Assembly: GCA_965249955.1 (NCBI GenBank)
Contig: OZ252261.1
Coordinates: forward strand, 1,823,971 to 1,887,970
Length of the DNA stretch: 64,000 nucleotides
Source: Bacteroidia bacterium
GTDB lineage: Bacteria > Bacteroidota > Bacteroidia > UBA8524
Reading direction: 5' to 3'
The notes beneath the pieces were generated by a model. It had not been told where the DNA came from. It searched no databases and saw only the letters and a program-made list of their open reading frames with translations. The position numbers and the translations under genes were made by a program. Shown here in pieces: positions 1 through 64,000 of the stretch. Position 1 is the first letter of the stretch, and each line of letters opens with the position of its first letter.

Positions 1-1873
1 GAACAATACCAATGCCGATAATATATACGATGTAAGTGGTATTAGCGTAAGCTACCCCAACAAAGTACTGATACACTCTAAAAAGTACGATTACATAACC
101 ATCGATTTAAAAAATGCCCACGGTAATAGTAATGCCCAACAAGTGGTAATAACCAACTTTTTAGGGCAAGTAGAGTTTCAGCGTGGATTATCGTTAAGAA
201 ACCTTGATGCAAATAGGCTAACAGGCCGCTACGATAGCATCAATGGCTATGGGCATTCAGCATACAAAGGCTGGGATGCCGGTTACGAGTTCCCCCACGG
301 CACATTCGGTCTTTTTGGAAACAACAGGTGGCAAAGCGAAGAAAGCTACCACCATATCAACTTGAATACAAGAACGAATAGGGTTGAGCTTGACTATATT
401 GAAGCAGGAAACGGTTCATTTTCAGGCATTAACTGGAAGTTGAATAACGACTCTACCCATGTGGCTGATTCTGTTATTACAGACTCAAGTTCGGTACACC
501 ACTGCTTCATTCACGATACAGGATCAGAAGGTTTGTATGTTGGCTCAACACAAACAGGAACACAGCAGGTGTTTACAAACCTTACCGTTGAGAACAATGT
601 TTTTTTACGTTGTGGAGGCGAAGGAATACAGCTAGGATGGTTGTATGGTAAAAATACTGTAAAAAACAACGTGGTACACTCAGGTATTGACTGGAAAAAG
701 CCTTTCCAACTATATCAAGATGGTTTGGTGCAAGTATCAGTTGTAGGTGGTGGCACTACCATTAAAGATAATATATTTTTTGCAGGCGGTGAAGGCGCAG
801 GTATTATTGAAATAAAAGACAACATTACCCCCAATAGTATTACAGAAGACACAGTAACCTTTGCCAATAACTTATTTTATGGTTTAAGAGGAGGCGCACT
901 TGTACATTACGGCCTTTACGATACCGTGTATACCAAGGCAGATACAATCACTCACTTAGTGTTTGATGGCAATTATTATAAAATGATAGGCGAAAACTAC
1001 AGTGAAATAACAAGTGTTTCAGATACCAATAACTCAATATGGAGCTTAAACAATAGCGCTAATATTAGCATTGCAAGAAACAATCGCTACGATACTACTG
1101 TAGATAAGTTGGTGCGTCAAGGCTATGTCGCACCTATTTTAAGCAACAATATCCAGCAAACAATAGCATATCCTCAATTTAGAAATTACCTTAACCTTCC
1201 TGATAGTTTTAATTACTTAAACATTAGTAGGTATACCGATAGTACAATAAGGGGAAACAATGCCATTTGGTCAGTAGGCAATATTGTGCAATATTGGAAC
1301 AATAGTGGTGCAACTCGTTTTTATAAATGTATACAAGCAACCTCTTCGCCTAGCAATAAGCCGCCAAAAGACGATAGTAATACCGCCTATTGGGAGCTAC
1401 TTACATGGTTAAAAGCCGACAGTACCGTTAGCTACTTCCCGCCTGATGATGTGCGCCTAGATGCAAGCAGTTTTTACGATAGCTTGGGTATGGGTATTAG
1501 CGATTCAGCAACCTCAAGCAGCTTATTAGTGCCAACCCAGCCAAAGAATAGGTGGAATACAGCCCCTCAGCAAGGCACTAGTCAAACAACACCCGTAAAC
1601 AGTACCGAACAAAAAAGCACAGAAGCCGCAGAAATACTAGATTTTAAAGCATATCCTAATCCTGCAGCACAAGTATTGCATATTAGCAGCAATAGGGCTA
1701 TGCAATCGGTAGCTGTATACGATATGCTAGGCAAGCAGTGTTTAAATGTAGAAGTTAATGGCGCAAATACTGCCACCTTTGATTTGCAAAGATTGGTAAA
1801 CGGGCTATACATAGTACGTATGCGCGGCACCAACGGAGAGACAGCCGTTAAACAAGTACAAGTACTTAAATAA
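1..1873 (+). CDS. 5'-truncated secreted protein with parallel beta-helix-like repeats and a T9SS C-terminal sorting domain. The ORF is open to the window start in frame 2.
   Basis: No stop codon from nt 2 to 1873. Repetitive N(N/V)xF/G(G/S)xG segments (NNVFLRCGGEGIQLG, NNVVHSGIDW, KDNIFFAGGEGAGI) look like PbH1 beta-helix repeats. The C-terminal ~75 aa (KAYPNPAAQVLHISSNRAMQSVAVYDMLGKQ...LYIVRMRGTNGETAVKQVQVLK) matches the Por_Secre_tail / T9SS type A CTD pattern. Confidence 0.6.
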   Translation, partial: NNTNADNIYDVSGISVSYPNKVLIHSKKYDYITIDLKNAHGNSNAQQVVITNFLGQVEFQRGLSLRNLDANRLTGRYDSINGYGHSAYKGWDAGYEFPHGTFGLFGNNRWQSEESYHHINLNTRTNRVELDYIEAGNGSFSGINWKLNNDSTHVADSVITDSSSVHHCFIHDTGSEGLYVGSTQTGTQQVFTNLTVENNVFLRCGGEGIQLGWLYGKNTVKNNVVHSGIDWKKPFQLYQDGLVQVSVVGGGTTIKDNIFFAGGEGAGIIEIKDNITPNSITEDTVTFANNLFYGLRGGALVHYGLYDTVYTKADTITHLVFDGNYYKMIGENYSEITSVSDTNNSIWSLNNSANISIARNNRYDTTVDKLVRQGYVAPILSNNIQQTIAYPQFRNYLNLPDSFNYLNISRYTDSTIRGNNAIWSVGNIVQYWNNSGATRFYKCIQATSSPSNKPPKDDSNTAYWELLTWLKADSTVSYFPPDDVRLDASSFYDSLGMGISDSATSSSLLVPTQPKNRWNTAPQQGTSQTTPVNSTEQKSTEAAEILDFKAYPNPAAQVLHISSNRAMQSVAVYDMLGKQCLNVEVNGANTATFDLQRLVNGLYIVRMRGTNGETAVKQVQVLK

Positions 1874-1910
1874 CAAGTGTTTGAGAGCAAGTTTTTAGAG
1901 AAAATAAAAA

Positions 1911-1938
1911 GCGACACCCTTTGGGTGTCGCTTTTTTA
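1911..1938 (+). terminator. Rho-independent terminator after the T9SS cargo gene.
   Basis: GCGACACCC-ttt-GGGTGTCGC perfect 9-bp stem followed by TTTTTT. Confidence 0.6.
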
Positions 1939-2024
1939 TTTCGATAACAAACAATAAAACTACTTTAAGTACTTAAAATGGCGTGAATATTGAGCCTTTA
2001 AAAATGAACAAACACCAAAACAAT

Positions 2025-2336
2025 ATGGATATAAGAATTGAAGCCCCAAACTTTAGCCCAAGTGAAGCGCTAAAAGATTTTGTGAATGAAAAAGTTGGAA
2101 AATTGTTTAATCAAAGCAGTGCTATTTTGCACGCAGAAGTAACCATGTACGAAGAAGGAAACAGTGGAGCTAAAACTCAAGTGTGTGAAATACGATTAGC
2201 TGTGCCCGGCAACGACCATTTTGTAAAGAAAGAAAGTCCAGCTTTCGAACAATCAATATTAGAAGCCGTAGATACTTTGCAAAAAGTAGTTAGCAGGCAA
2301 AAAGAAAAAGAAGTTGGCCAAAGAAACGATGCTTAA
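2025..2336 (+). CDS. hpf: Ribosome hibernation promoting factor / sigma-54 modulation protein (HPF/RaiA family).
   Basis: MDIRIEAPNFSPSEALKDFVNEKVGKL aligns with the canonical HPF N-terminus (MxIxIxG..xx.ALrdyVeeKl.kL). Size ~100 aa. The longer ORF from 1983 has a non-conserved 14-aa lead, so start 2025 is preferred. Confidence 0.65.
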   Translation: MDIRIEAPNFSPSEALKDFVNEKVGKLFNQSSAILHAEVTMYEEGNSGAKTQVCEIRLAVPGNDHFVKKESPAFEQSILEAVDTLQKVVSRQKEKEVGQRNDA

Positions 2337-2356
2337 CCCCATTAGTTTTTAATACT

Positions 2357-2393
2357 AAAAAAGGGGTGCTAAATTATTTAGCACCCCTTTTTT
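2357..2393. terminator. Bidirectional hairpin terminator between convergent hpf and the lipoprotein gene.
   Basis: AAAAAAGGGGTGCTAAAT-tat-TTAGCACCCCTTTTTT: A-run and T-run flank a ~13-bp stem. Confidence 0.6.
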
Positions 2394-2397
2394 GTAG

Positions 2398-3138
2398 CTA
2401 TTTAGTGCCATTTTTTAAATACTCATCAGTAGTATATATTTTTTTAACGTAAATATTTTTATTCTCACCAATTACAAACTCGCACAAGCCAATATGTGTT
2501 TTGTTTTTTGGATTCCAATCGTAAGTATAGCCTAAAGCCGTCCAAGGATATTGATCGTACAAAGCACATTGGTAGTAGCGCGATACCCGTGTTTCGTTAA
2601 CCCAGTTCACATAACTCATGTCAGCCGAGTCAGCCTTAGTAAAACAAGTATTGCACTGTGTGTCGGTAATCTCTTTATCGGGACAGGGTCTAAACATATC
2701 TTGTGGCCTCACCCAAAATTCAATAAACAATTTATAATCATGTATTGGAGGTAAGCCTAGCATCTGTTTTAGGCGCATACTAACATCCGTATATTTTTCA
2801 GCATTTATTCTATTCAAAAGTTCAGGCGCAGCAGTAACCCAAATAGGGTAATTAGTTGTATTATAAATTCCTGAATCAGGATAAAAACTTTGGGTTTTCC
2901 AAGTAACCATCAAAACATACTCTTCACCATTAATGGTTTTTCTAATTAGGTTTGGGTTTTGTGGAGTAATAGCAATTAGGTTTTTATTCACCGCATCCGT
3001 TTCAGGATACATGGCCTCTTTAACCCCGTTGCGGTACAGTGTAGGATAGTTTGATGGTGAGTTGGAGAGTTTTACTGATTGGCAAGCGTTGGTCAATACA
3101 AGCAAGCAAATTGATAAAATGATAGTTAGTTTTTTCAT
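2398..3138 (-). CDS. Hypothetical lipoprotein (signal peptide plus Cys, 246 aa).
   Basis: MKKLTIILSICLLVLTNACQS lipobox-like N-terminus. No family recognised by eye. Confidence 0.5.
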   Translation of the reverse strand: MKKLTIILSICLLVLTNACQSVKLSNSPSNYPTLYRNGVKEAMYPETDAVNKNLIAITPQNPNLIRKTINGEEYVLMVTWKTQSFYPDSGIYNTTNYPIWVTAAPELLNRINAEKYTDVSMRLKQMLGLPPIHDYKLFIEFWVRPQDMFRPCPDKEITDTQCNTCFTKADSADMSYVNWVNETRVSRYYQCALYDQYPWTALGYTYDWNPKNKTHIGLCEFVIGENKNIYVKKIYTTDEYLKNGTK

Positions 3139-3162
3139 GACGGAAATATAGTAAAAGCCTGA

Positions 3163-3498
3163 TTAAAAAGACAATACCTTGCCTTTTTCAATCAATAATT
3201 TTTTCGCAAACGGCCAGTCGGGAAGTGCCTCTGCCTCAAAAGTATAAACACGTATTTCTTTGGCAATTGTGGCACTTTGTTTCATAGCAGCCAAATGCTC
3301 GGCATTTCGAGAAAAAGTATTCATTTGTGTATCATTTTCCCATGCCGATAGAGTAAAATGCTTCAGTAGTCCCCCCGTTGTTCTATATCCTTTGCATGGC
3401 GAGGCTTTGAGTTGCTTAAAGACTTTAAGCACAATACCTGTAAAGACAAAAAACTTTAATGGTGAACGAAGTTCTATGGAAGTAATAGTAACTAACAT
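3163..3498 (-). CDS. Hypothetical small protein (111 aa), possibly in an operon with the upstream lipoprotein.
   Basis: ORF only. The 24-bp spacing to the downstream lipoprotein gene suggests co-transcription. No confident family assignment. Confidence 0.3.
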   Translation of the reverse strand: MLVTITSIELRSPLKFFVFTGIVLKVFKQLKASPCKGYRTTGGLLKHFTLSAWENDTQMNTFSRNAEHLAAMKQSATIAKEIRVYTFEAEALPDWPFAKKLLIEKGKVLSF

Positions 3499-3567
3499 AA
3501 TTGCAAAATAGATAGTACATTGTGGTTTTATAATAGTTTTCTATAAATAGTAGTAGATTATCTTTTA

Positions 3568-6510
3568 ATGCTTGCAATGAGAACAGGATTTAAGGCTTTT
3601 GTAATAGTTTTTTTTATTTTTTTAGGAAGTAGGATAGGGGCGCAGACATTTGCATTAAAAAACTACTCGGCAAATCAAGGGTTGCCCAGTTCAGAGGTTT
3701 ACAATTCAATTCAAGACGAGCAAGGATATATATGGTTTGCAACAGATAGAGGTATAGCTAAATACGATGGTTATTCGTTTAAAACGTTAACAACGCAGGA
3801 AGGGCTTACTGATAATACTGTGTTTGAGTTTTTTAAAGATAGTAAACAACAACTTTGGTGTAAAACATTTTCTTCAACCATAAACCGTATTTCTAATGAT
3901 AGTGCATATCCCTACAAATACAATAACCTAATTCAAACTCTCTTCCCTACAGAAATATTAAAAGAGTTGTTTTTTGATAAAAAGGGGGATTTATTTTTTG
4001 CAAAAGGAAGCGAAGAACAGGGCATAAGCATTTTCAGAATTGATAAATCAGGAAAACTAGATACTTTTAATAAAAGACAAGTAAAAGAAAGGCCAATAAG
4101 AGAAGTTTACCTCTCAGATAATGGGCGTTGCCTTGTTGGAGGAGACATTATAGCACCAACAACTGATATTTTTGAGCTGGGGAATAAAGAAAAAATAATA
4201 TCATTTACGCATGAAATTGAAAGAGGCGACCCGTTCTCTAAAAAAATAAATAACAATTATATAATCTGCATAAACCAAAAGATTTTTATATTAAAAGACA
4301 AGAAAATTAAAAAAATATGGGACTGCAAAGGGGAAACACTTTATTTTTTTATTGATAAAGACGAAAATTTTTGGATTGGATATAGAAGTTTAGGGTTTGA
4401 ATTTCTTTCGGCAAAAAGCGGTTATACAAAGGCCATATCGGGGTTAAACAACCACTCAATATCATCATTAAGTCAGGATAAAGAGGGAGGTATATGGATT
4501 ACAACATTAGAAAAAGGGGTATTCTATCTCGCGCCCTCGGCGCCCTTAGTATATACAAAAGAACAAGGCCTATCAACAGAAAAAATCAATAAAATAGTTA
4601 ATGTCGGAGGTAATATTGTAGCGCTTACCTCTGACGATCAATTGTTGCTAAAAGATAAAAACAGCAGTGTGTTTAAATCCATCTGGGGAAAAAAGAGATA
4701 CGCAACAGACATTGCTTATTCTGAAAAAAACGGAATTTTCACATTTTACCCAACAACAGAATTAATTGCTCCCCAACAGAAGCACACAATAATATTGGCA
4801 CATAAAAAAATATTTTTTGGCACAAGGTATTTATGGGGTGTTTTATATAAAAAAATAACAAAATTTACCCCTCAGGGAGAAATACTGGATAGTATTCCAT
4901 TTAATCAGAAAAGAGTTTTGTGCGTTGAAGAGTTAACCAACGGCGATTTATTGGTGGGCACCATTGGTGGTTTATACATATACAAAAACAAACAAGTTAC
5001 ATCACTTTCGTCAGCTAGCCCATTATTTAATTTGCGTGTTAGTGATATAAAGCAACTTGATAGTAACCATGTAGTTATTGCCACTTTGGGAGGAGGCATT
5101 TTAATAACACAGATAAATAATTATAAAAATACAATACAGTATAAAACAGATAGAGGTTTACCCAGCATAATGTGCAATACCCTGCTAAAGATTAATGATA
5201 GCACGCTTTGGGTGGGTACTAATAGAGGACTTTGTCGTGTCAACAATATATTGCAGCCAGATAAATCAATATTTACAGGCGTAGATATAAATAATGGGCT
5301 TGTATCAAACGAGGTAAATAATATTTGTGAAGTAGATGGTAAACTTTGGGTAGCAACAGCCGCGGGGATATCAATATTAAATCAGAAAACAATAGGTCAA
5401 GTTAATAGTAGCATACCTATTTATATAAAAAAAATAAATATTAATGGGGAAGAAACCCCATTATTGCCTTTGTTAAAACTAGCATATAATCAAAATAATA
5501 TAGCATTTTCATTTATTGGCCTTAATTATCAATATGCAGGGCAGTTAGTATACAAGTACCGCTTATTGGGTGCCGAAACAAAATGGAACACTACCACCAA
5601 CCTTTCAGTATTATACAATACCTTACCCTACGGAGAGTATACATTTGAAATTGGTGTAATGCGTCCAAGAGGCAGTGCACCCACACAATTTGTTAAATAC
5701 CACTTTACTATTTTGCCGCCACTTTGGCTTGAACCCTGGTTTATAGTATTTGTAGTAGCACTATTGGCATTACTTATATATTGGTATATACGTTATAGGG
5801 TAAACTTTGTGCGCAAGCAAGAGCAACTAAATGTAGATTTAAACACTTTTAGAGATAGAGCACTTCGTGGGCAAATGAACCCACACTTTATATACAATTC
5901 ACTAAACTCTATACAAAACTATATGCTTAAAAGCGATACAATGGCCTCCGTATCGTTCCTTTCAAAATTTTCCCAGCTTATGCGGCTCACCTTCAACAAT
6001 ACCGCACAAGAGTTAATTACCCTTGAAAAAGATATGGAAGCTTTGCTATTGTATATTGAGCTTGAAGACTTGAGATTTCAGCATAAATTTACAGTGCACA
6101 TAGAAAACAGCAGTAACTTAGATTTTTCTTTTATAAAAGTGCCTCCACTAATATTGCAGCCCTTTGTAGAAAATGCAATACAACACGGCTTGCTAACCAA
6201 AACAGGTGGCGGCAATATTTGGATTAGCTTTATCAAACACCCGGATAGTATAGAAATAACCATACAAGATGATGGAATTGGCCGAGCAAATGCAAAAAAA
6301 ATACAAGAAAGAAAAGCCCGATTTAAAGCCCGCTTAGTAAATGCCTTTGGCAGAAGGGAGTATACAGGCATTACTGCAACCCAAACCCGAATACAGCAAG
6401 CTTGGGGCAATAAGTTTAGCAAAAACCAGTTTAAAATAGTAGATTTAACAACTGATAATGGCTTGCCCAAGGGCACGCTAGTACACATTTTTTTACCTTT
6501 ATATGATTAA
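3568..6510 (+). CDS. Hybrid-architecture sensor histidine kinase: N-terminal signal/TM, periplasmic beta-propeller-like repeats (two-component regulator propeller / Y_Y_Y-type), TM, then LytS/YehU-type His_kinase and HATPase.
   Basis: The 980-aa protein carries repeated GxxxGGlxxy-type propeller segments (LWVGTNRGL, LWVATAAGIS). A TM lies at ~aa 735-760. The NPHFIYNSLNSIQNYM motif is typical of the LytS-type histidine kinase domain (PF06580). C-terminal ATPase motifs (QPFVENAIQHG, ITIQDDGIG) follow. Confidence 0.8.
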   Translation: MLAMRTGFKAFVIVFFIFLGSRIGAQTFALKNYSANQGLPSSEVYNSIQDEQGYIWFATDRGIAKYDGYSFKTLTTQEGLTDNTVFEFFKDSKQQLWCKTFSSTINRISNDSAYPYKYNNLIQTLFPTEILKELFFDKKGDLFFAKGSEEQGISIFRIDKSGKLDTFNKRQVKERPIREVYLSDNGRCLVGGDIIAPTTDIFELGNKEKIISFTHEIERGDPFSKKINNNYIICINQKIFILKDKKIKKIWDCKGETLYFFIDKDENFWIGYRSLGFEFLSAKSGYTKAISGLNNHSISSLSQDKEGGIWITTLEKGVFYLAPSAPLVYTKEQGLSTEKINKIVNVGGNIVALTSDDQLLLKDKNSSVFKSIWGKKRYATDIAYSEKNGIFTFYPTTELIAPQQKHTIILAHKKIFFGTRYLWGVLYKKITKFTPQGEILDSIPFNQKRVLCVEELTNGDLLVGTIGGLYIYKNKQVTSLSSASPLFNLRVSDIKQLDSNHVVIATLGGGILITQINNYKNTIQYKTDRGLPSIMCNTLLKINDSTLWVGTNRGLCRVNNILQPDKSIFTGVDINNGLVSNEVNNICEVDGKLWVATAAGISILNQKTIGQVNSSIPIYIKKININGEETPLLPLLKLAYNQNNIAFSFIGLNYQYAGQLVYKYRLLGAETKWNTTTNLSVLYNTLPYGEYTFEIGVMRPRGSAPTQFVKYHFTILPPLWLEPWFIVFVVALLALLIYWYIRYRVNFVRKQEQLNVDLNTFRDRALRGQMNPHFIYNSLNSIQNYMLKSDTMASVSFLSKFSQLMRLTFNNTAQELITLEKDMEALLLYIELEDLRFQHKFTVHIENSSNLDFSFIKVPPLILQPFVENAIQHGLLTKTGGGNIWISFIKHPDSIEITIQDDGIGRANAKKIQERKARFKARLVNAFGRREYTGITATQTRIQQAWGNKFSKNQFKIVDLTTDNGLPKGTLVHIFLPLYD

Positions 6511-7258
6511 AGCTATCATTGTTGACGATGAACTATCGGCGGGGGAGGTATTGCAAACTCTTATATCATCGTTTTCACATCAAGTTACTATTTGTAGCAT
6601 TTGCACCAATATACCAGACGCTATAGGTGCAATACAAAAACACGAGCCGAATGTTATTTTTTTAGATATTGAATTGGCCGATGGTAGCGGGTTTGAAGTG
6701 TTAGAAAACTTAAACGATTTGCAAACACGCGTTGTATTTGTTACCGCGTATGAACACTATGCCATTAATGCGATAAAGCATAACGCATTTGACTATATTT
6801 TAAAGCCCATTGACCCTGATGAACTTTATGGAATGTTGGGAAAACTGATAGAGGAAGAAGAAAAAGTAGCCCCCTATCCTGATGCAAGTGCACTACTACA
6901 GCAACTTTTAGGCGGAATAGGTAAAAAAATAGCCGTGCCCAACCGCACAGGTCTTGAGTATTATTTTATTGACGATATAATATTAATAGAAGGGCAAGGC
7001 AGCTATGTGCAGATGCACCTTGTTAACGGAAGCTCGCCTTTAATATCAAAAAAGATAAAAGATTTTGAAGGTATATTAGCCAATAAGGGTTTTTTGCGCG
7101 TACACAAAAGTTTCTTCATCAATTTGGCACATATCGAGAGCTTGCACAAAGATGAAGGGGGGTACATACAAATGAGCAATGGAAAACAAGTAACCATTAG
7201 TCCTAAAGACAAAGACGATATTTTACGCAACATAAAGCGACTTTCGAATATTATTTAA
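6503..7258 (+). CDS. LytTR-family response regulator (REC plus LytTR DNA-binding domain).
   Basis: N-terminal receiver domain (IIVDDE...D55-like FLDIELADGSG...LKP). C-terminal LytTR domain (IAVPNRTGLEYYFIDDIILIEG..SYVQMHL...RVHKSFFINLAHIE). The ATGATTAA 8-nt overlap with the kinase gene implies translational coupling. Confidence 0.85.
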   Translation: MIKAIIVDDELSAGEVLQTLISSFSHQVTICSICTNIPDAIGAIQKHEPNVIFLDIELADGSGFEVLENLNDLQTRVVFVTAYEHYAINAIKHNAFDYILKPIDPDELYGMLGKLIEEEEKVAPYPDASALLQQLLGGIGKKIAVPNRTGLEYYFIDDIILIEGQGSYVQMHLVNGSSPLISKKIKDFEGILANKGFLRVHKSFFINLAHIESLHKDEGGYIQMSNGKQVTISPKDKDDILRNIKRLSNII

Positions 7259-7275
7259 ACAGCTATAGCTTAAAT

Positions 7276-7317
7276 AAACGGGTAAAGCCCTCCAATACTG
7301 GAGGGCTTTACCCGTTT
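7276..7317. terminator. Strong hairpin terminator after the two-component operon.
   Basis: AAACGGGTAAAGCCCTCC-aatact-GGAGGGCTTTACCCGTTT: an 18-bp perfect stem. Confidence 0.65.
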
Positions 7318-7400
7318 ATAAGACTTGCTTTTAGCACATTACAATTTTTAGTAAGAAAAATTTCAGTACAGAAAACCGAGCTTCATGTTTTTACGTAAGT

Positions 7401-7874
7401 ATGACAAAACCTTTAAAAGTAACCACCATGAAGAAGACACTAATCAGAATAACAGTAGGCACAGTATCGCTAGTAGTGATACTTTTAGCCACTTTGGCAA
7501 TACACATATATTTAGTAACACCCAAAAAGAGCGATACAGCAAACAGCGATTTGCGTATGCGCCAACTTAGCCGCATTGACTTTAAACAAACGGTAGACTC
7601 TACTGAGGCTGAAAAAATAAGAGGTTTTGTACAGAACTTGGAAGGTGTGCAAAGCACCTACTTTAATACTGAAAACGGAGCACTGGTATACACCTTTGAG
7701 GTGGGCACACAAACATCAGAAAATGTGTATAGCAAGGTAGTAGCCTTTGGCAACTACAAAGCCGAGCGCTATGTGGTAGAGGCAAAAGAAGCACAAGGCG
7801 GTTGCCCTGCCCATGTCAAAGAAAATTCTTTTAGCAAAAACTTCGGCAATGCTTTAGCAAGCCTATTCAACTAA
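7401..7874 (+). CDS. Hypothetical membrane-anchored protein (N-terminal TM). The start may be at the internal MKKTLIRI at 7428.
   Basis: ORF with hydrophobic N-terminus (ITVGTVSLVVILLATLAIHIYLV), directly upstream of the globin-like lipoprotein gene. Confidence 0.4.
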   Translation: MTKPLKVTTMKKTLIRITVGTVSLVVILLATLAIHIYLVTPKKSDTANSDLRMRQLSRIDFKQTVDSTEAEKIRGFVQNLEGVQSTYFNTENGALVYTFEVGTQTSENVYSKVVAFGNYKAERYVVEAKEAQGGCPAHVKENSFSKNFGNALASLFN

Positions 7875-7905
7875 TTAAACAAATCACTAAACATAAATAT
7901 CACCC

Positions 7906-8490
7906 ATGAAAAAAGTATCTATTTTATTACTAGTGTGCTTATCAGCACTAACAGTGTTCAACTCATGCTCGAAAGATGATGACAACAACAGTACACCGGC
8001 CACAAACACCACCCCTACTTTGTATGAAAGGGTAGGAGGCACGGTAATGGTTTCTGACCCAGCTAATGCCGGACAGATGATTGAAAAAGGACGTTTAACA
8101 CTTCGCGCCGTTGTTGATAGCTCAATATTAGTTATAGCAGGCGACGCTCAATTAGCACCATACTTTCCTGTATTATTTGCAGAGTTAGGAAACAACAACA
8201 CAACAGGTTTAACTGCCCTTAGCAAAAACCTTACTGATTTTTTCTGTACAGCCACAGGATCTAAAAACTCAAGCTACGCATACACCGGAATGAGTATGAA
8301 GGCAGCCCACGACCCCGCATCAAACAACCGTATGGGGATGAAAGCTGATAAAGCTGATTTTGACAAATTTGTAGGAGATATTGGTATTGGCCTTGCTAAA
8401 AACGGAGTAACATCAGCAAACAACAAAGCACTGGTAGATGATTTAGTAGCATTACTATACACTACCGAAGCCGATATAGTACAACGCTAA
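7906..8490 (+). CDS. Lipoprotein with a truncated-haemoglobin-like (2/2 globin) domain.
   Basis: Lipobox MKKVSILLLVCLSALTVFNSCS. LYERVGG...AVVD...APYF and SYAYTGMSMKAAH match hallmark trHb motifs (LYERLGG / YTGxxMKxAH). A ~25-aa insert follows the GG motif. Confidence 0.5.
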   Translation: MKKVSILLLVCLSALTVFNSCSKDDDNNSTPATNTTPTLYERVGGTVMVSDPANAGQMIEKGRLTLRAVVDSSILVIAGDAQLAPYFPVLFAELGNNNTTGLTALSKNLTDFFCTATGSKNSSYAYTGMSMKAAHDPASNNRMGMKADKADFDKFVGDIGIGLAKNGVTSANNKALVDDLVALLYTTEADIVQR

Positions 8491-8514
8491 TAGCAAACTC
8501 TTGTCCCTTTTTTT

Positions 8515-8545
8515 AAAGCTTTGCAGTATCTGCAAAGCTTTTTCT
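8515..8545 (+). terminator. Rho-independent terminator after the globin-like lipoprotein gene.
   Basis: AAAGCTTTGCAG-tatc-CTGCAAAGCTTTTT perfect stem plus T-run. Confidence 0.6.
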
Positions 8546-8699
8546 ATGTACTGCATAGAAAAGACAAAGCCACTTAGCTGTTGTATTAAGTATCATAAAT
8601 TTGAAAGAGAAGCTTTCTAACCCCAAATAAAAGAGGAGTGTTGCAGAAAACAAATGGTGGAATAACTATTGGAAATACTTCTACAAACAGTGCTACAAA

Positions 8700-8858
8700 T
8701 TATGCAGCTTGTTTACGTATGCCGTTTAGCCTGCGTGAAAGAACGTCCTCTTCAATGCTAAGCTTAAACTTCATTTTAAAGTACCTTTGTAATGCCTTCA
8801 CATTCACTTTCGATTTGTGGGCAAATTTTGCTAATGTTTCACTAATTAAGTCTCTCAT
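8700..8858 (-). CDS. Candidate 52-aa small ORF with an HTH-like segment resembling the second helix of an AraC-type domain. Speculative.
   Basis: Minus-strand ATG..TAA ORF MRDLISETLAKFAHKSKVNVKALQRYFKMKFKLSIEEDVLSRRLNGIRKQAA. The segment L..RYFK....G.S....R resembles the AraC HTH_18 consensus (L.R.Fk...G.sp..y). It sits in the 790-bp purQ upstream intergenic region, below the ORF-track length threshold. Confidence 0.2.
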   Translation of the reverse strand: MRDLISETLAKFAHKSKVNVKALQRYFKMKFKLSIEEDVLSRRLNGIRKQAA

Positions 8859-9269
8859 GATGGTGTGTGTTTTGTGTGTGTTGCTTTATTATGCCATTGG
8901 ATAGTAACTTTACTAATATAAACGGCATTTTACAGATTTTAGTTTGAAAAACACAAATATATTTTTAATAATGAGACAAAATGTTTGTGCTATTAAGTAA
9001 GACTTGTGTTTAGTTACTTGATAATCAGTCATTTAATTTGTGGATAAATACTAGGTATATACAAATGAAATGCTTACCGAATAAGAAACACTATCACCCC
9101 CCCGATTTTAAACAAACACTATATGCTTGTGAACCCTTGTTAATATTGGGGTTTTAGAATTAAAAAGTAAGTTGTAAAAAGCCATCCTTTTAGTTGCAAT
9201 ACCAAAAGGCAATACAACAACATACCCATGAAATATTTACAGAGTAATACGTATTACAAGGCAAAAAAC

Positions 9270-9277
9270 TACCTTTG
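9270..9277 (+). promoter_or_regulatory. Bacteroidetes sigma-A -7 element (TAccTTTG) immediately upstream of purQ, giving a near-leaderless transcript.
   Basis: Exact TAnnTTTG match 4 nt before the purQ ATG. The flanking GCAAAAAAnT...TTTGTAcAATG resembles the element upstream of the lutA-like gene at 28052. Confidence 0.3.
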
Positions 9278-9281
9278 TACA

Positions 9282-9977
9282 ATGAAATTTGGTGTAATAA
9301 TTTTTCCCGGTTCAAACTGCGATCAAGACCTTGTAGAGGTGTTACAAAAAGTAACTGGACAGCAAGTTGTAGAGCTTTGGCACAAAGATACAGACTTACA
9401 AAACTGCGATATGGTGTTTTTGCCGGGAGGGTTTTCTTATGGCGACTACCTACGTAGCGGGGCAATAGCCAAACTTTCACCCATAATGAATAGCGTGATA
9501 GAGTTTGCCAATAACGGGGGCTATGTAATGGGCATTTGCAATGGGTTTCAGATACTTTGTGAAAGTGGCCTTTTACCCGGCGCACTATTGCACAATAACA
9601 ACCGCAAATACATTTGCAAAAACGTATATATAAAACCACAAGGCGAAACTATACTTACCCAAGGGCTTGATAAAGAAAAAGCGCTTAAAATACCAATTGC
9701 ACACGGCGAAGGTCGTTTTTATGCCGATGATGAAACTTTAGCAGAAATGCAGCAAAACGGGCAGATACTATTTACCTATTGCGATGAAAACGGCAACGAA
9801 ACCGAAGGCTCTAATCCCAACGGTGCAGTACTAAACATTGCAGGCATAACCAATAAAACTAAAAATGTATTTGGTATGATGCCCCACCCCGAAAGGGCTG
9901 CCGACGGCGACTTATTCAATACCGATGGTATAGCACTATTTACCAACCTGCTAAAAATTTCAGCAGCTACAGTATAG
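9282..9977 (+). CDS. purQ: Phosphoribosylformylglycinamidine synthase I (glutaminase subunit PurQ).
   Basis: MKFGVIIFPGSNCDQD N-terminus. The catalytic Cys lies in GICNGFQIL. HPE near the C-terminus (MMPHPER). Class-I glutamine amidotransferase of the PurQ type, 231 aa. Confidence 0.85.
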   Translation: MKFGVIIFPGSNCDQDLVEVLQKVTGQQVVELWHKDTDLQNCDMVFLPGGFSYGDYLRSGAIAKLSPIMNSVIEFANNGGYVMGICNGFQILCESGLLPGALLHNNNRKYICKNVYIKPQGETILTQGLDKEKALKIPIAHGEGRFYADDETLAEMQQNGQILFTYCDENGNETEGSNPNGAVLNIAGITNKTKNVFGMMPHPERAADGDLFNTDGIALFTNLLKISAATV

Positions 9978-10025
9978 CAGCTACCACAAAATTTTATTTA
10001 CTTTGGGCTTTAACACCTACCACCC

Positions 10026-10622
10026 ATGATAGCGTTTATAAAAGGAAGGGTAGCGTTTATTAGCCCCACACAAATAGTTATAGAAACAGCGGGCGGTATT
10101 GGCTACGAAATCCAAATATCACTTTATACTTTCGAAAAGATAAAGGATAAAGAAAATATTAGCATCTACACCCATCTTTCGATAAAAGAAGATAGCCATA
10201 CGCTATTTGGTTTTAATGGCGAAGAAGAGCGGTCGTTGTTCAGAAACTTGATATCTGTAAATGGAGTTGGCCCATCAACAGCTCGTATGATTCTTTCGTC
10301 TTTAACACCAACCGACTTAAACCATGCAATATTATCGGGAGACATAACGTTACTAAAAGCGGTTAAGGGCATAGGCCCAAAAACAGCCCAGCGTTTAGTA
10401 CTAGAGTTGCAAGATAAAGTGAAAAAAGATGGTGCAGGCACAACTGAGCTATCAGTGCGGGGTGATAAAAGTATGGCTGCACGGCAAGAAGCCATTAGCG
10501 CACTGCTAATGCTAGGCTTTAATCGCGCAGCGATAGAAAAAACAGTTAAAAAAGTAATAGATACATCAAAAGAAGATATGGCAGTAGAAGAAATTATTAA
10601 AATTGCGTTAAAAACATTATAG
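10026..10622 (+). CDS. ruvA: Holliday junction DNA helicase subunit RuvA.
   Basis: MIAFIKGRV...IETAGGIGYEI. Two HhH motifs (LISVNGVGPSTARMIL, LKAVKGIGPKTAQRLVLEL). C-terminal domain III. 198 aa. Confidence 0.9.
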   Translation: MIAFIKGRVAFISPTQIVIETAGGIGYEIQISLYTFEKIKDKENISIYTHLSIKEDSHTLFGFNGEEERSLFRNLISVNGVGPSTARMILSSLTPTDLNHAILSGDITLLKAVKGIGPKTAQRLVLELQDKVKKDGAGTTELSVRGDKSMAARQEAISALLMLGFNRAAIEKTVKKVIDTSKEDMAVEEIIKIALKTL

Positions 10623-10714
10623 TTGTAACCTCATAAAAAATAGCTTATCGGGAAATATTTACTCTTTAGAAATAAAAGACCAATTAACTAAGACTGAAGT
10701 AAGAAACTATTTTA

Positions 10715-13700
10715 ATGGGTTCACCAAAAAACGTTGTGTTATTTGTGGTGATGGGAGTTTTGTTTTCCATCCTAGCTCTATCCGTATCGGGTTCGGGCAA
10801 TGCTACCCCACACTATAAGCACTATACAGAAGCATCAAAAACTATTTCGGCAATAGATACGCCCGAAACAGATACTACTAAGTTAAAGTATCCTATTGAG
10901 GATACAGAAAACTTTAAAGACAAAAAGAAAAATCCCCTCGATCTTCAAGATCCTGATAATATTAAAAAAGAGGTGGTATACGATAGCGCCACCGGAAACT
11001 ATATTGAAAAACAAACCGTAGGAGGTAACGACTACAGGCTGCCACAAACCAAAACTATGGAAGAGTATTTGGAAGAAAGGCGCCAAAAAGAAAACCAAAG
11101 CTATTTTAGGCAACGCTCAAAAGCACAAAACTTTGTAAAAGGAAACAGCATAATACCCAAACTAAATCTTGGCCCTAAAGTATTAGATAAATTTTTTGGA
11201 AGTGGTTTAGTCGATTTACGCCCACAAGGTTCAGCCGAGTTAATTTTTGGGTGGAATTTTAACGTAGTTCGTAACCCCGCCTTCACCGTGAGGCAACAAC
11301 GCAACGGCCAGTTCGATTTCCGTCAGAAAATACAATTTAACCTTACAGGCTCTATTGGCGATAGGTTTAAAACTACATGGAGGTACGATACCGAAGCCAC
11401 CTTTGATTTTGACAATCAGATAAACCTAAACTGGCAAGGTAAAGAAGACGATATAATAAAAAACGTACAGTTGGGTAATGTTAGCTTGCCACTAAACAGC
11501 AGCCTTATACAAGGTGGGCAAAGCCTTTTTGGTGCATTGCTGCAAATGCAATTTGGCCGATTGATGGTTACCACCATATTTACCCAACAGCGTGGGCAAA
11601 CTACTGAAACCGAAGTAACAGGCGGTGCACAAGTAACCCAATTTGATATACAGGCCGATAACTACGATGTAAACCGTCACTACTTCCTTAGCCATTATTT
11701 TGCCGATAATTACGATCAGTGGTGCAGCACATCACCCTTTGTTAGTTCGCCCGTGCTTATTACCAACGTACAAGTTTGGGTAACCAACCGCACAGGTATA
11801 TTTGATAACACCCGCGATGTTTTGGCATTTATGGATATGGGTGAGCGCGACCCATTTAACAATGCTTGGAATATTCCCTCAGGCCCTGTAAACCCTGATA
11901 ATAGTTCAAACGCATTATACAACACCTTTCAGTTTGATGATTTGGCTCGCCAATCAAACGAGGCAGTGAAGCACTTACGCCAAGATAAAGGTTTAGACCC
12001 GATTCAAGATTTTCAACTACTTAATAACGCACGTCAGCTTAATACCAACGAGTATACTGTAAACCCGCGTTTAGGTTATATATCGCTAAATCAAGCACTA
12101 AACAACGACGAGATTTTAGCGGTAGCCTTTGAGTATACCCTAAACGGAAAAAGCTATAAAGTGGGCGAGTTTGCCCGTGAGGTTTCATCACCCGACCCTA
12201 ACAAACCCAATGCCTTGATGCTGAAAATGCTAAAAGGAACAACAATAACTACCAATTTGCCTATTTGGGATTTGATGATGAAAAACATCTATTCACTAGG
12301 CTCATTCAGTGTACAAAAAGAACAGTTTAAGCTAAATGTAATATATGCAGATGACCCATCAAATGCTGATTTGAATTATATTCCGGCTAAAAACGAACCC
12401 AATTTTATAGGCGTTCCATTAGTACAAGTATTAAATCTTGATAAAGTAAACACCCAAGGAGAACCAACCCCCGACGGTGTTTTTGATTTTATAGAAGGGC
12501 TTACCATAAACACATCAAACGGGCGTGTAATATTTCCCGTTCGTGAACCTTTTGGCGATTTTTTGCGAAGCAAGTTTCAGGATCCTGCAAATGCAGAATA
12601 TTATGCCTACGATGCTCTTTACGATTCTACCAAATGGCTGGCACAACAAGAAGTGCTAAAAAACAAATTCTTTTTACGGGGAAGTTACCAAGGCTCGTCA
12701 AATTCCGAAATTTCACTTAACGCCATAAACGTTCCGCAGGGTTCGGTGCGCGTTACCGCCAACGGTACTTTACTTACCGAAGGCACAGATTATATAGTTG
12801 ATTATACTATTGGGCGTGTAAAAATATTAAACACAGGTATACTCAATTCGGGCGCGGTAATAAAAGTATCGTCAGAAAACAACAACCTGTTTAGTATACA
12901 GCAAAAAACCCTTATGGGTGCTCGTTTTGATTATAAAGTAGACAAAGACTTTATAATAGGCGGTACAGTAATGCACTTGTATGAGCGACCCATTACCCCA
13001 AAAGTAAATATTGGCGAAGAACCTTTGCTAAATACCGTTGTAGGTATTGATGGTAGCATACGCCGTGAGTCGAGAGCATTAACACGTTGGATAGACCGCC
13101 TACCATTTATTAGCACCAAAGAGCCTTCAAATTTTCAGTTTAGTTTTGAAGGAGCAAAACTGTTTCCCCACAACCCCAAAACGATTGGTCAACGAGGCAC
13201 CGCCTTTATAGATGATTTTGAAGCGAGTGAAACCCCTTTTGATTTGCGCTTAGGAGCACCTTGGTATTTGGCTAGTACACCCGAAGGTCAACCCGACCTT
13301 TTCCCTGAAACCCAAAACTCTACTGATGCGCTGGGTTTTGGCTATAAAAGAGCGTTACTTTCGTGGTACTCTCTTGACCCTATTTTCTTCCGCGACCAAC
13401 AAGGAAGTAATCCGCCAACACCGCCCAACTTGGCAGGTTCAAACAATGCCTCAAAACGTTCAAACCACTACACACGCGAGGTATTGCAAACAGAGGTTTT
13501 CCCAAATCGTCAACTACAACAAGGTGTGCCACAAAATATGCCCACTTTCGATTTGGCATACTACCCCTACAAACGTGGCCAATACAACTACACAGTTAAC
13601 GATATAAATGCTGATGGCGAAATGAAAGACCCTAAATCAAGCTGGGGTGGTATTATGCGCCGTATTGACCAAAACGATTTTGAAGCAGCAAATATTGATT

Positions 13701-16700
13701 ATGTAGAGATATGGATGATGGATCCGTTTTTACCCGGTCAGAACGGAACAATACAAGACGGTCAGTTCAACTCAAACAACCTTACAGGTGGTTCGTTATA
13801 CCTAAACTTAGGTTCGATATCAGAAGATGTATTGCGCGATACCCGTAAAAGTTACGAAAACGGTTTGCCAACCCCATCATCAACACAACAACTTATTGAT
13901 ACAACAGAGTGGGGTAGAGTACCCAATGTACCTACACTAAACAATGCGTTTGATGCCGACCCTGCTGCCCGCGATGCGCAAGACGTAGGTTTAGATGGTT
14001 TTAATGATAATGATGAGAGGGTACATTTTGCAAAGTACTTAGATGACCTTCGTACGCAATACGGAGCTACTTCGCAAGCCTATTTAAAAGCCGCCGAAGA
14101 CCCATCGGGAGATAATTACCAATTTCACAGTAGCAATAGTTTAAACAATCAAAACGCAACGGCACTTCAGCGTTACCAAAAAATAAATGGACAAGAGGGA
14201 AACTCGAAACTAGCCACTTTCCAACCCGATGGTTACCCCATTACCCGTACAAATTTGCCAGACGACGAGGATATTAACCGCGATTACAGCTTGAACATTA
14301 ACGAGCAATACTATCAGTATAAAATAGAGCTTAAACCCAACTCACTTGTAGTGGGGCAAAACTATGTTACCGATAGTGCCTCTGTTCCTGTAAAGTTAGA
14401 AAACGGAGATGTAGAAAATGTTACTTGGTATCAATTGCGTATACCCGTAAACTCTTGGAGCAAGAAAATAGGCGGTATTAGCGATTTTAAATCTATTCGT
14501 TTTGCGCGCTTATTTGTAAAAGATTTCGATCAGCCTGTTGTACTGCGTTTTGCACAAATGCAGTTGGTGCGAGCAGATTGGAGGAGATATACCAAACCTC
14601 TATCAGTTGGTGTACCGGGTGTACCGGGTTCGCCCAGTGATAATACTACTTTCTCGGTTTCAACCGTAAACATTGAGGAAAACTCTACCCGTGTTCCGGT
14701 AAACTATACCTTACCTCCGGGATTTTTCCGCGAGCAAGATGTAACTACCCCAAACAATGTGCAGCAAAACGAGCAATCGGTTTCAGTACGTTTTTGCAAC
14801 CTGCAAGAAGGCGATGCAAGGGGTATATTTAAAACCACACGTTTTGATATACGTAACTATAAGCGCTTGCGTATGTTTGTTCACGCAGAAGGCGAAAGCC
14901 AAGGCCTGCGCAATGGAGATGTAAAAGCCTTTATACGTTTAGGTACGGATTTAGAAAACAACTATTACGAGTACGAGTTACCCATGTTGGTTACTCCTGA
15001 TAGAAGTCGTGATGCACAGCAAGTATGGCCTACTGAAAACGAGATTAATATTGCCCTTGAAGAGTTTTATTTGGCCAAGCAATTGCGCCAAAATGCCAAT
15101 GCGCCACAAAACCAAGACTTTGTATACGATTTAGGTGGTGGGAAACGGATTACACTTAGAGGTGTGCCCGATTTGAGCAATGTGCGTGTAATAATGCTTG
15201 GCGTGCGCAACCCTGCTAAGTTTGATAGCCCTGCCGGAGATGATGGATTAGCAAAATGTGGTGAGGTTTGGTTTAACGAGTTACGCGTAGTAGAATTTAA
15301 CAACCAAGGTGGTGAAGCTGCTACGGCAAGGTTAGTAACCAAGTTGGCCGATTTAGGAACATTTACCGTATCGGGTAATTACCAATCTATTGGTTGGGGG
15401 GGTATTGATAAAAAACTAAACGATCGTAATCTAAACGAGATAATGCTGTACGATATGCAAACCTCGTTAGAGTTGGGTAAATTTTTTCCTGCCAAATGGG
15501 GCATAACCGTCCCCTTCTTTATGCAACGTGGCGAGCAGTTTATACGCCCCAAGTACAATCCGCTAAACCCTGATATTTTGCTTGAAACTACTGTGAAAGC
15601 AGCCCAAAACGAGCAAGAGAAACAAGAAATTTTAAACGCAGCAGAAGACTATACCGCACGAAGGAGCTTTAACTTTACCAACGTACGCAAAAACCGAATG
15701 GGTGGGGGTAAGCCTCAACTTTGGGATATTGAGAATTTTAACTTCACTTTCTCGTTTCAAGAAGTATTTAGGCGAAACCAGCAAATTGCTGCCAGTTTGC
15801 AGCGCACATGGCGCGGAAGCGGTGGGTATACTTTTGCCACAGGTGCAAAAAATATAGAGCCGTTTAAAAAGATAATTAAGCCTAAAAAATGGTTGGCTTT
15901 AGTACGTGATTTTAACTTTACACCCTATCCTCAAAGCTTCTCAGTTAGGGCTGATGCCGATAGGTATTACTCTCGCACAATAAACCGAAACAACGACGAC
16001 CCTAATACTATTGTACCCATACTGTACGATAAAAACTTTACCATGAATAGGGTGTACGATATGCGTTGGGATTTAACCAAAAGTCTTAAAGTTGACTACC
16101 AAGCAACCACCAATGCCCGTATTGACGAACCTGCAGGGCGCATTGATAAAAACGAAAACGCCAACAAGGTAGATACTATACAAAACAACTTTATTAATTT
16201 GGGGCGTACCACCAACTATACCCAAATAACCAACGTAAACTATACCCTGCCACTAAACAAAATACCTGTTTTAGATTGGGTAACAGCAAGCACACGCTAT
16301 ACTGCCAACTACGGTTGGGTTACTGCGCCACCGGCAATAAAAAGCCTAGGAAATACCATACAAAACTCACAAAACTATTCGTATACAGGGCAGTTTAATA
16401 TGATAAACTTGTACAACAAGATACCTGCCTTGCGACGTATCAATCAGAACAAGAGCAATCAGCCGCAGCCAAAACAAGAAGAAGAGGAGGAGGAAGACGA
16501 TGGCAAAGGCGGTAAAAGGAAGAAAAAGAAAAAAACCGAATCGCCACTAAAAGGTTTTGGTACTACGTTGGCAAAAACCTTGATGATGCTTAAAAACGCA
16601 TCTTTTACCACTACATCAACCAAAGGAACAACATTACCGGGCTTTAAGCATACGCCATTGTATTTGGGTAACGATGCTGAACGTAATGCTCCTGGGTGGG

Positions 16701-17908
16701 ATTTTGTATTTGGTAGTCAAGACCCTGCTGTGCGTTACCGATTGGCATCAGAAGGTTTTTTAAGTAACGATACCCTTCAAAACACTTACTTTACACAAAC
16801 CAGCCGAAAAGACTTTTCTGCCAGTGCTACACTTGAACCTTTTAAAGATTTTAGGGTAGAACTTAGGTTTGCACGAAATCAAACCGAAAACTTACAGAGT
16901 GTATTTAGGTACGATGAGGCACTAAAAGGCTATACCGATTTTGGTTTCCAACAAACGGGTAGTTTCCAAATTGGTGTTTCTACATTGCGCACAGCGTTGG
17001 AGAAAAAAGCCACCAATACCAGTTCAAAATCATTCGACCAGTTTTTAAACAATCGTTTTGTAATAGCACAGCGATATGCCGCAGAAGACCCTCGCTCGGT
17101 AGGTGCCACTCAAAGTGGTTTCCCTAAAGGCTATACCAACAAAAATCAAGATGTATTAATATCTTCATTCGTGTCGGCATACACGGGCAAAAATGCACAA
17201 GACCAAAAACTGGACTTATTCCCTAAAATCCCATTCCCTTCAATTCGTATCAATTACAACGGGTTAAGCCGTATGAAGGCGATTAAAAAATACGCTAGCA
17301 GCGTAACCCTATCATCGTTTTATAGCTCTACATACAATATACCGCAGTATATGACTATTTTGAGCCGTAACGACACTGCTGTAAGTAGCTTGGATAGTAA
17401 CTTCTTCCCTCAATACGAGATACGCTCAGTAACCATACAAGAAAGCTTTAATCCATTGATTAGGATAGATATTACCTTCCTTAATAATATTACTACCAAT
17501 GTAGAGTATAAATCGTCGCGCAATATATCGTTATCGCTATTCAACTTTATGATGGTTGAGACGCGCAATACCGAATTTGTAATTGGTTTTGGCTATCGTG
17601 CCAAAGAAATATACCTTCCGTTTAAAGTTCGCGGGCGTAAACCCTACCTGAAAAACGACTTGAATGTACGTTTCGATTTCTCTATTCGTGATGTAGTAAC
17701 TATAACCCGCAACGTACAAACTTTACAAACTATACCCACGCAAGGGCAGCGTATTTTATCTATAAAACCACAAATAGATTATATGCTGAACGAAAAACTA
17801 AACCTACGTTTCTATTACGATAGAAGAGTAACCAAACCCGCAACATCAAATGCTTTCCCTACGGCAATTACGCAAGGGGGTATATCGTTGCGTTACACAC
17901 TACAATAA
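10715..17908 (+). CDS. sprA: Type IX secretion system translocon / gliding motility protein SprA (Sov family).
   Basis: Single 2397-aa ORF with N-terminal signal peptide, very high Asn/Thr/Tyr beta-rich composition, and a C-terminal beta-barrel ending ...GGISLRYTLQ. Size and composition match Flavobacterium SprA / Porphyromonas Sov. Confidence 0.85.
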   Translation: MGSPKNVVLFVVMGVLFSILALSVSGSGNATPHYKHYTEASKTISAIDTPETDTTKLKYPIEDTENFKDKKKNPLDLQDPDNIKKEVVYDSATGNYIEKQTVGGNDYRLPQTKTMEEYLEERRQKENQSYFRQRSKAQNFVKGNSIIPKLNLGPKVLDKFFGSGLVDLRPQGSAELIFGWNFNVVRNPAFTVRQQRNGQFDFRQKIQFNLTGSIGDRFKTTWRYDTEATFDFDNQINLNWQGKEDDIIKNVQLGNVSLPLNSSLIQGGQSLFGALLQMQFGRLMVTTIFTQQRGQTTETEVTGGAQVTQFDIQADNYDVNRHYFLSHYFADNYDQWCSTSPFVSSPVLITNVQVWVTNRTGIFDNTRDVLAFMDMGERDPFNNAWNIPSGPVNPDNSSNALYNTFQFDDLARQSNEAVKHLRQDKGLDPIQDFQLLNNARQLNTNEYTVNPRLGYISLNQALNNDEILAVAFEYTLNGKSYKVGEFAREVSSPDPNKPNALMLKMLKGTTITTNLPIWDLMMKNIYSLGSFSVQKEQFKLNVIYADDPSNADLNYIPAKNEPNFIGVPLVQVLNLDKVNTQGEPTPDGVFDFIEGLTINTSNGRVIFPVREPFGDFLRSKFQDPANAEYYAYDALYDSTKWLAQQEVLKNKFFLRGSYQGSSNSEISLNAINVPQGSVRVTANGTLLTEGTDYIVDYTIGRVKILNTGILNSGAVIKVSSENNNLFSIQQKTLMGARFDYKVDKDFIIGGTVMHLYERPITPKVNIGEEPLLNTVVGIDGSIRRESRALTRWIDRLPFISTKEPSNFQFSFEGAKLFPHNPKTIGQRGTAFIDDFEASETPFDLRLGAPWYLASTPEGQPDLFPETQNSTDALGFGYKRALLSWYSLDPIFFRDQQGSNPPTPPNLAGSNNASKRSNHYTREVLQTEVFPNRQLQQGVPQNMPTFDLAYYPYKRGQYNYTVNDINADGEMKDPKSSWGGIMRRIDQNDFEAANIDYVEIWMMDPFLPGQNGTIQDGQFNSNNLTGGSLYLNLGSISEDVLRDTRKSYENGLPTPSSTQQLIDTTEWGRVPNVPTLNNAFDADPAARDAQDVGLDGFNDNDERVHFAKYLDDLRTQYGATSQAYLKAAEDPSGDNYQFHSSNSLNNQNATALQRYQKINGQEGNSKLATFQPDGYPITRTNLPDDEDINRDYSLNINEQYYQYKIELKPNSLVVGQNYVTDSASVPVKLENGDVENVTWYQLRIPVNSWSKKIGGISDFKSIRFARLFVKDFDQPVVLRFAQMQLVRADWRRYTKPLSVGVPGVPGSPSDNTTFSVSTVNIEENSTRVPVNYTLPPGFFREQDVTTPNNVQQNEQSVSVRFCNLQEGDARGIFKTTRFDIRNYKRLRMFVHAEGESQGLRNGDVKAFIRLGTDLENNYYEYELPMLVTPDRSRDAQQVWPTENEINIALEEFYLAKQLRQNANAPQNQDFVYDLGGGKRITLRGVPDLSNVRVIMLGVRNPAKFDSPAGDDGLAKCGEVWFNELRVVEFNNQGGEAATARLVTKLADLGTFTVSGNYQSIGWGGIDKKLNDRNLNEIMLYDMQTSLELGKFFPAKWGITVPFFMQRGEQFIRPKYNPLNPDILLETTVKAAQNEQEKQEILNAAEDYTARRSFNFTNVRKNRMGGGKPQLWDIENFNFTFSFQEVFRRNQQIAASLQRTWRGSGGYTFATGAKNIEPFKKIIKPKKWLALVRDFNFTPYPQSFSVRADADRYYSRTINRNNDDPNTIVPILYDKNFTMNRVYDMRWDLTKSLKVDYQATTNARIDEPAGRIDKNENANKVDTIQNNFINLGRTTNYTQITNVNYTLPLNKIPVLDWVTASTRYTANYGWVTAPPAIKSLGNTIQNSQNYSYTGQFNMINLYNKIPALRRINQNKSNQPQPKQEEEEEEDDGKGGKRKKKKKTESPLKGFGTTLAKTLMMLKNASFTTTSTKGTTLPGFKHTPLYLGNDAERNAPGWDFVFGSQDPAVRYRLASEGFLSNDTLQNTYFTQTSRKDFSASATLEPFKDFRVELRFARNQTENLQSVFRYDEALKGYTDFGFQQTGSFQIGVSTLRTALEKKATNTSSKSFDQFLNNRFVIAQRYAAEDPRSVGATQSGFPKGYTNKNQDVLISSFVSAYTGKNAQDQKLDLFPKIPFPSIRINYNGLSRMKAIKKYASSVTLSSFYSSTYNIPQYMTILSRNDTAVSSLDSNFFPQYEIRSVTIQESFNPLIRIDITFLNNITTNVEYKSSRNISLSLFNFMMVETRNTEFVIGFGYRAKEIYLPFKVRGRKPYLKNDLNVRFDFSIRDVVTITRNVQTLQTIPTQGQRILSIKPQIDYMLNEKLNLRFYYDRRVTKPATSNAFPTAITQGGISLRYTLQ

Positions 17909-17931
17909 AACCAAGTGAATTTCTTTTATAG

Positions 17932-17962
17932 GGGTGGCTTTGCAAAAAGCTACCCTTTTTTA
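17932..17962 (+). terminator. Rho-independent terminator after sprA.
   Basis: GGGTGGCTTT-gcaa-AAAGCTACCC: a 10-bp stem with one G-U pair, followed by TTTTTTATT. Confidence 0.5.
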
Positions 17963-18233
17963 TTGCCTTAGGCTAAAGGATTTTAAATCCTCACTTAACG
18001 TGAGTTTGGGGTAAGAAGATTACAGAAACGGCACATCAATTTTAATCACCCGTAGTATTTGCTTATCTGTGCACAAGCACTGGCATTATCTCCCTTGCGA
18101 ACTATCTTATGTTGACCGAAACAATAAGTGTATGCAAAGCGGGTAGAAGGATGAAAAAACAGCTAAAAAATATAGAATGATTTTTTTAGTTGAATAAAGG
18201 CCAAGCCATATCCATTCAATAAAAGCCTTAAAA

Positions 18234-18368
18234 CTATTGTTTATGGGGGGTGGGTTGTTTCTCCCAAGTGGGGCAGTTGCAGCCTTTTTTAAACAAGCCG
18301 CACGATGATGCAGAAGCCATAAAAACTACCAGTAAAAGCACTGCTGCTATTGTTCTTATTCGTTTCAT
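18234..18368 (-). CDS. Candidate 44-aa secreted or lipid-anchored peptide. Speculative.
   Basis: MKRIRTIAAVLLLVVFMASASSCGLFKKGCNCPTWEKQPTPHKQ: signal peptide plus lipobox-like ASSC, then a Cys-rich tail (C-x-C). It lies in a 570-bp intergenic region between sprA and dedA. Confidence 0.2.
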   Translation of the reverse strand: MKRIRTIAAVLLLVVFMASASSCGLFKKGCNCPTWEKQPTPHKQ

Positions 18369-18481
18369 TGTATCCTGTTTTAACGCAAAAAACGCGCCTG
18401 TTTGCATAAGCAAACGGTAAAAATAATACTACTTGGGCAGGTTTGTGCTAAAATTGACGTAAAATTGCCCAAATTTTCACA

Positions 18482-19129
18482 ATGGATTACCTTAAAGACT
18501 TCCTCGATTTTTTCTTGCACCTTGATGATAAGCTGTTGCTAATGATACAAGAGTATGGCAACTGGGTGTACGCCATTTTGTTTGCTATAATTTTTGTAGA
18601 AACAGGGCTTATTATAATGCCTTTTCTTCCCGGTGATTCACTGCTATTTGCTGCAGGTGCTTTTGCCGCTGCAGGCGATTTAAACATAGTATACATTATA
18701 CTATTATTGTTTGTGGCTGCCGTTTTGGGTGATACCGTAAACTACTCGGTAGGAAAACAATTAGGCGTTAGGGCTACCAAAATAAAATTGTTTGGGCGTA
18801 ACCTAGTGAAACAAGAACACTTGGATAAAACCCATGCTTTTTTTGAAAAATATGGCCCCAAAGCCATTATAATAGCTCGTTTTGTACCCATAGTGCGCAC
18901 TTTTGCCCCTTTTGTGGCGGGCGTTGGCAGCATGACTTATGGAAAATTTATTACTTATAATGTTGTTGGAGGTGCTTTGTGGGTAGTTGGTGTTAGCATG
19001 GTAGGTTATATGTTTGGTCAAACTGCTTGGGTAAAAGAGAACTTTGAAATTGTGGTGTTTGGTATTATTTTTATATCAATAGTGCCCATAATTTTTGAGT
19101 TTATAAAACATCGTTTCTCAAAAAAATAA
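18482..19129 (+). CDS. DedA / VTT (SNARE-associated) family membrane protein.
   Basis: Typical DedA core (FVETGLIIMPFLPGDSLLFAAGAFAA..., IIARFVPIVRTFAPFVAGV). 215 aa, multiple TM segments. Confidence 0.85.
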   Translation: MDYLKDFLDFFLHLDDKLLLMIQEYGNWVYAILFAIIFVETGLIIMPFLPGDSLLFAAGAFAAAGDLNIVYIILLLFVAAVLGDTVNYSVGKQLGVRATKIKLFGRNLVKQEHLDKTHAFFEKYGPKAIIIARFVPIVRTFAPFVAGVGSMTYGKFITYNVVGGALWVVGVSMVGYMFGQTAWVKENFEIVVFGIIFISIVPIIFEFIKHRFSKK

Positions 19130-19130
19130 T

Positions 19131-19883
19131 ATGCAACTGGGGCTAATAGGTTTCCCTTTAGAGCACTCTCGTTCTCCTGAAATTTTTGCTCGTTTTTTTG
19201 ATGAAGATAGGGCGAAGGGGGCAAGCTATAAGCTTTATCCGCTTGAAGATATTACCACGTTGCGTAGTTGGCTTAAAAGTCTTCCCAATCTTGTTGGGTT
19301 CAACGTTACTATACCGCATAAAAAAAGCATTATCCCAATGCTTGATTGGGTAGCCGATGAAGCTATTGCAATAGGTGCTGTAAACACTGTGAAAGTGGTG
19401 CAACAAGAGGGGAAAACAAAGCTACACGGTTACAATACCGATTACTATGGCTTTGCCACCACTCTAAAGCAGTTTTTAGGCGATTACAAGCCACAAAGAG
19501 CTTTAGTGCTTGGTACGGGCGGCAGCGCAAATACTGTGGTGTATACACTAGCGAAAATGGGCATAGCGTATACAAAAGTATCGCGCAACAGCAGTGCTGA
19601 TGCACCAATGACGTACGATGATATTTCAGACCAAACAATAGCTCAAACTCAGCTTATAATTAATACTACCCCGTTGGGTATGTATCCTTCAATAAAATCG
19701 TTTCCCAAAATACCATACCAAGCACTAACGCCTCAGCATTACCTGTACGATTTGGTGTATAACCCCTTAGAAACCGTGTTTTTGCAAAATGGCAAAGGGT
19801 ATGGAGCAAATATTCAAACAGGTATAACCATGCTAGAGCTGCAAGCACGCAAGGCTTGGGAGATTTGGAAAGAGGAGGTTTAA
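19131..19883 (+). CDS. aroE: Shikimate 5-dehydrogenase.
   Basis: LGLIGFPLEHSRSPEIF N-terminus (shikimate-binding SxS motif). NVTIPHK. GAVNTV. LVLGTGGSA Rossmann motif. 250 aa. The start is 2 nt after the dedA stop. Confidence 0.85.
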   Translation: MQLGLIGFPLEHSRSPEIFARFFDEDRAKGASYKLYPLEDITTLRSWLKSLPNLVGFNVTIPHKKSIIPMLDWVADEAIAIGAVNTVKVVQQEGKTKLHGYNTDYYGFATTLKQFLGDYKPQRALVLGTGGSANTVVYTLAKMGIAYTKVSRNSSADAPMTYDDISDQTIAQTQLIINTTPLGMYPSIKSFPKIPYQALTPQHYLYDLVYNPLETVFLQNGKGYGANIQTGITMLELQARKAWEIWKEEV

Positions 19884-19884
19884 C

Positions 19885-20604
19885 CTAAATAATCTCAAAT
19901 TTTACTATTACCGTGTAGCTAATAGTAATTAAAGTGCCGCTGCTTTTTTCCTGCTTCATTTTGCCAATTAGTAAAGTCATAAAAACACTATCGGTTGTAA
20001 AATCATCAGCCTTTTGTGTAATAGATATAACCTTCCCCAGTTTGTCGCCATTAATCTCAACCATAGGCGTAGCATGGTCTTTTGCTTTTTGTACCGCTTT
20101 TAATGAAAGAAGATTTTTGTAGTGGTCGGTCTTGCTATTGTTAAAAGAAGTTAGCTTAATCCGTTCAGCACCTAAAGAGTCTAAGCCGCTCATAATGGGC
20201 GCTATGCGAGAAATTTTCTTAAGATTTAAGGTAAAGCGTTTAAAATCGTTCTTCTCAAAATACACCCCGTCATAGCTTTGATTTTCAAGACCTGATATAA
20301 AAGTAACAAGATGGTTATCAGCTATGCCGTATTGGGCAAGAAAAGCACGTATTTCTTTTTCCTGTTGCTCAATGGTTTTCTTTTTAAGCTCAACCTTCAA
20401 AAAATCAGTTGTTCCTTTTTCTGCTGCCGTCGCTATCTCTTCCTCATTATATCCTTTAGAAGTTGTAAGATAAAATTCAAAAGTAAACTCATCCGCTTCA
20501 ACCTCCATTTTTTCGGTAGCCACTACTTCAATAAAACGTTGTTGTGCAAAGGATACAAGGGGCATTGTCAAACCCAAAAAAAGAATCAGCAGTAGTTTTT
20601 TCAT
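19885..20604 (-). CDS. SIMPL (DUF541) family periplasmic protein, paralog 1.
   Basis: Signal peptide MKKLLLILFLGLTMPLVSFAQQ followed by RFIEVVATEKMEVEADEFTFEF, the SIMPL N-terminal pattern (I.V.G.G...PD.a.....V). 239 aa. Confidence 0.65.
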   Translation of the reverse strand: MKKLLLILFLGLTMPLVSFAQQRFIEVVATEKMEVEADEFTFEFYLTTSKGYNEEEIATAAEKGTTDFLKVELKKKTIEQQEKEIRAFLAQYGIADNHLVTFISGLENQSYDGVYFEKNDFKRFTLNLKKISRIAPIMSGLDSLGAERIKLTSFNNSKTDHYKNLLSLKAVQKAKDHATPMVEINGDKLGKVISITQKADDFTTDSVFMTLLIGKMKQEKSSGTLITISYTVIVKFEII

Positions 20605-20607
20605 AAT
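20524..20607 (-). repeat. 84-bp segment identical, apart from one mismatch, to 21211-21294. It encodes the shared signal peptide and first mature residues of the two SIMPL paralogs.
   Basis: Direct comparison of the two segments: tacttcaataaaacgttgttgtgcaaaggatacaaggggcatt[g/a]tcaaacccaaaaaaagaatcagcagtagttttttcataat. Confidence 0.85.
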
Positions 20608-20622
20608 ACTTGGTTTTACTCG

Positions 20623-21291
20623 TTATTGAATTGCAAAGCGTACTATAGCTGAGTACTCAACGGTTATCATATAGTCATTAGATTTTTTTTCTCTAAACAT
20701 TTTTGACAACACAGCTTTTTGAGCATTCGCTACCATCTCCATATAATCAGAGTTGCTATTTATCTTTTCTTGTATAGAAAGTACTTTGCCAATTTTTTCA
20801 CCATAAGTACTTAACAGGTTCATGGCTTTTTTCTTAGCATTTTCTAACGCTTCTTTTTGTGCTTTGTTTTTTAATTCCTCAAGTTGTTTGCTAGAAGAGG
20901 AACTAATTTCTACTGAACTTCCTTGTAGAAGATTCAAGAACGTCATTACATCAGGGATAATCTTGGGGTTATAAAGCATAATAAGATACCTTCTTGTTTT
21001 ACCTTTACTTCCCATCATATATGTCGAGGGCTCGTCTTCTCCTAAAAAAGTAACTAATAGAGGGTCTACTCCTTTATCAGAAAGAAATTTTTTTGTACTG
21101 TCTTCAAGTTCATCAAGCGTTTTGACATTTATCCCATCACTGCTGCTTTCAGTAAGGGTTAAACTTAGGGTTAAGTCATCAGGTACTACCTCTATGGAAG
21201 CCTCTCCCTGTACTTCAATAAAACGTTGTTGTGCAAAGGATACAAGGGGCATTATCAAACCCAAAAAAAGAATCAGCAGTAGTTTTTTCAT
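20623..21291 (-). CDS. SIMPL (DUF541) family periplasmic protein, paralog 2.
   Basis: Same signal peptide, then RFIEVQGEASIEVVPDDLTLSLTLTE (SIMPL motif). 222 aa. Identity to paralog 1 is low outside the N-terminus. Confidence 0.65.
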   Translation of the reverse strand: MKKLLLILFLGLIMPLVSFAQQRFIEVQGEASIEVVPDDLTLSLTLTESSSDGINVKTLDELEDSTKKFLSDKGVDPLLVTFLGEDEPSTYMMGSKGKTRRYLIMLYNPKIIPDVMTFLNLLQGSSVEISSSSSKQLEELKNKAQKEALENAKKKAMNLLSTYGEKIGKVLSIQEKINSNSDYMEMVANAQKAVLSKMFREKKSNDYMITVEYSAIVRFAIQ

Positions 21292-21294
21292 AAT
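21211..21294 (-). repeat. Second copy of the 84-bp SIMPL 5'-end repeat.
   Basis: See 20524-20607. Confidence 0.85.
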
Positions 21295-21297
21295 TAG

Positions 21298-22335
21298 TTA
21301 ATCTTCTTTGTGTTTCAACTCGCGTTGTTTCTGTACAAACTCATCGTGATAAATACGCAATAGCAAAATAAACAGCGATACTAGCAAAGGGCCAAAAACC
21401 AAACCTATAAAACCAAACAGGTTTATACCAATTATTACCCCAAACATAGTAATAAGCGGGTGTACATCAGCCATGCGTTTTTGTAGCACAAGCCTAAAAA
21501 CATTATCAATATTTATTATTACCCCCACACCAAAGGCAAAAAGGGTAATACCTTGCCACTCTTGCCCATTAAAATAAAGGTATAAAGCAAGCGGAAACCA
21601 CACAGCAGTACTACCAATTACAGGCAGCATTGATGCAAAAGCCGTTACCGAACCCCACAATAAAGGGTCGGGCACACCTAGCACCCAATAGGCAATAAAG
21701 GCAAAAATAGCCTGTATAATGGCCAACAAGGGTATACCAATAGCGTTTGACAGCACCATGCTATTAATTTCTTTACCTATCTTTTTTACGTTTTCATCGC
21801 GTAGCGGCACATACTCATACAACCAGCGCTCCATTTCGCGTCCACTGGTAAGCATAAAATACAGCACAAAATACAGCAAGGCCACTATTAACATAGTGTC
21901 CATAGTGGCCAATAAAATATTAGGCACTATGTTTCCTATCATTTCAGGCAAGCGCTCAAGGTTTTTGTCGCTCATCAAATCAATGTCAAGTTTTGTATTT
22001 AAGGTGGTAACAAAGTCTTGCACCTTGCCTAACCATTGGTCAGGATTTTCAAGTAAAACGCTTAATTTGTTATACAACTGCTTTAGCAATAATGAGGTGG
22101 GCAGTAGTATAATAATAAACGAAAGCAGCATTATAGTAAGTGCCGCAATGGTTTTCTTCCATTTCTTTTTTAGGGTGAGATAAAACATAAACTCCCTAAA
22201 AAGCACATAAAAAGTAACAGCTCCCAACAAGGCCGAAAGAAAAGGGTATACCTCTAACGAGATGATAAACCCAAGGCCACCAATGAGAAGAAGAAAAAAT
22301 ATTTGTCGCAAGCGGTTGCTATCAAGGTTGGCCAT
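21298..22335 (-). CDS. AI-2E family transporter (PerM/YdiK/TqsA-like, UPF0118).
   Basis: ~345-aa polytopic membrane protein starting MANLDSNRLRQIFFLLLIGGL. Family-typical C-terminal region (LGVPDPLLWGSVTAFASMLPVIGSTAVWFPLAL...LVFGPLLVSLFILLL). The in-frame upstream extension to 22659 has no stop, but it is not conserved-looking. Confidence 0.7.
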   Translation of the reverse strand: MANLDSNRLRQIFFLLLIGGLGFIISLEVYPFLSALLGAVTFYVLFREFMFYLTLKKKWKKTIAALTIMLLSFIIILLPTSLLLKQLYNKLSVLLENPDQWLGKVQDFVTTLNTKLDIDLMSDKNLERLPEMIGNIVPNILLATMDTMLIVALLYFVLYFMLTSGREMERWLYEYVPLRDENVKKIGKEINSMVLSNAIGIPLLAIIQAIFAFIAYWVLGVPDPLLWGSVTAFASMLPVIGSTAVWFPLALYLYFNGQEWQGITLFAFGVGVIINIDNVFRLVLQKRMADVHPLITMFGVIIGINLFGFIGLVFGPLLVSLFILLLRIYHDEFVQKQRELKHKED

Positions 22336-22477
22336 AGTGGTAATAGTTGCCGTAAATAAGGATATGAAGTAAATATAATAGAAAAAAGGAAGTTGCCGAT
22401 ATAAATTAGTACTAATTTTGATTTGAATTGATTGCCGTGTCCGTATAAAAAGCACGGGCAAAAACGTAACATATTTT

Positions 22478-22846
22478 ATGGAAGATAATTTTAAAGAATT
22501 TTTTGGGGAGACCAAAACCCTGCTAAAAAAGTATACCGATAAGCGACTTGAGTTGGTAAAACTACAAGCAACACTTAAAACCTCGCAGGCATTGGGGCTG
22601 TTTTTTTCGCTGTTTATAGTGTTTTTTATACTGTTGTTTGCCATAGTGTTTGCAGGCATGTGGTTTTCGTTTTGGTTGGCCGAGAAAACAGGCAGTTACT
22701 CCACAGGTTTTGGCATTAGTACAGGTATTTTGGTGTTGCTTTTTGTGCTAGCACTATTGCTGCGCAAAAAGTTGATACAAACACCCGTAGCCAATTTGGT
22801 AGCCAGTGAAATAGCCAACGATGATGATGAAGAGTTTGAAGACTAA
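22478..22846 (+). CDS. Small 2-TM protein resembling the phage-holin-like 'Holin-X' superfamily. Uncertain.
   Basis: 122 aa. Charged N-terminus, two adjacent TM helices (LGLFFSLFIVFFILLFAIVFAGMWF / ILVLLFVLALLL), and an acidic C-terminal tail DDDEEFED. Confidence 0.4.
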   Translation: MEDNFKEFFGETKTLLKKYTDKRLELVKLQATLKTSQALGLFFSLFIVFFILLFAIVFAGMWFSFWLAEKTGSYSTGFGISTGILVLLFVLALLLRKKLIQTPVANLVASEIANDDDEEFED

Positions 22847-22858
22847 ACAATAGAAACT

Positions 22859-23248
22859 ATGGCAACACGAATAAAAAATATACGACACCTGCAACAGCGC
22901 ATTAACAAAGCAAAAACAGAATGCCGAGATATGGAAAACGAACTGGATAAACGGCTAGAGTACTTGCAAGATAATTATATGGGTATGGCTGCTAACAGCG
23001 CGCTATATGGGCTAATGAAATCGCCCAAAAACTTTACAGTGCTAAAAGATATTTTTACAGGTGTTTGGAAAGCTGAAAGTATAAAAGAGTTTTTTAAGAA
23101 AACAGCTTTGCGTTTTTTGCACGCCATTGCAGTGAAGCTGGGTTTTAAAATTGTACGCGATTTTGCCGAAGGTAAAATGAACCATAAAGAAGACGAAGAA
23201 ACCACTGTGGCAGAAGAGCCAAAAGAAAATCAAAACAAAGAAGAATAA
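22859..23248 (+). CDS. Hypothetical coiled-coil protein (129 aa), co-oriented 12 nt after the 2-TM protein.
   Basis: ORF. The N-terminal helical/charged segment (RIKNIRHLQQRINKAKTECRDMENELDKRLEYLQD) is predicted coiled coil. Lys/Glu-rich C-terminus. Confidence 0.4.
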   Translation: MATRIKNIRHLQQRINKAKTECRDMENELDKRLEYLQDNYMGMAANSALYGLMKSPKNFTVLKDIFTGVWKAESIKEFFKKTALRFLHAIAVKLGFKIVRDFAEGKMNHKEDEETTVAEEPKENQNKEE

Positions 23249-23257
23249 GACTGATAT

Positions 23258-23602
23258 ATGAACCCAGTAGACGAGTTTAACAGCTACCGCGAACGCATGA
23301 ACGAAAAGATTTTGGATGCGGATAACTTAGTGCTAAAACGACTTTTTAACCTTGATACACAAACCTACAAAGAAGGTGCTTTGCCAACCGCCACCAAAGA
23401 AATGCTGGGTTTGGTAGCCAGTATGGTATTGCGTTGCGATGATTGTGTAAAATACCACTTGGGCAAATGCTACGATGAAGGTATAAGCACCGCACAGATG
23501 TACGAGATATTTGCTGTTGCCAATATAGTAGGCGGTACTATTGTTATACCCCACACCCGCCGTGCAGCCGAGTATTGGGAAGAATTGCAAAAAACGAACT
23601 GA
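23258..23602 (+). CDS. Carboxymuconolactone decarboxylase / AhpD-like family protein.
   Basis: CDDCVKYH matches the AhpD-core CxxCxxxH motif. 114 aa, helical. Confidence 0.7.
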   Translation: MNPVDEFNSYRERMNEKILDADNLVLKRLFNLDTQTYKEGALPTATKEMLGLVASMVLRCDDCVKYHLGKCYDEGISTAQMYEIFAVANIVGGTIVIPHTRRAAEYWEELQKTN

Positions 23603-23693
23603 TTTTAGCCATAAAGCTGGCTCGAGCATCCGCTCGTGCCAAAAATAATAGAGCGTCCGCTCGGCAATGTCTCGTTGATGTTTTTATTTACCC

Positions 23694-24317
23694 TCAACTC
23701 AACGTATAAAACTCTACTTTTTCAGTATTGTGAGAGCGGATAATGCCCGCCGAAATAAGGTTGACCAAAATTTTACTGGCGCGCCACCGCGAAATATTTA
23801 TCATTTTGCAATATTGCTTTAAAGTAATGCGCTCGTTTTTGGCAAGGTAATCTAGCAAGGCCTGTTCTTTACTGGTTATTTGTATTAGATTATCTTTTTG
23901 GGCGGTTTCTTTTTTAAGCACATCAACCACTACTTTGCTAGCCAACAGGCTTTTATCTTTTACACGTATATACACCCACCATTTACCATCCTCGCCTTTG
24001 GCGGCATAGGGCTTGTCTTTCCCTTCAGGAATAATGGCCTCCAGTATAATTTTTCCCTCCAGCTCATGTTCCAGTATTACCAACTCAATAGTAGGCTTGC
24101 AATAAAAATCGGCAGCAAGACCAAGCATGTATTTCTCATCCTCAGTACGTATGCCGGCAATACTTTTATTATCGCGTACACCCACCAAAAGTCGCCCGCC
24201 TTTTCGGTTGGCAAACGATACCATTGTTTTAGCAATCTTTGCTGCACTGCTAATTTCTTGCTTAAAATCCAGCTCCTCATTTTCCCCTTTCTGTATCAAA
24301 TACCGCAAGTCCTTCAT
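23694..24317 (-). CDS. AlbA_2 (Schlafen-like) putative DNA-binding domain protein with a C-terminal wHTH. The RecG-C-terminal-like regulator family.
   Basis: ENEELDFKQEIS...FANRKGGRLLVGVRDNKSIAGI is typical of the AlbA_2 / 'divergent AAA' N-terminal domain. C-terminal ITLKQYCKMINISRWRASKILVNLISAGIIR is a winged HTH. Confidence 0.55.
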   Translation of the reverse strand: MKDLRYLIQKGENEELDFKQEISSAAKIAKTMVSFANRKGGRLLVGVRDNKSIAGIRTEDEKYMLGLAADFYCKPTIELVILEHELEGKIILEAIIPEGKDKPYAAKGEDGKWWVYIRVKDKSLLASKVVVDVLKKETAQKDNLIQITSKEQALLDYLAKNERITLKQYCKMINISRWRASKILVNLISAGIIRSHNTEKVEFYTLS

Positions 24318-24441
24318 GGTAATTTCAATAATAACAAATCAAAAGCAGTATTGCTTGGTTAATGTATTGTGTTGGTACAATTAAAACAGCTTTGTTACCT
24401 TCGCGACAAATTAAAAATAATACACAAGAAAAAATATACAC

Positions 24442-25905
24442 ATGGCTAAATACAAAATCTCTGTTGCAAAGGGCGATGGCATCGGTCCCGAAATTATGGA
24501 TGCTGTTCTTTCTATCTTCTCTGCTGTCAATGTTGACATCGAATACGAGTATGTAGAAATGGGCAAAGATGTTTTTTTGGCAGGTCATAGCACAGGCATG
24601 ACTCCCGAAGCTCAAAAAAGTATCGAAGGCAACGGTATATTGTTTAAAGGCCCTATGGAAACACCAAAAGGCAAGGGCATGAAAAGCATAAACGTAACTG
24701 CACGTAAAGTGTGGAGCACGTTTGCCAACAAACGCCGTTTCCGTACATTAAATGGGGTAGATACCGTATACTCAAAAGCAGGTATACCTATTGATATTAC
24801 TATTGTTCGTGAGAACATAGAAGATACTTATGGTGGAATTGAACACCTAAACACTCACGATGTAGCCCTATGCCGTCGTTTCATCACTCGCCCCGGTAGC
24901 GAACAAGTACACCGCTTTGCTTTTGATTTGGCACGCCGAAGTGGCAAAAAAAATGTGATATGCGGACACAAAGCCAATATTATGAAACTTACCGACGGTA
25001 TGTTTTTAGAGGCATTTTACAATGTAGCTAAAGACTATCCTGAAATTACGGCTGGTGATCGTATTATTGATGATTTGTGTATGAAATTGGTAGTACGCCC
25101 CAACGAATACGAAATAATCGTACTGCCCAACTTGCAAGGTGATATAGTATCAGACTTGTGCGCGGGCTTAGTAGGCGGTTTAGGTTTTGCTCCATCGGCT
25201 AATATAGGTGAGCGTATTTCGATTTTTGAAGCCGTACATGGCACCGCGCCCGATATTGCAGGTAAAAACATTGCCAACCCTACGTCGCTATTGCTTAGTG
25301 GTTTAATAATGCTGCGTCACTTAGGCTTTAACAAAGAAGCCGACAAAATAGAAAACAGCTTGCTGTATATACTTGAAAATGGTGTGCACACAGGCGATTT
25401 TGGCGATAGAGTAATCCCTGCAAAAAACACTACTGAGTTTGCGCAAGAAGTTATTGATAACTTGGGTAAAACACCTCAAAAGTCTAAGCCTGCAACCTCT
25501 CCTGATATTGAATATACTTGGAAAAAACCTGCTTTCCCACAAAAGCAACCTATGATGGTTACCCCCAAAAAAGGAGAAGCAAAACTTATAGGGGCAGATT
25601 TTTTTGTTGAAAGCGAACAACTTGCGGACGAAATAGCTCCCAAAATACAAGCAGTTTTGCCAGAAGGATTTGAACTGATAATGATAAGTAACCGAGGCAC
25701 ACAAGTATGGCCTACAGGCTCAATACTTACTGAGTGTATAGACCATTACCGTGTGCGCGTGGCCACAAAAAACGAAGTAGCTACAGATATGAAAGAGATT
25801 TTTGATGTATCTTCTCGTATTGGCGAACATTTCTATATCTCATCGGTAGAAATGCTGCGCAACTACGGCGAGTTGCAAGGATATAGCTTGGCACAAGGCC
25901 AGTAA
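24442..25905 (+). CDS. Isocitrate/isopropylmalate dehydrogenase family enzyme, probably isocitrate dehydrogenase, with a ~140-aa C-terminal extension.
   Basis: KISVAKGDGIGPEIM N-terminal dinucleotide/substrate motif. Catalytic core to ~aa 340 (NLQGDIVSDLCAGLVGGLGFAPSANIG). The extra C-terminal domain is not seen in ~340-aa IDH3/LeuB enzymes. Confidence 0.75.
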   Translation: MAKYKISVAKGDGIGPEIMDAVLSIFSAVNVDIEYEYVEMGKDVFLAGHSTGMTPEAQKSIEGNGILFKGPMETPKGKGMKSINVTARKVWSTFANKRRFRTLNGVDTVYSKAGIPIDITIVRENIEDTYGGIEHLNTHDVALCRRFITRPGSEQVHRFAFDLARRSGKKNVICGHKANIMKLTDGMFLEAFYNVAKDYPEITAGDRIIDDLCMKLVVRPNEYEIIVLPNLQGDIVSDLCAGLVGGLGFAPSANIGERISIFEAVHGTAPDIAGKNIANPTSLLLSGLIMLRHLGFNKEADKIENSLLYILENGVHTGDFGDRVIPAKNTTEFAQEVIDNLGKTPQKSKPATSPDIEYTWKKPAFPQKQPMMVTPKKGEAKLIGADFFVESEQLADEIAPKIQAVLPEGFELIMISNRGTQVWPTGSILTECIDHYRVRVATKNEVATDMKEIFDVSSRIGEHFYISSVEMLRNYGELQGYSLAQGQ

Positions 25906-25934
25906 TTATCTATAAAAAGAATATAATTTTGTTT

Positions 25935-25969
25935 GAAGCACGCGCCTACGGCGCGCGCTTCTTTTTTTA
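25935..25969 (+). terminator. GC-rich rho-independent terminator after the IDH-like gene.
   Basis: GAAGCACGCGCC-tacg-GCGCGCGCTTC followed by TTTTTTTT. Confidence 0.65.
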
Positions 25970-25978
25970 GAGAAATAT

Positions 25979-26884
25979 CTACCTAAACTTAAACAAGCGT
26001 TTGTGCTGTTTCCAGTTAGCTCCCAAACCAAACCCCAGCGTAGTAAAAAACGAGAATAGGGCGTATATGGCAGCAGGAATAGCAAAAGCAGGGTTATTTA
26101 GCATTAAAGGGCCTGTGGCTACCGCTATGGCTAAACCTGTGTTTTGCAAACCCACTTCTATGGCTATGGTAGTTTGGCTTTTTATACCCAATCTAAAATA
26201 CTTGGCCACATAAAAACTCATAAACATACTGCCAAAGTTTAGCAATAGTAAAAGAGGCAATACCATCCAATAATCGCCAATGGGTATATCAAGCTGCTCG
26301 TTATTTTCTAGAAAAATAGCCCCTATCATAGCTATTGCCAGCAGGGAAGTCATAATGTATTTTAAGGGGTTGCGCACCTTCTCTGCAAACTGTGGGGCTT
26401 TTGAACGGATAACCACGCCCAAAACCGCTGGTATAACTGTTATAAACAATATTTGAAGCAAGGTTTCTAAAAACGGCAACTCAATGTCGGTTCCGCTATT
26501 CATAAAAAAATAGAGACCAATATTTACGTAAAAGGGGATGGTAAACTGCGTAAGAAAACTATTTGCTGTGGTGATAGATACCGAAAGTGCTAAATTTCCG
26601 TTAAGTAAGTAATTCACCAAGTTTGATGTAGCACCGCCGGGGCAGGCGGCCAAAAGTATAATACCTATTTTTAGTTCAGGACTAAGACCGGGTATTAAAA
26701 GGGTAATTAAAAAAGCTAACAGAGGCAGAGCCACCATTTGTAAAACCAAGCCGACTAGCAAACCACGCGGACGTTTTACTACGTTCACAAAATCGTTGCG
26801 AGTAAGCGAAAGCCCTAAGCCCACCATTATAATCGCTAAAGTGGCGGGTAGTAAATAGGCCGAAAAAAAGTTGGTTTCGAGCAC
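25979..26884 (-). CDS. Bile acid:sodium symporter (BASS/SBF) family transporter.
   Basis: 301 aa with ~9 TM. Family-like segments (LGLSLTRNDFVNVVKRPRGLLVGLVLQMVALPLLAFL; CPGGATSNLVNYLLNGNLALSVS). Confidence 0.7.
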   Translation of the reverse strand: MLETNFFSAYLLPATLAIIMVGLGLSLTRNDFVNVVKRPRGLLVGLVLQMVALPLLAFLITLLIPGLSPELKIGIILLAACPGGATSNLVNYLLNGNLALSVSITTANSFLTQFTIPFYVNIGLYFFMNSGTDIELPFLETLLQILFITVIPAVLGVVIRSKAPQFAEKVRNPLKYIMTSLLAIAMIGAIFLENNEQLDIPIGDYWMVLPLLLLLNFGSMFMSFYVAKYFRLGIKSQTTIAIEVGLQNTGLAIAVATGPLMLNNPAFAIPAAIYALFSFFTTLGFGLGANWKQHKRLFKFR

Positions 26885-26993
26885 GGCACTGTATTGTGGT
26901 TAGCAAGTATACATTTATTAATGACAATGTTTACTAACAATGCTCACAATTTAATGAAAGCGGACTTATTTTTGTATAGATTAAGAGTATAGT

Positions 26994-27971
26994 ATGAAAA
27001 AAACGATTTTTATTAGCGTAGGAGCTTTATTAGCTACAACTTTTGTGGCACTACTTGCTTTTGACCAACCCAACCGTAAACAAGCCAAGCTAAACAAGCC
27101 CGATAGTATACACGCCCCAAAATTGCCTCAAAAACTGGCTTTTGCCAAAGAAGATGTGCCTATGGGTGATTTTGATGTACGCGAACGTTTTGATCGGGAG
27201 TTGATGATAAACACTTTTTGGCATTCGCAAACACTATACACCATTAAAAAAACACAGCGTTTTGTGCCTACAATAGAAGGTATACTAAAGAAAAACGGTG
27301 TACCCGATGATTTTAAATATTTAGCCATTGCCGAAAGTGGATTGGCCAACTTGGTTTCTCCCGCAAAAGCAGCAGGTTTTTGGCAATTTTTAGAAAGCAC
27401 AGGCAAACGCTACGGGCTGGAGATAAACGATGAGGTAGATGAACGCTACCACCTAGAAAAAGCCACCGAAGCAGCGGCAAAATACCTAAAAGACAGCAAA
27501 GAGAAATTGGGCAATTGGACACTAGCTGCGGCTGCCTACAATATGGGCGAAAACGGAGTGGCCGGCGCAATAGAAAAGCAAGGCGTAAGCAACTATTACG
27601 ATTTGTTACTAAACGCTGAAACATCGCGTTATATGTTTAGAATTTTGGCTATAAAAGAAATTTACAGTAATCCTTCACAATACGGTTTTATATTAGATAG
27701 TGCCGATTATTATCCAAGCATAGCTACTTATACTGTTGAGGTAGACTCAGCCATTGATAACCTAGCTCAATACGCGTTGGATAATGGCACAAACTATAAA
27801 GTGTTAAAACTGCTAAACCCATGGTTGCGCAAACCTTACCTTAAAAATAAGGCTAAAAAAACGTATACCATTACTTTACCTACCGATAAAAATATAAGCA
27901 TACCTGCCGATAGTGATATAAAACCGGCCATGCCCAAAGCAGGCGATGGTGGAGAAGAAAGTGTGGAGTAA
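26994..27971 (+). CDS. Lytic transglycosylase (SLT domain) protein with signal peptide.
   Basis: DDFKYLAIAESGL (catalytic Glu in the ES motif), AAGFWQF and AYNMGENGV are SLT-domain hallmarks. 325 aa. Confidence 0.7.
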   Translation: MKKTIFISVGALLATTFVALLAFDQPNRKQAKLNKPDSIHAPKLPQKLAFAKEDVPMGDFDVRERFDRELMINTFWHSQTLYTIKKTQRFVPTIEGILKKNGVPDDFKYLAIAESGLANLVSPAKAAGFWQFLESTGKRYGLEINDEVDERYHLEKATEAAAKYLKDSKEKLGNWTLAAAAYNMGENGVAGAIEKQGVSNYYDLLLNAETSRYMFRILAIKEIYSNPSQYGFILDSADYYPSIATYTVEVDSAIDNLAQYALDNGTNYKVLKLLNPWLRKPYLKNKAKKTYTITLPTDKNISIPADSDIKPAMPKAGDGGEESVE

Positions 27972-28051
27972 TTAAGCACACCCCGCTTCTGTTATTAACC
28001 GCCTGTTAACAAATGTTGGTCATAAGTATATTTACACAGGGCAAAAAAATG

Positions 28052-28059
28052 TAGGTTTG
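28052..28059 (+). promoter_or_regulatory. Bacteroidetes -7 element (TAggTTTG) 6 nt upstream of the lutA-like start codon.
   Basis: Exact TAnnTTTG. The context GCAAAAAAATGTAGGTTTGTAAACAATG resembles the purQ upstream element. Confidence 0.3.
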
Positions 28060-28065
28060 TAAACA

Positions 28066-28809
28066 ATGGTACAAGTGCGCACCCAGCAGCTAACTGTAGA
28101 CATACATATACCCTGTCTTACCGACCAAATAAAGCCTGAAACAGGTTTTAATATGGTAAAGGTATTGGAGTTTTTGGGCTGCAAAGTTAACTATGACTCT
28201 GAACAAACCTGTTGCGGACTGCCCGCTTATACCGATGGTTATTTTGACGATGCCAAACTGATTGGCGAAAAATTTATCCGCGAATTTCAATACGATAGGC
28301 CTGCTGTTTCCATTTCGGGGGCGTGCACGGGCATGGTGCGCCAGTGGTACACTACTTTGTTTAACAACAGTATGCTGCACAACCCCTGCAAACGTTTGCA
28401 AAAAAACCTGCACGAGATATGCGAGTTTATTGTTGACGAGCTGAAAAAGGAAGACTTAGGGCTTACGCTTAATGCCAAAGTGTGCTATCACGATAGTTGT
28501 CAATCGCTAAAATGTGGTATAAAAACAGCACCGCGCACCCTCTTGAAAAACATTAAAGGCTTAGAATTGATAGAAATGAAAAGCCCCGAAGAGTGTTGTG
28601 GTTTTGGCGGTTTTTTCTCTACCAATTACGAATCAGTATCAGTAGCCCTAGCCGAACAAAAAGTAAACGATGCTTTGCAAACAGGTGCTGACTACATAGT
28701 ATCGAACGACCCAGGTTGTTTAATGCACATTGAGGCTTATATAAATAAGAAAAATCTTCCCCTAAAACCTGTGCATATTGTAGATTTGCTAGCCGAAGCA
28801 ATTGGGTAA
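28066..28809 (+). CDS. Cysteine-rich (CCG) domain Fe-S oxidoreductase, LutA / GlpC / heterodisulfide-reductase-D-like.
   Basis: Two CCG-type clusters: IPCLTDQ...CCGLP and CYHDSC...ECCGFGG...DPGCLMH. 247 aa, LutA-sized. Confidence 0.7.
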   Translation: MVQVRTQQLTVDIHIPCLTDQIKPETGFNMVKVLEFLGCKVNYDSEQTCCGLPAYTDGYFDDAKLIGEKFIREFQYDRPAVSISGACTGMVRQWYTTLFNNSMLHNPCKRLQKNLHEICEFIVDELKKEDLGLTLNAKVCYHDSCQSLKCGIKTAPRTLLKNIKGLELIEMKSPEECCGFGGFFSTNYESVSVALAEQKVNDALQTGADYIVSNDPGCLMHIEAYINKKNLPLKPVHIVDLLAEAIG

Positions 28810-28887
28810 TTTTTGGCTGTTGACTATTGGTTGTTTAGCCTTTAGCAATTAGCTTAGAGCCAAAAGCTAAGAGCTAACAGCAAATAA

Positions 28888-29955
28888 ATGAATACCTACA
28901 CAAAACAACAATTAGAAAATTTTTGTCATTCGGTTTTTATCAAAATGGGATGTAGCGAAGCCGATGCTACACTTGCCACAAATGTTTTGGTAAAGGCGGA
29001 TATACGCGGAATAGATTCGCACGGTGTAGCTCGCCTTTCTGGCTATGTTCGCCTTTGGGAAGCAGGACGAATTAATCCCAAACCCAATATAAGAATTGTA
29101 CACCAAACCCCATCCACCGCAACGGTAGATGGCGATGAAGGTTTAGGCTTGGTGGTTGCCCCAAAAGCTATGGAAATAGCTATGGAGAAAGCCCACAACG
29201 TAGGCAGCGGATGGGTAGCCATAAAAAACTCAAACCACTTTGGTATTGCAGCCTACCATGCTCTTATGGCTACTGAACAAAATATGGTGGGCATTAGCAT
29301 GACCAATGCCAGTCCGTTAGTAGCACCAACCAACAGCACCGAGCGTTTACTCGGCACCAACCCCATGTGTTTTGCTATGCCTGCGGGAAAATACACTCCT
29401 GTGGTGAGTGATTTAGCCACATCAGCAGCGGCAAACGGAAAACTGGAAATAGCCCAACGACTAAGCAAAAGCATCCCCGAAGGCTGGGTGCAAACCAAAG
29501 ACGGACACCCTAGTACAGACCCTGCCGAACTGAAAAAGGGCGGCGCGTTGCTACCCCTTGGCAGTATGGAAGAGGCGGGACACAAAGGTTATGCGCTGGC
29601 GGCTGTGGTAGATATTTTTTCGGCGGTATTGTCAGGTGCAAACTATGGCCCTTGGGTGCCTCCATTTGTTAGTTTTTTACCCCTAGCACCCGATATGCCG
29701 GGGCAAGGTATAGGCCACTTTGTAGGTGCCATGCGGGTAGATGGCTTTCGCCCGATGGACGAATACAATAAGAATATTGAAAATTGGATAGAACGCTTTA
29801 AATCATCACCTGCCATTGATGATAAAAAAGTTTTAATACCCGGCGAACCTGAAATTTTTGAGCAAGAGAACCGCCTGCAAAACGGCATACCCCTTACCGA
29901 TGCAGTAGCTAAAGACTTGGAAGAACTGGGTGTTAAATTGGGTGTTAAGTTTTAA
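28888..29955 (+). CDS. Ldh_2 family (malate / L-lactate / L-sulfolactate dehydrogenase-type) NAD(P)H oxidoreductase.
   Basis: Family-typical segments (DIRGIDSHGVARL, HFGIAAYHA, GGALLPLG....HKGYALA). 355 aa. Confidence 0.7.
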   Translation: MNTYTKQQLENFCHSVFIKMGCSEADATLATNVLVKADIRGIDSHGVARLSGYVRLWEAGRINPKPNIRIVHQTPSTATVDGDEGLGLVVAPKAMEIAMEKAHNVGSGWVAIKNSNHFGIAAYHALMATEQNMVGISMTNASPLVAPTNSTERLLGTNPMCFAMPAGKYTPVVSDLATSAAANGKLEIAQRLSKSIPEGWVQTKDGHPSTDPAELKKGGALLPLGSMEEAGHKGYALAAVVDIFSAVLSGANYGPWVPPFVSFLPLAPDMPGQGIGHFVGAMRVDGFRPMDEYNKNIENWIERFKSSPAIDDKKVLIPGEPEIFEQENRLQNGIPLTDAVAKDLEELGVKLGVKF

Positions 29956-29959
29956 TCGC

Positions 29960-30160
29960 CATCTCTTCCTGCCCTTTGACTTCGCTCAGGATGACTACTG
30001 CCAAGCTTGTTCGAGCAATCTCACCATGACTGCGCGCTAGTCACCCTGAATTTATTTCAGGGTCTCGTTGCCCAATAACCGTTAACACAGAGCGAGATGC
30101 CGACCTCCGTCGGCATGACGAACGTCGTTACTATCTTCCCCAGTAGGGTGAAATACTGAA
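29960..30160. repeat. Intergenic cluster of hairpins containing a copy of the GACTTCGCTCAGGATGAC repeat core (29978-29995).
   Basis: The 18-mer at 29978-29995 is the exact reverse complement of 33222-33239. Additional palindromes: GTCACCCTGAA/TTCAGGGTCTC (30040-30068) and ATGCCGAC-ctcc-GTCGGCAT (30096-30119). Confidence 0.6.
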
Positions 30161-30380
30161 TATATTTGGATAACACAGCAGGTTAAAACCTACCGCTATT
30201 AATACCCCATCGGAAGTGCCGTTAGGTATGAATAGCATTGGTTTTCAAACCGATGATACCCTTTAGTATTTTTAGTGTTACGGCATAAAAGGCATATACC
30301 ACAGGGGTTATAGCGTTTTTTTCTTGTTACGATTTACCAAAGGATTAAGAACAAGTGATAATCTGGAACACGACCCTTCA

Positions 30381-30770
30381 CTAAAGCTCTCCGTTATTTT
30401 GAAGCACCTTTAAAAACATAGTTAAAATTAACAAAACAAATGCAATTAATGGGAAAAGAATTGCGCCTAGATTGCTTTTCTTTTTTGAATCATTCCTTTT
30501 TAAAATTTTTTTATATCGACTTTTATAAAAAAGGAGAAAGTATGATTGAATAAAAAAATAAAGAAGTAAAAATAGCGATAAATATTTGAAATATTCCATA
30601 TTTAATACTCCTTTTGGAATAAGTAAAATGGTCAAAAAGAACAAAACAAAATAGTATGTTATGAAGATCAATAGGATAATCATCATTGCGCTAAATGAGG
30701 CAATATCAGCATTTCCTACCCGTTCTTGAAAGTAATAATACTTGCTATATAAATAATCTAAAAAATTCAC
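30381..30770 (-). CDS. Hypothetical small membrane protein in an AT-rich islet (129 aa, ~3 TM).
   Basis: ORF with hydrophobic segments. Local GC is markedly lower than flanking genes. No family recognised. Confidence 0.3.
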   Translation of the reverse strand: MNFLDYLYSKYYYFQERVGNADIASFSAMMIILLIFITYYFVLFFLTILLIPKGVLNMEYFKYLSLFLLLYFFIQSYFLLFYKSRYKKILKRNDSKKKSNLGAILFPLIAFVLLILTMFLKVLQNNGEL

Positions 30771-30785
30771 TCTACTTAATGTTTA

Positions 30786-30810
30786 TCACTAATTATCTTA
30801 ATTAGTGATT
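30786..30810. promoter_or_regulatory. Perfect 10-bp-arm palindrome ATCACTAATTA-tc-TAATTAGTGAT between the PPTase stop and the start of the small membrane ORF. Candidate operator.
   Basis: Read directly from the sequence. It sits 16 nt upstream of the 30770 start codon on the minus strand. Confidence 0.35.
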
Positions 30811-30812
30811 TA

Positions 30813-31442
30813 TCAATACACCCAACACAAGCGGTATTGTTCGTCTACAATTTCAGTATGTATGGTTAGGTTATATTCTTTCTCTTTTAGCAATACCGCC
30901 TCAAACTCGGTGGCGTTTTCAGCAATAGGAAAAAGTATTTGCATATTTTTTCTAAAATCCACCTGCCCATCGCCAAACCATTTAAAAATAGCTTCTTTGG
31001 CACTCCATATCAAATACATGGTGTGCAGGTCGTTTTCGCCTGCTAAGTGTTGCCACTCGTACTCGTTTATAAACTTGCGCGCTATTTTTTTTATCCGTTC
31101 GTTTATCGCTTCAATATCAACCCCCACACTGCCCGTTTTGCTCACCAATACCGCCGCAAAATCGGCAGAATGGCTCATGCTAAAATTATAGCCCAGTCCA
31201 TCAATAAAAGGTCGACCGTTGGGTTGTTTCAGCACTTTTAGGCGTTTTTCTTCCGTTTTGTTTTTCAAAACCTCTTGCAGCAACACCCTACTAGATAGCC
31301 ATTGCTGGTTGCGACTGGGAAACTTAAATTCTTCAAACGGAAACATCCAAAGCATCTCTTTCAGTTCCTCTACGCTTTCAGTAATTTTCCACACCGCCAA
31401 TTCTGTATCGGCATTAGGGTATTTTTGCAAGATTATTGGCAC
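30813..31442 (-). CDS. 4'-phosphopantetheinyl transferase (Sfp/EntD-type).
   Basis: 209 aa. LAVWKITESVEEL N-terminal pattern, GRPF, and (F/V)SMSHSADFAAVLVS...GVDIE match PPTase motifs 2/3 (GxD, SxSH). WxxKEAxxK appears as IWSAKEAIFK. Confidence 0.75.
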   Translation of the reverse strand: MPIILQKYPNADTELAVWKITESVEELKEMLWMFPFEEFKFPSRNQQWLSSRVLLQEVLKNKTEEKRLKVLKQPNGRPFIDGLGYNFSMSHSADFAAVLVSKTGSVGVDIEAINERIKKIARKFINEYEWQHLAGENDLHTMYLIWSAKEAIFKWFGDGQVDFRKNMQILFPIAENATEFEAVLLKEKEYNLTIHTEIVDEQYRLCWVY

Positions 31443-31490
31443 ACTTCAAAAATAGAATTGTTTTTTTTGAAAAACGCAGCCATTAACACC

Positions 31491-32399
31491 ATGCCCAAAC
31501 TACACGCCCATAAACTGTTTACTTATACCGGTCACAAAGCCGCCTTGTATGGCTTGGGCAAAGGCTTTGCGCCCAATACGTTTGTAACCGGCGGTGCCGA
31601 AGGTTGGGTGGTAGAGTGGGATTTTGAACATCCCGCCGATGGGCAATTGCTGGTAAAAGCCAATTCGCCTGTGTACTCGTTTTTAGTTTTGGGCGATGAA
31701 AAACGGTTGTTGTGCGGCACCAGTGCAGGCCACTTGCACGTGCTGGATATGCAACAACGCCAAGAAACCCGAAATATTGAAGCGCACCGCGCAGGTATTT
31801 TTGATTTGGCGGCACACGGAAATAAAATTTTAAGTGCAGGCGGCGAAGGCAGCCTAAAGGTGTGGGATAGGGAAACACTTACTCTGTTTGCCAATATACA
31901 GCACAGCAATAAAAAAGCGCGGGTAATAGCATTTCATCCCACATTGCCACAAATGGCTGTTGGGTATAGCGATGCGACTATTAGGGTGTTTGATAGTGAA
32001 AATTTTGAGCTAGTGCAGCAAATACAAGGGCACAACAACACGGTAATGGCTTTGGCCTATTCGCCCAACGGCGAGTTTTTACTCAGTGGGGGATTGGATG
32101 CTGTGCTTAAAATTTGGGAAGTACACAAAGGCTTTGCCCCTGTGCAAACCATTAATGCGCATTGGCTGCATATAAACGCCATACAATACAGCCCCGCGGG
32201 ACACTATTTTGCTACGGCAAGCATGGATAAAACCCTTAAAATATGGGATGCCGATACTTTTGAGCTGTTAAAGGTGCTGGATAAAGAAAAGTACGACGGG
32301 CACACATCATCAGTAAACAAAATTTTGTGGGTTGATGATAATAGGCTTATTTCGTGCAGTGATGACAAAACCGCCAAGCTATGGCAAATAGGCACATAG
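31491..32399 (+). CDS. WD40-repeat protein (~7 blades, 302 aa).
   Basis: Repeated GH...WD/WE units (GHKAALYGL...VVEWD; AHRAGIFDL...LKVWD; GHNNTVMAL...LKIWE; INAIQYSP...LKIWD; GHTSSVNKIL...AKLWQ). The start was chosen at MPKLHAHKLF, because the longer ORF-track start would overlap the PPTase gene. Confidence 0.7.
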   Translation: MPKLHAHKLFTYTGHKAALYGLGKGFAPNTFVTGGAEGWVVEWDFEHPADGQLLVKANSPVYSFLVLGDEKRLLCGTSAGHLHVLDMQQRQETRNIEAHRAGIFDLAAHGNKILSAGGEGSLKVWDRETLTLFANIQHSNKKARVIAFHPTLPQMAVGYSDATIRVFDSENFELVQQIQGHNNTVMALAYSPNGEFLLSGGLDAVLKIWEVHKGFAPVQTINAHWLHINAIQYSPAGHYFATASMDKTLKIWDADTFELLKVLDKEKYDGHTSSVNKILWVDDNRLISCSDDKTAKLWQIGT

Positions 32400-32448
32400 C
32401 TGCCGTGTTATCCAAGCCCAAACCATTTTAGAATAGAACACAAGAACA

Positions 32449-32985
32449 ATGATATTATCAGATAAAAAAATACTGGAGGAGATTGAAAAAGGTACTATTT
32501 TAATAGAACCATTTCGCAAAGATTGTTTGGGCAGCAATTCTTACGATGTGCATTTAGGCAAACATTTGGCCACCTACAAAAACCGTGTTTTAGATGCCAA
32601 AGAGCATAATAAAATAGATATTTTCGAAATCCCTATGGAGGGTTTTGTGTTGCAACCCGGCACTTTATATTTGGGTGTAACTGAGGAGTATACCGAAACC
32701 CACAAGCATATCCCTTTTTTAGAAGGCAAAAGCAGTACAGGCCGTTTGGGTATAGATATACACGCCACGGCGGGCAAGGGTGATGTTGGTTTTTGTAATA
32801 CGTGGACGCTGGAAATATCGGCATCGCAACCTGTGCGCATTTATCGTGGTATGCCTATTGGCCAATTGATATATTTTGATGTAAACGGTGAAATTGAAAC
32901 CAGCTACGACAATAAAAAATCGGCCAAGTATAACAAACGCACCATGAAACCTGTAGAAAGCATGATGTGGAAGAATAAGTTTTAG
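32449..32985 (+). CDS. dcd: dCTP deaminase.
   Basis: MILSDKKILEEIEKGTILIEPF N-terminus, SYDVHLG, and EGKSSTGRLG are characteristic Dcd/dUTPase-fold motifs. 178 aa. Confidence 0.85.
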   Translation: MILSDKKILEEIEKGTILIEPFRKDCLGSNSYDVHLGKHLATYKNRVLDAKEHNKIDIFEIPMEGFVLQPGTLYLGVTEEYTETHKHIPFLEGKSSTGRLGIDIHATAGKGDVGFCNTWTLEISASQPVRIYRGMPIGQLIYFDVNGEIETSYDNKKSAKYNKRTMKPVESMMWKNKF

Positions 32986-33105
32986 GGTTTCTTTCGTCAT
33001 TGCGGAGAAACCTCTTAGGTTAACACAACGTGAGTTCGCGTTAAAAATCATAAAATCAATACACTAACTTACACCACCCTCAGTCCCTCCTTACCTACAC
33101 ACAAT

Positions 33106-33129
33106 CCTTCGACTACGCTCAGGATGACA
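33106..33129. repeat. Left arm of a 23-bp near-perfect inverted repeat (CCTTCGACTACGCTCAGGATGAC). The partner lies at 33220-33243, 90 bp away.
   Basis: The reverse complement of the 33220-33243 arm differs at one base. The same core occurs at 29978-29995. Confidence 0.7.
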
Positions 33130-33219
33130 ACGCAAGGAGGGAAGCCTCGCCTCTACCCATTGGTTTTTATAATATTTTGCCAAAAATATAACCCTGCATT
33201 GTCCCCTTGTGCGGCAGCA

Positions 33220-33243
33220 GTCATCCTGAGCGAAGTCGAAGGA
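33220..33243. repeat. Right arm of the inverted repeat (GTCATCCTGAGCGAAGTCGAAGG).
   Basis: See 33106-33129. Confidence 0.7.
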
Positions 33244-33317
33244 TAAGTGCGCAAGCAAAGGGGGAAGTATCGCATGGCCTGTCTACTTCCATCAAAATCC
33301 ATTACTTTTGAGATTAA

Positions 33318-34838
33318 GTGCAAACACTACCCTTTATACAAAAACACAGGGGCGGCATAGTTTTACTATTGCTACTACTACCCCTTTGCTTTGTAGCCGT
33401 GCGCCAAAACCACGATTGGGGCGACGATTTTGCACAATACATTAATCAAGCAAAATGTATTGTAGAGGGTAAAACCGCCGCACAAACAGGCTACATATAC
33501 AATAGCAACTACCCCATGTTGGGGCCTGCCGCCTACCCCGCAGGATTTCCCCTATTGCTTAGTCCTGTGTATGCCCTTTTTGGCACTAGCATAGTGGCCT
33601 TTAATGTGTATATGTCGCTGTGGTTGGTGTTGGCAGGATTTATATGGTATATGGTTTTGCGCCGCTTTCATAACGAGCTAACGGCGGTGCTCATTAGCCT
33701 GCTTTGGTGTTGGCACCCTTGGATGCTCGATTTCAAAAGCGAAATAATGGCCGATATTCCGTTTACTGCTCTAACGGGTTTGCTGATATTAATGCACCAA
33801 CGCGGTTTTTTGCAGTACGACGAAGAGAACAGAAAAAAATCGTTGTTGCGAGCAGTCGCAATGGGCTTGGTAACTGGCTTATTGCTCGCGGTTAAAATGC
33901 AGGGCTTGGCAGTTATTGCCGCCATATTTGCCGTAAGGGTTATTAATAATATTATCGACCTTCAACCTCCGTTTGAGCCTAAAAACAAACTGTATACAAA
34001 CCCTGCAACGGTTCTTATTGTTGGTTTTCTTACCTGCTTTGTCATTATCAATTACTTTGTCGCAGGTATAACCTTTGACGATTTGTTTACCTATGGAGGC
34101 AACTTTGCAGGCGAATCGCTTTGGGTATCGGTACGAGAAAACCTTACTTATTATACTGCTTTAATTCAAGATTATTTTCAGCGAAGCAAACCTACTTGGC
34201 AGGTGTTTCCTCTACTTACACAAGCATTGGTTTTGGCCTTTTACGTTATAGGTTTGGTGCAACAACTGGCAAAAAATCGCCCCACTATACTGTGGGTATT
34301 TTTGGCCTATATGGCTTTGCTGTTGGCATACCCTTATCGCGGTTCAGGCTTCCGATTTTTACTTCCCGTAGCACCTATATTGCTTCATTTTGCCGTAGTG
34401 GGTTTCAAAAGCATTCAGTGGAATTTCACTCTAAATAAAAAAATATGGGCGGTGGCTGGTTTTGTGTTGGTGATGTTGCAATTTTTGCCCGAGCAATATC
34501 AATCGATAAAAAATTCAAAAAACAATTTTGCAGGCCCTCAAGAACCTGAAAGTATAGAGGCTTTTACCTATATTCAAAACAATACGCCCGCCAATGCAGT
34601 GTTTATGTTTAAAAAGCCGCGTGCGCTTGCCCTGTATGCCCAGCGCAGTGCTTTTGCCGTTAACCCTGCCGATAGTGCCTTTGTAAAAGATATTGAACGT
34701 TTTTCTCCTAATTACATATTGATACATAACGAGTTATCGCCTGAAAGCGAGAAACAGTATGTAGCCAACAATGCCCAATTGTGGCAACCCCAATGGCATA
34801 ATAATAAGTTTACATTGTATACCAAAAACACACGGTAG
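33318..34838 (+). CDS. Polytopic membrane protein (506 aa, GTG start), possibly a GT-C-fold glycosyltransferase-like protein.
   Basis: Around 10 predicted TM helices. An acidic/aromatic first-loop motif WGDDFAQYI follows TM1, reminiscent of the GT-C DD/DE..Y motif. C-terminal soluble domain. No firm family assignment. Confidence 0.4.
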   Translation: MQTLPFIQKHRGGIVLLLLLLPLCFVAVRQNHDWGDDFAQYINQAKCIVEGKTAAQTGYIYNSNYPMLGPAAYPAGFPLLLSPVYALFGTSIVAFNVYMSLWLVLAGFIWYMVLRRFHNELTAVLISLLWCWHPWMLDFKSEIMADIPFTALTGLLILMHQRGFLQYDEENRKKSLLRAVAMGLVTGLLLAVKMQGLAVIAAIFAVRVINNIIDLQPPFEPKNKLYTNPATVLIVGFLTCFVIINYFVAGITFDDLFTYGGNFAGESLWVSVRENLTYYTALIQDYFQRSKPTWQVFPLLTQALVLAFYVIGLVQQLAKNRPTILWVFLAYMALLLAYPYRGSGFRFLLPVAPILLHFAVVGFKSIQWNFTLNKKIWAVAGFVLVMLQFLPEQYQSIKNSKNNFAGPQEPESIEAFTYIQNNTPANAVFMFKKPRALALYAQRSAFAVNPADSAFVKDIERFSPNYILIHNELSPESEKQYVANNAQLWQPQWHNNKFTLYTKNTR

Positions 34839-34881
34839 TGTTGGCTTTTTACTTAACTTTGCACCCGTTTTACGATAGCTG

Positions 34882-35919
34882 ATGTTTAAAACGAATTGGT
34901 GGAAATATTTGGGGGTGCTGCTGGTATTATATTCGATAATAGCAGGCTTGTACATACCCTTAGGGCCGGGCATAATGGAGGTTACCCCTTCAGAATTAAG
35001 GCAAGGTGAAAGCAACACGATACTTATCACCGGAAAAAACACGCATTTTAAAGAGCAAGAAAAAAGCCTTAAGGTTTGGGTAAAACACGGCAAAGAAACT
35101 ATTTGTCCTCAAAACCTGGTGGTTAGTGATAATTATAACTTGGCTGCTGTTTTTGATGCTCCAACACTTGACCCAAAAACACCTTTACATCTTGTAGTAA
35201 ATAACGATGTTGACGGTAATGTGGTATTTGATAATGCCTTTTGGTTTAACGCTAAAGAAAATAGCGGACGCATTACCCAGTTTGGCGAATGCAATACTAA
35301 AGTAGAGCACAAAGAGGCTGCCTTAACCAGTTTTCCGTTCTTAAAAATACTGTTTCAAACTATACGCAACTTGTTTTACCATGTGCCTATGTGGTTTAGC
35401 ATGATAGCTATACTTATTGGCGCAATGGTGTACAGTATAAAATACCTAAAAAGCGGCAAACGCGAACACGATATTGCTGCCTCACAGCTTACCGGTGTGG
35501 CTATGCTTTTGGGCACTATGGGCATACTTACAGGTATGCTTTGGGCAAATTTTACGTGGGGGCAGGCTTGGCCAAACGACCCTAAACTTAACAGTGTGGC
35601 CATAGGTATGCTAATGTATTTGGCGTACTTTATACTTCGCGGAGCGATAGACGATGAGGAGAAAAAAGCCCGTATTTCTGCTGTATCCAATGTATTCTTT
35701 TTTCCCATATTTATTGTTTTGATTTTTGTGCTGCCACGCCTTACCGACTCGTTACATCCCGGAAACGGAGGTAACCCCGGCTTTAACAGTTACGATTTAG
35801 ACAATACAATGCGCATGGTATTTTATCCTGCCGTTTTGGGATGGATTTTGGTAGCTTACTGGATAGCCAATTTAAGAATAAGGGTTAAAAAATTAGAAGC
35901 ATTTGATGATGAAGATTAA
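34882..35919 (+). CDS. ccmC: Cytochrome c maturation haem exporter CcmC-like protein with a ~130-aa N-terminal extracytoplasmic extension.
   Basis: W-rich WWD-type motif WANFTWGQAWPNDPKL. Conserved His-containing TM loops. Gene context upstream of ccmE/ccmF. 345 aa, versus ~250 aa for typical CcmC. Confidence 0.65.
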   Translation: MFKTNWWKYLGVLLVLYSIIAGLYIPLGPGIMEVTPSELRQGESNTILITGKNTHFKEQEKSLKVWVKHGKETICPQNLVVSDNYNLAAVFDAPTLDPKTPLHLVVNNDVDGNVVFDNAFWFNAKENSGRITQFGECNTKVEHKEAALTSFPFLKILFQTIRNLFYHVPMWFSMIAILIGAMVYSIKYLKSGKREHDIAASQLTGVAMLLGTMGILTGMLWANFTWGQAWPNDPKLNSVAIGMLMYLAYFILRGAIDDEEKKARISAVSNVFFFPIFIVLIFVLPRLTDSLHPGNGGNPGFNSYDLDNTMRMVFYPAVLGWILVAYWIANLRIRVKKLEAFDDED

Positions 35920-36124
35920 ACAACTTATTGCCTTTACTTTTAGTCTGCTACTAAGCAGTGTAGCATTTGGGCAAGACAACACCGACAATGTAGCCGGCGA
36001 TGATAAAATAAATGTTGTAATAGGCGTATTAAGCGTAATTTTTACCTGTATAATTATCTACTTGGTGATAATTGACCGTAAAATTACCCGCCTTGAAAAA
36101 CAACGTAAACAAGAAAAAGGTTAA
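35903..36124 (+). CDS. Small single-TM protein, candidate CcmD-like component.
   Basis: 73 aa with one TM (VVIGVLSVIFTCIIIYLVII) and a basic tail. Position between ccmC and ccmE. Overlaps ccmC by 17 nt. Confidence 0.35.
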   Translation: MMMKIKQLIAFTFSLLLSSVAFGQDNTDNVAGDDKINVVIGVLSVIFTCIIIYLVIIDRKITRLEKQRKQEKG

Positions 36125-36136
36125 AACCATTAGGGC

Positions 36137-36532
36137 ATGAAAACATCATACATTATAGCAATAGTTTTGGTGGCTGCGTTGATAGCCATTATAGTATCTA
36201 TGTACGGCAACTCTACCGAGTATGCTACATTTAGCACTGCTGCCCAAAATCAAGGCAAAACCTACCATGTGGTAGGTCATCTCGACCGTACTAAACCACA
36301 GGTATATAACGAACTGAAAGACCCGAACTACTTTGAGTTTTACCTTAAAGACAGCTTGGATAATGTAAACAAGGTGGTATACCGTCAACCCCGCCCGCAA
36401 GATTTTGAACGTAGTGAAAATGTAGTGGTAAAGGGCAAAATGAATGGTGAAACCTTTGAGGCAAAAGAGATATTGCTAAAATGCCCTAGCAAATACAATG
36501 AAACTGAAGTAGATATTACCGCCGCGAACTAA
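36137..36532 (+). CDS. ccmE: Cytochrome c maturation haem chaperone CcmE, the CxxxY variant.
   Basis: 131 aa. N-terminal TM anchor, OB-fold length, and C-terminal LLKCPSKY where canonical CcmE has HxxxY. Located between ccmC and ccmF. Confidence 0.7.
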   Translation: MKTSYIIAIVLVAALIAIIVSMYGNSTEYATFSTAAQNQGKTYHVVGHLDRTKPQVYNELKDPNYFEFYLKDSLDNVNKVVYRQPRPQDFERSENVVVKGKMNGETFEAKEILLKCPSKYNETEVDITAAN

Positions 36533-36541
36533 TAAAAATTA

Positions 36542-39121
36542 ATGGAAGAAAATATTGTACAGTATATAGGTGAACACTTAGCCATTGGCAATTGGGGTAA
36601 GTTTGCCGTATACCTTTCTTTTGGCGCAGCACTATTTTCTGCCTTTAGTTATATACTCTCTTTTAAAGGAGGGGTTGAAAACAAAACTTTTTGGCGCAAT
36701 ATGGGTCGTGCGGGTTTCTATACCCACTCGGCAGCAGTTGTTTCTATTTTCGTTATTCTTTTTGTCATCATTCAACGCCACTATTTCGAGTATCAATATG
36801 CGTGGCAGCACTCATCCACTGCCTTGCCCCTAAAATACATGGTATCGTGTTTTTGGGAAGGGCAAGAAGGTAGCTTTTTGCTTTGGATGGTTTGGCACGT
36901 GGTAATTGGTAATATTTTAATGTTTACTGCCCGTAGCTGGGAAAGTCCCGTTATGGCAATTATTTCCATTGCTCAAATAATGCTAAGTACTATGCTGCTT
37001 GGTATTGAGTTTTTGGGAAGCAAAATAGGCAGTAGCCCTTTTAATTTGCTTCGCGATGTAACGCAAGGCCCCATATTTGTTCGCCCTGATTATCTTACTT
37101 TTATAAAAGACGGTAACGGACTAAACCCTTTACTGCAAAACTACTGGATGGTGATACACCCGCCTACCCTGTTTTTTGGTTTTGCAGCCAGTATTGTGCC
37201 TTTTGCCTATGCTGTTTCTGCTTTGTGGACACGCCGCTATACCGAATGGGTAAAACCTGCTTTGCCTTGGGCATTAGTAGGTGTAATGGTATTGGGTACA
37301 GGTATAATAATGGGCGGTTTTTGGGCGTACGAGTCGCTAACCTTTGGTGGTTATTGGGCATGGGATCCCGTAGAAAACGCATCGCTTATCCCTTGGCTTA
37401 TACTGATATCAACAGTGCACCTTATGTTGATTTATAAATCGACAGGTAATGCGCTATATACTACCTATTTGTTGGCAATTTTTTCCTTTTTATTGGTGTT
37501 GTATGCAACTTTCCTTACCCGAAGTGGCATATTAGGTAATACCTCTGTACACTCGTTCACCGATTTAGGAATGTCGGGTCAACTGCTTGTATTCCTGTTT
37601 ATATTTCTTTGGTTGCCCACTTATGTTACGCTGCAAAATACCAAACTACGTTTCGGCTATTTGGGCATTACCATAATAGTGTTTGCACTTAGCATGTATT
37701 ATGGGCAACAAAAAGCCATTTTTGTTCCTTATGTGCTTATTACTTTGTTTTTCTTCTTTAGAAATATATATGTTGTAAACCCGATAAAAGGCAAAGAAGA
37801 AGATTTTAGCTCACGCGAATTTTGGATGTTTATAGGTGCGTTGGTGTTTGTTATTTCGGGTATGCACGTAATTGTAAGTACATCGTTGCCCGTATTTAAT
37901 AAATTATTTGGCAGTAATAAAGCCCTACCCGAAGATGTAATTGGTTATTACAACCAATGGCAACTTCCTGTGGCTATGATATTGGCTGTATTAACTGCTA
38001 TTACCCAGTTTTTTAAGTACAAAAAAACACAGAAAAAACATTATTTTAATAATATTATTATTAGTCTTTCTATATCGTTAGCACTAACAACAGTATTATT
38101 ATTTGTTTTTAAAATTAAAGCCGATAATAATACCACACTATTATTATATCTATTATTCTTGTTGTGCGGGGTATATGCTGTAGTAGGCAATATTTATTAT
38201 ATATATAAAGTAGTAAAAGGCAAGTGGGAGTTTAGTGGAGCAAGTGTGGCACACATTGGGTTTGGCTTATTATTAGTAGGTGTTTTAGTATCATCGGCTA
38301 ATAAAAGAGCAATATCAATAAACTATACCCGTACCGATTTGGGCGAAAACTTTGACGAGCAAAGCCAAAAAGAACACGTTTTATTATTTAAAAATGTGCG
38401 CACACCAATGGAGGGTTATATTGTTACCTATTTGGGTGATTCTTTGGCTGCGCCTGATAATTTTTTCAAAATTCAATTTGAAAAACTAGGCAAAGACAGT
38501 TTGCCGACGGGCGAAAAGTTTTTCCTATTCCCCAACTCGCAAACCAACCCCAAAATGGGGCTGATATCTAACCCTGATACTAGGCACTACCTAACGCACG
38601 ATGTGTTTACCTACGTATCGTCGATACCTGATAAAGAGGGCAACAAAAACCGCCCCTACGAGCATTTCCATACCGATAGTATAGCCATGCACGATACGTT
38701 GTTTACCAACAATGCCAAAGTAATACTTGATGGTATTAGCGTGCCCGAACAAGCCGCAGGAAATGATTTATTGGTAGCTGCTAATATGCGTGTAATTACC
38801 TTGTACGACACTATTCCTGTTAATCCACAATTTATTCTGGCTAACGATATACGTATGTCTCCTGATGAGGAAGTAGCCGGTGCCGATATTAAAATAAAAT
38901 TTGGCAATATTATCCCTCCCGACACGGTAAACAATATACCTGCTGCCTTTGAGTTTACTGTTGCCGAACGCCCCATAATACGCGATTATGTGGTAATGAT
39001 GGCAAAAGTATTTCCTTACATTAATTTTGTTTGGGGCGGCACAATAATTATGGTTATAGGCTTTTTAATGTCTATTATCCGCAGGGTAAAAGAAGGGCGC
39101 AGAGAACGCTATAAGCAATAA
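36542..39121 (+). CDS. ccmF: Cytochrome c-type biogenesis protein CcmF (haem lyase component) with a C-terminal extension.
   Basis: 859 aa polytopic. WWD-like W-rich segment (FGGYWAWDPVENASL). Conserved His in TM loops. Typical CcmF is ~650 aa. Confidence 0.8.
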   Translation: MEENIVQYIGEHLAIGNWGKFAVYLSFGAALFSAFSYILSFKGGVENKTFWRNMGRAGFYTHSAAVVSIFVILFVIIQRHYFEYQYAWQHSSTALPLKYMVSCFWEGQEGSFLLWMVWHVVIGNILMFTARSWESPVMAIISIAQIMLSTMLLGIEFLGSKIGSSPFNLLRDVTQGPIFVRPDYLTFIKDGNGLNPLLQNYWMVIHPPTLFFGFAASIVPFAYAVSALWTRRYTEWVKPALPWALVGVMVLGTGIIMGGFWAYESLTFGGYWAWDPVENASLIPWLILISTVHLMLIYKSTGNALYTTYLLAIFSFLLVLYATFLTRSGILGNTSVHSFTDLGMSGQLLVFLFIFLWLPTYVTLQNTKLRFGYLGITIIVFALSMYYGQQKAIFVPYVLITLFFFFRNIYVVNPIKGKEEDFSSREFWMFIGALVFVISGMHVIVSTSLPVFNKLFGSNKALPEDVIGYYNQWQLPVAMILAVLTAITQFFKYKKTQKKHYFNNIIISLSISLALTTVLLFVFKIKADNNTTLLLYLLFLLCGVYAVVGNIYYIYKVVKGKWEFSGASVAHIGFGLLLVGVLVSSANKRAISINYTRTDLGENFDEQSQKEHVLLFKNVRTPMEGYIVTYLGDSLAAPDNFFKIQFEKLGKDSLPTGEKFFLFPNSQTNPKMGLISNPDTRHYLTHDVFTYVSSIPDKEGNKNRPYEHFHTDSIAMHDTLFTNNAKVILDGISVPEQAAGNDLLVAANMRVITLYDTIPVNPQFILANDIRMSPDEEVAGADIKIKFGNIIPPDTVNNIPAAFEFTVAERPIIRDYVVMMAKVFPYINFVWGGTIIMVIGFLMSIIRRVKEGRRERYKQ

Positions 39122-39146
39122 CTCTATTTTCGTCGAAATAAAAATA

Positions 39147-39172
39147 ACCACATATTAAATTTAATATGTGGT
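39147..39172 (+). terminator. Hairpin after ccmF (11-bp AT-rich stem, no clear T-run). Weak terminator or attenuator candidate.
   Basis: ACCACATATTA-aatt-TAATATGTGGT. Confidence 0.3.
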
Positions 39173-39184
39173 AGCTATATTGCA

Positions 39185-39916
39185 TTGATGAAACCCCGGT
39201 ATAAGGCATTATTTGCTGCTATTATTGTCATACTAAGTCTTCTTCGCTTTGGCCATAGAGTGTTAACATACATTTCAAAAGAGGCTAACAATACTACTAC
39301 TTCTTACTACACTAACTATTTAATGGAGTTTTCTCCCCCTATCAATCAATTTATAGGCAAGCATTACGAGGAGGATGCTAAATTTTGGATTGAAACTCCA
39401 AACGCAATTCAATCGTTAAAAACCCCTGATGATCCCATATCAAATTTGCAACAAATGCAAACAGTAAAGGTTAACCTTAAAAAAAGAAAACTGTACGGTA
39501 TACTTTGTCTTTCAAGCAACAAATATCAAGAAGGTAGTTATAGTTTGGTGTATTTTTTCATGGATAAAGGCCAATACGACTTGTTAAAAACGGCGATTAA
39601 TTATGGCAAACAAAACTTTAGCATAAAATCATATTTATACGGAAATTTTAGCATTAGTGAGACTGAAAATCAAAAAGGGAAATCAAAAGTAAAACAACTA
39701 TTAACGCCTGCTTTAGCTGAATATGAACAAAGCAGCCGCGAGCGAAACTATAGCAATCCCCCTAAAATGGAATTCCTGCTTTCTTCAATACAAAAGGGAG
39801 AAAAAAAATTTGTTCAGTTTTTATTACCCGATTATGCTGAAATTAAATTAAACTATTTTCAGAAAAACTATTTTGAAATACCCGTCGAAGAGTTTAAAGA
39901 ACTGTTGATTGAGTAA
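39185..39916 (+). CDS. Hypothetical N-terminally anchored protein, paralog A (243 aa).
   Basis: N-terminal TM. The C-terminal 40 aa are highly similar to the next gene (FLLPDYAEIKLNYFQKNYFEIPVEEFKELLIE versus FLLPSSTEIQLNYFQKNYFEVPLEEFKEMLIN). Confidence 0.45.
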   Translation: MMKPRYKALFAAIIVILSLLRFGHRVLTYISKEANNTTTSYYTNYLMEFSPPINQFIGKHYEEDAKFWIETPNAIQSLKTPDDPISNLQQMQTVKVNLKKRKLYGILCLSSNKYQEGSYSLVYFFMDKGQYDLLKTAINYGKQNFSIKSYLYGNFSISETENQKGKSKVKQLLTPALAEYEQSSRERNYSNPPKMEFLLSSIQKGEKKFVQFLLPDYAEIKLNYFQKNYFEIPVEEFKELLIE

Positions 39917-40047
39917 TACCTTTCTGTTTTCTTTCCTCCAAACAGCGCATAGTCCCACTGTCATATAACATTACATTTACTATACTTTTAGTCGAAACTC
40001 TTTTCTTCTTCTTGATTATCTGATTACAAGGCAATTATATTGCGTAC

Positions 40048-40773
40048 ATGAAAGACGTTCTAAAAATTGTTTTATTCGTTATAGTATTAGTTAGGTTATT
40101 GTTTCTAATCCCTAAACTATTTAACGCCGCTAATACTAAAGAAACTACAATAGAGCTTTCTCCACTTGTATCATCGTTTACAGGAAAACATTTTGATGAT
40201 AGTACTAAACAATGGTATACTAACCGTAATGTTATTTTAACCTCTAATCGGCCAGATGCAGGAGGAAGGCTATTGATTAGTATGCAAATTGCTAAGCTTG
40301 AGCAAGGCAACACACAAAAATATGCGCTGTTGTATCTTACAAAATACAATAAAAAAGACACAGCAAACCCCTACAACAAAGTATTATTAATGCCAAAATT
40401 AGATTTTTTTGTAATGGATGGCAATCAATACAGCAAGCTAAAACTAACGATTGCTAACAGCAAAAAAAACCTAAGCATCACCAGCAAACAGCATGGCGCT
40501 TCCATTCTTCCTAAAGTTAATGAGGACGGTTATAACCAAGTTGTAGAGAATATGGCCCGTTCATTATTCGTTAAAAAAGAAAACAACCCATACGATAATT
40601 ACGGTAAAGGGCTACCTAATACGTCAGAGTTTATTGTTACTACTGAAACACAAGGCAATAATAAAGTAGTGAGGTTTTTATTGCCTTCGTCAACAGAAAT
40701 TCAACTCAATTATTTTCAGAAAAACTACTTTGAAGTTCCTCTTGAAGAATTTAAAGAAATGTTAATTAATTAG
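40048..40773 (+). CDS. Hypothetical N-terminally anchored protein, paralog B (241 aa).
   Basis: See paralog A. A tandem duplicate with a diverged central region. Confidence 0.45.
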   Translation: MKDVLKIVLFVIVLVRLLFLIPKLFNAANTKETTIELSPLVSSFTGKHFDDSTKQWYTNRNVILTSNRPDAGGRLLISMQIAKLEQGNTQKYALLYLTKYNKKDTANPYNKVLLMPKLDFFVMDGNQYSKLKLTIANSKKNLSITSKQHGASILPKVNEDGYNQVVENMARSLFVKKENNPYDNYGKGLPNTSEFIVTTETQGNNKVVRFLLPSSTEIQLNYFQKNYFEVPLEEFKEMLIN

Positions 40774-40825
40774 TGTAGTAAAATATTACATATAATTCTC
40801 ATATTGCCGCATTATTTACAACCCT

Positions 40826-41416
40826 ATGAATCCAGTATTAAACCGTAACATCTTCTTTGTAAAAGAACACGTAGGCATGTTTAAAGCCTCAAACAACTAC
40901 GATATTTTTGACCCTGCCACCAATGAAATGATAATGATGTGCAGGGAAGAAAACCTTGGTTTTTTTACAAAAATTTTTCGCTTCACCGATTACAAAACCA
41001 TGACTCCGTTTAATGTGGTAGTAAAAACCCCTGATGGGCAAACGGTAGTACGTGTGAAACGAGGTGTAAACTTTTGGCTTTCAAAAGTTGAAGTGTTGGA
41101 CGAAAACGATAAAGTAATTGGTCTTTTCAAACAAAAGCTGTTTTCTATTGGCGGCAAGTTTGAGGTGCTAGACCCCAACGGTAATCCACTTTGTATGCTT
41201 AAGGGCAAATGGACGGGTTGGGATTTTAGGTTTATAAAAGACAATCTCGAGTTTGCACACGTAACAAAAAAGTGGTCGGGTTTGGGCAAAGAACTATTTA
41301 CCAGTGCCGATAATTATATACTTAGTATTAACGATGGTGTACCACAAGACAGTTCATTGCGTCAATTAATTTTAGCTGCCGTAATGTGTATTGACATGGT
41401 GCTAAAAGAAAGGTAA
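40826..41416 (+). CDS. Phospholipid scramblase / LURP-one-related (tubby-like fold) family protein.
   Basis: The C-terminus VTKKWSGLGKELFTSADNYILSI....LRQLILAAVMCIDMVLKE matches the scramblase-family tail (sKqWsGl.rEaFTDaDnF......K..ll.aAfLID....E). Upstream FEVLDPNGNPLCMLKGKW fits the family pattern. Confidence 0.55.
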   Translation: MNPVLNRNIFFVKEHVGMFKASNNYDIFDPATNEMIMMCREENLGFFTKIFRFTDYKTMTPFNVVVKTPDGQTVVRVKRGVNFWLSKVEVLDENDKVIGLFKQKLFSIGGKFEVLDPNGNPLCMLKGKWTGWDFRFIKDNLEFAHVTKKWSGLGKELFTSADNYILSINDGVPQDSSLRQLILAAVMCIDMVLKER

Positions 41417-41425
41417 TTTTGAAGA

Positions 41426-42193
41426 TTGCCGTATAAAATATCAATACTAGGAACAGGAAACGTGGCGTGGCATCTTGCCCATGCCCTTGATGCAGCACGC
41501 CATACTATAGTGCAGGTTTGGGGGCGAGATATGCAAAAGGCTAAGCAATTGGCACAGCCCTTTAATGCACAGCCCATAAGCATCCTTGAGCAACTTGAGG
41601 ACGATATTGATGTATTGTTGCTTTGCATTAGCGATGATGCTATTGTCAAAACTGCCGAATACTTGTCAAACAAACCCTACCTAATAGCCCATACAGCAGG
41701 GGCAATGGATATGGAGTTGTTAAAAAACACCTCGCAGTTTTATGGGGTGTTTTACCCTTTACAAACCCTTAGTGTAGGCAAGAAGGTAAACTTTTTTGAT
41801 GTTCCGCTTTGTATAGAAGGTAATAACAAAGCAGCTGAAAGTCAGCTAATGGCATTGGGCAATACCATTAGCAATAGCGTACAAATTATCTCATCAGAAA
41901 AACGCAAATACCTTCACCTGGCAGCAGTGTTTGCCAATAATTTTACTAATGCGTTGTATGCAGAGGCGGCAAGTATTTTAGAGCAGCACGATTTAAGTTT
42001 TAATCTTTTACGGCCTTTGATACAAGAAACGGCACAGAAGGTGCAATTAATGTTGCCACAACAAGCACAAACAGGGCCCGCCAAACGCCATGATGATAAT
42101 ACCCTGCAAAAACACCTTGAGCTACTACCCAAAGGGAGCGACAAGGAAAAAATTTATCGCTTGTTGACTGAAATTATAAAAAGCAAATTTTAG
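41426..42193 (+). CDS. Rossmann-fold NAD(P)-binding protein with a DUF2520-like C-terminal domain (ProC/F420-dependent-oxidoreductase-like).
   Basis: ISILGTGNVAWHLAHAL dinucleotide-binding motif. ~255 aa. The C-terminal helical domain is typical of the DUF2520 architecture. Confidence 0.55.
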   Translation: MPYKISILGTGNVAWHLAHALDAARHTIVQVWGRDMQKAKQLAQPFNAQPISILEQLEDDIDVLLLCISDDAIVKTAEYLSNKPYLIAHTAGAMDMELLKNTSQFYGVFYPLQTLSVGKKVNFFDVPLCIEGNNKAAESQLMALGNTISNSVQIISSEKRKYLHLAAVFANNFTNALYAEAASILEQHDLSFNLLRPLIQETAQKVQLMLPQQAQTGPAKRHDDNTLQKHLELLPKGSDKEKIYRLLTEIIKSKF

Positions 42194-42194
42194 A

Positions 42195-42410
42195 ATGAAA
42201 CCCCCTAAAAAATGGAAAATGGCCATCGTGATTTGGATAGCCATTTACCCTACCATTACTATTTTGTTTGCCGTTTTTGGACAACATTTTTTATTAATAA
42301 ACCCTTTGCCACTGCGCACATTGGTTATTACCCTAATGGTAGTGCCGCTTATGGTGTTTGTTATTTTGCCTAATGTGCAAAAAGCAATGGGTAAATGGCT
42401 GCAAAAATAA
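42195..42410 (+). CDS. Small 2-TM membrane protein (71 aa), translationally coupled to the upstream gene.
   Basis: KKWKMAIVIWIAIYPTITILFAVF and TLVITLMVVPLMVFVILP hydrophobic segments. Start 2 nt after the upstream stop. Confidence 0.35.
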   Translation: MKPPKKWKMAIVIWIAIYPTITILFAVFGQHFLLINPLPLRTLVITLMVVPLMVFVILPNVQKAMGKWLQK

Positions 42411-42501
42411 GCCTGCTTTAAACAGCCACCTGCTTGTGATTTTTTTTGAAGTAGTAGGTTTTTAAACCTTCTTTAAAAGTAAAATGTATTTTTGTCTACT
42501 T

Positions 42502-44385
42502 ATGAAAAAGATACTTTTTGCTGCACTTCTTCTTTTTACTGCAAGTAGCTTATTAAAAGCACAAGGTACTGTGCCCCATGTATACAGTAATATATATGCC
42601 GATGGCAAAGGTCGTTTGAATATAAAAGACAGCACTGGCAATTATTACTTACAAACCAACACACCCCGTTATACTTTAGAGCAACTAAAAGGCAACCCAA
42701 AAGCCGATGATAAAGGCATCTCTTTTTATTTTGGCGAGGATTTTAAAGGATTATTATACTATGGTTTTATCCCTTATGGCGATAGCAAACACCCTATGCC
42801 CGTATATTTTAAAAACGCCATAAAAATTGAAGGCGGACGCGCGCTTATAAATATTAAAGAAAAACTAAGTGGCAAATACGACATGATAGGTTGGGAGCAA
42901 AGCGGCAAAGGCACAATAGGCTACCGTGTTTTAAATACCGAAGGCGAAATATTATACGATGGCAAAGTAAGCTTTAGCGGCAAAGGCCCTTTTAAAGTAG
43001 CTACTACTATTACCGAAGGCCCTTTTGTAAATATACTAACCGACAATGGGGTTACTATTTCGTTTGAAACCAATGAAGCTATTATAGCCAATGTAGTTGC
43101 CGATGGTAAAACCTTTGCCGATAAAAAAGCAACCCAACACCACGAGATTGTATTGAAAGGTCTTAAACCTGCCACAACATACAGCTATACCGTAAACTTT
43201 GGTAGCGATAAACAAACCTATACATTTACCACAGCACCTAAAAAAGGTACGCGCGGTTATTTTGTGTTTTCATACGGCAGCGATTCTCGTAACGGAAACG
43301 GAGGCGGAGAACGTAGCGTGTACGGAGCCAACTTTTACATTATGAAGAAAATAATGGCGTTGAATAAACATAAAAACGTTGCTTTTTCTCAATTCTCAGG
43401 TGATTTGATTGACGGTTATTTGCAAGACAAAGGAGAAATGAATTTGCAATATGCCAACTGGAAACGAGCCGTTGAGCCTTTTGCGCATTATTTTCCTGTA
43501 TACATTAGCATGGGCAACCACGAGGCACTTTCAAGCGTATTTAAACAAGAAGGCGCTAAAGGCGAAAGTATTGAAGTAGATAAATTTCCGTTTGAGACAG
43601 AAAGTGCTGAGGCAGTATTTGCCAACAACTTTGTAAACCCAAGCAACGGCCCTGCCAGTGAAGACGGAGCGACTTACGACCCTGATTTTAAGACCAAAGA
43701 TTTTCCCCCTTACGACGAAAACGTTTTTTACTATACCTACGATAATGTAGGTATGATAGTGCTAAACAGTAACTACTGGTACAGCCCTAGTGGCAATAAA
43801 GTGGGTATAAGCAGCGGCAACCGCCATGCCTATATTATGGATAAACAACTGGAATGGTTAGAAAATACCTTGAAAGTACTAGAGCAAGACAGTAGTATAG
43901 ACCATGTTTTTCTTACCCTACACACTCCGTTTTTTCCTAATGGCGGGCACGTGAGCGATGATATGTGGTATGGTGGAGACAACTCGCCCCGCCCGGTAAT
44001 AAAAGGAGTACCGGTACAAAAAGGTATTATCGAGCGTCGCGACCAATTGCTAGACCTTTTGGTGAATAAAAGCACTAAGACTGTAGCTATACTTACGGGT
44101 GATGAGCACAACTATTGCAAAACCGAAATAAACAATACAACTCCTCGCTATCCTGATGGTTGGGCATTGCCAAAAATAGGTTTATCGCGCACTATATACC
44201 AAATAAATAACGGTGCTGCTGGTGCGCCCTACTATGCACAAGAAGAAACCCCTTGGAGTGCAAAAACATCAGGTTTTACCACTCAAAATGCAATAGTATA
44301 TTTCCATGTTGAAGGCAAAACGGTTTCAGTAGAAGTAGTAAACCCCGATACTTTAGAAGAAATAGAATCGTTTGATTTGAAATAA
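42502..44385 (+). CDS. Secreted calcineurin-like metallophosphoesterase, purple-acid-phosphatase-like, with an N-terminal beta-sandwich.
   Basis: Signal peptide MKKILFAALLLFTASSLLKAQG. Metallophosphatase motifs GDLIDG, GNHE (SMGNHEA) and GDEHNY. 627 aa. Confidence 0.7.
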   Translation: MKKILFAALLLFTASSLLKAQGTVPHVYSNIYADGKGRLNIKDSTGNYYLQTNTPRYTLEQLKGNPKADDKGISFYFGEDFKGLLYYGFIPYGDSKHPMPVYFKNAIKIEGGRALINIKEKLSGKYDMIGWEQSGKGTIGYRVLNTEGEILYDGKVSFSGKGPFKVATTITEGPFVNILTDNGVTISFETNEAIIANVVADGKTFADKKATQHHEIVLKGLKPATTYSYTVNFGSDKQTYTFTTAPKKGTRGYFVFSYGSDSRNGNGGGERSVYGANFYIMKKIMALNKHKNVAFSQFSGDLIDGYLQDKGEMNLQYANWKRAVEPFAHYFPVYISMGNHEALSSVFKQEGAKGESIEVDKFPFETESAEAVFANNFVNPSNGPASEDGATYDPDFKTKDFPPYDENVFYYTYDNVGMIVLNSNYWYSPSGNKVGISSGNRHAYIMDKQLEWLENTLKVLEQDSSIDHVFLTLHTPFFPNGGHVSDDMWYGGDNSPRPVIKGVPVQKGIIERRDQLLDLLVNKSTKTVAILTGDEHNYCKTEINNTTPRYPDGWALPKIGLSRTIYQINNGAAGAPYYAQEETPWSAKTSGFTTQNAIVYFHVEGKTVSVEVVNPDTLEEIESFDLK

Positions 44386-44403
44386 AGTAAGCTACTTTTT
44401 TTA

Positions 44404-44760
44404 GTGAAAGCACAACAATACGTTACCTACATACTGCGCTTAGGTATTGTAGGCATATTTGCAGGGCACGGTTGGTTGGCATTTCACCTCAATAGCCATT
44501 GGTTTACCTATCTGCACACAGCGGGTGTTCACTCCCCTAATGATGCAATAGTTATGAAAATAATAGGTGTAATGGATATGTGCATAGCCCTTATTACCCT
44601 TGTAAAACCTTTACCGCCTGTATTGCTTTGGGCGGCCTTTTGGGCTTTTCTTACCGCACTAATGCGCCCCATTAGCGGCGAGGCTTGGGTAGGCTTTGTA
44701 GAGCGTGCAGGCAACTGGGCTTGTCCATTAGCTCTTTGGTTTTGGATGAAAAAACGATAA
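44404..44760 (+). CDS. Hypothetical small membrane protein (118 aa, 3-4 TM).
   Basis: ORF with hydrophobic helices. Begins 19 nt after the phosphoesterase gene. Confidence 0.4.
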   Translation: MKAQQYVTYILRLGIVGIFAGHGWLAFHLNSHWFTYLHTAGVHSPNDAIVMKIIGVMDMCIALITLVKPLPPVLLWAAFWAFLTALMRPISGEAWVGFVERAGNWACPLALWFWMKKR

Positions 44761-44915
44761 GTAATAGCATTACAAGCCATTGCAAGTATTTTGCTGTTTC
44801 AGCCAGTCTCCCCGAATTTAGTTCAGGAGAAGAAATTGAAACTTTTTGACTCGAAGAAGTAAGACACCCTATTATGTTGAAGTTTATACAGTAGTGATAA
44901 ATGGAACATTAAGAT

Positions 44916-45449
44916 TTACCACAATATTTTTGTGGTATCAATAACTTTTGCCAAATCAGTAAAATAATACTGCGTTTGTCCTTCTTTGCCTTTTGGAACA
45001 ATTTCAAAGGATAAAAATAGTATTGTTTTACTTCTAGCATTCCCTTCGATAGAGGCCTCAGAAAACTCTCCGCTCGCCCAAAAAGCCGAGGGGTTAAAGC
45101 CAACAGCTCTGTTATTAATATTTGTTCCGTCAACTTCAATCACAGTCGGTTTTGACGTTACCTGATCAAAAGTTTCTGTTGTTAAATATCCTATTCCATT
45201 TGAATCTATTGTAAGAATATCTTCTTTAACACTTGATTTAATAAGACACACTCGACCTATATAACCCTTCGGAACAATAAGTGTCAACTTTGGCGACCAA
45301 TTTACAAACAAACAAATAACAGCAATAAAACAAAGGGGAATAAGAATATATTTCTTTCTAAAAAATGAGTTTTTGTACTTATACCCAATAAAAATAAACC
45401 CTAATAAAATAATACTAAATAATACTTTCATGTTGTTGTTTTCTTCCAA
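44916..45449 (-). CDS. Hypothetical membrane-anchored protein in an AT-rich islet.
   Basis: Two N-terminal TM segments, then a ~110-aa soluble domain. No family recognised. Confidence 0.35.
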   Translation of the reverse strand: MEENNNMKVLFSIILLGFIFIGYKYKNSFFRKKYILIPLCFIAVICLFVNWSPKLTLIVPKGYIGRVCLIKSSVKEDILTIDSNGIGYLTTETFDQVTSKPTVIEVDGTNINNRAVGFNPSAFWASGEFSEASIEGNARSKTILFLSFEIVPKGKEGQTQYYFTDLAKVIDTTKILW

Positions 45450-45562
45450 TGTTATAGCCTAGGGAACGCGTTTGAAACCCTTGTTTCACAAGTGTTCTTT
45501 AGCCATGCGCTTTAAAATACCATTAGTCGTTTAGGGGATAATCTGGTATAAAAGCAATGTCC

Positions 45563-46357
45563 TTACTCATACGGATGTTGTTTTTGGGTATTTTTGATAT
45601 ACTTTTTCAAAACACCTTTTTTGTTATATTCAAAGTATTCCCCTACAAAGTTTCCATCCTGAAACGTTGCCTTAACACTTGTATTTCCATTGTCAAAATA
45701 TGCAATATAATCACCATTCCTTTTGTCATTTTTATAAATATATTTAGCTTTAAGGCAACCTTTGGTATTATAAAAAGCTATTTCCCCATCAAAAAGTCCA
45801 TTCTTATAATTACAGATATATTTAAGTTGCTTTCCGTCATAATGATAGTAATTCCAAGTCCCCTCTTTAAGTCCTTTATCATAATTTCCAACACAATAGT
45901 AATGCTCAAAAATTAATCCTTCATTTAAAGCATCCATAACTTTAGACTCATACCATTTTCCAATCTTTAACCCAGAAGAATCTCTCTTATTCCAATCCCC
46001 ATAGCCTAGTTTAGAAGAATCAACTGAATACATATATTTTGAAATAGTTTTATCATATTTCAAACCACTTATCCTTTTAACTTGTCCTCTACGTTTTTTG
46101 CATCTATAATATGTTTTATATAATAAGAGATTTCCTTTATTGAAATATAAAATTTCTTTGACGTATCCTTTTTTAGAATAGTTAACGTGCTCGCCATAAC
46201 GCAAATTATCAATATAAAACGCCTTGCTTTTAATTTTACCCGTTTTATAATATTCTTCCCAAACTCCTTGGCGATAGCCTAAAGAATCTATTTTATTAAG
46301 CATTTGGGCATTAGCACTAAAGCTTATAGCAAGGAAAAACAGGCTTAATAATTTCAT
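45563..46357 (-). CDS. Secreted MORN-variant repeat protein (YwqK-like repeat family).
   Basis: Signal peptide, then repeated G(x)W(x)EYY..GK....G.Y..G...G units (QGVWEEYYKTGKIKSKAFYIDNLRYGEHVNYSKKG, EGTWNYYHYDGKQLKYICNYKNGLFDGEIAFYNTKG). Confidence 0.55.
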   Translation of the reverse strand: MKLLSLFFLAISFSANAQMLNKIDSLGYRQGVWEEYYKTGKIKSKAFYIDNLRYGEHVNYSKKGYVKEILYFNKGNLLLYKTYYRCKKRRGQVKRISGLKYDKTISKYMYSVDSSKLGYGDWNKRDSSGLKIGKWYESKVMDALNEGLIFEHYYCVGNYDKGLKEGTWNYYHYDGKQLKYICNYKNGLFDGEIAFYNTKGCLKAKYIYKNDKRNGDYIAYFDNGNTSVKATFQDGNFVGEYFEYNKKGVLKKYIKNTQKQHPYE

Positions 46358-46365
46358 TTTAAAGT

Positions 46366-46824
46366 CTATTTTGTTAAAATGTAGCTAGAAGAATTATTTC
46401 GAGTTCTACCGCCAGTATAAATGTTGAAGTGTGAATAGTATAGTCCCAAACCTGATGAAACTTGTGCTTCACCTTTCTCTAAAAGATATTCATTTAAGGC
46501 CTTTCCAAATGCAGATTTCAAATCGATGTGTGCTAAAAAATTACTAATCTCAATGTAATCTCGACTAGCAGAATCCCAGTGATTATTGCCATATTCACGA
46601 ATAGTATTAAAAACTCTAAGTATTTCAACACAAGAATTAAAACTAAGCAAGCTGGTATCTTTCATATTTAGAATATTATTTGTGACTTTAACAATATTAA
46701 TAAAGCTATCATTGCTTATTTTAACTTGTCTTTCGTCGTTTTGGGCATTTAGTTGCCCACTACTGAAAACACATACAATTAGTGCTAAATATAATCGGGT
46801 CGTTTTTTTAGTTATGAAAGTCAT
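46366..46824 (-). CDS. Hypothetical secreted protein (152 aa).
   Basis: Signal peptide ending SGQLNAQ. No family recognised. Confidence 0.35.
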   Translation of the reverse strand: MTFITKKTTRLYLALIVCVFSSGQLNAQNDERQVKISNDSFINIVKVTNNILNMKDTSLLSFNSCVEILRVFNTIREYGNNHWDSASRDYIEISNFLAHIDLKSAFGKALNEYLLEKGEAQVSSGLGLYYSHFNIYTGGRTRNNSSSYILTK

Positions 46825-46829
46825 AGGCT

Positions 46830-48314
46830 TTACTCATTACAAACGCCTGCTTCCACCAAATAGTGTCGGTCTTCGCGCTCAAAATAGTAGCGCACATTAG
46901 GTTTAATTACAGAATCAGGGTGTTGCAGCCGTTTTGTTGGGTTTACACCCTCCCACAAGGTTTCATCACATATTACCATGCGCGGGTTTTGCCATGCGTT
47001 GTATACACTGCTTATCCACAAGTAATCGTGCTTATGAAACGCACCCAACAACCAATACGGCGGGGCAACAGTATAATTGTAGGGCAATACTTTTGCTACA
47101 GCTTCAATTTCTTTTACATACGGTTTTTCGGTAGCAGGCTTTGGTTTTGAAAAAATACCAACTGCATTTTGACTGAAAGAATAGTTAACCGCTGTTTGCA
47201 ATAAAACTACTTGTGCTATCACCAAAATTATTGCGACAGCTATACTAAGCACATTATTTTTTTGGAGCGAAGAAAACCAAAACCTGCCTTGTATAATGGT
47301 ATAAGCTGCAACCGCCAAAAATAACGTAAACGATAGCGAAAAACGAGGAACCCAAGTGAGCGAAAATCCGTTTTGTGGCAAATATACCAAGCCCGATACT
47401 AGGTTTACAGCCAATACAGGTAGAGACAGCAAAGCCCACCACAGCAAAAGTTTAGGTTGTATGCGTACAAACATTAGCCAAACCACTAAGGGCAATTGCA
47501 TCAGCGCAAAACTGTTTAGTATGCTGGTAATGTAGTCTTTTTTCACGCTGTTGTCCATTTCAGCCCATCGGGTAAAAGCCTTATCAAGCCGTGTTTCGGC
47601 AAAGTGGTTTTTATACTTTAGGTAGAAAATACCTAACGCAAAAATGGCTAGGTATACCACGCCCCACATAAATGATTTTTTTAGCCATTGCTTTTGGGTG
47701 ATACGCCCTGAAATCCACTCCCATGTAAAATATAAAATATGCAGGCAAGCCGCCAATACCGCCCCATCTTCTTTAACAGAAATAATAAAAAGTGCACTTA
47801 TAATACTAACCCATTTTTGTTGCCTGTGTAGCGATAATGCAAAAACAAACCCTAAAGGGATGTAAAGTATTTCTATATGAAAGCCAAACCAAGTATCATC
47901 GTACAACCAAAACGAGTATGGGCCAAGAAATAGGGCTAATAGGAAAACGGTGATGCGGGCGTTGCTTACCTTGGCTTTTTGTAAGGTTTTTAAGCCGTAT
48001 ATAAATGCCCAAACATAAAGCCCCAGTTGTGCAGTAAACAACCCGTACGCTCCCCACCACAGCACCAAAGGCCCCAATAATAGGTTAAAAAAATAGTTAT
48101 GGTATTGGGCATGGTTGCCATAGTTATTCTCAAACATAGCAGGCCGACCTTGCAACCAACTACGGCTTGTTTGTATGTGCGAGAATAAATCACTTTGGTA
48201 AGTGTGTTTATTAAACAAAGCAACTTTTGCAGCAAAAAACCAAAACAGTATAGCCAAACCAAAGCCAACTATGGCTACAGCCCAATACTGTTGTTGTTTG
48301 CTATTTATAGCCAT
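46830..48314 (-). CDS. Polytopic membrane protein, DUF2079-like (putative GT-C-fold glycosyltransferase), tandem paralog 1.
   Basis: 494 aa with ~12 TM. Shares YQSDL(F/Y).H...SR.WLQGRP.M.EN.YG.H...HNYFF.LL.GPL and (V/I)SVKEDGAV with the adjacent paralog. Confidence 0.5.
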   Translation of the reverse strand: MAINSKQQQYWAVAIVGFGLAILFWFFAAKVALFNKHTYQSDLFSHIQTSRSWLQGRPAMFENNYGNHAQYHNYFFNLLLGPLVLWWGAYGLFTAQLGLYVWAFIYGLKTLQKAKVSNARITVFLLALFLGPYSFWLYDDTWFGFHIEILYIPLGFVFALSLHRQQKWVSIISALFIISVKEDGAVLAACLHILYFTWEWISGRITQKQWLKKSFMWGVVYLAIFALGIFYLKYKNHFAETRLDKAFTRWAEMDNSVKKDYITSILNSFALMQLPLVVWLMFVRIQPKLLLWWALLSLPVLAVNLVSGLVYLPQNGFSLTWVPRFSLSFTLFLAVAAYTIIQGRFWFSSLQKNNVLSIAVAIILVIAQVVLLQTAVNYSFSQNAVGIFSKPKPATEKPYVKEIEAVAKVLPYNYTVAPPYWLLGAFHKHDYLWISSVYNAWQNPRMVICDETLWEGVNPTKRLQHPDSVIKPNVRYYFEREDRHYLVEAGVCNE

Positions 48315-49813
48315 TATTTAGGTGTTATGCCTGCTTCAATAAGGTAGTGGCGATCTTCGGGAACAAAATAATACGTTAGTTTTTCGGCTACTAACGAGTC
48401 GGGGTTTTGTATCGCCTTATGCGGATCACTCTGGCCTATATTACTCTCGTTAAAAACAATCATGCGCGGCCATATATGCGCCACAGGTATCAGGTTTGTC
48501 CAAATTAAATCTTGCTTATGAAAATAGCCAAACATAGGGTAGGGAGGGGCTATTGGGTACATGGGGGGCAGTACTTTACCCAGTTTTCGCATATCCTCCC
48601 AGTGGGGATAGTTTTGGTGGTGTGTATTTATACTAAATATTCTGCGTGAATATTTTGGGTACGAGTATTCTATTTCACTATTCAGCAAACTAATTTGCCA
48701 TTTAAAAAGCACAATACTAAAACCAATAGCAGCCACCCACAACACAAAGCTAGGGCGAAACCAAGCCCTTGAAAACATAAGCAACGAAAACGAACCCATA
48801 GCTAAAAAAAGGCTAAAGGTTAATGCAAAGCGAGGCACCCATGTAAGCGAAAAAAACTGCGCAGGGAAATACACAAAACCCGAAATTAGGTTAACAATAA
48901 TAATGGGGATAGAAAATGTCAACCACCACAACCAAGCCTTGTAGTTTAGCTGACGGATAAATAACATAAAGGCGGCTAAAGGCAATACCATCAAGCCAAA
49001 CGAAGAAAAAATACCTGTAAAGTAAGTGCGTATATTTTCTTTGCTTTGTAAACCTATTCGTTCAAACGATTCGGTAATTCTATCGTAGCCAAAATCGTTT
49101 TGAAGTTTTAGATAATACACCCCTGCTACAAATACGGCTACCCAAACACTACCCCACAAAAGCGATTGCAGCAACCAACGTTTTGTGGTGGTTTTTTTTG
49201 CAGCAAATTGCAAGGCAATAAACAATAGGTGTATACAAGCTACCATTACAGCCCCATCTTCTTTTACTGATACCATTAGTATGGCCGATAGTGCACTAAC
49301 CCAATGTTGTTTTTTGTATAGCGAAATAGCCAAAATAAAACCAAGGGGTATATAAAGCATTTCGGTATGGAAGCCATAGTGCGGATTATCGAACAGCCAA
49401 AAAGAAAAGGGCGCACAAAAGAAAGCAATATAAAAAACGGCAGTATACAAGCGATGGTTTAAGCTGGCCTCTTTTTTATAAATAGTAGGAAAGGTGTATA
49501 AAAGCGCAATAATGTACAAGGCAAATTGGGTAACAAAAAGCCCTATTACTCCCCATTGTTTTGTTAAAGGCCCCATTAACAAATCAAAAAAGTAATTGTG
49601 TATTTTGCCGTGAAAACCATAGCAGTTTTCGTGCATCAACGGTCGCCCTTGCAGCCACCCTCGGCTTATTTCAAGGTGCGTATACAGGTCTGATTGGTAA
49701 TCGGGGCGGTTAAAAATTGCAATCTTGGCTGCATAGTACCAAATTAATATTCCTAGCGAGGCAAAGAATATAGCTAGGCCTAAAAAATCACGTTTTTTAA
49801 AAAGCTCTATCAC
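48314..49813 (-). CDS. Polytopic membrane protein, DUF2079-like, tandem paralog 2.
   Basis: 499 aa. Colinear similarity with 46830-48314 along the whole length. Its stop codon overlaps the start of paralog 1. Confidence 0.5.
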   Translation of the reverse strand: MIELFKKRDFLGLAIFFASLGILIWYYAAKIAIFNRPDYQSDLYTHLEISRGWLQGRPLMHENCYGFHGKIHNYFFDLLMGPLTKQWGVIGLFVTQFALYIIALLYTFPTIYKKEASLNHRLYTAVFYIAFFCAPFSFWLFDNPHYGFHTEMLYIPLGFILAISLYKKQHWVSALSAILMVSVKEDGAVMVACIHLLFIALQFAAKKTTTKRWLLQSLLWGSVWVAVFVAGVYYLKLQNDFGYDRITESFERIGLQSKENIRTYFTGIFSSFGLMVLPLAAFMLFIRQLNYKAWLWWLTFSIPIIIVNLISGFVYFPAQFFSLTWVPRFALTFSLFLAMGSFSLLMFSRAWFRPSFVLWVAAIGFSIVLFKWQISLLNSEIEYSYPKYSRRIFSINTHHQNYPHWEDMRKLGKVLPPMYPIAPPYPMFGYFHKQDLIWTNLIPVAHIWPRMIVFNESNIGQSDPHKAIQNPDSLVAEKLTYYFVPEDRHYLIEAGITPK

Positions 49814-51204
49814 TTATTGTTTTCTACCGTTTGTTTACTGATTAAAACATATTGCCACACCAAAAATGCGGCGGCCATTGGCAATAGCCATATCATACGC
49901 GCCATATACCTGTCTACCACGCCCGAAAATGATGCACAAACCACACCGTTTACTACGCAGCCTATAAACACTACTATTGCAAACGCAAAAGGGCTGTTAT
50001 AAGCAGCGTTGCGATAAAATATTATCCCCAAAACCAACAATAGCAATAGCGAAGCGTATACCACCCAACGCTGTATGGTAGACTGTGTTTCAAAATGCAA
50101 CGTTTCTGTATACTGTACGGCATTTTGGTATTGGGACATTTCGCGCCCAAAAAAATCTTTAATACCACTATACACCGGCGAGTTTTCGGCCATTGGGGTT
50201 AGGTAACCCAAATCAAAAAGCCCTAGTTGCCTCCAACTGTCGGAGGCACATTTTTCAATCAAAGCATTGCGAGATGGGCCATAAGCCAAAATACCTTTTA
50301 CGGTTTTGCCGTAGGCAGCATCTTTTTCAATCCAACATTCGCCCCAGCCCTTTGCTACACAAGCACTATCGTATAGTGGGCTGTTGTTAAACTCCCACAA
50401 AAAATCTACCGCCAACGGCGATAAGTTATCTTTTGCCGCACATAAATCGGCAGGGGCATCAGGGCATTTATGGTCGAGGTACACTTTAGCTGCCCCTGTT
50501 TCTATACAGCGCGCCACCAAAAACACATTCCCTGTACGCGACGGCTGAAAACCGACACCCAGCCAGTAATTGAACAGGCAAATAACCAACCACGAGGCTA
50601 TGCTCCAAAATACCACTCGTTTGTGGGTTTTGTTTCTATCAGCAAAAAATGGTTTTTTCTTAAAGATAAGTCGCAGTACAAACAGGCCAACGGCCAGTAA
50701 ACTAAAGATAAGCAGGTGCGAGCTGTGCACAGATATTGAAAACAGCAACACCACTACCAACCAAAAACGGTGTTTTGATGGAATACTTTTGCCTGCAACC
50801 AAAGTAGCAAAAGCCAACAGTGCAATAGGCGAAAATACATCGGCCATTATTTGGCTATGGTTGTGCGATAAGCCTGTTAAAAAGCCCAAACCTGCCAATA
50901 AAAGACAAGCAGGAATAAAGGAGTTTTTTAGTTTTAAAATATACCGCACTGCCATGCGTGCAGCATACAACAGTATTAACGATTGTGCTAAGAGAACCAG
51001 CCAAAGGCTAAACCACAAACTGCTGTGGCGCACAAACCAACTGTAAAAATAGGGACGGTCGACAGGTACGTAGTGAATAAAACCGGCGACTATGTATGTG
51101 CCCGAATCAGAATAGAGCATGGGATAGCCGTTGAGCAGGGCAGGAAAATTAATTGCTGCCAGCGCGACTATAAAAGCCAATATTTTTAGCACCCATTGCC
51201 TCAC
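49810..51204 (-). CDS. Polytopic membrane protein with a Cys-rich extracytoplasmic domain (464 aa). Start uncertain.
   Basis: N-terminal block of ~7 TM. A ~150-aa loop carries 7 Cys (..ARCIETG..DHKCPDAPADLCAAKD..DSACVAKGWGECWIEKD..EKCASD..). C-terminal TMs. The 4-nt overlap with the upstream paralog suggests an operon. Confidence 0.45.
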   Translation of the reverse strand: MRQWVLKILAFIVALAAINFPALLNGYPMLYSDSGTYIVAGFIHYVPVDRPYFYSWFVRHSSLWFSLWLVLLAQSLILLYAARMAVRYILKLKNSFIPACLLLAGLGFLTGLSHNHSQIMADVFSPIALLAFATLVAGKSIPSKHRFWLVVVLLFSISVHSSHLLIFSLLAVGLFVLRLIFKKKPFFADRNKTHKRVVFWSIASWLVICLFNYWLGVGFQPSRTGNVFLVARCIETGAAKVYLDHKCPDAPADLCAAKDNLSPLAVDFLWEFNNSPLYDSACVAKGWGECWIEKDAAYGKTVKGILAYGPSRNALIEKCASDSWRQLGLFDLGYLTPMAENSPVYSGIKDFFGREMSQYQNAVQYTETLHFETQSTIQRWVVYASLLLLLVLGIIFYRNAAYNSPFAFAIVVFIGCVVNGVVCASFSGVVDRYMARMIWLLPMAAAFLVWQYVLISKQTVENNK

Positions 51205-52995
51205 GCTGCCAAATATACGGCTATAAGTGCATTTGGGGTATTTTTAAGTATTTTTGGCGCAATAACTTCTGTTTTGGCGCAACACCTAAAAAAATACATT
51301 AAGTGGTATATAGCTGCATTATTGTTTGCAGCTACCTATGCCTTGTATACCGACGGCATTGTGATGCAGGCTAACCGCATGATTATAGGTAGGTTGGATA
51401 TGCAAAGCGATGTGCCTGTTTTTTACAACAACATTTATTTGTTTGAAAAGAAAGTTCAGGCAGGAGAAAACCCGCTGAATAATGATATGGAAATGTACCC
51501 TGCGGGGTTTAACATGGCCATGAATTCGCACAACTTTGCTATGGGTATTTTTTGCCTTCCCTTTAAAAATAATATGCAGGGGCTAAACATGGGTTTGTGG
51601 CTCTCGTTTATACTTTCAGGCTTAGGTGCTGCTTTTTTGTGCTACCGTTTTGTACCTAATTATTGGGCGGCGGTATTGGTAGGGTTTATTTTCGCCTTTT
51701 CGCCTTGGAAAATGCTAAAACTGCAAGATCATCATTGGTTTGCACTTACGGCCACTATACCGTTTTATATATATCATTTTATCGATATTTTCGATTTTAA
51801 AAGGCGACGGTATTTACCCTCTATCAGCAGTTACAAAAAAATAATTTATTGTTTTTTGTTGGGCGCGGTTACTGCCTTATCAGAGTATTACCTTACTTTT
51901 TTCCTTATTTATTTTTCGTTGTTTTATGTACTGATAAAACAATACGTACAGCCTTGGCGTATCAACTTTAAAAAACCAAAAACATGGGGCATTATAGCTT
52001 TTGCGGTAGTGGGTATAAGTATTTTGGTGAGTGTGCTTGATGGTGCTGGCTGGGACAATAAAGGAGCTTTTTTTTGGGGAGGAGATTTGGCTGCATATTT
52101 TCTTCCCGTATACCAAACTTGGGTAAAGGATTTTATAGGTGTTTTTGGTTTTGAAATCCCTGCCTATCAAGAAAACTTTTTCTTTCTTGGGTTTTCATTT
52201 ATTGCCTTTACAGTGTTGGTTTTCATCAAAGCTAAAAAAAGTAAAATTACACCACCTGAAGATATAAAAGCTTTTGCATGGCTGGCTTTGTTGTTTGTGT
52301 TGTTCAGTTTGCCTGTACTAAAAGTATTGGGTCATTTTTTGTTTTATCTGCCCACAGCCATTTTTCATTACATACCGTTTTTTAATAATGTGCGCGTTAT
52401 TACCCGCATATTTATATTGTTTAGTCTACTGTTTCCTATTGTGGTAATGTGGTTTTATCACAACAGCGTGCAATGGAAGTTTAAGAATATTTTACCCGTA
52501 ATAGTATTGGTAGTGTTGTGGTTTGAGTTTACTCCGCCTAAATACGATGTGATTGACAGCCAAACAACCCCGACAGAAATAGCCCAACTGCACAGAATAA
52601 AAGGCAATGTGGTATTGCCCATACCCGCAGGTTTGCGCGATGGTTTCACCCAAATAGGTCTTAATAATTCGGATATGCTGTTTTATCAAACCCTGTTTGA
52701 TAAAAAAATGATAGGAGGCTATACTGCTAGGCTAACAGATGATGTACGACAGTTGTACCTATCAGACAGTGTGATGAAAAACATACTTATCCTTTCAGAA
52801 AATCCCAATGCAGTTGTTGCATTACCAACGCCCCAACAAACTGAACAATTTTTCACCACTTTTGAGGTTGATATGGTGTGTATAGCCCCCACCTATAAAG
52901 GCACAAAGGCTGAGGAGTATGCGCGCTACATAGCGGCACAAAGGGGATTAAACATTATACAGGGCAAAAAGTATCTTATTTTAACAAAAAATTAA
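51196..52995 (+). CDS. Large polytopic membrane protein (599 aa by the ORF track). Start uncertain, because the annotated start overlaps the divergent upstream gene.
   Basis: At least 12 hydrophobic helices in the first 450 aa, then a ~150-aa soluble C-terminal domain. GT-C-like overall topology. Confidence 0.45.
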   Translation: MPHAAKYTAISAFGVFLSIFGAITSVLAQHLKKYIKWYIAALLFAATYALYTDGIVMQANRMIIGRLDMQSDVPVFYNNIYLFEKKVQAGENPLNNDMEMYPAGFNMAMNSHNFAMGIFCLPFKNNMQGLNMGLWLSFILSGLGAAFLCYRFVPNYWAAVLVGFIFAFSPWKMLKLQDHHWFALTATIPFYIYHFIDIFDFKRRRYLPSISSYKKIIYCFLLGAVTALSEYYLTFFLIYFSLFYVLIKQYVQPWRINFKKPKTWGIIAFAVVGISILVSVLDGAGWDNKGAFFWGGDLAAYFLPVYQTWVKDFIGVFGFEIPAYQENFFFLGFSFIAFTVLVFIKAKKSKITPPEDIKAFAWLALLFVLFSLPVLKVLGHFLFYLPTAIFHYIPFFNNVRVITRIFILFSLLFPIVVMWFYHNSVQWKFKNILPVIVLVVLWFEFTPPKYDVIDSQTTPTEIAQLHRIKGNVVLPIPAGLRDGFTQIGLNNSDMLFYQTLFDKKMIGGYTARLTDDVRQLYLSDSVMKNILILSENPNAVVALPTPQQTEQFFTTFEVDMVCIAPTYKGTKAEEYARYIAAQRGLNIIQGKKYLILTKN

Positions 52996-54351
52996 GTGCG
53001 TAATGTAACATCATATAGTTTTTGGGCTTTTTGTGCCTTAGTAGTGCTTTACGTAGTACTGTTTTTTAACGGGCGTGAGTGGATGAAGCACGATGCTCTT
53101 CGCCACGATATGACAGCGTATTACGCCTACTTGCCTGCTGTTTTTGTTGATCAAGAGATTGAACTAAACAGCGAGGAAACCCGGAAAAACACAATGTATT
53201 GGTGGAGTGTAGAAGCTCCCGCACGCGAAGGCCGCATCATTAGGATGAGTATGGGTGTTAGCTACCTGCATTTGCCCTTTTTTCTGCTGGCACATATTAC
53301 TGCTAAACCGTTGGGACACGAAGCCAATGGGTTTAATGTCCATTATTACTTTTTTATACTGATAGGCAGTGTGTTTTATGCCCTTGCAGGGTTTTGGTTG
53401 CTACGCAAACTGCTATTACTTTTTTTTGGCGATGGAGTTACCGCTATTACTCTAATACTTATAGCTACTGCTACCAACTTGGTATATTATGCCCTTAGCG
53501 AAGGAGCTATGAGCCACGCATACAACTTTTTTTTAGTGATAGCTTTGCTATACCTCACTGTAAAATGGCATACAAAGCCTAAGTGGGGCAATACTATTTT
53601 ATTGGGCTTGGTAATGGGCATTATTACCCTTGCACGCCCTCTAAACTTATTGCTGGCTTTAGTGCCTGTGTTATACAATGTATATTCAAAAGAAACGCTT
53701 ATGCAAAAGCTACAGCTAATCCAAAAAAACTGGGGTAAGGTGTTAATAGCGGTTGTGTTTGCTTTTTTAGCTTTGTTGCCCCAATTGCTCTACTGGCATT
53801 ATATGAGCGGTGAGTGGACGTATTATACCTACGGCGATGAAGGCTTTTTCTTTACCCACCCGCATATTATTGATGGGTTGTTTAGCTACCGCAAAGGTTG
53901 GTTTGTATACACCCCCATTATGGCAGTAGCTGCGGTAGGTTTAGTGATGATTTGGAAACAAGCCAAACAATGGGCATTGCCTTTGTTTATAGTACTACCC
54001 GTATTTGTTTGGTGTGTTTACAGTTGGTGGACATGGTGGTATGGCGGTAGTTTTGGCTCGCGACCGATGATAGATATTTACGGGCTAATGGCCATTCCTT
54101 TGGCGGCAATACTTACTTGGGCACTAAAAAGAAAATGGACGGGTGCAACGTTTTTGCTATTGGGTGCATTCTTTATATACCTTAACATATACCAAACCTA
54201 CCAGTACAAAAAGGCAATGATACACTGGGACAGTATGACCAAAGAGGCCTACTGGGCGGTTTTTTTAAAGAAAAATTACCCTGATAACTACGACAATTTG
54301 ATAAAAGCCCCCGATTACGAAAAAGCAAAAAAAGGTGAAGATGAATACTAA
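52996..54351 (+). CDS. Polytopic membrane protein with a GT-C-like first-loop motif (451 aa).
   Basis: The start is adjacent to the previous stop. Acidic/aromatic loop motif ALRHDMTAYYAYLP follows TM1, as in the DE..Y motif of GT-C enzymes such as PMT/ArnT. Around 11 TM helices. Confidence 0.45.
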   Translation: MRNVTSYSFWAFCALVVLYVVLFFNGREWMKHDALRHDMTAYYAYLPAVFVDQEIELNSEETRKNTMYWWSVEAPAREGRIIRMSMGVSYLHLPFFLLAHITAKPLGHEANGFNVHYYFFILIGSVFYALAGFWLLRKLLLLFFGDGVTAITLILIATATNLVYYALSEGAMSHAYNFFLVIALLYLTVKWHTKPKWGNTILLGLVMGIITLARPLNLLLALVPVLYNVYSKETLMQKLQLIQKNWGKVLIAVVFAFLALLPQLLYWHYMSGEWTYYTYGDEGFFFTHPHIIDGLFSYRKGWFVYTPIMAVAAVGLVMIWKQAKQWALPLFIVLPVFVWCVYSWWTWWYGGSFGSRPMIDIYGLMAIPLAAILTWALKRKWTGATFLLLGAFFIYLNIYQTYQYKKAMIHWDSMTKEAYWAVFLKKNYPDNYDNLIKAPDYEKAKKGEDEY

Positions 54352-55516
54352 TACAGTCAAAAAAAGCATACTGTTTATAGTGCTTGCCCTTAGTTTTTAT
54401 ACATCACAAGCTATTGATGGGCGTTTGCTGATAAGCACTACACCCAATTTTTTTGATAGGTGGTATAAAAGCTATAACGAAATACCCATGGCGCATATAC
54501 CCCAAACACAAACCGTATACAAACGGCAGGTATTTTATATGTTGCCCGTTATCACTGGTTTTTCGGCTACGGAGAATAGACCTAATATTAGTTATGATGT
54601 AAACATTAGCCTTAACGGAAAATCGGTATACAATAAAAAAGCAGTTACAGGATTAACCAAAATTGTAAACGATACTAGTGCTGTTTTTTTGTGCGAAACA
54701 GTGCTTAATTACGAGTTTTTAGAAAAAAGTCCCGACGGCACATACACTATAACTGTAGTATTACACGATAATATAAGCAAAAACACTAAACAACTAACCG
54801 CAGAGATTACTGTAACGGCGTATAAGTTTAACGAACGAAAATTTACCAATGCCGATAGTTTTTTTGTATGGCAAAACTACTACTACGAGGGTATTGAGCC
54901 TGATAGAGAGATTGACGGATTGATGTTTTTCTCTTTCCCCCAAATGCAAACCAATGCTGAGAAAACCCTTGCATTGTTGGCTTATTTTGAAGACCTGTTT
55001 AAAGGCAAAACCTATTTGCTGAAAGAACTGGAAAACATTTTCCCCTCACGCAATGCTGACGAAAGGCTAACCATGATACACGTACTAAACTTGGTAAGCT
55101 ATATGCCCCAAAGCCTACAAAATAAATTTACTACCGAAGAAAAGAAATTTTATGCTGATCTAAAGGGATTTGGGCTACCTGTAATACCTGAAGAAACAGT
55201 AAACAACCATTTTTTGTTGAACATACTTTGGTCTAAATTTTTTGCAACGGGCAGTTACAACTATGCTAAAAAAATTGCTGAAACCTTTGAACTGGCCAAA
55301 TACAAAGGCGCTCTTATCACCTTTAACGAGTCAGAACAAACGGAAGCCGACAAGCAAGCCGCATTTTTAGAAACTGTATACCAAAAAAACATAGAAGATA
55401 TGTTGAAACGTTTGCCCAATCATCCATTGTTCAACGGATATTGCCTGTATATGATAGATAGGGGCGATGTGAGCGAATTGGTAAAAAAAGAATTAGTATC
55501 AGTTGTGGTGCGGTAA
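54335..55516 (+). CDS. Hypothetical secreted protein (393 aa), translationally coupled by a 17-nt overlap to the upstream membrane protein.
   Basis: Signal peptide MKMNTNTVKKSILFIVLALSFYTSQA. No family recognised. Confidence 0.4.
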   Translation: MKMNTNTVKKSILFIVLALSFYTSQAIDGRLLISTTPNFFDRWYKSYNEIPMAHIPQTQTVYKRQVFYMLPVITGFSATENRPNISYDVNISLNGKSVYNKKAVTGLTKIVNDTSAVFLCETVLNYEFLEKSPDGTYTITVVLHDNISKNTKQLTAEITVTAYKFNERKFTNADSFFVWQNYYYEGIEPDREIDGLMFFSFPQMQTNAEKTLALLAYFEDLFKGKTYLLKELENIFPSRNADERLTMIHVLNLVSYMPQSLQNKFTTEEKKFYADLKGFGLPVIPEETVNNHFLLNILWSKFFATGSYNYAKKIAETFELAKYKGALITFNESEQTEADKQAAFLETVYQKNIEDMLKRLPNHPLFNGYCLYMIDRGDVSELVKKELVSVVVR

Positions 55517-55591
55517 GCAACCCCAACCATCATTTGCCCATCTAATCAAAATATATTTCGGTTATTTGCACTACAACTACCCTGTATACTT

Positions 55592-56770
55592 TTGATGAGT
55601 GAAGAAAATAACAACTTTTGGCAGCGTTTGTGGGCTTTTTTAACCCCTGCACGTATTGGCTTGCTATATATAGTAGCCTTTGTGGCCGCATCAATAGCCC
55701 AATACTACAAACCCCAGTCGGGCGAGTATACCAATTATAATAACTACATCATTTTTAAGCAGGCGTTTTACCACCTGCTACACGGTAAAGACCTTTACAT
55801 ACTGCACCCTACCGAGTGTTGGGATTTGTTTAAGTACAGTCCCGCCTTTGCCTTGTTTATGGGCGTTTTTGCTTGGATGCCCGATATTGTAGGGCTATCG
55901 CTATGGAATTTACTAAACGCAATGGTGTTGTGGTACGCATTTACTCAATTGCCACAAGCCAATAGCAAACAAAAGGCCTTTATGTTGCTGTTTGTATTTT
56001 TAGAATTGTTAACCAGTATACAAAACTCACAAAGCAACGGACTTATAGCAGGGCTTTTGTTATTAGCTTTTGTACGATTAGAAAAAGGCGATGTAGTTTG
56101 GTCGCCGTTGTATATCATGCTAACCGTATTTATAAAAATATTTGGTGTAGTAGCCTTTGCACTGTTTTTGCTGTATCCCAAAAAGCTAAAATTTATGACC
56201 TATAGCATACTTTGGGGCGTAGTGCTTTTAGTATTGCCCATAGTGGTTACAGGAGGCGACGGCTTATTAATGCAATACCAAAGCTGGTGGAATATGCTAA
56301 AAGAAGACCATTCTGCATCTGTTGGGCTATCCGTTATGGGGTGGCTTGAGACTTGGTTTGGCTACAACGGCAGCAAAACATTTATCACCCTATTGGGGGT
56401 AGTATTGTTTTGTCTTCCACTACTAAAAATGAAATACTACGGCGATTATATGTACCGTGTGCTGTTGTTGGCATCGGTATTGTTGTGGGTAATCATCTTT
56501 AACCATAAGGCTGAATCGCCCACCTTTATTATTGCTATTTTAGGCGTAGCCCTTTGGTTTTTTATGCAGAAAAGAGAAACGTGGAAAATTGTAGTAGTGG
56601 TATTGGCGTTTGTATTTACCTCGCTATCGCCCACCGATTTGTTTCCGCACTTTGTGCGTAAAGAATTAGTAGAACCTTATGTGCTAAAAGCTGTGCCTTG
56701 TATATTGGTTTGGTGCATTATTGTTTACGAAATGTTATTTAAAAAATATGAGTTGTATAAAAGTGAGTAG
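55592..56770 (+). CDS. DUF2029 / glycosyltransferase-family-87-like (PimE-type) polyprenol-phosphate-sugar-dependent membrane glycosyltransferase candidate.
   Basis: 392 aa with ~10 TM. Size and topology match GT87/DUF2029 proteins. Short loops lead to a cytoplasmic C-terminal tail. Confidence 0.5.
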   Translation: MMSEENNNFWQRLWAFLTPARIGLLYIVAFVAASIAQYYKPQSGEYTNYNNYIIFKQAFYHLLHGKDLYILHPTECWDLFKYSPAFALFMGVFAWMPDIVGLSLWNLLNAMVLWYAFTQLPQANSKQKAFMLLFVFLELLTSIQNSQSNGLIAGLLLLAFVRLEKGDVVWSPLYIMLTVFIKIFGVVAFALFLLYPKKLKFMTYSILWGVVLLVLPIVVTGGDGLLMQYQSWWNMLKEDHSASVGLSVMGWLETWFGYNGSKTFITLLGVVLFCLPLLKMKYYGDYMYRVLLLASVLLWVIIFNHKAESPTFIIAILGVALWFFMQKRETWKIVVVVLAFVFTSLSPTDLFPHFVRKELVEPYVLKAVPCILVWCIIVYEMLFKKYELYKSE

Positions 56771-57869
56771 AATAATTTTAACCTTAACATTAACCTTTTT
56801 AATGGTAGGGGCGCAAGCCCAAACCCTTAAAGAAAAAGAATACAAAAGTACAAGCCTAGTAGCCGAAGGCGAAAGCTATAACAACGGCAAAAGGCATGGA
56901 TACTGGATATTGTATGCTTCTAACGGACAAAAAGAACAAGAAGGCAAGTACCAAGATGGTTTGAAACAAGGTGCATGGAAACGTTACGACCCAACTACTA
57001 AAAACATTATTGAAGATGTAATTTATAAAAACGATACTGCCCACGGTGTATACAAAAGCTATTATTCTGACGGCAAAAAAGCCGAAGAAGGTACGTTTGA
57101 TATGGGCTACCAAATAGGTGTGTGGAAACAATACTATAACACTGCAAACAATTACCTTGCATCAGTAGGGGAGTTTAAAAACGGTGAGAAAGAAGGCAAG
57201 TGGACGTATTATTTTGATGCCGAAGGACTGCAGGTGTACGAAACAGGGTTTTATGTAAAAGGGCAGCGGAACGGCCAATGGAAAATGTATTTTCAAGGGG
57301 CAGAAAAAGCCCGACAAGCCGAAGGCAATTATAAAAAAGGAATGAAGGATGGCGTGTGGGTGTTTTACAACCAGCAACCCAACACCCTTTTATCGCGTAT
57401 ACTTTATACGGCTAATTTAGAGCAAGATACTTTTACTACGTATTACCCCAGCGGTAAAGTACACGAGCGCGGAGCTTATGTAAACGGCCAATACCATGGC
57501 TTATACGAGGAACTGTATGAAAACGGAGAGCGAAAAACCGAAGGAGCTTTTACTTATGGCGAAAAAACCGACGAATGGAAGTTTTTTTATGAAACAGGAA
57601 TAATGAAAATGCTGGGTAGCTATTATAAAAATAAAGCTAACGGTATGTGGAAATATTACCGTGATAATGGTTCGCTAGAAAGGGAGCAGGAGTATAAAAA
57701 CAATGTGCCTGACGGCAGGTACTTGGAGTATTTTTTTAACGGAAAGATTTACAAAAAAGGTCAGATGACCAATTTTATGAAGCAAGGTAAGTGGGAAGAA
57801 TACGATATAACGGGTAACTTAATGAAAGTTGAAATTTGGGAAGATAACCGATTGATTGATAGTCAATAG
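56748..57869 (+). CDS. Secreted MORN-variant repeat protein (YwqK-like repeat family), second copy in the window.
   Basis: Signal peptide, then more than 10 repeats of G.W..Y..NG....EG.Y..G...G (GKRHGYWILYASNGQKEQEGKYQDGLKQGAW, GEKEGKWTYYFDAEGLQVYETGFYVKGQRNGQW). Confidence 0.55.
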   Translation: MSCIKVSRIILTLTLTFLMVGAQAQTLKEKEYKSTSLVAEGESYNNGKRHGYWILYASNGQKEQEGKYQDGLKQGAWKRYDPTTKNIIEDVIYKNDTAHGVYKSYYSDGKKAEEGTFDMGYQIGVWKQYYNTANNYLASVGEFKNGEKEGKWTYYFDAEGLQVYETGFYVKGQRNGQWKMYFQGAEKARQAEGNYKKGMKDGVWVFYNQQPNTLLSRILYTANLEQDTFTTYYPSGKVHERGAYVNGQYHGLYEELYENGERKTEGAFTYGEKTDEWKFFYETGIMKMLGSYYKNKANGMWKYYRDNGSLEREQEYKNNVPDGRYLEYFFNGKIYKKGQMTNFMKQGKWEEYDITGNLMKVEIWEDNRLIDSQ

Positions 57870-57871
57870 GA

Positions 57872-60121
57872 TTACACCCCAAGCCAATATACCAACTTTA
57901 TTACCACACCTCTATCTCGCACCCTAAAATCGGGAAGGGCACGTCCTGCATTATTTATGGGGTTATAATTATCTCCCCATACCACAAATAAATCGCTCAT
58001 GGGGGCAAAACGCCATTGCAAACGGGTGTTAATATTTACATTATCTATTTGGGTATTGTATTGCACAAAAGTGGTAAAAAACAAGCTGCGGCTAAAGGTA
58101 AACTCCATGCGAGGGCCTATAAGCGTTAAGTTGGTATAACCGTAGGGTTGTGGCAATTTTATCTCGTTGGTTTGAAAATTTAAGCTAAAATTACCCCAAG
58201 GCTGTGCCCGGTAATACAAATTGCAGCCGTAGGCTAGTTGTTGGCCGTTAAAAAACTCACCATACGATACAAAAGCACTCCAATTAAACAGCTTACGACG
58301 GTTTGAGGTATAACTGGCGCTAAAATTATTATAGTGGTAGTTGCCCACAGGCAAAGGCACGTTACCCGTCCCCGTTATGTCAATAGGAAAGTATAAATAG
58401 GTTTGGTTTATCTTATATTCAATACCTATTTCAGCCGTGTTTAAAAAAATTATTTGCAGATAAGGGTCGTAAATAGCATCGTTCGAGAATAGCGAAGAAT
58501 CGGCATACCAACTGGCATAAATACCGGGTTTTATAGCATATATCTTACTATTTTTGGGGTAAAAGGCATGGGTTATTTCGGGCTCTAACCGCCAATAAGT
58601 CATAGGCACCTCAATATTGCGGGCACCATCGTATACCTTTTGGCGGGGCACAAAACCTACATCTGCATGGTAGTTGTTGCCTACATACTCGTGGTTCCAC
58701 ATTATAAACCAGCGGGCGGTGCTGTATCGCAACCACGATGCGTGTGCATAAGCGTTTTTAGGCTGGTTGGGCGAAAACGAATGGTGAAAGAAAAACTTAC
58801 CCTGCCACTTATTATCGGCACTTGCCAAATTATAATCCAAACCCACAATGCGATTATAGGCATTGGCTGTGCTATCAGCTCCATGCAGGTTTTGTTTGTT
58901 TACCACTATAGCAGCAACATTGCTGCGTGCAAACACCTGCCTTTGTACGGCGGCTACCGTAAAATTTTCAGGGTTGGCAACTATGCCGCCTTCGTTATAG
59001 GCTTTGGTTTGAATATTCATAAGCCCCATACGCCAGTTTTTGTCTAGTTTTCCACTAAGCCGTGCGCCTGCTATTATGGGTATGGTAACACTACTACCAT
59101 TTTTTAGCCCGATACGGCGCGAGAAAAACGGACGTATTTTACTAAACCCGAAACTGCCAAACAGGTCAGAATTTTCAAGAAAAAATTGGCGTTGTTCAGG
59201 AAAAAACAAGCTAAAACGGGTGAGGTTAGTTACCTGCCTGTCTACATCAACTTGAGAAAAATCGGGATTTACTGTTAAATCAAGATTTAGCGATGGGGTT
59301 ACAGATACTTTGGCATCAAAGCCTGCATCAACCTTGTGTTGCCCTGCTGTTTGTGCAGCATAGTTTTGGCTAAATCTACTAATGGCATAGGGTATAACTG
59401 AGATATTAAGCCCTGCTTTGGGCGAGGGAGCATCCCACAACAGTTTGCCGGTATGGGCAAGTGATGCTACGTCAAAATTTCTGGGGACTTTGCTCCAACT
59501 GCTGTTTTCATTAATTTTTTGATTGTTTCTTGAAAAGTTTATGCCCCACTGCATTACCCCCTCTTTGTACCTCAGTGTTTTAAAAGGGATTTTAAATTCA
59601 GTTATCCAGTACCCCTTGTGCCGTGTAACTTCAGAGAACCATTTGTTATCCCAATTTATAGTTGTGCCAAAGCTGCCACCGTTTTGTATTAGCCCTTCTT
59701 GCTGTGCCCCGTAGGGGTTTACGGCAAAAGTAACTCCGTTGGTTTTATCGTTAAAAGGGTCTATATAAATAGCAAAAGCATCGTTGTTGGTATATGTAAA
59801 ATCGCGCTTTAATGATGATACAACATAGTTTCCGTCAAACCCATCGTAGCAAATAGCAGCCACATAAATATTGTGTTGGTCATAGGTCATCATCACTTCG
59901 GTTTTAGTGGTAGCCAAAGCAGTATCGTAGGGATATTGTTGCCAAAAATTATTGGCTTTTTCAGCTTTTTGCCAAATAGCCTCGTTTAGTACACCATCAA
60001 TTTTTATCGATTCTTGGGTTTTGCTTAAAAAGTAGCTGCGTGCGCTATCGGGCTGGGTTTGTGCCTGCGCTGCACCTGCAATGAATAGTAAAAGAAAGAA
60101 AAAGAATTTATACCTACCCAC
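57872..60121 (-). CDS. Secreted CBM9-like plus DUF5916-like large beta-rich protein, probably outer-membrane associated.
   Basis: Signal peptide ending AQAQ. N-terminal IKIDGVLNEAIWQKAEKANNFWQQYPYD...YVAAICYD matches the CBM9-like domain found at the start of the DUF5916 architecture. The ~600-aa C-terminal region is rich in alternating aromatic residues. 749 aa. Confidence 0.5.
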   Translation of the reverse strand: MGRYKFFFFLLLFIAGAAQAQTQPDSARSYFLSKTQESIKIDGVLNEAIWQKAEKANNFWQQYPYDTALATTKTEVMMTYDQHNIYVAAICYDGFDGNYVVSSLKRDFTYTNNDAFAIYIDPFNDKTNGVTFAVNPYGAQQEGLIQNGGSFGTTINWDNKWFSEVTRHKGYWITEFKIPFKTLRYKEGVMQWGINFSRNNQKINENSSWSKVPRNFDVASLAHTGKLLWDAPSPKAGLNISVIPYAISRFSQNYAAQTAGQHKVDAGFDAKVSVTPSLNLDLTVNPDFSQVDVDRQVTNLTRFSLFFPEQRQFFLENSDLFGSFGFSKIRPFFSRRIGLKNGSSVTIPIIAGARLSGKLDKNWRMGLMNIQTKAYNEGGIVANPENFTVAAVQRQVFARSNVAAIVVNKQNLHGADSTANAYNRIVGLDYNLASADNKWQGKFFFHHSFSPNQPKNAYAHASWLRYSTARWFIMWNHEYVGNNYHADVGFVPRQKVYDGARNIEVPMTYWRLEPEITHAFYPKNSKIYAIKPGIYASWYADSSLFSNDAIYDPYLQIIFLNTAEIGIEYKINQTYLYFPIDITGTGNVPLPVGNYHYNNFSASYTSNRRKLFNWSAFVSYGEFFNGQQLAYGCNLYYRAQPWGNFSLNFQTNEIKLPQPYGYTNLTLIGPRMEFTFSRSLFFTTFVQYNTQIDNVNINTRLQWRFAPMSDLFVVWGDNYNPINNAGRALPDFRVRDRGVVIKLVYWLGV

Positions 60122-60171
60122 AATATATACCTCAAAAATAACAAAAGTGCCGGTTTAATGGCTCTGTTAGA

Positions 60172-60915
60172 CTAAGCAAATAAATTGTACTTCAAAATGC
60201 ACCAAATAGCCCTAAAACCATCGCGCCAGCCAATTTTTTTACCTTCTTCGTAGGTACGGCCATAATATGATATACCTACCTCGTAAATACGTATTTTGGG
60301 TATACGTGCAATTTTAGCAGTAACCTCAGGTTCAAAACCAAAGCGTTTTTCTTTTAAGTCTAACCCTTGCACCACCTCGCGGCGAAACATTTTGTAGCAA
60401 GTTTCCATATCTGTTAGGTTCAAATTGGTAAACATATTGCTAAGTAAGGTTAAAAACTTGTTTCCTATGGTGTGCCAAAAGAAAAGAATGCGGTGTGGGT
60501 TTCCGCCCATAAAACGGCTGCCGTATACTACGTCGGCAAAGCCATCGGTAATGGGTTGCAATAAAATATTAAACTCTTGTGGGTTATACTCAAGGTCGGC
60601 ATCCTGTATCACCACTATATCGCCTGTGGCTACTTTTATACCTGTGTGCAGGGCTGCGCCTTTACCTTTGTTTACCTCGTGCTGAAAAAAAACAATATTT
60701 AAGTCTTTGTTTTCGGCCATATAGCGTTCAACGGCTTCAACGGTATCGTCTTTGCTGCAATCGTTCACTATTATCACCTCTTTTTCCATACCACCGTCAA
60801 GCACCACATTTTTCACCTTATCCAGTATCAGGTGTATGGTTTTTCCTTCATTATAGGCCGGAATAACTATCGAAAGTGTTTTGAACATCCCAAAAAATTT
60901 GTGCAAAGAAAACAA
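60172..60915 (-). CDS. GT2-family polyprenol-phosphate sugar synthase (DPM1/GtrB/ArnC-like).
   Basis: [10 protein letters not shown] start of the GT-A fold. DCSKDDT and QDADLEY (DxD) motifs. ~245 aa with no large C-terminal membrane domain, as in dolichol/undecaprenol-phosphate mannose or glucose synthases. Confidence 0.7.
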
Positions 60916-60997
60916 ATAAACGGCAATTAGTGGCTTTTCGGCTTCATATACACTCCAATCAACGGTTTTTATATAAATTTGTTATTCGTAATAAGAT

Positions 60998-61753
60998 ATG
61001 AGAAACTTAGTATTAGTCCTTTTGCTGTTAATTAGCAGCCTAGCATTTTCACAAAAAACAACCGCAACAAAAACAGCAGGTGGCACTTCGCCAACGGTTG
61101 AAACGTATAAAAAGGCGTATTACATGGCGCTGCGTTGTGGAGATGCACAAGCGGCTGTTAATAGCTTGTACCTTATAATAGCCGAAGAGGGCGACTTAAG
61201 TCCATACAAAGACAGTCTTTTATTGATGTACTTTGATATGGCATCGTTTGTTCAGTGCGAGCGAGTGGCTACTGAATTAGTGAAAACGTATGCTGACTCT
61301 ATTGAGAAAGGAAAAAAACTTACGCAGCTTGAAATTTTGGCTATATCGCAAGCATCATTAGGTAAGGTAAAAGAAGCCATAGAATCTTTTGATAAATTGC
61401 TTTCAAAAACCAACGAAATGTACCATGCGTACCGCTTGGCCGAGTTACAGTATACCTACAAACGTGTTGGTGAAGCATTACAAAGTACCATGCGTGCCGA
61501 AAACTTGACCAATAGTATGAAAGCCCCAGTGAAGCTGGAGGTTGAAAAAAATAAAGTGCAAGAAGTGAAATTGGAGGCTGCTGTGCTAAACCTTAAAGGC
61601 TATATTTTATTGGAAGAATACCCCGATAAAAAAGCCGAAGCCATAGCCGCTTTTACCAAAGCCCTTGAAATACAACCCGATTTTATATTGGCAAAAAATA
61701 ATTTGGCCTATGCTACAGGAAGCAAACCCCAAGGTACGCCAGAAAACAAATAA
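60998..61753 (+). CDS. Hypothetical secreted helical (TPR-like) protein, 251 aa.
   Basis: Signal peptide MRNLVLVLLLLISSLAFSQ. Helical, repeat-like composition. Confidence 0.4.
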   Translation: MRNLVLVLLLLISSLAFSQKTTATKTAGGTSPTVETYKKAYYMALRCGDAQAAVNSLYLIIAEEGDLSPYKDSLLLMYFDMASFVQCERVATELVKTYADSIEKGKKLTQLEILAISQASLGKVKEAIESFDKLLSKTNEMYHAYRLAELQYTYKRVGEALQSTMRAENLTNSMKAPVKLEVEKNKVQEVKLEAAVLNLKGYILLEEYPDKKAEAIAAFTKALEIQPDFILAKNNLAYATGSKPQGTPENK

Positions 61754-61824
61754 TAACCTCAACAGATTAAAGCACGAAGCCCCTGTATGCAAAGCATACA
61801 GGGGCTTCTCTATATAAAACAAGA

Positions 61825-63132
61825 TTACTGTTTAATAACCTTTATAGTGTTGTTGCCTGCACGCAGCATATAAATACCTGTGGCTAGGTCATCTATTTGT
61901 AATTCGGTTGTTGTGGTTTGCCCTGCAAAAAACTGCACGGTTTGTGTTTTTAATACTTTGCCTGTTATATCAGTTAATACCAAATCAGTAGTTCCGTTAG
62001 TAGCAGCATCCAACTGCACAAACAGAGTGTTTGTGACAGGGTTGGGGTAGACTTTTAGTGTAGTAACTAAATTTTTTGCTTTGTTAATGCCGGTGGTGGT
62101 GGCAGGCACAAAAATCATTCGGTGCATAGGTGTAGTAGCCCACGACATTGGAGTAGCCCCTTTACGATAAATTTTTGCAGTATCGTATTGGTTGTTGGGT
62201 AGGTAGTTTAAAACAATACTATCGTTATAGTTTTCTTGTCCTGCTTGAAAATAGTGTGATGTTATAGCACTAAGTTTTGATGCTGTATAATAATGACTAT
62301 AAATATTAAACAGCTCTAAGCTGCTATTTTGACGATACCAATCAAAAACTTTGTCAATTTTACCATCTTGCGTATAAGTATATTCTTTCATTCCTATTTT
62401 AACTAAAGGCCCGCCTTGGTTAAAATTGTAAAGAGAAATTACACGCTTAAGTTCACCGGTTGTATAATACTCGTACAACGATTGTGAAATTGTATCAATA
62501 CCAAAGCGTTGGGGAACATTCCGTTCAACACTTTCTGTGCATCTGCCATTGTTATCGTAGGTATAATATGTAATTATTTTGCTGGCGGGGTTTAAATACA
62601 CTACAGAATCTATACGCCTTTTATTATTGGCATTGTATAGCAAGAACCTGTTTGATTCAGGAGTATAGGTGCTACCCACTTGATAGTAAAAATCTACCTG
62701 TTTTTCTTTCTTATTGGGGTAGTAGGTATATACTGTTTTAACTTTAAAGTTGGTTCCTGTATAGTTAACTTCAAGTTCTTTCTCCTCAACCAAACTCTCA
62801 CTATTGTATATGCTGCTGTATTCGGCTTTGTAATTATTTTCCCAAAAGCTATTTGCCGTATCCCAATAGGCAGTTGATAGCTCTGAAAAGCCACCAAAAG
62901 CATCGCGACTACTTACTGCCAACTCTACATTTCTCCATATTCCTTGTGTGGCTATAAACTCTTCCCTTGTCCACCCTTCTGTTTCAGTTCTCAAAATATC
63001 CCTATAAGCCAATGGAAGTTCTACCACCGGTTTATAAAAAGGAATTCCGCTAGCAAGCTCATCTTGCGCGGAAGTTAAGGAGGGCATACTTAGTAATAAG
63101 CCCATAAAAAAGCAGATAAAAATTGTTTTCAT
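61825..63132 (-). CDS. T9SS C-terminal-domain cargo protein with YD-like repeats.
   Basis: Signal peptide from MKTIFICFFMGLLLSMPSLTSAQ. YD-type repeats (YYTYDNNGRCTE, YTYTQDGKIDKV). C-terminal Por_Secre_tail (VYPNPVTNTLFVQLD...GIYMLRAGNNTIKVIKQ). Confidence 0.6.
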   Translation of the reverse strand: MKTIFICFFMGLLLSMPSLTSAQDELASGIPFYKPVVELPLAYRDILRTETEGWTREEFIATQGIWRNVELAVSSRDAFGGFSELSTAYWDTANSFWENNYKAEYSSIYNSESLVEEKELEVNYTGTNFKVKTVYTYYPNKKEKQVDFYYQVGSTYTPESNRFLLYNANNKRRIDSVVYLNPASKIITYYTYDNNGRCTESVERNVPQRFGIDTISQSLYEYYTTGELKRVISLYNFNQGGPLVKIGMKEYTYTQDGKIDKVFDWYRQNSSLELFNIYSHYYTASKLSAITSHYFQAGQENYNDSIVLNYLPNNQYDTAKIYRKGATPMSWATTPMHRMIFVPATTTGINKAKNLVTTLKVYPNPVTNTLFVQLDAATNGTTDLVLTDITGKVLKTQTVQFFAGQTTTTELQIDDLATGIYMLRAGNNTIKVIKQ

Positions 63133-63231
63133 ATTGTATTGAGTATAAAAATGGGTGTAATGCTGCATTGTAAAAAACCGCTGTGCATAGCACAGCGGTT
63201 TTACAGATAGATAGATTTAAAAATACAAAAC

Positions 63232-64000
63232 TTATTGTTTTGCTATCTTAATGGTTTTGTTGCCGGCTCTTAGCATATAAAAGCCGGTAGCCATACCGTT
63301 AAGCTTTATTTGAGTATTTATGGGCTGCCCAGCAAACAGGATTAGTGTTTGGGTATTTAAAACTCTGCCTGTCATATCGGTTAAAACCAACTCAGTAGTT
63401 CCATTGGTGCTAGCCTCAACCTCTACAAACAAAGTATTTGTGGCCGGGTTGGGGTAGGCGGTTAAATGGGGTGTAATGTTGTTAACTTGTGGTATACCCG
63501 TTGTATTTTTATCAAACAAAAAGCGTTGGCTATAGCTACTTTCCCAAGCCATATCCCCGTCGCCTCCATAAAAGTGTGCCGTATCGTATTCGCCGTTAGG
63601 CAAATAATTCATCACAATACTATCTTGGGTTCCCCACCCTTTAAGGGTAGGCTGCTTAAACACCATAGCAGCAAGTTTGTTTTGTGCGTTATAGTAATGT
63701 TTGTAAAACATATCATTATCCATTTGTGTAGAGCTGGTGTCTTTTAAATAGGTTGTCATCTCATCAATTTTACCGGTCGGGGTGTATGTGTAAGTATATA
63801 GCGAGGCATCTATTCTCCTGTCGCTACTTTTCTTATATTCAATAAGTTTAGCGTTCAAACGACCATCAACAGTATAGGTGTAAGAGGTTGTAGTAGTTGT
63901 GTCAAATACATTATTTGCAGATAGAATTGTTTCCATCTGCCTAACACAGCGGTTGTTGTTGTCGTATTCGTAATAAATCATTAAATTATTGGTAGATGTA
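63232..64000 (-). CDS. Paralogous T9SS C-terminal-domain YD-like repeat protein. The 5' end may run past the window, because the ORF stays open to nt 64000.
   Basis: CTD AYPNPATNTLFVEVEASTNGTTELVLTDMTGRVLNTQ...GFYMLRAGNKTIKIAKQ is ~70% identical to the neighbour's CTD. YD-like units are present (YTYTVDGRLNAKL, YTYTYTPTGKIDEM). Confidence 0.55.
   Translation of the reverse strand, partial: TSTNNLMIYYEYDNNNRCVRQMETILSANNVFDTTTTTSYTYTVDGRLNAKLIEYKKSSDRRIDASLYTYTYTPTGKIDEMTTYLKDTSSTQMDNDMFYKHYYNAQNKLAAMVFKQPTLKGWGTQDSIVMNYLPNGEYDTAHFYGGDGDMAWESSYSQRFLFDKNTTGIPQVNNITPHLTAYPNPATNTLFVEVEASTNGTTELVLTDMTGRVLNTQTLILFAGQPINTQIKLNGMATGFYMLRAGNKTIKIAKQ

Follow-up and report, generated by a model that had tools for sequence, protein, structure and literature searches.

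Two neighbouring SIMPL/DUF541 genes of a Bacteroidia bacterium, strongly diverged over most of their length, start with an almost identical stretch of 84 nt. This short 5′ tract was probably copied from the upstream gene (B) onto the start of the downstream gene (A) by ectopic gene conversion, and a repeat-mediated deletion between the resulting repeats would then have produced the one-gene alleles that occur in the same species. In the following, the window is the whole stretch of 64,000 nt that was analysed, to which all coordinates refer, whereas signed positions are counted from the start of each gene.

The paralogous pair and its direct repeat

The locus comprises the following features:

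21298-22335, minus strand: AI-2E family transporter gene, which stops 6 nt ahead of the start of B; synteny conserved
21291-20623, minus strand: gene B, the upstream paralogue, SIMPL/DUF541 (ORF and Pfam), 222 aa, with an N-terminal signal-peptide-like segment
21211-21294, minus strand: repeat copy 1, ATT plus B codons 1-27, with ATA (Ile13) as codon 13
20605-20622, minus strand: B-A spacer of 18 nt, the final 3 nt of which (ATT) are part of the repeat; orthologous to the L001 spacer by alignment
20604-19885, minus strand: gene A, the downstream paralogue, SIMPL/DUF541 (ORF and Pfam), 239 aa
20524-20607, minus strand: repeat copy 2, ATT plus A codons 1-27, with ACA (Thr13) as codon 13; demonstrable converted core at 20527-20563
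19131-19883, plus strand: shikimate dehydrogenase gene, oriented convergently to A; it bounds the locus on the right in all relatives

Both proteins pass the gathering score of the SIMPL family PF04402 in Pfam (57.6 bits for B and 43.1 bits for A; cut-off 25.2), with matches over profile positions 1-200 and 1-205, respectively, of 205. Their likeness to the family, whose bacterial members include Brucella BP26/Omp28 and E. coli YggE, consists of this full-length fit to the profile and of a signal-peptide-like segment at the start. The N-terminus reads as MKK followed by the hydrophobic run LLLILFLGLIMPLVSF and by A and QQ, a pattern typical of signal peptidase I substrates, and a putative cleavage site would lie between the A and the QQ. 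No relatives in the PDB were detected by sequence at E <= 0.01 (phmmer), and a literature search on SIMPL/DUF541 gave no result bearing on the AI-2E/B/A locus. The 3′ end of the AI-2E gene forms the leader of B, as it does that of the single gene in one-gene genomes, and the distance of only 6 nt between them makes it probable that the transporter gene, B and A are co-transcribed.

A sequence-only reading of the window had described a nearly identical 84-bp 5′ end on two diverged SIMPL paralogues, including 4 nt of leader. The near-identity is confirmed, with 83 of 84 positions matching and a single C/T difference, at codon 13, but the leader common to both genes is one nucleotide shorter (ATT), position -4 being A in B and T in A. 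The direct repeat thus contains 3 nt of leader, the signal-peptide codons and 7 residues of the mature protein. Identity stops sharply at +82; a codon alignment of the rest of the genes gives 45.3% identity for DNA and 29.4% for protein, far from the near-identity of whole genes that a simple recent duplication would leave. The mismatch divides the repeat into exact blocks of 40 and 43 nt, the latter being the longest exact run between A and B, as compared to a mean of 9.1 nt and a maximum of 23 nt in 10,000 permutations (P <= 1e-4); when the window was shuffled, the 84-mer match appeared in no shuffle. The two copies, which enclose a unique segment of 603 nt, are the only near-identical repeats of at least 35 nt in the 64-kb window.

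Both copies, with the identical C/T difference, are present in the independent assemblies L010, L011, L012 and L014. In L019 the A copy (ACA) is confirmed behind the 3′ end of B and the spacer, and in L013 the upstream repeat copy is confirmed. The same structure in five independent metagenome assemblies (L010, L011, L012, L014 and L019) means that the repeat is not an assembly artefact, a doubt that the sequence-only reading had raised itself. An artefact had been one way to account for the pair, together with a recent tandem duplication of the whole gene followed by very fast divergence outside the 5′ end, with which the tandem arrangement and the same orientation of the genes would agree. 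This explanation is vanishingly improbable and already refuted, as at least five independent assemblies carry the structure, while B has an 80% identical orthologue (P0002) in L001 and a 41-43% identical one (40.8% by blastp) at the corresponding locus in another genus, and A has orthologues of its own.

A and B are ancient tandem paralogues, which would encode secreted or periplasmic SIMPL-domain proteins. Third codon positions of their bodies are 32-35% identical, and about 25 other SIMPL clusters score nearer to B than A does. The closest relative of B outside, P0010, is 43% identical, and a more distant genus (L020/L021) has a syntenic pair of A-type and B-type genes with unrelated 5′ ends. 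Since B and A each have their own orthologues, their split long predates the species. When genome contigs were searched with the AI-2E protein, L016 and L017 were the only loci obtained, the window's own genome not being among them. Gene B is missing from three sister species, and in a tree of the flanking genes the one-gene L002, L006 and L016 form a clade with the window species (grouped with L016 in 195/200), with the two-gene L001 outside (200/200), which indicates that B has been lost repeatedly.

Origin of the 5′ tract

The tract and the body of gene A have different histories. Along the tract, A of the window agrees with its paralogue B at 80 of 81 positions and with A orthologues at 62-64 of 78, whereas the DNA identity of its body amounts to 45% with B but 68-71% with A orthologues (29% and 62-66%, respectively, in amino acids). 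For gene B, the agreement with the L001 orthologue is 70/81 in the tract and 85.5% in the DNA of the body. Among the informative sites, A carries the B-type state at 6/6 in the tract and at 19/189 in the body (Fisher p = 2.5e-6). In the comparison across species, A orthologues agree at 62-67 of 78 tract positions. The orthologous loci include both one-gene and two-gene forms, and in the two-gene relative L001 the 5′ ends of the paralogues are diverged (58/78, with a longest exact run of 14 nt), so the 84-nt identity is specific to the lineage of the window species. All these comparisons support the earlier suggestion of a recent gene conversion or recombination confined to the 5′ end.

The 3′ part of the tract is of B-type origin. 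Between +58 and +78 of A, a CAA indel, TTT (Phe) and GAA agree with B of L001 and with no A orthologue, and the agreement with this B orthologue covers +58 to +81. The derived G42 (Met14) occurs in both copies and is restricted to the window species. The stretch from +42 to +57 is not polarised, as its sequence CCTTTGCACA fits the A gene of L001 too, and the transfer can be given a clear direction only at about +58 to +81, the polarisation of sites being based on a single B orthologue outside the species, that of L001. On the other side, the first 41 nt are shared throughout the genus by A and B genes alike, with 11-14 of 14 third codon positions conserved, so that the demonstrable conversion is limited to about +42 to +78. 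This common segment points to an older homogenisation of the first ~41 nt in the genus. The conversion reading presumes that MPLVSFAQQRFIEV and its codons were not present in both genes ahead of their divergence.

The most likely pathway implies a non-reciprocal homologous recombination of short tract length in the lineage of the window species, which would probably have started within the ~41 nt at the 5′ end of the coding sequence that A and B of the genus already had in common. Gene B would be the likely donor for the 3′ part of the tract and A the acceptor, its start being overwritten by B sequence through codon 27. The limits of the tract would be -3, where the leader homology ends, and +81, with a demonstrable core at +42 to +78. 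An adaptive function need not be invoked, and the sharing of a signal peptide follows simply from the position of the homology.

Two further candidate signatures were considered and rejected. Older conversion tracts within the gene body were suggested by B-like patches in A, such as 'LVTF', but 19 of 81 lineage-specific changes match B (23%), about the random level. A B-to-A crossover was looked for in the one-gene L002, L006 and L016, whose gene is over its first ~44 nt slightly nearer to the B start than to the A start of L001, with too few sites for the candidate to be kept.

A different account of the identity dispenses with recombination and supposes that strong purifying selection at the nucleotide level keeps the 84 nt identical, for instance because the signal-peptide codons contain a region for translation initiation, the target of an sRNA or some other cis-regulatory RNA element. 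The good conservation of the first 41 nt in all A and B genes of the genus, third positions included, would fit such an element. However, positions 42-81 vary across species in the B orthologues, in the A orthologues and between the L001 paralogues alike, and codons 1-14 are conserved among orthologues at 79-100%, not clearly above the 66-76% of the body. Moreover, an old element under selection cannot explain the lineage-specific derived G42 in both copies, no Rfam family was matched in the window, and the two starts bear no relation to each other in the more distant genus. This alternative is therefore most improbable, being largely refuted by the orthologue comparison. The related proposal of the sequence-only reading, that selection for a common export signal or regulatory element maintains the identity, finds no support either: Rfam at the gathering threshold gave 0 matches over the whole window, and the tract is not conserved across species. 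Between the genes, a scan for sigma-70 promoters and terminators, run without Bacteroidia promoter types, found nothing convincing.

One-gene and two-gene alleles

Both a one-gene and a two-gene allele exist in the species, the former known from short-read metagenome contigs. Three same-species contigs, L005 (Logan), L015 (GenBank MDTD01041440.1, 14.5 kb) and L018 (ENA), contain one copy of the 84-mer between the 3′ end of the AI-2E gene and the body of A, and lack exactly 687 nt according to blastn and repeat counts. In the window, the missing segment corresponds to:

20608-21294, minus strand: 687-nt unit, consisting of one repeat copy, the B body and the spacer; equally writable as 20524-21210

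The breakpoints thus fall exactly in the repeat. The deletion junction is given by three different samples and sources (SRR29041254, the source sample of MDTD01 and ERZ23487507). L015, the one contig obtained when metagenomes were searched for a degenerate pattern of 41 nt, matches the window at 98.8-99.1% identity across its full 14.5 kb, and L018 is about 99% identical upstream of the repeat. L005 is 99.0% identical upstream and 94.9% downstream of the repeat, a pattern that a chimeric join would also produce. In support of the junction, among like-named contigs L010, L014 and L019 have the two-gene form, in other samples, and L018 the one-gene form. Samples with the two-gene form are ERZ23495397, ERZ23796840, ERZ17160196 and ERZ23495719.

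It also counts against the one-gene form, known as it is from assembled short reads, that a small-k assembler might in principle go astray at an 84-nt repeat whose exact blocks measure 40 and 43 nt.

After the conversion, the 84-nt direct repeat would be a substrate for unequal crossover of the RecA type or for replication slippage, either of which would take out the 687-nt unit. The product would be a single in-frame gene with the leader and the signal peptide of B on the body of A. The conversion would have come first and the deletion second.

Three positions of the gene, nt 38, 291 and 405, show fixed differences between three one-gene and five two-gene contigs, a small sample of 2 and 3 distinct haplotypes, respectively. 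At all of them the one-gene alleles have the ancestral state, as seen in the outgroup, and all two-gene alleles the derived one, which is consistent with an early deletion and equally with a history in which the one-gene form came first. The ancestral states would suit a scenario in which deletion comes first and re-insertion second. An ancestral two-gene locus with diverged 5′ ends would lose the B body by an illegitimate or homeologous crossover near +80, leaving the single hybrid gene of L005, L015 and L018. A relative would later contribute a two-gene allele by recombination, the crossover on the right falling within the 41-nt segment, which would restore B and the spacer and place a second B-type 5′ end ahead of the A body. 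The 84-nt identity would then be a by-product of allelic recombination and not of conversion within the chromosome. That all five two-gene contigs are derived at these sites speaks for it, as do the 41-nt segment common to all genus members and the mosaic variation of the locus in the population (~1% divergence upstream and 1-5% downstream), which is typical of frequent allelic recombination. However, two rare events would be required, first a crossover where only ~15 nt are imperfectly homologous and then a double crossover one arm of which has 41 nt, whereas conversion followed by deletion requires one conversion and an easy deletion between repeats. Furthermore, the same-species contigs include no two-gene allele whose A start is unconverted. 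The deletion-first order is hence considered unlikely.

The coincidence of the repeats with the polymorphism also bears on the recombinational switch between two cassettes that had been proposed from the sequence. In its programmed or high-frequency form, the 687-nt B cassette would be reversibly excised as a circle and re-integrated, making the expression of B phase-variable. The species does have both forms, their breakpoints coinciding exactly with the repeats, and excision and re-integration at conserved segments have been proposed for tandem paralogue clusters (PMC2568036). On the other hand, the repeats are direct, not inverted, and the reciprocal product, B-spacer-repeat-B, appears in no contig. 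Pfam calls at the same-species locus L010 comprise Iso_dh, SLFN_AlbA_2, CMD, two unassigned small proteins, AI-2E, two SIMPL, Shikimate_dh_N and VTT, with no recombinase or integrase family listed in the flanks of B covered there, ~4 kb on the upstream side and ~3 kb on the downstream side (one gene cut by the contig end left out). One-gene and two-gene contigs, separated by the three fixed differences, were never found together in one sample, which argues for rare events rather than rapid switching. What stands of the proposal is therefore the exact match between repeats and alleles; the separate allele classes, the direct repeats and the lack of a nearby recombinase make a programmed switch highly improbable.

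A broader variant would regard the 5′ end as a maintained recombination module, homogenised at least twice (over ~41 nt in the ancestor of the genus and up to +81 in the window species) and serving a selected, recombinase-free cassette switch that excises and re-inserts the 687-nt B unit. Such a module, which we consider very unlikely, would give populations a reversible repertoire of one or two periplasmic SIMPL proteins.

Significance and comparison with known systems

Conversion followed by deletion offers a worked case of how the gene content of uncultured Bacteroidia evolves. A conversion of very small extent (37-84 nt) can make a perfect direct repeat inside otherwise saturated paralogues, and earlier 5′ homology in the signal-peptide codons can channel the position of recombination. 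The new repeat would make a gene dispensable by deletion, giving a presence/absence polymorphism within the species that matches the repeated loss in sister species. A caution for annotation and pangenome studies follows from the hybrid single gene, which equals A but for one residue, yet occupies the position of B. No new mechanism is shown, and the function of SIMPL proteins is not illuminated by this pair; the case, well documented here, belongs to a known type, the ordinary recombination of gene copies that lie side by side.

Several bacterial systems offer parallels. In Salmonella, tufA and tufB undergo non-reciprocal transfer between paralogues in one chromosome, which become more alike than orthologues are. 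Conversion of the tuf genes homogenises whole, highly similar and strongly constrained genes, whereas here the tract has at most 84 nt in genes otherwise saturated with differences. The outer-membrane paralogues babA/babB and sabA/sabB of Helicobacter pylori, which show segmental concerted evolution, have near-identical ends, including the 5′ region of the signal peptide, and divergent middles, and their RecA-dependent conversion leads to chimeric genes. The bab loci are dispersed and their conversion alters the adhesin phenotype, tied to host adaptation, whereas A and B are adjacent. In the vsa/vsp systems of Mycoplasma, which make surface lipoproteins phase-variable, several genes have a common leader and signal-peptide sequence, and recombination takes place inside that 5′ end. 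Those systems use a site-specific recombinase, inverted sites, a single expression site and silent cassettes, whereas here both genes are complete, the repeats direct and the allele classes stable.

The tandem lipoprotein paralogues (lpl) of Staphylococcus aureus contain a conserved intragenic segment that is a site of homologous recombination, with deletions, apparent conversions and hybrid ORFs differing among strains (Tsuru & Kobayashi 2008, PMC2568036). As in that family, A and B are tandem paralogues of exported-protein type, mostly diverged, with one short and highly conserved nucleotide segment. However, the lpl segment is central in the ORF, in a family of many members on a genomic island of a pathogen, whereas the locus studied here has two genes with the segment at their extreme 5′ end, in an uncultured environmental Bacteroidia host, and the identity of the repeat would itself be recent, made by conversion.

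The shared start of two tandem SIMPL genes

Two SIMPL/DUF541 genes, B and A, lie 18 nt apart behind an AI-2E-family transporter gene, and the start of each is one copy of an 84-nt direct repeat.

Features of the SIMPL locus in the window
22335..21298, minus strand: AI-2E-family transporter gene, 6 nt before gene B
21291..20623, minus strand: SIMPL gene B, 222 aa, PF04402 above the Pfam gathering score
21211-21294, minus strand: repeat copy of gene B, ATT plus codons 1-27, codon 13 ATA (Ile13)
20604..19885, minus strand: SIMPL gene A, 239 aa, PF04402 above the Pfam gathering score
20524-20607, minus strand: repeat copy of gene A, ATT plus codons 1-27, codon 13 ACA (Thr13)
19131-19883, plus strand: shikimate dehydrogenase gene, convergent with gene A

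The copies are 687 nt apart, start to start, and differ at codon 13 only. The 84-nt shared start described by the sequence-only reading is real, with a leader of 3 nt instead of the 4 given there. Identity ends sharply at -4 and +82, and past this tract codon alignment gives 45% DNA and 29% protein identity between the genes, with third codon positions at saturation (32-35% identical). The longest exact run between both genes is 43 nt, where permutations gave a mean of 9.1 and a maximum of 23, no match to the 84-mer occurred in shuffled windows, and no other near-identical repeat of at least 35 nt exists within the 64-kb window. Four independent metagenome assemblies of the species, at 98-99% nucleotide identity (L010, L011, L012, L014), carry the two copies and repeat the C/T difference between them, and one copy was confirmed in each of L013 and L019. 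Such recurrence disposes of an assembly artefact.

A second tandem paralog pair (39185-39916 and 40048-40773, plus strand; 243 and 241 aa, no assigned function) shares a 113-nt direct repeat at its 3′ ends ('LNYFQKNYFE.P.EEFKE.LI'), which at 73% identity is far below the SIMPL tract and could just reflect conservation of a C-terminal motif. The mechanical AI-2E ORF (21298-22659, minus strand; 453 aa) begins 108 codons ahead of the start that its relatives have (345 aa, MANLDSNRL...), and one Logan gene call, in L005, gives 387 aa; these long forms are probably over-extensions. About 2 kb separates the locus from a SprA-like gene of 2397 aa (10715-17908) that is syntenic in all relatives. At the gathering score, Rfam returned no family in the whole 64-kb window, so that no riboswitch, rRNA or further curated RNA is annotated there.

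An old pair with a probable recent transfer of the start

Gene B has an ortholog in the related two-gene locus L001 (P0002, 80% identical), and the orthologs of A in related species are 62-66% identical. In an exhaustive search of the B body, the gene past the tract, against 1.84 billion cluster representatives, about 25 clusters outscored the A-type representatives, the best being P0010 (43% identity). This protein comes from a more distant genus (L020/L021) and occupies the corresponding syntenic locus there, with the order (2183-3684) AI-2E, A-type of 259 aa, B-type of 227 aa and shikimate dehydrogenase, and with unrelated 5′ ends and signal peptides in the SIMPL pair. Together, the orthologs, the closer clusters and the distant pair indicate an ancient pair and no recent whole-gene duplication, the alternative that had been raised under the form of whole-gene near-identity; a recent duplication or an assembly artefact is refuted and keeps practically no probability. 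As the SIMPL order in L020/L021 is reversed with respect to the window, the genes changed places somewhere in the ancestry leading to that genus to which the window belongs, an event that may have given B its A-like start. In another distant relative (L017:6030-7830; AI-2E 77% identical) two unrelated minus-strand genes of 328 and 194 aa occupy the SIMPL slot, with no SIMPL gene between AI-2E and shikimate dehydrogenase; this locus is syntenic with these Bacteroidia loci, and its public record, 'MAG: Agrobacterium sp.', is probably mislabelled.

Over the tract, the window's A matches B at 80 of 81 positions and its own orthologs (L001, L002, L006, L016) at 62-64 of 78, a relationship that is reversed in the body. 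At informative sites, meaning positions at which all four A orthologs agree and B has another state, the window's A shows the B state in 6/6 cases in the tract and 19/189 in the body (Fisher p = 2.5e-6). This conflict upholds the earlier proposal of a recent conversion or recombination limited to the 5′ end. Moreover, the L001 B ortholog agrees with the window's A in three features between +58 and +78, a CAA indel, TTT (Phe) and GAA; the derived G42 (Met14) occurs in the window species only, and there in both copies; and the A and B starts of L001 have diverged (58/78, longest run 14 nt). By all these data, the transfer belongs to the window's lineage and came after that lineage had parted from L016 and the other relatives. 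Nucleotide-level selection without recombination is a highly improbable cause of the likeness, since +42 to +81 is not conserved across species and derived states are common to both copies.

Judged from these sequences, the transfer would have run from B to A, at least for the 3′ part of the tract, and only +42 to +78 can be shown to be converted, because the first 41 nt are nearly alike in every A and B of the genus. Over codons 1-14, A and B are identical at 11-13 of 14 third positions, which are ortholog-level values, and different signal peptides are seen in outside B-like proteins and in the L021 pair. Taken together, these findings point to the first ~41 nt having been homogenised earlier, close to the genus base, and a connection of that event to the change in gene order is speculation; this shared start would be the obvious seed of the later, longer tract.

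The window's A (19885-20604) also evolves much faster than its orthologs, most strongly at gene nt ~300-450, with 81 lineage-specific changes at sites invariant in the four other A orthologs (each of the others, 7-18). Its amino acid identity to them is 62-66%, as against 76-81% among themselves and 88-93% for the flanking genes. Copying from B was rejected as the source of these changes, of which only 23% match B.

One-gene alleles and the probable loss of gene B

Three contigs from this species carry only one SIMPL gene.

One-gene contigs
L005: Logan, SRR29041254
L015: GenBank MDTD01041440.1, 14.5 kb, 98.8-99.1% identical to the window
L018: ENA ERZ23487507

In all of them the AI-2E 3′ end is followed by a single 84-mer (ATA) and the A body, with exactly 687 nt absent, the product expected of crossover or slippage between direct repeats. 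Two haplotypes are represented, one common to L015 and L018 and the other in L005. Sites 38, 291 and 405 read T, T, A in 3/3 one-gene contigs and C, C, G in 5/5 two-gene contigs, and outgroup comparison makes T38, T291 and A405 ancestral. These fixed differences indicate distinct and fairly old allele classes instead of rapid switching, and no sample contained both forms. They also weigh, together with the direct orientation of the repeats and the lack of a recombinase among the Pfam calls for the neighbourhood (~4 kb upstream and 3 kb downstream), against a programmed cassette switch, which is very unlikely.

The one-gene form is seen in assembled contigs, and identity of L005 to the window falls from 99.0% upstream of the repeat to 94.9% downstream, a step that could be a chimeric join or genuine mosaicism; L010 and L015 are likewise more variable downstream. 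In favour of a real allele, the same junction comes from three sources, and contigs of the same naming style from other samples have the two-gene form. A de Bruijn contig that crosses a repeat longer than k normally means that no competing branch survived. Around 18230-20607, L005, L010 and L015 diverge from the window by ~1% upstream of the SIMPL genes and by 1-5% on the downstream side, which takes in the A body, DedA, shikimate dehydrogenase and the intergenic region; the SNP blocks are mosaic and suggest segments imported by allelic recombination. In L018 (254-919), A has moreover lost 54 nt in frame (gene nt ~211-264) and with them 'VELKKKTIEQQEKEIRAF', part of the insert separating A-type from B-type proteins.

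Most probably, a short ectopic conversion from B to A was followed by repeat-mediated deletion, giving a presence/absence polymorphism. The pre-existing ~41-nt homology would seed the conversion, the B start would overwrite that of A to form the 84-nt direct repeat, and crossover or slippage between the copies would remove 687 nt and leave a single hybrid gene. The main rival is the reverse course, in which the hybrid gene came first and the shared 41-nt segment later served as one arm for recombining B back in. It agrees with the ancestral states of the one-gene alleles but requires two rarer events, and seems unlikely.

Across the genus, a neighbour-joining tree of AI-2E, shikimate dehydrogenase and DedA (811 aa, 200 bootstraps) places two-gene L001 outside the clade of L002, L006, L016 and the window species (200/200), and one-gene L016 as sister of the latter (195/200), so that B has either been lost at least two to three times or belongs to a long-lived polymorphism. 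Species with one gene have A immediately after AI-2E, the junction being A-type ('AQRYIEV'); few sites bear on it, and they are consistent with earlier deletions by crossover inside the ~41 nt shared at the start.

Comparison with known systems

The SIMPL pair, which falls outside site-specific phase-variation systems, is a fresh instance of a known phenomenon, with no new mechanism. The bab/sab chimeras of H. pylori and tufA/tufB conversion are among its analogues. The closest described analogue found is the tandem lipoprotein cluster lpl of S. aureus, where a conserved intragenic segment is a homologous recombination site, and the deletions, apparent conversions and hybrid ORFs that result are seen among strains (PMC2568036). 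The SIMPL case differs in having two genes, a very short tract at the extreme 5′ end over the signal peptide, and an uncultured environmental Bacteroidia host, and its value lies in the documentation of a full chain from old homology through short conversion and perfect repeat to gene loss.

Follow-up and report, generated by a model that had tools for sequence, protein, structure and literature searches.

The window, by which we mean the entire 64-kb stretch of DNA analysed here, contains about 55 open reading frames (ORFs), and the feature under study is located in the gap between dcd, which ends at position 32985, and a gene for a membrane protein at 33318-34838. In this gap we identified a 25-nt inverted repeat with arms at 33104-33128 and 33220-33244, which are 96% complementary and separated by 91 nt. 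The 23-bp inverted repeat with one mismatch and 90 bp inside that was described in the original prediction is thus real and slightly longer than described. The left arm is a REP copy on the minus strand (GTCATCCTGAGCGTAGTCGAAGGAT) and the right arm a copy on the plus strand (GTCATCCTGAGCGAAGTCGAAGGAT), and 33104-33244 is a head-to-head pair of tagged, hairpin-forming REP units of approximately 25 nt each. The 91-nt spacer between the two GTCA heads (33129-33219) holds a small A/T hairpin, ATATTTT-GCC-AAAATAT. The palindromic character of the repeat block was borne out by folding, in which the segment 33095-33255 formed one long hairpin on both strands, with free energies of -64.8 kcal/mol for the plus strand and -72.5 kcal/mol for the minus strand (z approximately -7), and in which the 25-bp helix between the arms was thermodynamically dominant.

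Allowing for at most one mismatch, the 18-mer GTCATCCTGAGCGAAGTC is present at 29978-29995 on the minus strand, at 33111-33128 on the minus strand and at 33220-33237 on the plus strand. All three copies fit the pattern GTCATCCTGAGCG(A/T)AGTC, for which zero occurrences are expected, and not a single match was obtained in 100 shuffles of the window that preserved the dinucleotide composition. Both the third copy and the claim that three copies in 64 kb are beyond chance were thereby confirmed. The full unit at the third site (29971-29995, minus strand, GTCATCCTGAGCGAAGTCAAAGGGC) begins 16 nt past the stop codon of a gene of the malate/lactate-dehydrogenase family, Ldh_2, which ends at 29955 and is followed by a convergent ORF of 129 amino acids. 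This copy is decayed, with one apical G replaced by A and an outer stem that contains a T.G pair and an A/C mismatch. It is abutted by a degenerate GTCA-tagged unit at 29996-30030 (minus strand, GTCATGGTGAGATTGCTCGAACAAGCTTGGCAGTA), which is missing in strain L157. Two further palindromes had been noted in the region 29960-30160 and do exist, at 30040-30066 on the plus strand and at 30094-30119 on the minus strand. Both open with the GTCA tag and represent other REP types of the CGTC superfamily. The former (GTCACCCTGAATTTATTTCAGGGTCTC) consists of GTCA, an 8-bp stem (ACCCTGAA/TTCAGGGT), a 5-nt loop and a TCTC tail, and its DNA fold has a free energy of -7.2 kcal/mol; the latter (GTCATGCCGACGGAGGTCGGCATCTC) has an 8-bp stem and a 4-nt loop, and its DNA fold has a free energy of -9.8 kcal/mol. 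The region 29971-30119 is thus a cluster of four units of three sequence types, and the window as a whole holds three copies of the repeat per 64 kb plus two to three units of other types. Every hairpin site that we checked is intergenic.

The site downstream of sprA had been grouped with the two other sites based on a common motif, AACGTGAGTT. Exact copies of this motif are present in the window at positions 17997 and 33027 only, as compared to 0.12 expected, which is a suggestive but not a strong signal. The motif is therefore common to the sprA side and the dcd side, while no copy was found in 29960-30160, even when one mismatch was tolerated. The copy at 17997-18006 is located in a segment of about 150 nt at the 3' side of sprA (17976-18126) that is specific to the window. 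The window also encodes, apart from SprA, genes with Por_Secre_tail domains, and the two together assign the organism to the Bacteroidota.

The anatomy of the repeat unit was deduced from copies in viral contigs and genomes. A scan of viral contigs with GTCAYCCTGAGCGNAGTCGAAGG yielded 38 stretches, the flanks of which are unlike each other and unlike the window, which shows that the conserved object is approximately 25 nt long rather than a block of 140 bp. A looser scan with CCTGAGCGNAG(N)CGAAGG yielded at least 149 distinct instances in at least 120 stretches. The unit consists of a tag, a free stem and a fixed apex, (C/T)GTC-A-N3-4-GAGCGNAG(Y)CGA-N3-4-T, in which the tag may also be AGTC, the stem of 4-5 bp opens with an A-T pair and is free in sequence provided that it pairs, and the apical module GAGCGNAG(Y)CGA is near-invariant. 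The sole mismatch between the two arms of the pair in the window falls on the free N position of this module. Immediately outside the core of the looser scan the two bases covary, C with G and T with A, and are Watson-Crick partners in 46 of 51 cases for the shorter core and in 81 of 98 cases for the longer core, among the matches listed.

As a control for circularity, we collected 133 copies from the fetched loci that match no search pattern. In these unselected copies, the four stem pairs adjacent to the core are Watson-Crick pairs in 68-74% of the cases, as compared to 14-32% in a shifted control, and the stems are of many types, including CACT/AGTG, TGCT/AGCA, GGCT/AGCC, TTCT/AGAA, GTCT/AGAC and CGGT/ACCG. 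A formal count of covariation in a gap-free alignment of 79 sequences (A1) showed that 85.2% of the cells are paired, as compared to 26-43% when the partner column was slid, and that 125 cells have changed on both sides, versus 45 ± 8 in shuffled alignments, with none of 500 shuffles reaching as high a number. The apex is constrained in sequence: with paired flanks, a GNA triloop was found in 518 instances and other triplets in at most 8 each, although this is partly an effect of the search pattern, and single-base variants at the G.A positions of the apex have random flanks. In a sister type, GAG-CTTGT-CGA, both the paired flanks and the tag are kept. These data demonstrate selection on stem pairing and on the exact apical sequence.

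As for the tag, GTCA directly precedes the stem in 63 of the 133 unselected copies, mostly as TGTCA or CGTCA. In the window, the tag is TGTC at 33129-33132 (minus strand) and AGTC, with three of the four tag bases, in the two other copies, and the stems read GTC-AT-CCT...AGG-AT. In the family as a whole, A-T is the largest class for the first stem pair, and the second pair is T-A or C-G. The tails are ATC(T/C)C, GAC or variable, and those of the window copies are AAG, TGT and similar. Mismatches in the outermost stem pair are T.G in 10 cases and C.A in none, while all stem pairs of the unselected copies combined have 24 mismatches of the G.T type versus 18 of the A.C type. A strand-specific asymmetry in wobble pairs was considered and discarded, as it was seen at one stem position only and was not robust in the unselected copies.

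Nearest-neighbour folding of a single unit predicts a 5-bp outer stem with a 12-nt loop, at -1.7 kcal/mol for DNA and -4.5 kcal/mol for RNA, which is no better than for shuffled sequences; the apical structure is absent from the thermodynamic models. The apical sequence is T-GA-GC-GNA-G(Y)C-GA-A. A 5'-YGAR-3' context favours tandem sheared G.A pairs, and hairpins of the GCGNAGC type with a GNA triloop are unusually stable. Based on this motif chemistry, the apex would stack into a compact mini-hairpin on the GTCA strand only, with sheared tandem G.A pairs (YGAR), G-C and C-G pairs that close the GNA triloop, and the Y base bulged out. Such a strand-specific structure would imply that the element acts in single-stranded DNA or RNA. 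Since an invariant apex cannot show covariation, a sequence-specific, protein-binding loop is an equally possible reading of this module.

To place the window copies in a broader context, we searched species-representative genomes for the exact 25-mer GTCATCCTGAGCGNAGTCGAAGGAT and recovered it from at least 120 stretches (at least 125 instances) in more than 20 phyla. The matches listed include Saccharimonadia and Peregrinibacteria of the CPR, Scalindua of the Planctomycetota and many Bacteroidota, as well as Verrucomicrobiota, Acidobacteriota, Clostridia, Chloroflexota, Spirochaetota, Fibrobacter, Gemmatimonadota, Nitrospirota, Myxococcota, Ignavibacteria, Cloacimonadota and Gammaproteobacteria. 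The same repeat is present in viral (phage) contigs. By a crude ORF call, 130 of 164 copies (approximately 80%) among the matches listed are intergenic, and some are inside ORFs on either strand. In one phage lineage (L007, L019, L038), a copy is located in frame within a signal-peptide region. Among the matches listed, copies reside in convergent gaps more often than in divergent gaps (28 versus 14), and more of them have a 3' end (68 cases) than a 5' end (44 cases) as their closest gene boundary. No bias was seen in the orientation of the copies relative to co-directional neighbour genes, with 39 sense and 31 antisense copies among the matches listed. Pairs of copies at most 200 nt apart in the fetched loci are arranged tail-to-tail (25), head-to-head (18) or in tandem (14), again among the matches listed, and other copies are nested in the apical loop of other GTCA hairpins (L044, L057, L089, L121). 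Head-to-head pairs with spacers of 80-102 nt are abundant in metagenomes (at least 125 pairs); their spacers are unrelated to that of the window pair, and no second copy of the latter was found among the metagenome pairs listed. The dispersed small REP-like family that was postulated from the window alone has thus materialized as a covarying, tagged palindrome in unrelated contexts, mostly intergenic and often paired head-to-head or tail-to-tail.

We compared the three intergenic sites among strains from marine and other metagenomes, using contigs that encode an identical Dcd protein (L151-L160) and contigs that encode an identical VTT-domain protein (L401-L408). At all three sites hairpins have been gained, lost or swapped between strains, always within strain-variable segments. 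At the dcd site, the REP pair is carried by a variable segment of 257 bp (33026-33282) that is common to the window, L156 and L157; its left breakpoint directly follows CTTAGGTTAAC, and the segment opens with ACAACGTGAGTT. The segment is replaced by 662 bp in L152 and L153 and by 987 bp, with two small ORFs on the reverse strand, in L151, L154, L155 and L159. L158 has 2420 bp here, part of which is the module with the pair, at about 86% identity. The spacer of the pair is conserved to the same degree in L158, and its orientation is unchanged. These replacements of 662, 987 and 2420 bp are cassettes of orphan ORFs.

At the Ldh_2 site, both the window and L157 carry the copy at 29971-29995, while L151, L152 and L154 have a cassette with a 152-aa ORF instead. 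The two other palindromes of the cluster are represented in L157 by divergent alleles, GTCATGCCGACGAAGGTCGGCATCTC at the position of 30040-30066 and GTCATGCTGAACTTGTTTCAGCATCTC at the position of 30094-30119. The palindrome body at the former position is ACCCTGAA-TTTAT-TTCAGGGT in the window versus ATGCCGAC-GAAG-GTCGGCAT in L157, and the body at the latter is ATGCCGAC-GGAG-GTCGGCAT versus ATGCTGAA-CTTGT-TTCAGCAT. Despite these changes, the GTCA...TCTC frame is kept at both positions. In L156, the entire cluster has been swapped for a gene with a HATPase_c_3 domain and a weak Shedu-like match at the C-terminal end. At the sprA site, the aligned strains have a REP copy of the same family, GTCATCCTGAG(T/C)GGAGTCGAAGGA, right after the sprA terminator in six full-length loci, where the window has its own segment of about 150 nt with AACGTGAGTT; this vindicates the grouping of the site with the others. 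The copy is decayed in L408 and severed by the contig end in L402, and in L407 the junction with unrelated DNA upstream falls precisely on GTCAT. These comparisons show that the hairpins turn over within the species, by gain, loss and replacement, and that they serve as junctions.

Genes that may mobilise the repeat were searched for in the window and in the vicinity of copies elsewhere. No HUH-Y1 motif was found in a six-frame translation of the 64-kb window, and no transposase, integrase, invertase or recombinase was identified by Pfam among essentially all of its ORFs. Likewise, the 25 most-matched Pfam families in 150 ORFs that flank the copies in the 120 genome stretches listed include neither a transposase nor a recombinase; the commonest families in this set are of a housekeeping nature (GNAT, 5; AhpC, 3; response regulator, 3). 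Where inverted copies are 1.6-2.9 kb apart, they enclose unrelated housekeeping genes and, in one case, a group II intron, with no enzyme in common. In the supplements of a survey of HUH endonucleases (PMC6006769), no GTCAT-type hairpins were seen beside the Bacteroidetes genes of subclass 2.6. Searches of the literature with the repeat sequence, in both orientations and with variants, returned unrelated primer matches only. We also inspected the cassette junctions by eye for integron attC sites and dismissed these, as GGTTAAC fits neither RYYYAAC nor GTTRRRY exactly and there is no integrase.

We classify the feature in the window as a REP-type repeat, to the exclusion of REPIN/RAYT systems, MITEs, invertons, attC sites and Rfam RNAs. 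The suggestion of a MITE was part of the original prediction and would make a mobile unit of the 140-bp block 33104-33244, with the arms as IS-derived terminal inverted repeats that are moved by a transposase with the formation of target-site duplications. The near-perfect 25-bp inverted repeat around a short non-coding stretch has the appearance of such an element, and its presence or absence varies among strains. However, the flanks of the pair differ (CACACA and AAGTGC), so that there is no target-site duplication, and the strain-variable segment of 257 bp does not end at the arms. The arms are also found singly with unrelated flanks in hundreds of places, which identifies the 25-nt arm as the repeat unit, and the unrelated spacers of the other head-to-head pairs as well as the lack of a transposase, both in the window and among the top families beside copies elsewhere, point in the same direction. 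We consider the MITE largely refuted and very improbable. Still more improbable, in our view, is that the pair represents an inverton, in which a site-specific recombinase would flip the 91-bp spacer with a promoter and thereby switch the gene at 33318-34838. The pair is indeed upstream of this gene, its arm length and spacer size are within the range of known invertons, and a TATTTTTG box on the minus strand of the spacer resembles the -7 promoter element of Bacteroidetes. Against this, the orientation of the spacer is uniform among the four assemblies that contain it (the window, L156, L157 and L158), no recombinase was found among the ORFs of the window, the arms belong to a repeat that occurs singly across bacteria, and strains that have no pair keep the conserved sequence of approximately 35 nt upstream of the gene, with TACTTTTG.

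Two further explanations were considered. The repeat may be a cis-acting RNA element, such as a terminator, a stabiliser of mRNA 3' ends or a protein-binding hairpin, that selection maintains site by site and that is neither mobile nor selfish. The maintenance of REP positions and of the GTCA...TCTC frame between divergent alleles with changing palindrome bodies would be explained by such selection, as would the location of copies nearer to the 3' than to the 5' ends of genes, the very stable predicted fold of the pair, and the fact that dcd and Ldh_2 have no canonical terminators. Yet the repeats showed no terminator-like site, the hairpins are not followed by a U-tract, the orientation of the copies relative to the flanking genes is unbiased, some copies are within ORFs on either strand, and copies are gained and lost among near-identical strains. 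Rfam gave nothing at the gathering threshold over the window, and nothing on the hairpins with E-values of up to 10 over 29900-33400. The structured RNA that had been envisaged from the sequence is hence unsupported as a defined family, and we regard a cis-acting RNA element in general as unlikely. The REPs of E. coli are bound by gyrase, IHF and Pol I, and the 12-nt apex could similarly be a binding site in double-stranded DNA for a conserved chromosomal protein, with the flanks needed only for cruciform extrusion or for the binding of a dimer. The extreme conservation of the 12-mer across phyla next to a free stem, and the lack of an apical structure in thermodynamic predictions, would be accounted for in this manner. 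On the other hand, the stem covaries, which is unneeded in duplex DNA, no candidate protein was found, and the apex is not itself palindromic, which makes a symmetric dimer site unlikely. A double-stranded binding site is accordingly rated as clearly improbable.

The explanation that we favour, and hold to be probable as a whole, is that the repeat is a tagged REP of the CGTC superfamily that would act as a hairpin in single-stranded DNA or RNA, would be spread by means other than an adjacent enzyme and may have a role at the 3' ends of genes. Its foundation is the selection on the stem and the apex, along with the turnover of intergenic copies at the edges of strain-variable segments. Spread would be brought about by a trans factor that is encoded away from the copies, or by templated conversion between copies; this agrees with the published statement that CGTC REPs have no known transposase (PMC3733652). 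Judging from their position, the pair and the cluster may form stable 3' hairpins on the dcd and Ldh_2 transcripts, respectively, and such hairpins could block 3' exonucleases or read-through.

As a bolder extension, the GAGCGNAG(Y)CGA mini-hairpin may be the recognition module of a widespread trans-acting machinery, or of a copying of hairpins that depends on host replication, by which elements of 25 nt would be moved and converted across more than 20 bacterial phyla and in their phages, with the elements also marking intergenic sites of cassette exchange, including the exchange of defence-like genes. We think this doubtful, but if true it would give the orphan CGTC REP superfamily a mechanism. 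GTAG REPs have a partner enzyme in the RAYT transposase, whereas no such partner is known for the CGTC/GTCA superfamily, which was defined in 2013. The feature is in itself of an ordinary kind, a REP; its unusual aspect is that the 25-mer recurs without change in CPR bacteria, Bacteroidota, Firmicutes, Acidobacteria and phage contigs. The window contains a clean member of the sub-family, in which the free stem can be separated from the fixed apex, and near-identical marine Bacteroidota strains vary at three loci, so that hairpin oligonucleotides and natural filled and empty alleles are available as a substrate for experiments. For genome annotation, the repeat accounts for frequent spurious small ORFs and for strain-variable intergenic hot spots.

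Several known repeat systems have features in common with the repeat described here. REPINs are tagged with GT[AG]G, are lineage-specific and use RAYT (TnpA-REP) transposases. They resemble the window repeat in having a conserved tetranucleotide at the foot, in forming inverted pairs, in being intergenic and in the turnover of copies within species. In contrast, the tag of the window repeat is GTCA, no RAYT was found in the window or among the top families beside the copies, and the 25-mer is identical across phyla. The dRS3 repeat of Neisseria is a GTCAT-tagged hairpin of about 20 nt, ATTCCC-N8-GGGAAT, which is restricted to the genus, very abundant and a target for the integration of filamentous prophages. 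The dRS3/NIMEs are similar to the window repeat in that their GTCAT-tagged hairpins of about 20 nt bound segments of 50-150 bp in inverted orientation and in their link to recombination and variable regions. The sequences of stem and loop are different, dRS3 is confined to a single genus, and no filamentous phage or integrase was seen in the window. The RPEs, which are 100-150 bp overall, and the small dispersed repeats of cyanobacteria, reportedly described by Elhai et al. in 2008, are likewise tiny hairpins that occur in frame in genes and in nested arrangements, but these elements are unlike the window repeat in sequence and occur in a narrow range of hosts.

The closest resemblance is to the CGTC-tagged superfamily, one of the two superfamilies, GTAG and CGTC, into which REPs have been split (PMC3733652; Di Nocera, De Gregorio & Rocco 2013, BMC Genomics 14:522). 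According to these authors, the CGTC REPs comprise the families CGTC-1 to CGTC-4, with the Neisseria dRS3 (CGTC-1) and the Rickettsia RPE-4 and RPE-6 among the members. They have the tag CGTC, often replaced by TGTC or CCTC, stems of 8-9 bp that nearly always start with A-T, loops of 4-5 nt and short CCA-like tails. They are found in five phyla, including Bacteroidetes/Chlorobi, mostly as head-to-head dimers with spacers of 20-100 nt, mainly in intergenic regions downstream of genes with some copies inside genes, and they have no dedicated transposase. Neither the sequence of the apical module nor the peptides that it would encode are present in the text and supplements of that study. The geometry of the superfamily is directly matched by the window hairpins at 30040-30066 and 30094-30119. 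Units of the GAGCGNAG(Y)CGA type differ in that covariation supports 5 Watson-Crick pairs rather than 8-9, with nine stacked positions obtained only when tandem G.A pairs and a GNA triloop are counted in, in that they have no CCA tail, and in a range of more than 20 phyla and phage contigs that extends far beyond the five phyla published. As for the dimers, the head-to-head pair of the window, with its spacer of 91 nt, follows the habit of the superfamily, whereas tail-to-tail pairs outnumber head-to-head pairs among those at most 200 nt apart in the fetched loci. The unpaired 5' tag and the A-T start of the stem were both tested and found to be common to the two groups. The two groups also resemble each other in a mainly intergenic location downstream of genes, in frequent head-to-head pairs, in occasional copies within genes, in their presence in Bacteroidetes/Chlorobi and several other phyla, and in the lack of an associated transposase. 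Based on the common tag, A-T start, dimer habit and location, and on the lack of a transposase, we have therefore assigned the GAGCGNAG(Y)CGA units to the CGTC-tagged REP superfamily, as an additional family.

The gap between dcd and the membrane-protein gene was found to be a modular array of orphan-ORF cassettes that varies by strain, as seen in the window (32986-33317) and in three of the metagenome contigs that encode an identical Dcd protein, L151 (10538-11601), L152 (9851-10669) and L158 (2288-4801). The cassette ORFs, which are 107-257 aa long, gave no matches in a Pfam search. A repeat of ~30 nt whose last bases are AACCT(T)CTTAGGTTAAC recurs at every cassette boundary and forms a small AACCT/AGGTT hairpin, and the right end reads GTCAACCGC followed directly by CTACTTCC. 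Four modules are stacked in L158, where the promoter and 5' end of the gene downstream of the array are also present in duplicate.

The motif AACGTGAGTT(T/C)G(G/C)G is present at two window sites and in L158 (3209-3222). At the first window site (33027-33036) it opens the strain-variable insert that adjoins the REP pair, the two head-to-head copies of the GTCA-tagged palindromic repeat downstream of dcd. The second site (window 17997-18006) lies within a segment that only the window has, in place of a REP 3' of sprA, and is followed by a junction-like AACTATCTTATGTTGACCGAAACAAT at window 18100. A second small segment, mobile or recombining, may have its end at this motif. Two ordinary intrinsic-terminator-like hairpins were also observed in the window, one a perfect 21-nt inverted repeat located 3' of a LytTR response-regulator gene (7274-7319) and the other, GGGGTGGCTTTGCAAAAAGCTACCCC followed by a T-run, located 3' of sprA (17932-17965), which shows that the genome has canonical terminators as well as REPs.

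Short paralogous DNA repeats (families D4, D6, D16 and D20) tie the membrane-protein gene (33318-34838) and a GT87 gene (55592-56770) to a block of seven successive ORFs of 152-599 aa (46366-55516), for which a Pfam search returned no match. The block and the linked genes are probably paralogues from one family of large, glycosyltransferase-like membrane proteins. Elsewhere in the window, two neighbouring minus-strand paralogues of the SIMPL (DUF541) type carry at their starts the copies of an 84-nt direct repeat (20524-20607 and 21211-21294). The copies are 99% identical, which suggests that the N-terminal ends of the two genes were recently duplicated or subject to gene conversion.

In L156, another of the contigs with the identical Dcd protein, a single 589-aa gene (5533-7302) takes the place of the 129-aa ORF and the entire REP cluster that lie 3' of the Ldh_2 gene in the window. 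Because its product contains an HATPase_c_3 domain and a weak match to Shedu SduA_C, this gene is a candidate defence gene within a REP-marked hot spot.

In four viral contigs (L044, L057, L089 and L121), another GTCA-tagged hairpin carries entire REP units in its apical loop, as in GTCATTCCCGCG[CCTGCCCTGAGCGCAGTCGAAGGG]AGCGGGAAT, and in three others (L007, L019 and L038) a phage ORF contains an in-frame copy within its signal-peptide region (MKKLKSFLAIFMIALSF-VILSGVEG-QAQG...). At locus L172 (2701-4726), a tail-to-tail REP pair encloses a group II intron with a reverse-transcriptase/maturase-like ORF (3173-4546), and the 5' GTGCG of the intron begins 7 nt past the REP tail. This arrangement is consistent with REPs serving as landing sites for hairpin-targeting bacterial introns.

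Follow-up and report, generated by a model that had tools for sequence, protein, structure and literature searches.

A predicted cysteine-type (System I*) haem chaperone CcmE in a Bacteroidota ccmC-ccmD-ccmE-ccmF operon

The haem chaperone CcmE is canonically recognized by the motif HxxxY, and the locus described here raises the question of whether a CcmE that reads CxxxY at this site is a genuine member of the family, and what the cysteine would mean for haem handling. The gene (ccmE, 36137..36532, forward strand) lies in a 64-kb stretch of DNA, referred to below as the window, and its intact ORF encodes a 131-aa predicted membrane-anchored haem chaperone of the Cys (System I*) type, with a match to Pfam PF03100. 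The replacement of the CcmE His by Cys was described in 2006 (Allen et al., via PMC3601427) and named System I*. CPSKY is the commonest motif of this variant (2011 FEBS J review, PMC3601427), which has been recorded in Delta-proteobacteria, Chloroflexi, and Firmicutes (PMC3601427). The phylum Bacteroidota was not named in the System I* reviews that we searched, and literature searches on CcmE with Bacteroidetes or Flavobacteria, and on CPSKY, found no paper describing a Bacteroidota system.

The match to the Pfam CcmE family covered residues 35-122 and scored 49.1 bits, in comparison with a gathering threshold of 24.6. The NCBIfam equivalog models for CcmE are built on proteobacterial sequences, and all of them scored far under their cut-offs, the best being NF009727 (36 versus 126 bits). 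Judged by these scores, the window protein is a genuine CcmE, but one distant from the characterized proteobacterial CcmEs. The architecture expected of the CcmE family, a transmembrane helix followed by an OB barrel and then a disordered tail, was seen in an AlphaFold2 model (mean pLDDT 82.8) computed from a 36-sequence alignment. The N-terminal transmembrane anchor corresponds to the model helix at residues 3-23 (36143..36205, forward strand), and the OB-fold β-barrel to the model strands at residues 42-115 (36260..36481, forward strand; pLDDT of about 90). The variable, flexible C-terminal tail comprises residues 121-131 (36497..36529, forward strand). Residues 119-131 had pLDDT values below 50 and were disordered in the model, and the tail columns 121-131 were unconserved in the 36-sequence alignment. 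With this model as the query, Foldseek retrieved the CcmE structures 1LM0/1J6Q, 8CE8_E, and 2KCT amid generic OB folds, with rmsd values of 2.1-2.3 Å over about 80 columns to three NMR CcmE structures.

The C-terminal end of the translated ORF reads ...EILLKCPSKYNETEVDITAAN. The CPSKY motif occupies 36482..36496 (forward strand), and the alignments mark C116 (codon TGC, 36482-36484) as the predicted haem-binding residue and Y120 (codon TAC, 36494-36496) as the predicted axial ligand. A phmmer search against PDB chains paired ...AKEILLKCPSKYNETEVD of the window CcmE with ...AKEVLAKHDENYTPPEVE of E. coli CcmE (1SR3, 8CE8 chain E), so that C116 corresponds to H130 and Y120 to Y134. The same search paired C116 with the cysteine of D. 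vulgaris 2KCT (...TKCP), and a MAFFT alignment with the annotated E. coli K-12 CcmE matched the same columns (C116/H130, Y120/Y134). In the AlphaFold2 model, C116 is the first residue past the last β-strand; in E. coli CcmE, H130 occupies exactly this site, directly after the last OB strand. The E. coli residue paired with Y120, Tyr134, has been described as a haem-iron ligand (PMC3884852).

C116, within K-C-P-S-K-Y, is the only cysteine of the protein. Its only histidines, H44 and H48, both belong to the N-terminal portion of the OB fold, and a check of the whole 131-aa sequence found no His four residues before a Tyr, in the tail or anywhere else. The initial annotation had proposed that CxxxY replaces HxxxY in this protein, making it a Cys-variant System I CcmE, and had named two comparisons that could decide the matter: an alignment with reference CcmEs, and a search for a displaced His in the tail. 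Both bore the proposal out, the Cys being positionally equivalent to H130, and the fold, the operon context, and the family-wide conservation described below also support it. By its motif, the window CcmE lacks the canonical HxxxY and is a Cys-type (System I*) member.

The same motif was found throughout the closest relatives. CPSKY was present in 119 of the 120 closest homologues (best matches in a 90%-clustered protein collection), and the columns K115-C-P-S-K-Y120 were invariant in the 36-sequence alignment, which spans 44-97% identity to the window CcmE. When 1.84 billion representatives clustered at 50% identity were searched with a profile, 1779 proteins were returned at E <= 1e-3. Among the best 150 of these representatives, 131 carried CPSKY and none carried HxxxY; the remaining 19 were fragments or had frameshifted tails, plus one CPSKI. 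The CPSKI case (P0300; three sequences of one cluster) is an otherwise typical member that reads KCPSKI, with Ile for the conserved Tyr. When one representative genome of each GTDB species was scanned, the pattern I[LQ][LM]KCPSKY matched in at least 600 places, 599 of which encode a relative; the pattern counts Cys-type genes and is blind to His-type CcmE in Bacteroidota. The best 80 of these at least 599 CPSKY genomes were almost all labelled Bacteroidota and comprise Chitinophaga, Pedobacter, Mucilaginibacter, Albibacterium, other Chitinophagales and Sphingobacteriales, and Flavobacteriales MAGs. NCBI and JGI already annotate these homologues as CcmE. The Cys state read from the window gene is real, and across these alignments and searches of homologues, representatives, and genomes, Cys is the invariant state of the Bacteroidota-type CcmE family and no lineage peculiarity.

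Bacteroidota-type CPSKY ccmE genes were also observed on contigs with other labels, namely a 'Rhizobium sp. Q54' MAG, an 'uncultured Bifidobacteriaceae' MAG, and 'Oscillatoria amoena NRMC-F 0135' (L038, L042, and P0007). Contamination, at binning or in culture, is the probable explanation for these labels, and the named organisms are unlikely to be the real hosts.

The window CcmE gene is part of a contiguous ccmC-ccmD(alt)-ccmE-ccmF cluster on one strand (34882-39121), in which ccmC and ccmD overlap and the following gaps are 12 nt and 9 nt. The gene ccmC (34882..35919, forward strand; Pfam PF01578, TIGR01191) encodes a 345-aa haem-delivery membrane protein. It is followed by a ccmD gene of the Bacteroidota 'CcmD_alt' type (35903..36124, forward strand; 72-73 aa; Pfam PF20077, 39.7 bits), homologues of which adjoin ccmE in 23 loci. 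Downstream of ccmE, ccmF (36542..39121, forward strand; Pfam PF01578 and PF16327) encodes an 859-aa haem lyase. The gene order ccmC-ccmD_alt-ccmE-ccmF is identical in two related loci, L001 and L002. The nearest relative, L001, belongs to an uncultured Bacteroidota MAG (GCA_037968475.1), whose CcmE (P0001) is 97% identical to that of the window and lies in the same operon.

Both membrane partners retain the residues associated with haem handling. In the alignment, CcmC conserves H167, a WWD-like WGQAWPNDPKL (226-236), and H292, which correspond to H60, the WWD motif, and H184 of E. coli CcmC, and the helical core of its model superposes on E. coli CcmC (8CE1_C and 7F02_C). In CcmF, a BLASTP alignment (6e-39) equated H206, H293, H337, and H571 with E. 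coli H173, H261, H303, and H491, the WWD motif is located at 269-281 (GGYWAWDPVENAS), and phmmer matched the T. thermophilus CcmF structure 6ZMQ (1e-35). Because the His and WWD residues of both CcmC and CcmF are conserved, the machinery for loading and unloading CcmE appears to be intact.

A perfect palindrome with an 11-bp stem, ACCACATATTAAATTTAATATGTGGT, was observed at 39147-39172, 26 nt past the ccmF stop codon, and may be a terminator closing the ccm operon. A scan for sigma-70 promoters and terminators, which does not cover Bacteroidota promoters, was uninformative, and Rfam and tRNA scans of the 64-kb window gave no match.

We consider it likely, with a probability of roughly 80%, that the window encodes a functional System I* haem chaperone, working by a mechanism modelled by homology on E. 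coli, D. desulfuricans, and M. acetivorans. The first step would be the presentation of haem, by CcmC and the small CcmD, in the periplasmic WWD/His site of CcmC. Cys116 of CcmE would then attack a vinyl group of the haem, generating a covalent, presumably thioether-linked, holo-CcmE, in which Tyr120 would ligate the haem iron. Holo-CcmE would pass the haem to the lyase CcmF, which would attach it to CXXCH apocytochromes. Within this scheme we infer from the characterized systems the covalent attachment, the chemistry of the bond, the independence from CcmH, the involvement of CcmAB, and the remainder of the system (CcmAB, CcmH/G).

The initial annotation took thioether attachment as known for the CxxxY variant, but in the literature this bond is itself an inference. 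The nature of the bond is the point at which the most serious alternative arises. With the same protein and the same pathway, Cys116 might hold haem non-covalently, as a thiolate axial ligand, and this lineage would then have no thioether intermediate. Support for such binding comes from D. vulgaris CcmE, which also has K-C-P and for which non-covalent binding of ferric haem through C127 has been reported (2013 review, PMC3884852), and from the chemical argument that a Cys-haem thioether is hard to break by a reverse Michael reaction (PMC3601427). However, the CcmE of another Desulfovibrio, D. desulfuricans, was reported to bind haem covalently (PMC3601427), through a bond that would be a thioether 'if the binding is analogous' (PMC3601427). 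In M. acetivorans, both holocytochromes c and haem-stained CcmE depend on C120 of CXXXY, and the stain is detected after SDS-PAGE (PMC9084895), which also argues against a non-covalent complex. Furthermore, the absolute invariance of the Cys, and of the Tyr four residues on, mirrors the covalent HxxxY site. Taken with these observations, non-covalent binding appears unlikely, and we favor the covalent holo-CcmE in the scheme above.

The CcmF of the window differs in size from its E. coli counterpart. Its enlarged periplasmic domain (about residues 596-824; 38327..39013, forward strand), delimited by the BLASTP segment boundaries relative to E. coli, precedes the last TM helix and is roughly 130 aa longer. 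No Cys was found in this domain, and a CcmH-like thiol motif in the CcmF extension was accordingly rejected. The enlarged domain is conserved alongside CPSKY CcmE in 73 of 82 Bacteroidota loci and, in these sequence comparisons, travels with the Bacteroidota Cys-type CcmE.

CcmF also bears on whether the cluster serves general cytochrome c maturation or is a dedicated NrfE-type paralogous lyase system for one special cytochrome. The best NCBIfam match of the 859-aa protein was indeed the NrfE subfamily model (176.7 bits), but this score falls far short of the cut-off of 927 and nearly equals that of the generic CcmF/NrfE model (172.7 bits). No nrfA, nrfF, or nrfG was found nearby. NrfE systems rely on the CcmE of the general system, but here the operon itself includes ccmC, ccmD, and ccmE. 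The ccmE-ccmF pair is, moreover, kept across Bacteroidota, the N-terminal 600 residues of CcmF being matched in 78 of the 82 related loci. A dedicated NrfE-type function is therefore very improbable. The chance that the Cys codon is meaningless, as a sequencing error or a mark of a decaying pseudogene, is practically negligible, since the intact ORF stands in an intact operon, K-C-P-S-K-Y is invariant, a change from His to TGC requires two base substitutions, and CPSKY occurs family-wide in hundreds of independent assemblies.

The initial annotation had also connected the cysteine with atypical extensions of both ccmC and ccmF. That connection stands for the CcmF domain, in view of its co-occurrence with CPSKY, but not for CcmC. 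The additional roughly 125 aa of CcmC are inserted after TM1 and ahead of the His167 loop, within the first periplasmic loop, and do not form an N-terminal extension. They contain an Ig-like β-sandwich (residues 30-122; 34969..35247, forward strand), modelled as eight strands with a pLDDT of about 90, whose structural matches were generic Ig/IPT/CopC folds only. The full-length long form of CcmC was found in at least 120 protein clusters. Among the 82 related loci, tblastn detected the insert in four (L001, L002, L081, and L022), and by these searches it is common in a Chitinophagales-like subclade. The CcmC proteins of Pedobacter and Mucilaginibacter (218-225 aa) lack the insert and are encoded beside CPSKY ccmE, on which ground a coupling of the insert to the Cys-type CcmE was rejected. 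The literature that we searched contained no description of an Ig-like insert in CcmC.

Several further components of a Ccm system were sought in the window. With the annotated E. coli K-12 proteins as tblastn queries, ccmA, ccmB, ccmG, and ccmH were not found in the 64 kb; the matches of the E. coli ccm set were CcmF and a weak CcmF-family match (E = 0.046) inside ccmC, and nothing else. The Bacteroidota CcmB proteins of two related loci (L078 and L072) likewise gave no tblastn match in the window, Pfam scans of most of its ORFs of at least 150 aa showed no match related to ccmA, ccmB, ccmG, or ccmH, and no ABC ATPase was found anywhere in the 64 kb. A scan of the window for LRCxxC returned one ORF (23258-23602), which encodes a CMD/AhpD-family protein and was rejected as CcmH. 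The CXXCH motif was absent from window ORFs of at least 150 aa.

In 18 of the 82 related loci, the gene immediately upstream of ccmC is ccmB (Pfam PF03379). These include L081 (ccmB at 8015-8677) and L022, the insert-bearing loci outside the window's own lineage. In the window, the place of ccmB is taken by a PTPS_related polytopic membrane protein (33318-34838, forward strand; 506 aa), as it is in L001, and ccmAB could be located elsewhere in the source genome. As first defined, System I* also lacked CcmH (and CcmG). We found no CcmH match in the 82 related loci and no CcmH or CcmG within 10 kb in L001. According to the later review, the absence of CcmH is no characteristic feature of System I*, about one third of such genomes having CcmH (PMC3601427).

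The genes surrounding the operon identify its host group. The window encodes SprA, the type-IX secretion translocon (10715-17908, forward strand; 2397 aa; Pfam SprA_N, 595 bits), and three proteins with T9SS C-terminal sorting domains (143-1873, forward strand; 61825-63168 and 63232-63981, reverse strand), and can therefore be assigned to Bacteroidota.

Other features of the window were recorded alongside these. Directly 3' of ccmF are two paralogous ORFs (39185-39916 and 40048-40773, both forward strand) of about 240 aa each, with one N-terminal TM helix apiece and no Pfam or NCBIfam match, which share the C-terminal motif ...FLLP...LNYFQKNYFE.P.EEFKE.LI. L001 and L002 have one copy only of this downstream ORF, 85% identical to the second (40048-40773) and 36% to the first, and no homologue was found in the other 80 Bacteroidota loci. 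A synteny break separates window 24442-27971 from L001 15626-20396: in the window, the block of isocitrate dehydrogenase, SBF transporter, and SLT transglycosylase precedes the CCG-Ldh_2 genes, whereas in L001 it follows the ccm cluster, with the relative order reversed. A further cluster (46830-54351, both strands, and 55592-56770) encodes five large polytopic membrane proteins of 451-599 aa with 7-9 predicted TM segments and no Pfam match, two of which (46830-48314 and 48314-49813) are clear paralogues. It is flanked by a GT87-family protein, MORN-repeat proteins, and a GT2 glycosyltransferase (60172-60915), and looks like a set of uncharacterized GT-C-type membrane glycosyltransferases.

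The window CcmE is an ordinary case of a known variant with the commonest motif, and one that is routinely annotated; the sole new element is the taxonomic extension of System I* to Bacteroidota. Cys-type CcmE, known from archaea, Desulfovibrio, Chloroflexi, and Firmicutes, is also the standard form across much of Bacteroidota (Chitinophagales, Sphingobacteriales, and some Flavobacteriales MAGs). Annotation pipelines should not count a missing CcmE His as a defect. Pedobacter, Chitinophaga, and Mucilaginibacter, which are cultivable, genetically tractable, and equipped with CPSKY CcmE, could serve as aerobic models for the attachment and release of haem at the CcmE cysteine. A further-reaching proposal, possible if doubtful, is that Bacteroidota possess a distinct System I* sub-type, characterized by CPSKY CcmE, CcmD_alt, and a Cys-free enlarged CcmF domain that would replace CcmH/CcmI in apocytochrome handling; the window's subclade would add the Ig-like CcmC domain and an unlinked ccmB. 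If this were the case, these tractable aerobes would be a good model for the making and breaking of the Cys-haem bond on CcmE without CcmH.

In comparison with the best-known CcmE, that of E. coli (H130/Y134; 1SR3, 8CE8 chain E), the window protein shares the TM anchor, the OB fold, and the flexible tail, and also has a Tyr four residues after the haem-binding position. The partners are also alike, both CcmC proteins having the two His and a WWD-like motif and both CcmF proteins the four His and a WWD motif. In contrast, the window CcmE has Cys for His130, shares 28% identity with its E. coli counterpart (MAFFT), and is encoded with no adjacent ccmA, ccmB, ccmG, or ccmH. Methanosarcina acetivorans CcmE has the same CxxxY motif, with C120 as its Cys. 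The archaeal systems lack CcmD, whereas the window operon includes a CcmD-family gene, and the two differ in domain of life and membrane type.

The closest likeness is to the System I* of D. desulfuricans and D. vulgaris (2KCT), in which Cys also replaces His and a K-C-P motif lies directly past the last OB strand. The D. vulgaris structure 2KCT is the best PDB sequence match of the window CcmE, yet the similarity is very low (18 bits), with a structural rmsd of 2.1 Å. Unlike the Desulfovibrio system, the Bacteroidota cluster has CcmD_alt and a much larger CcmF, and its genes are arranged in the order C-D-E-F, some relatives having B upstream of C.
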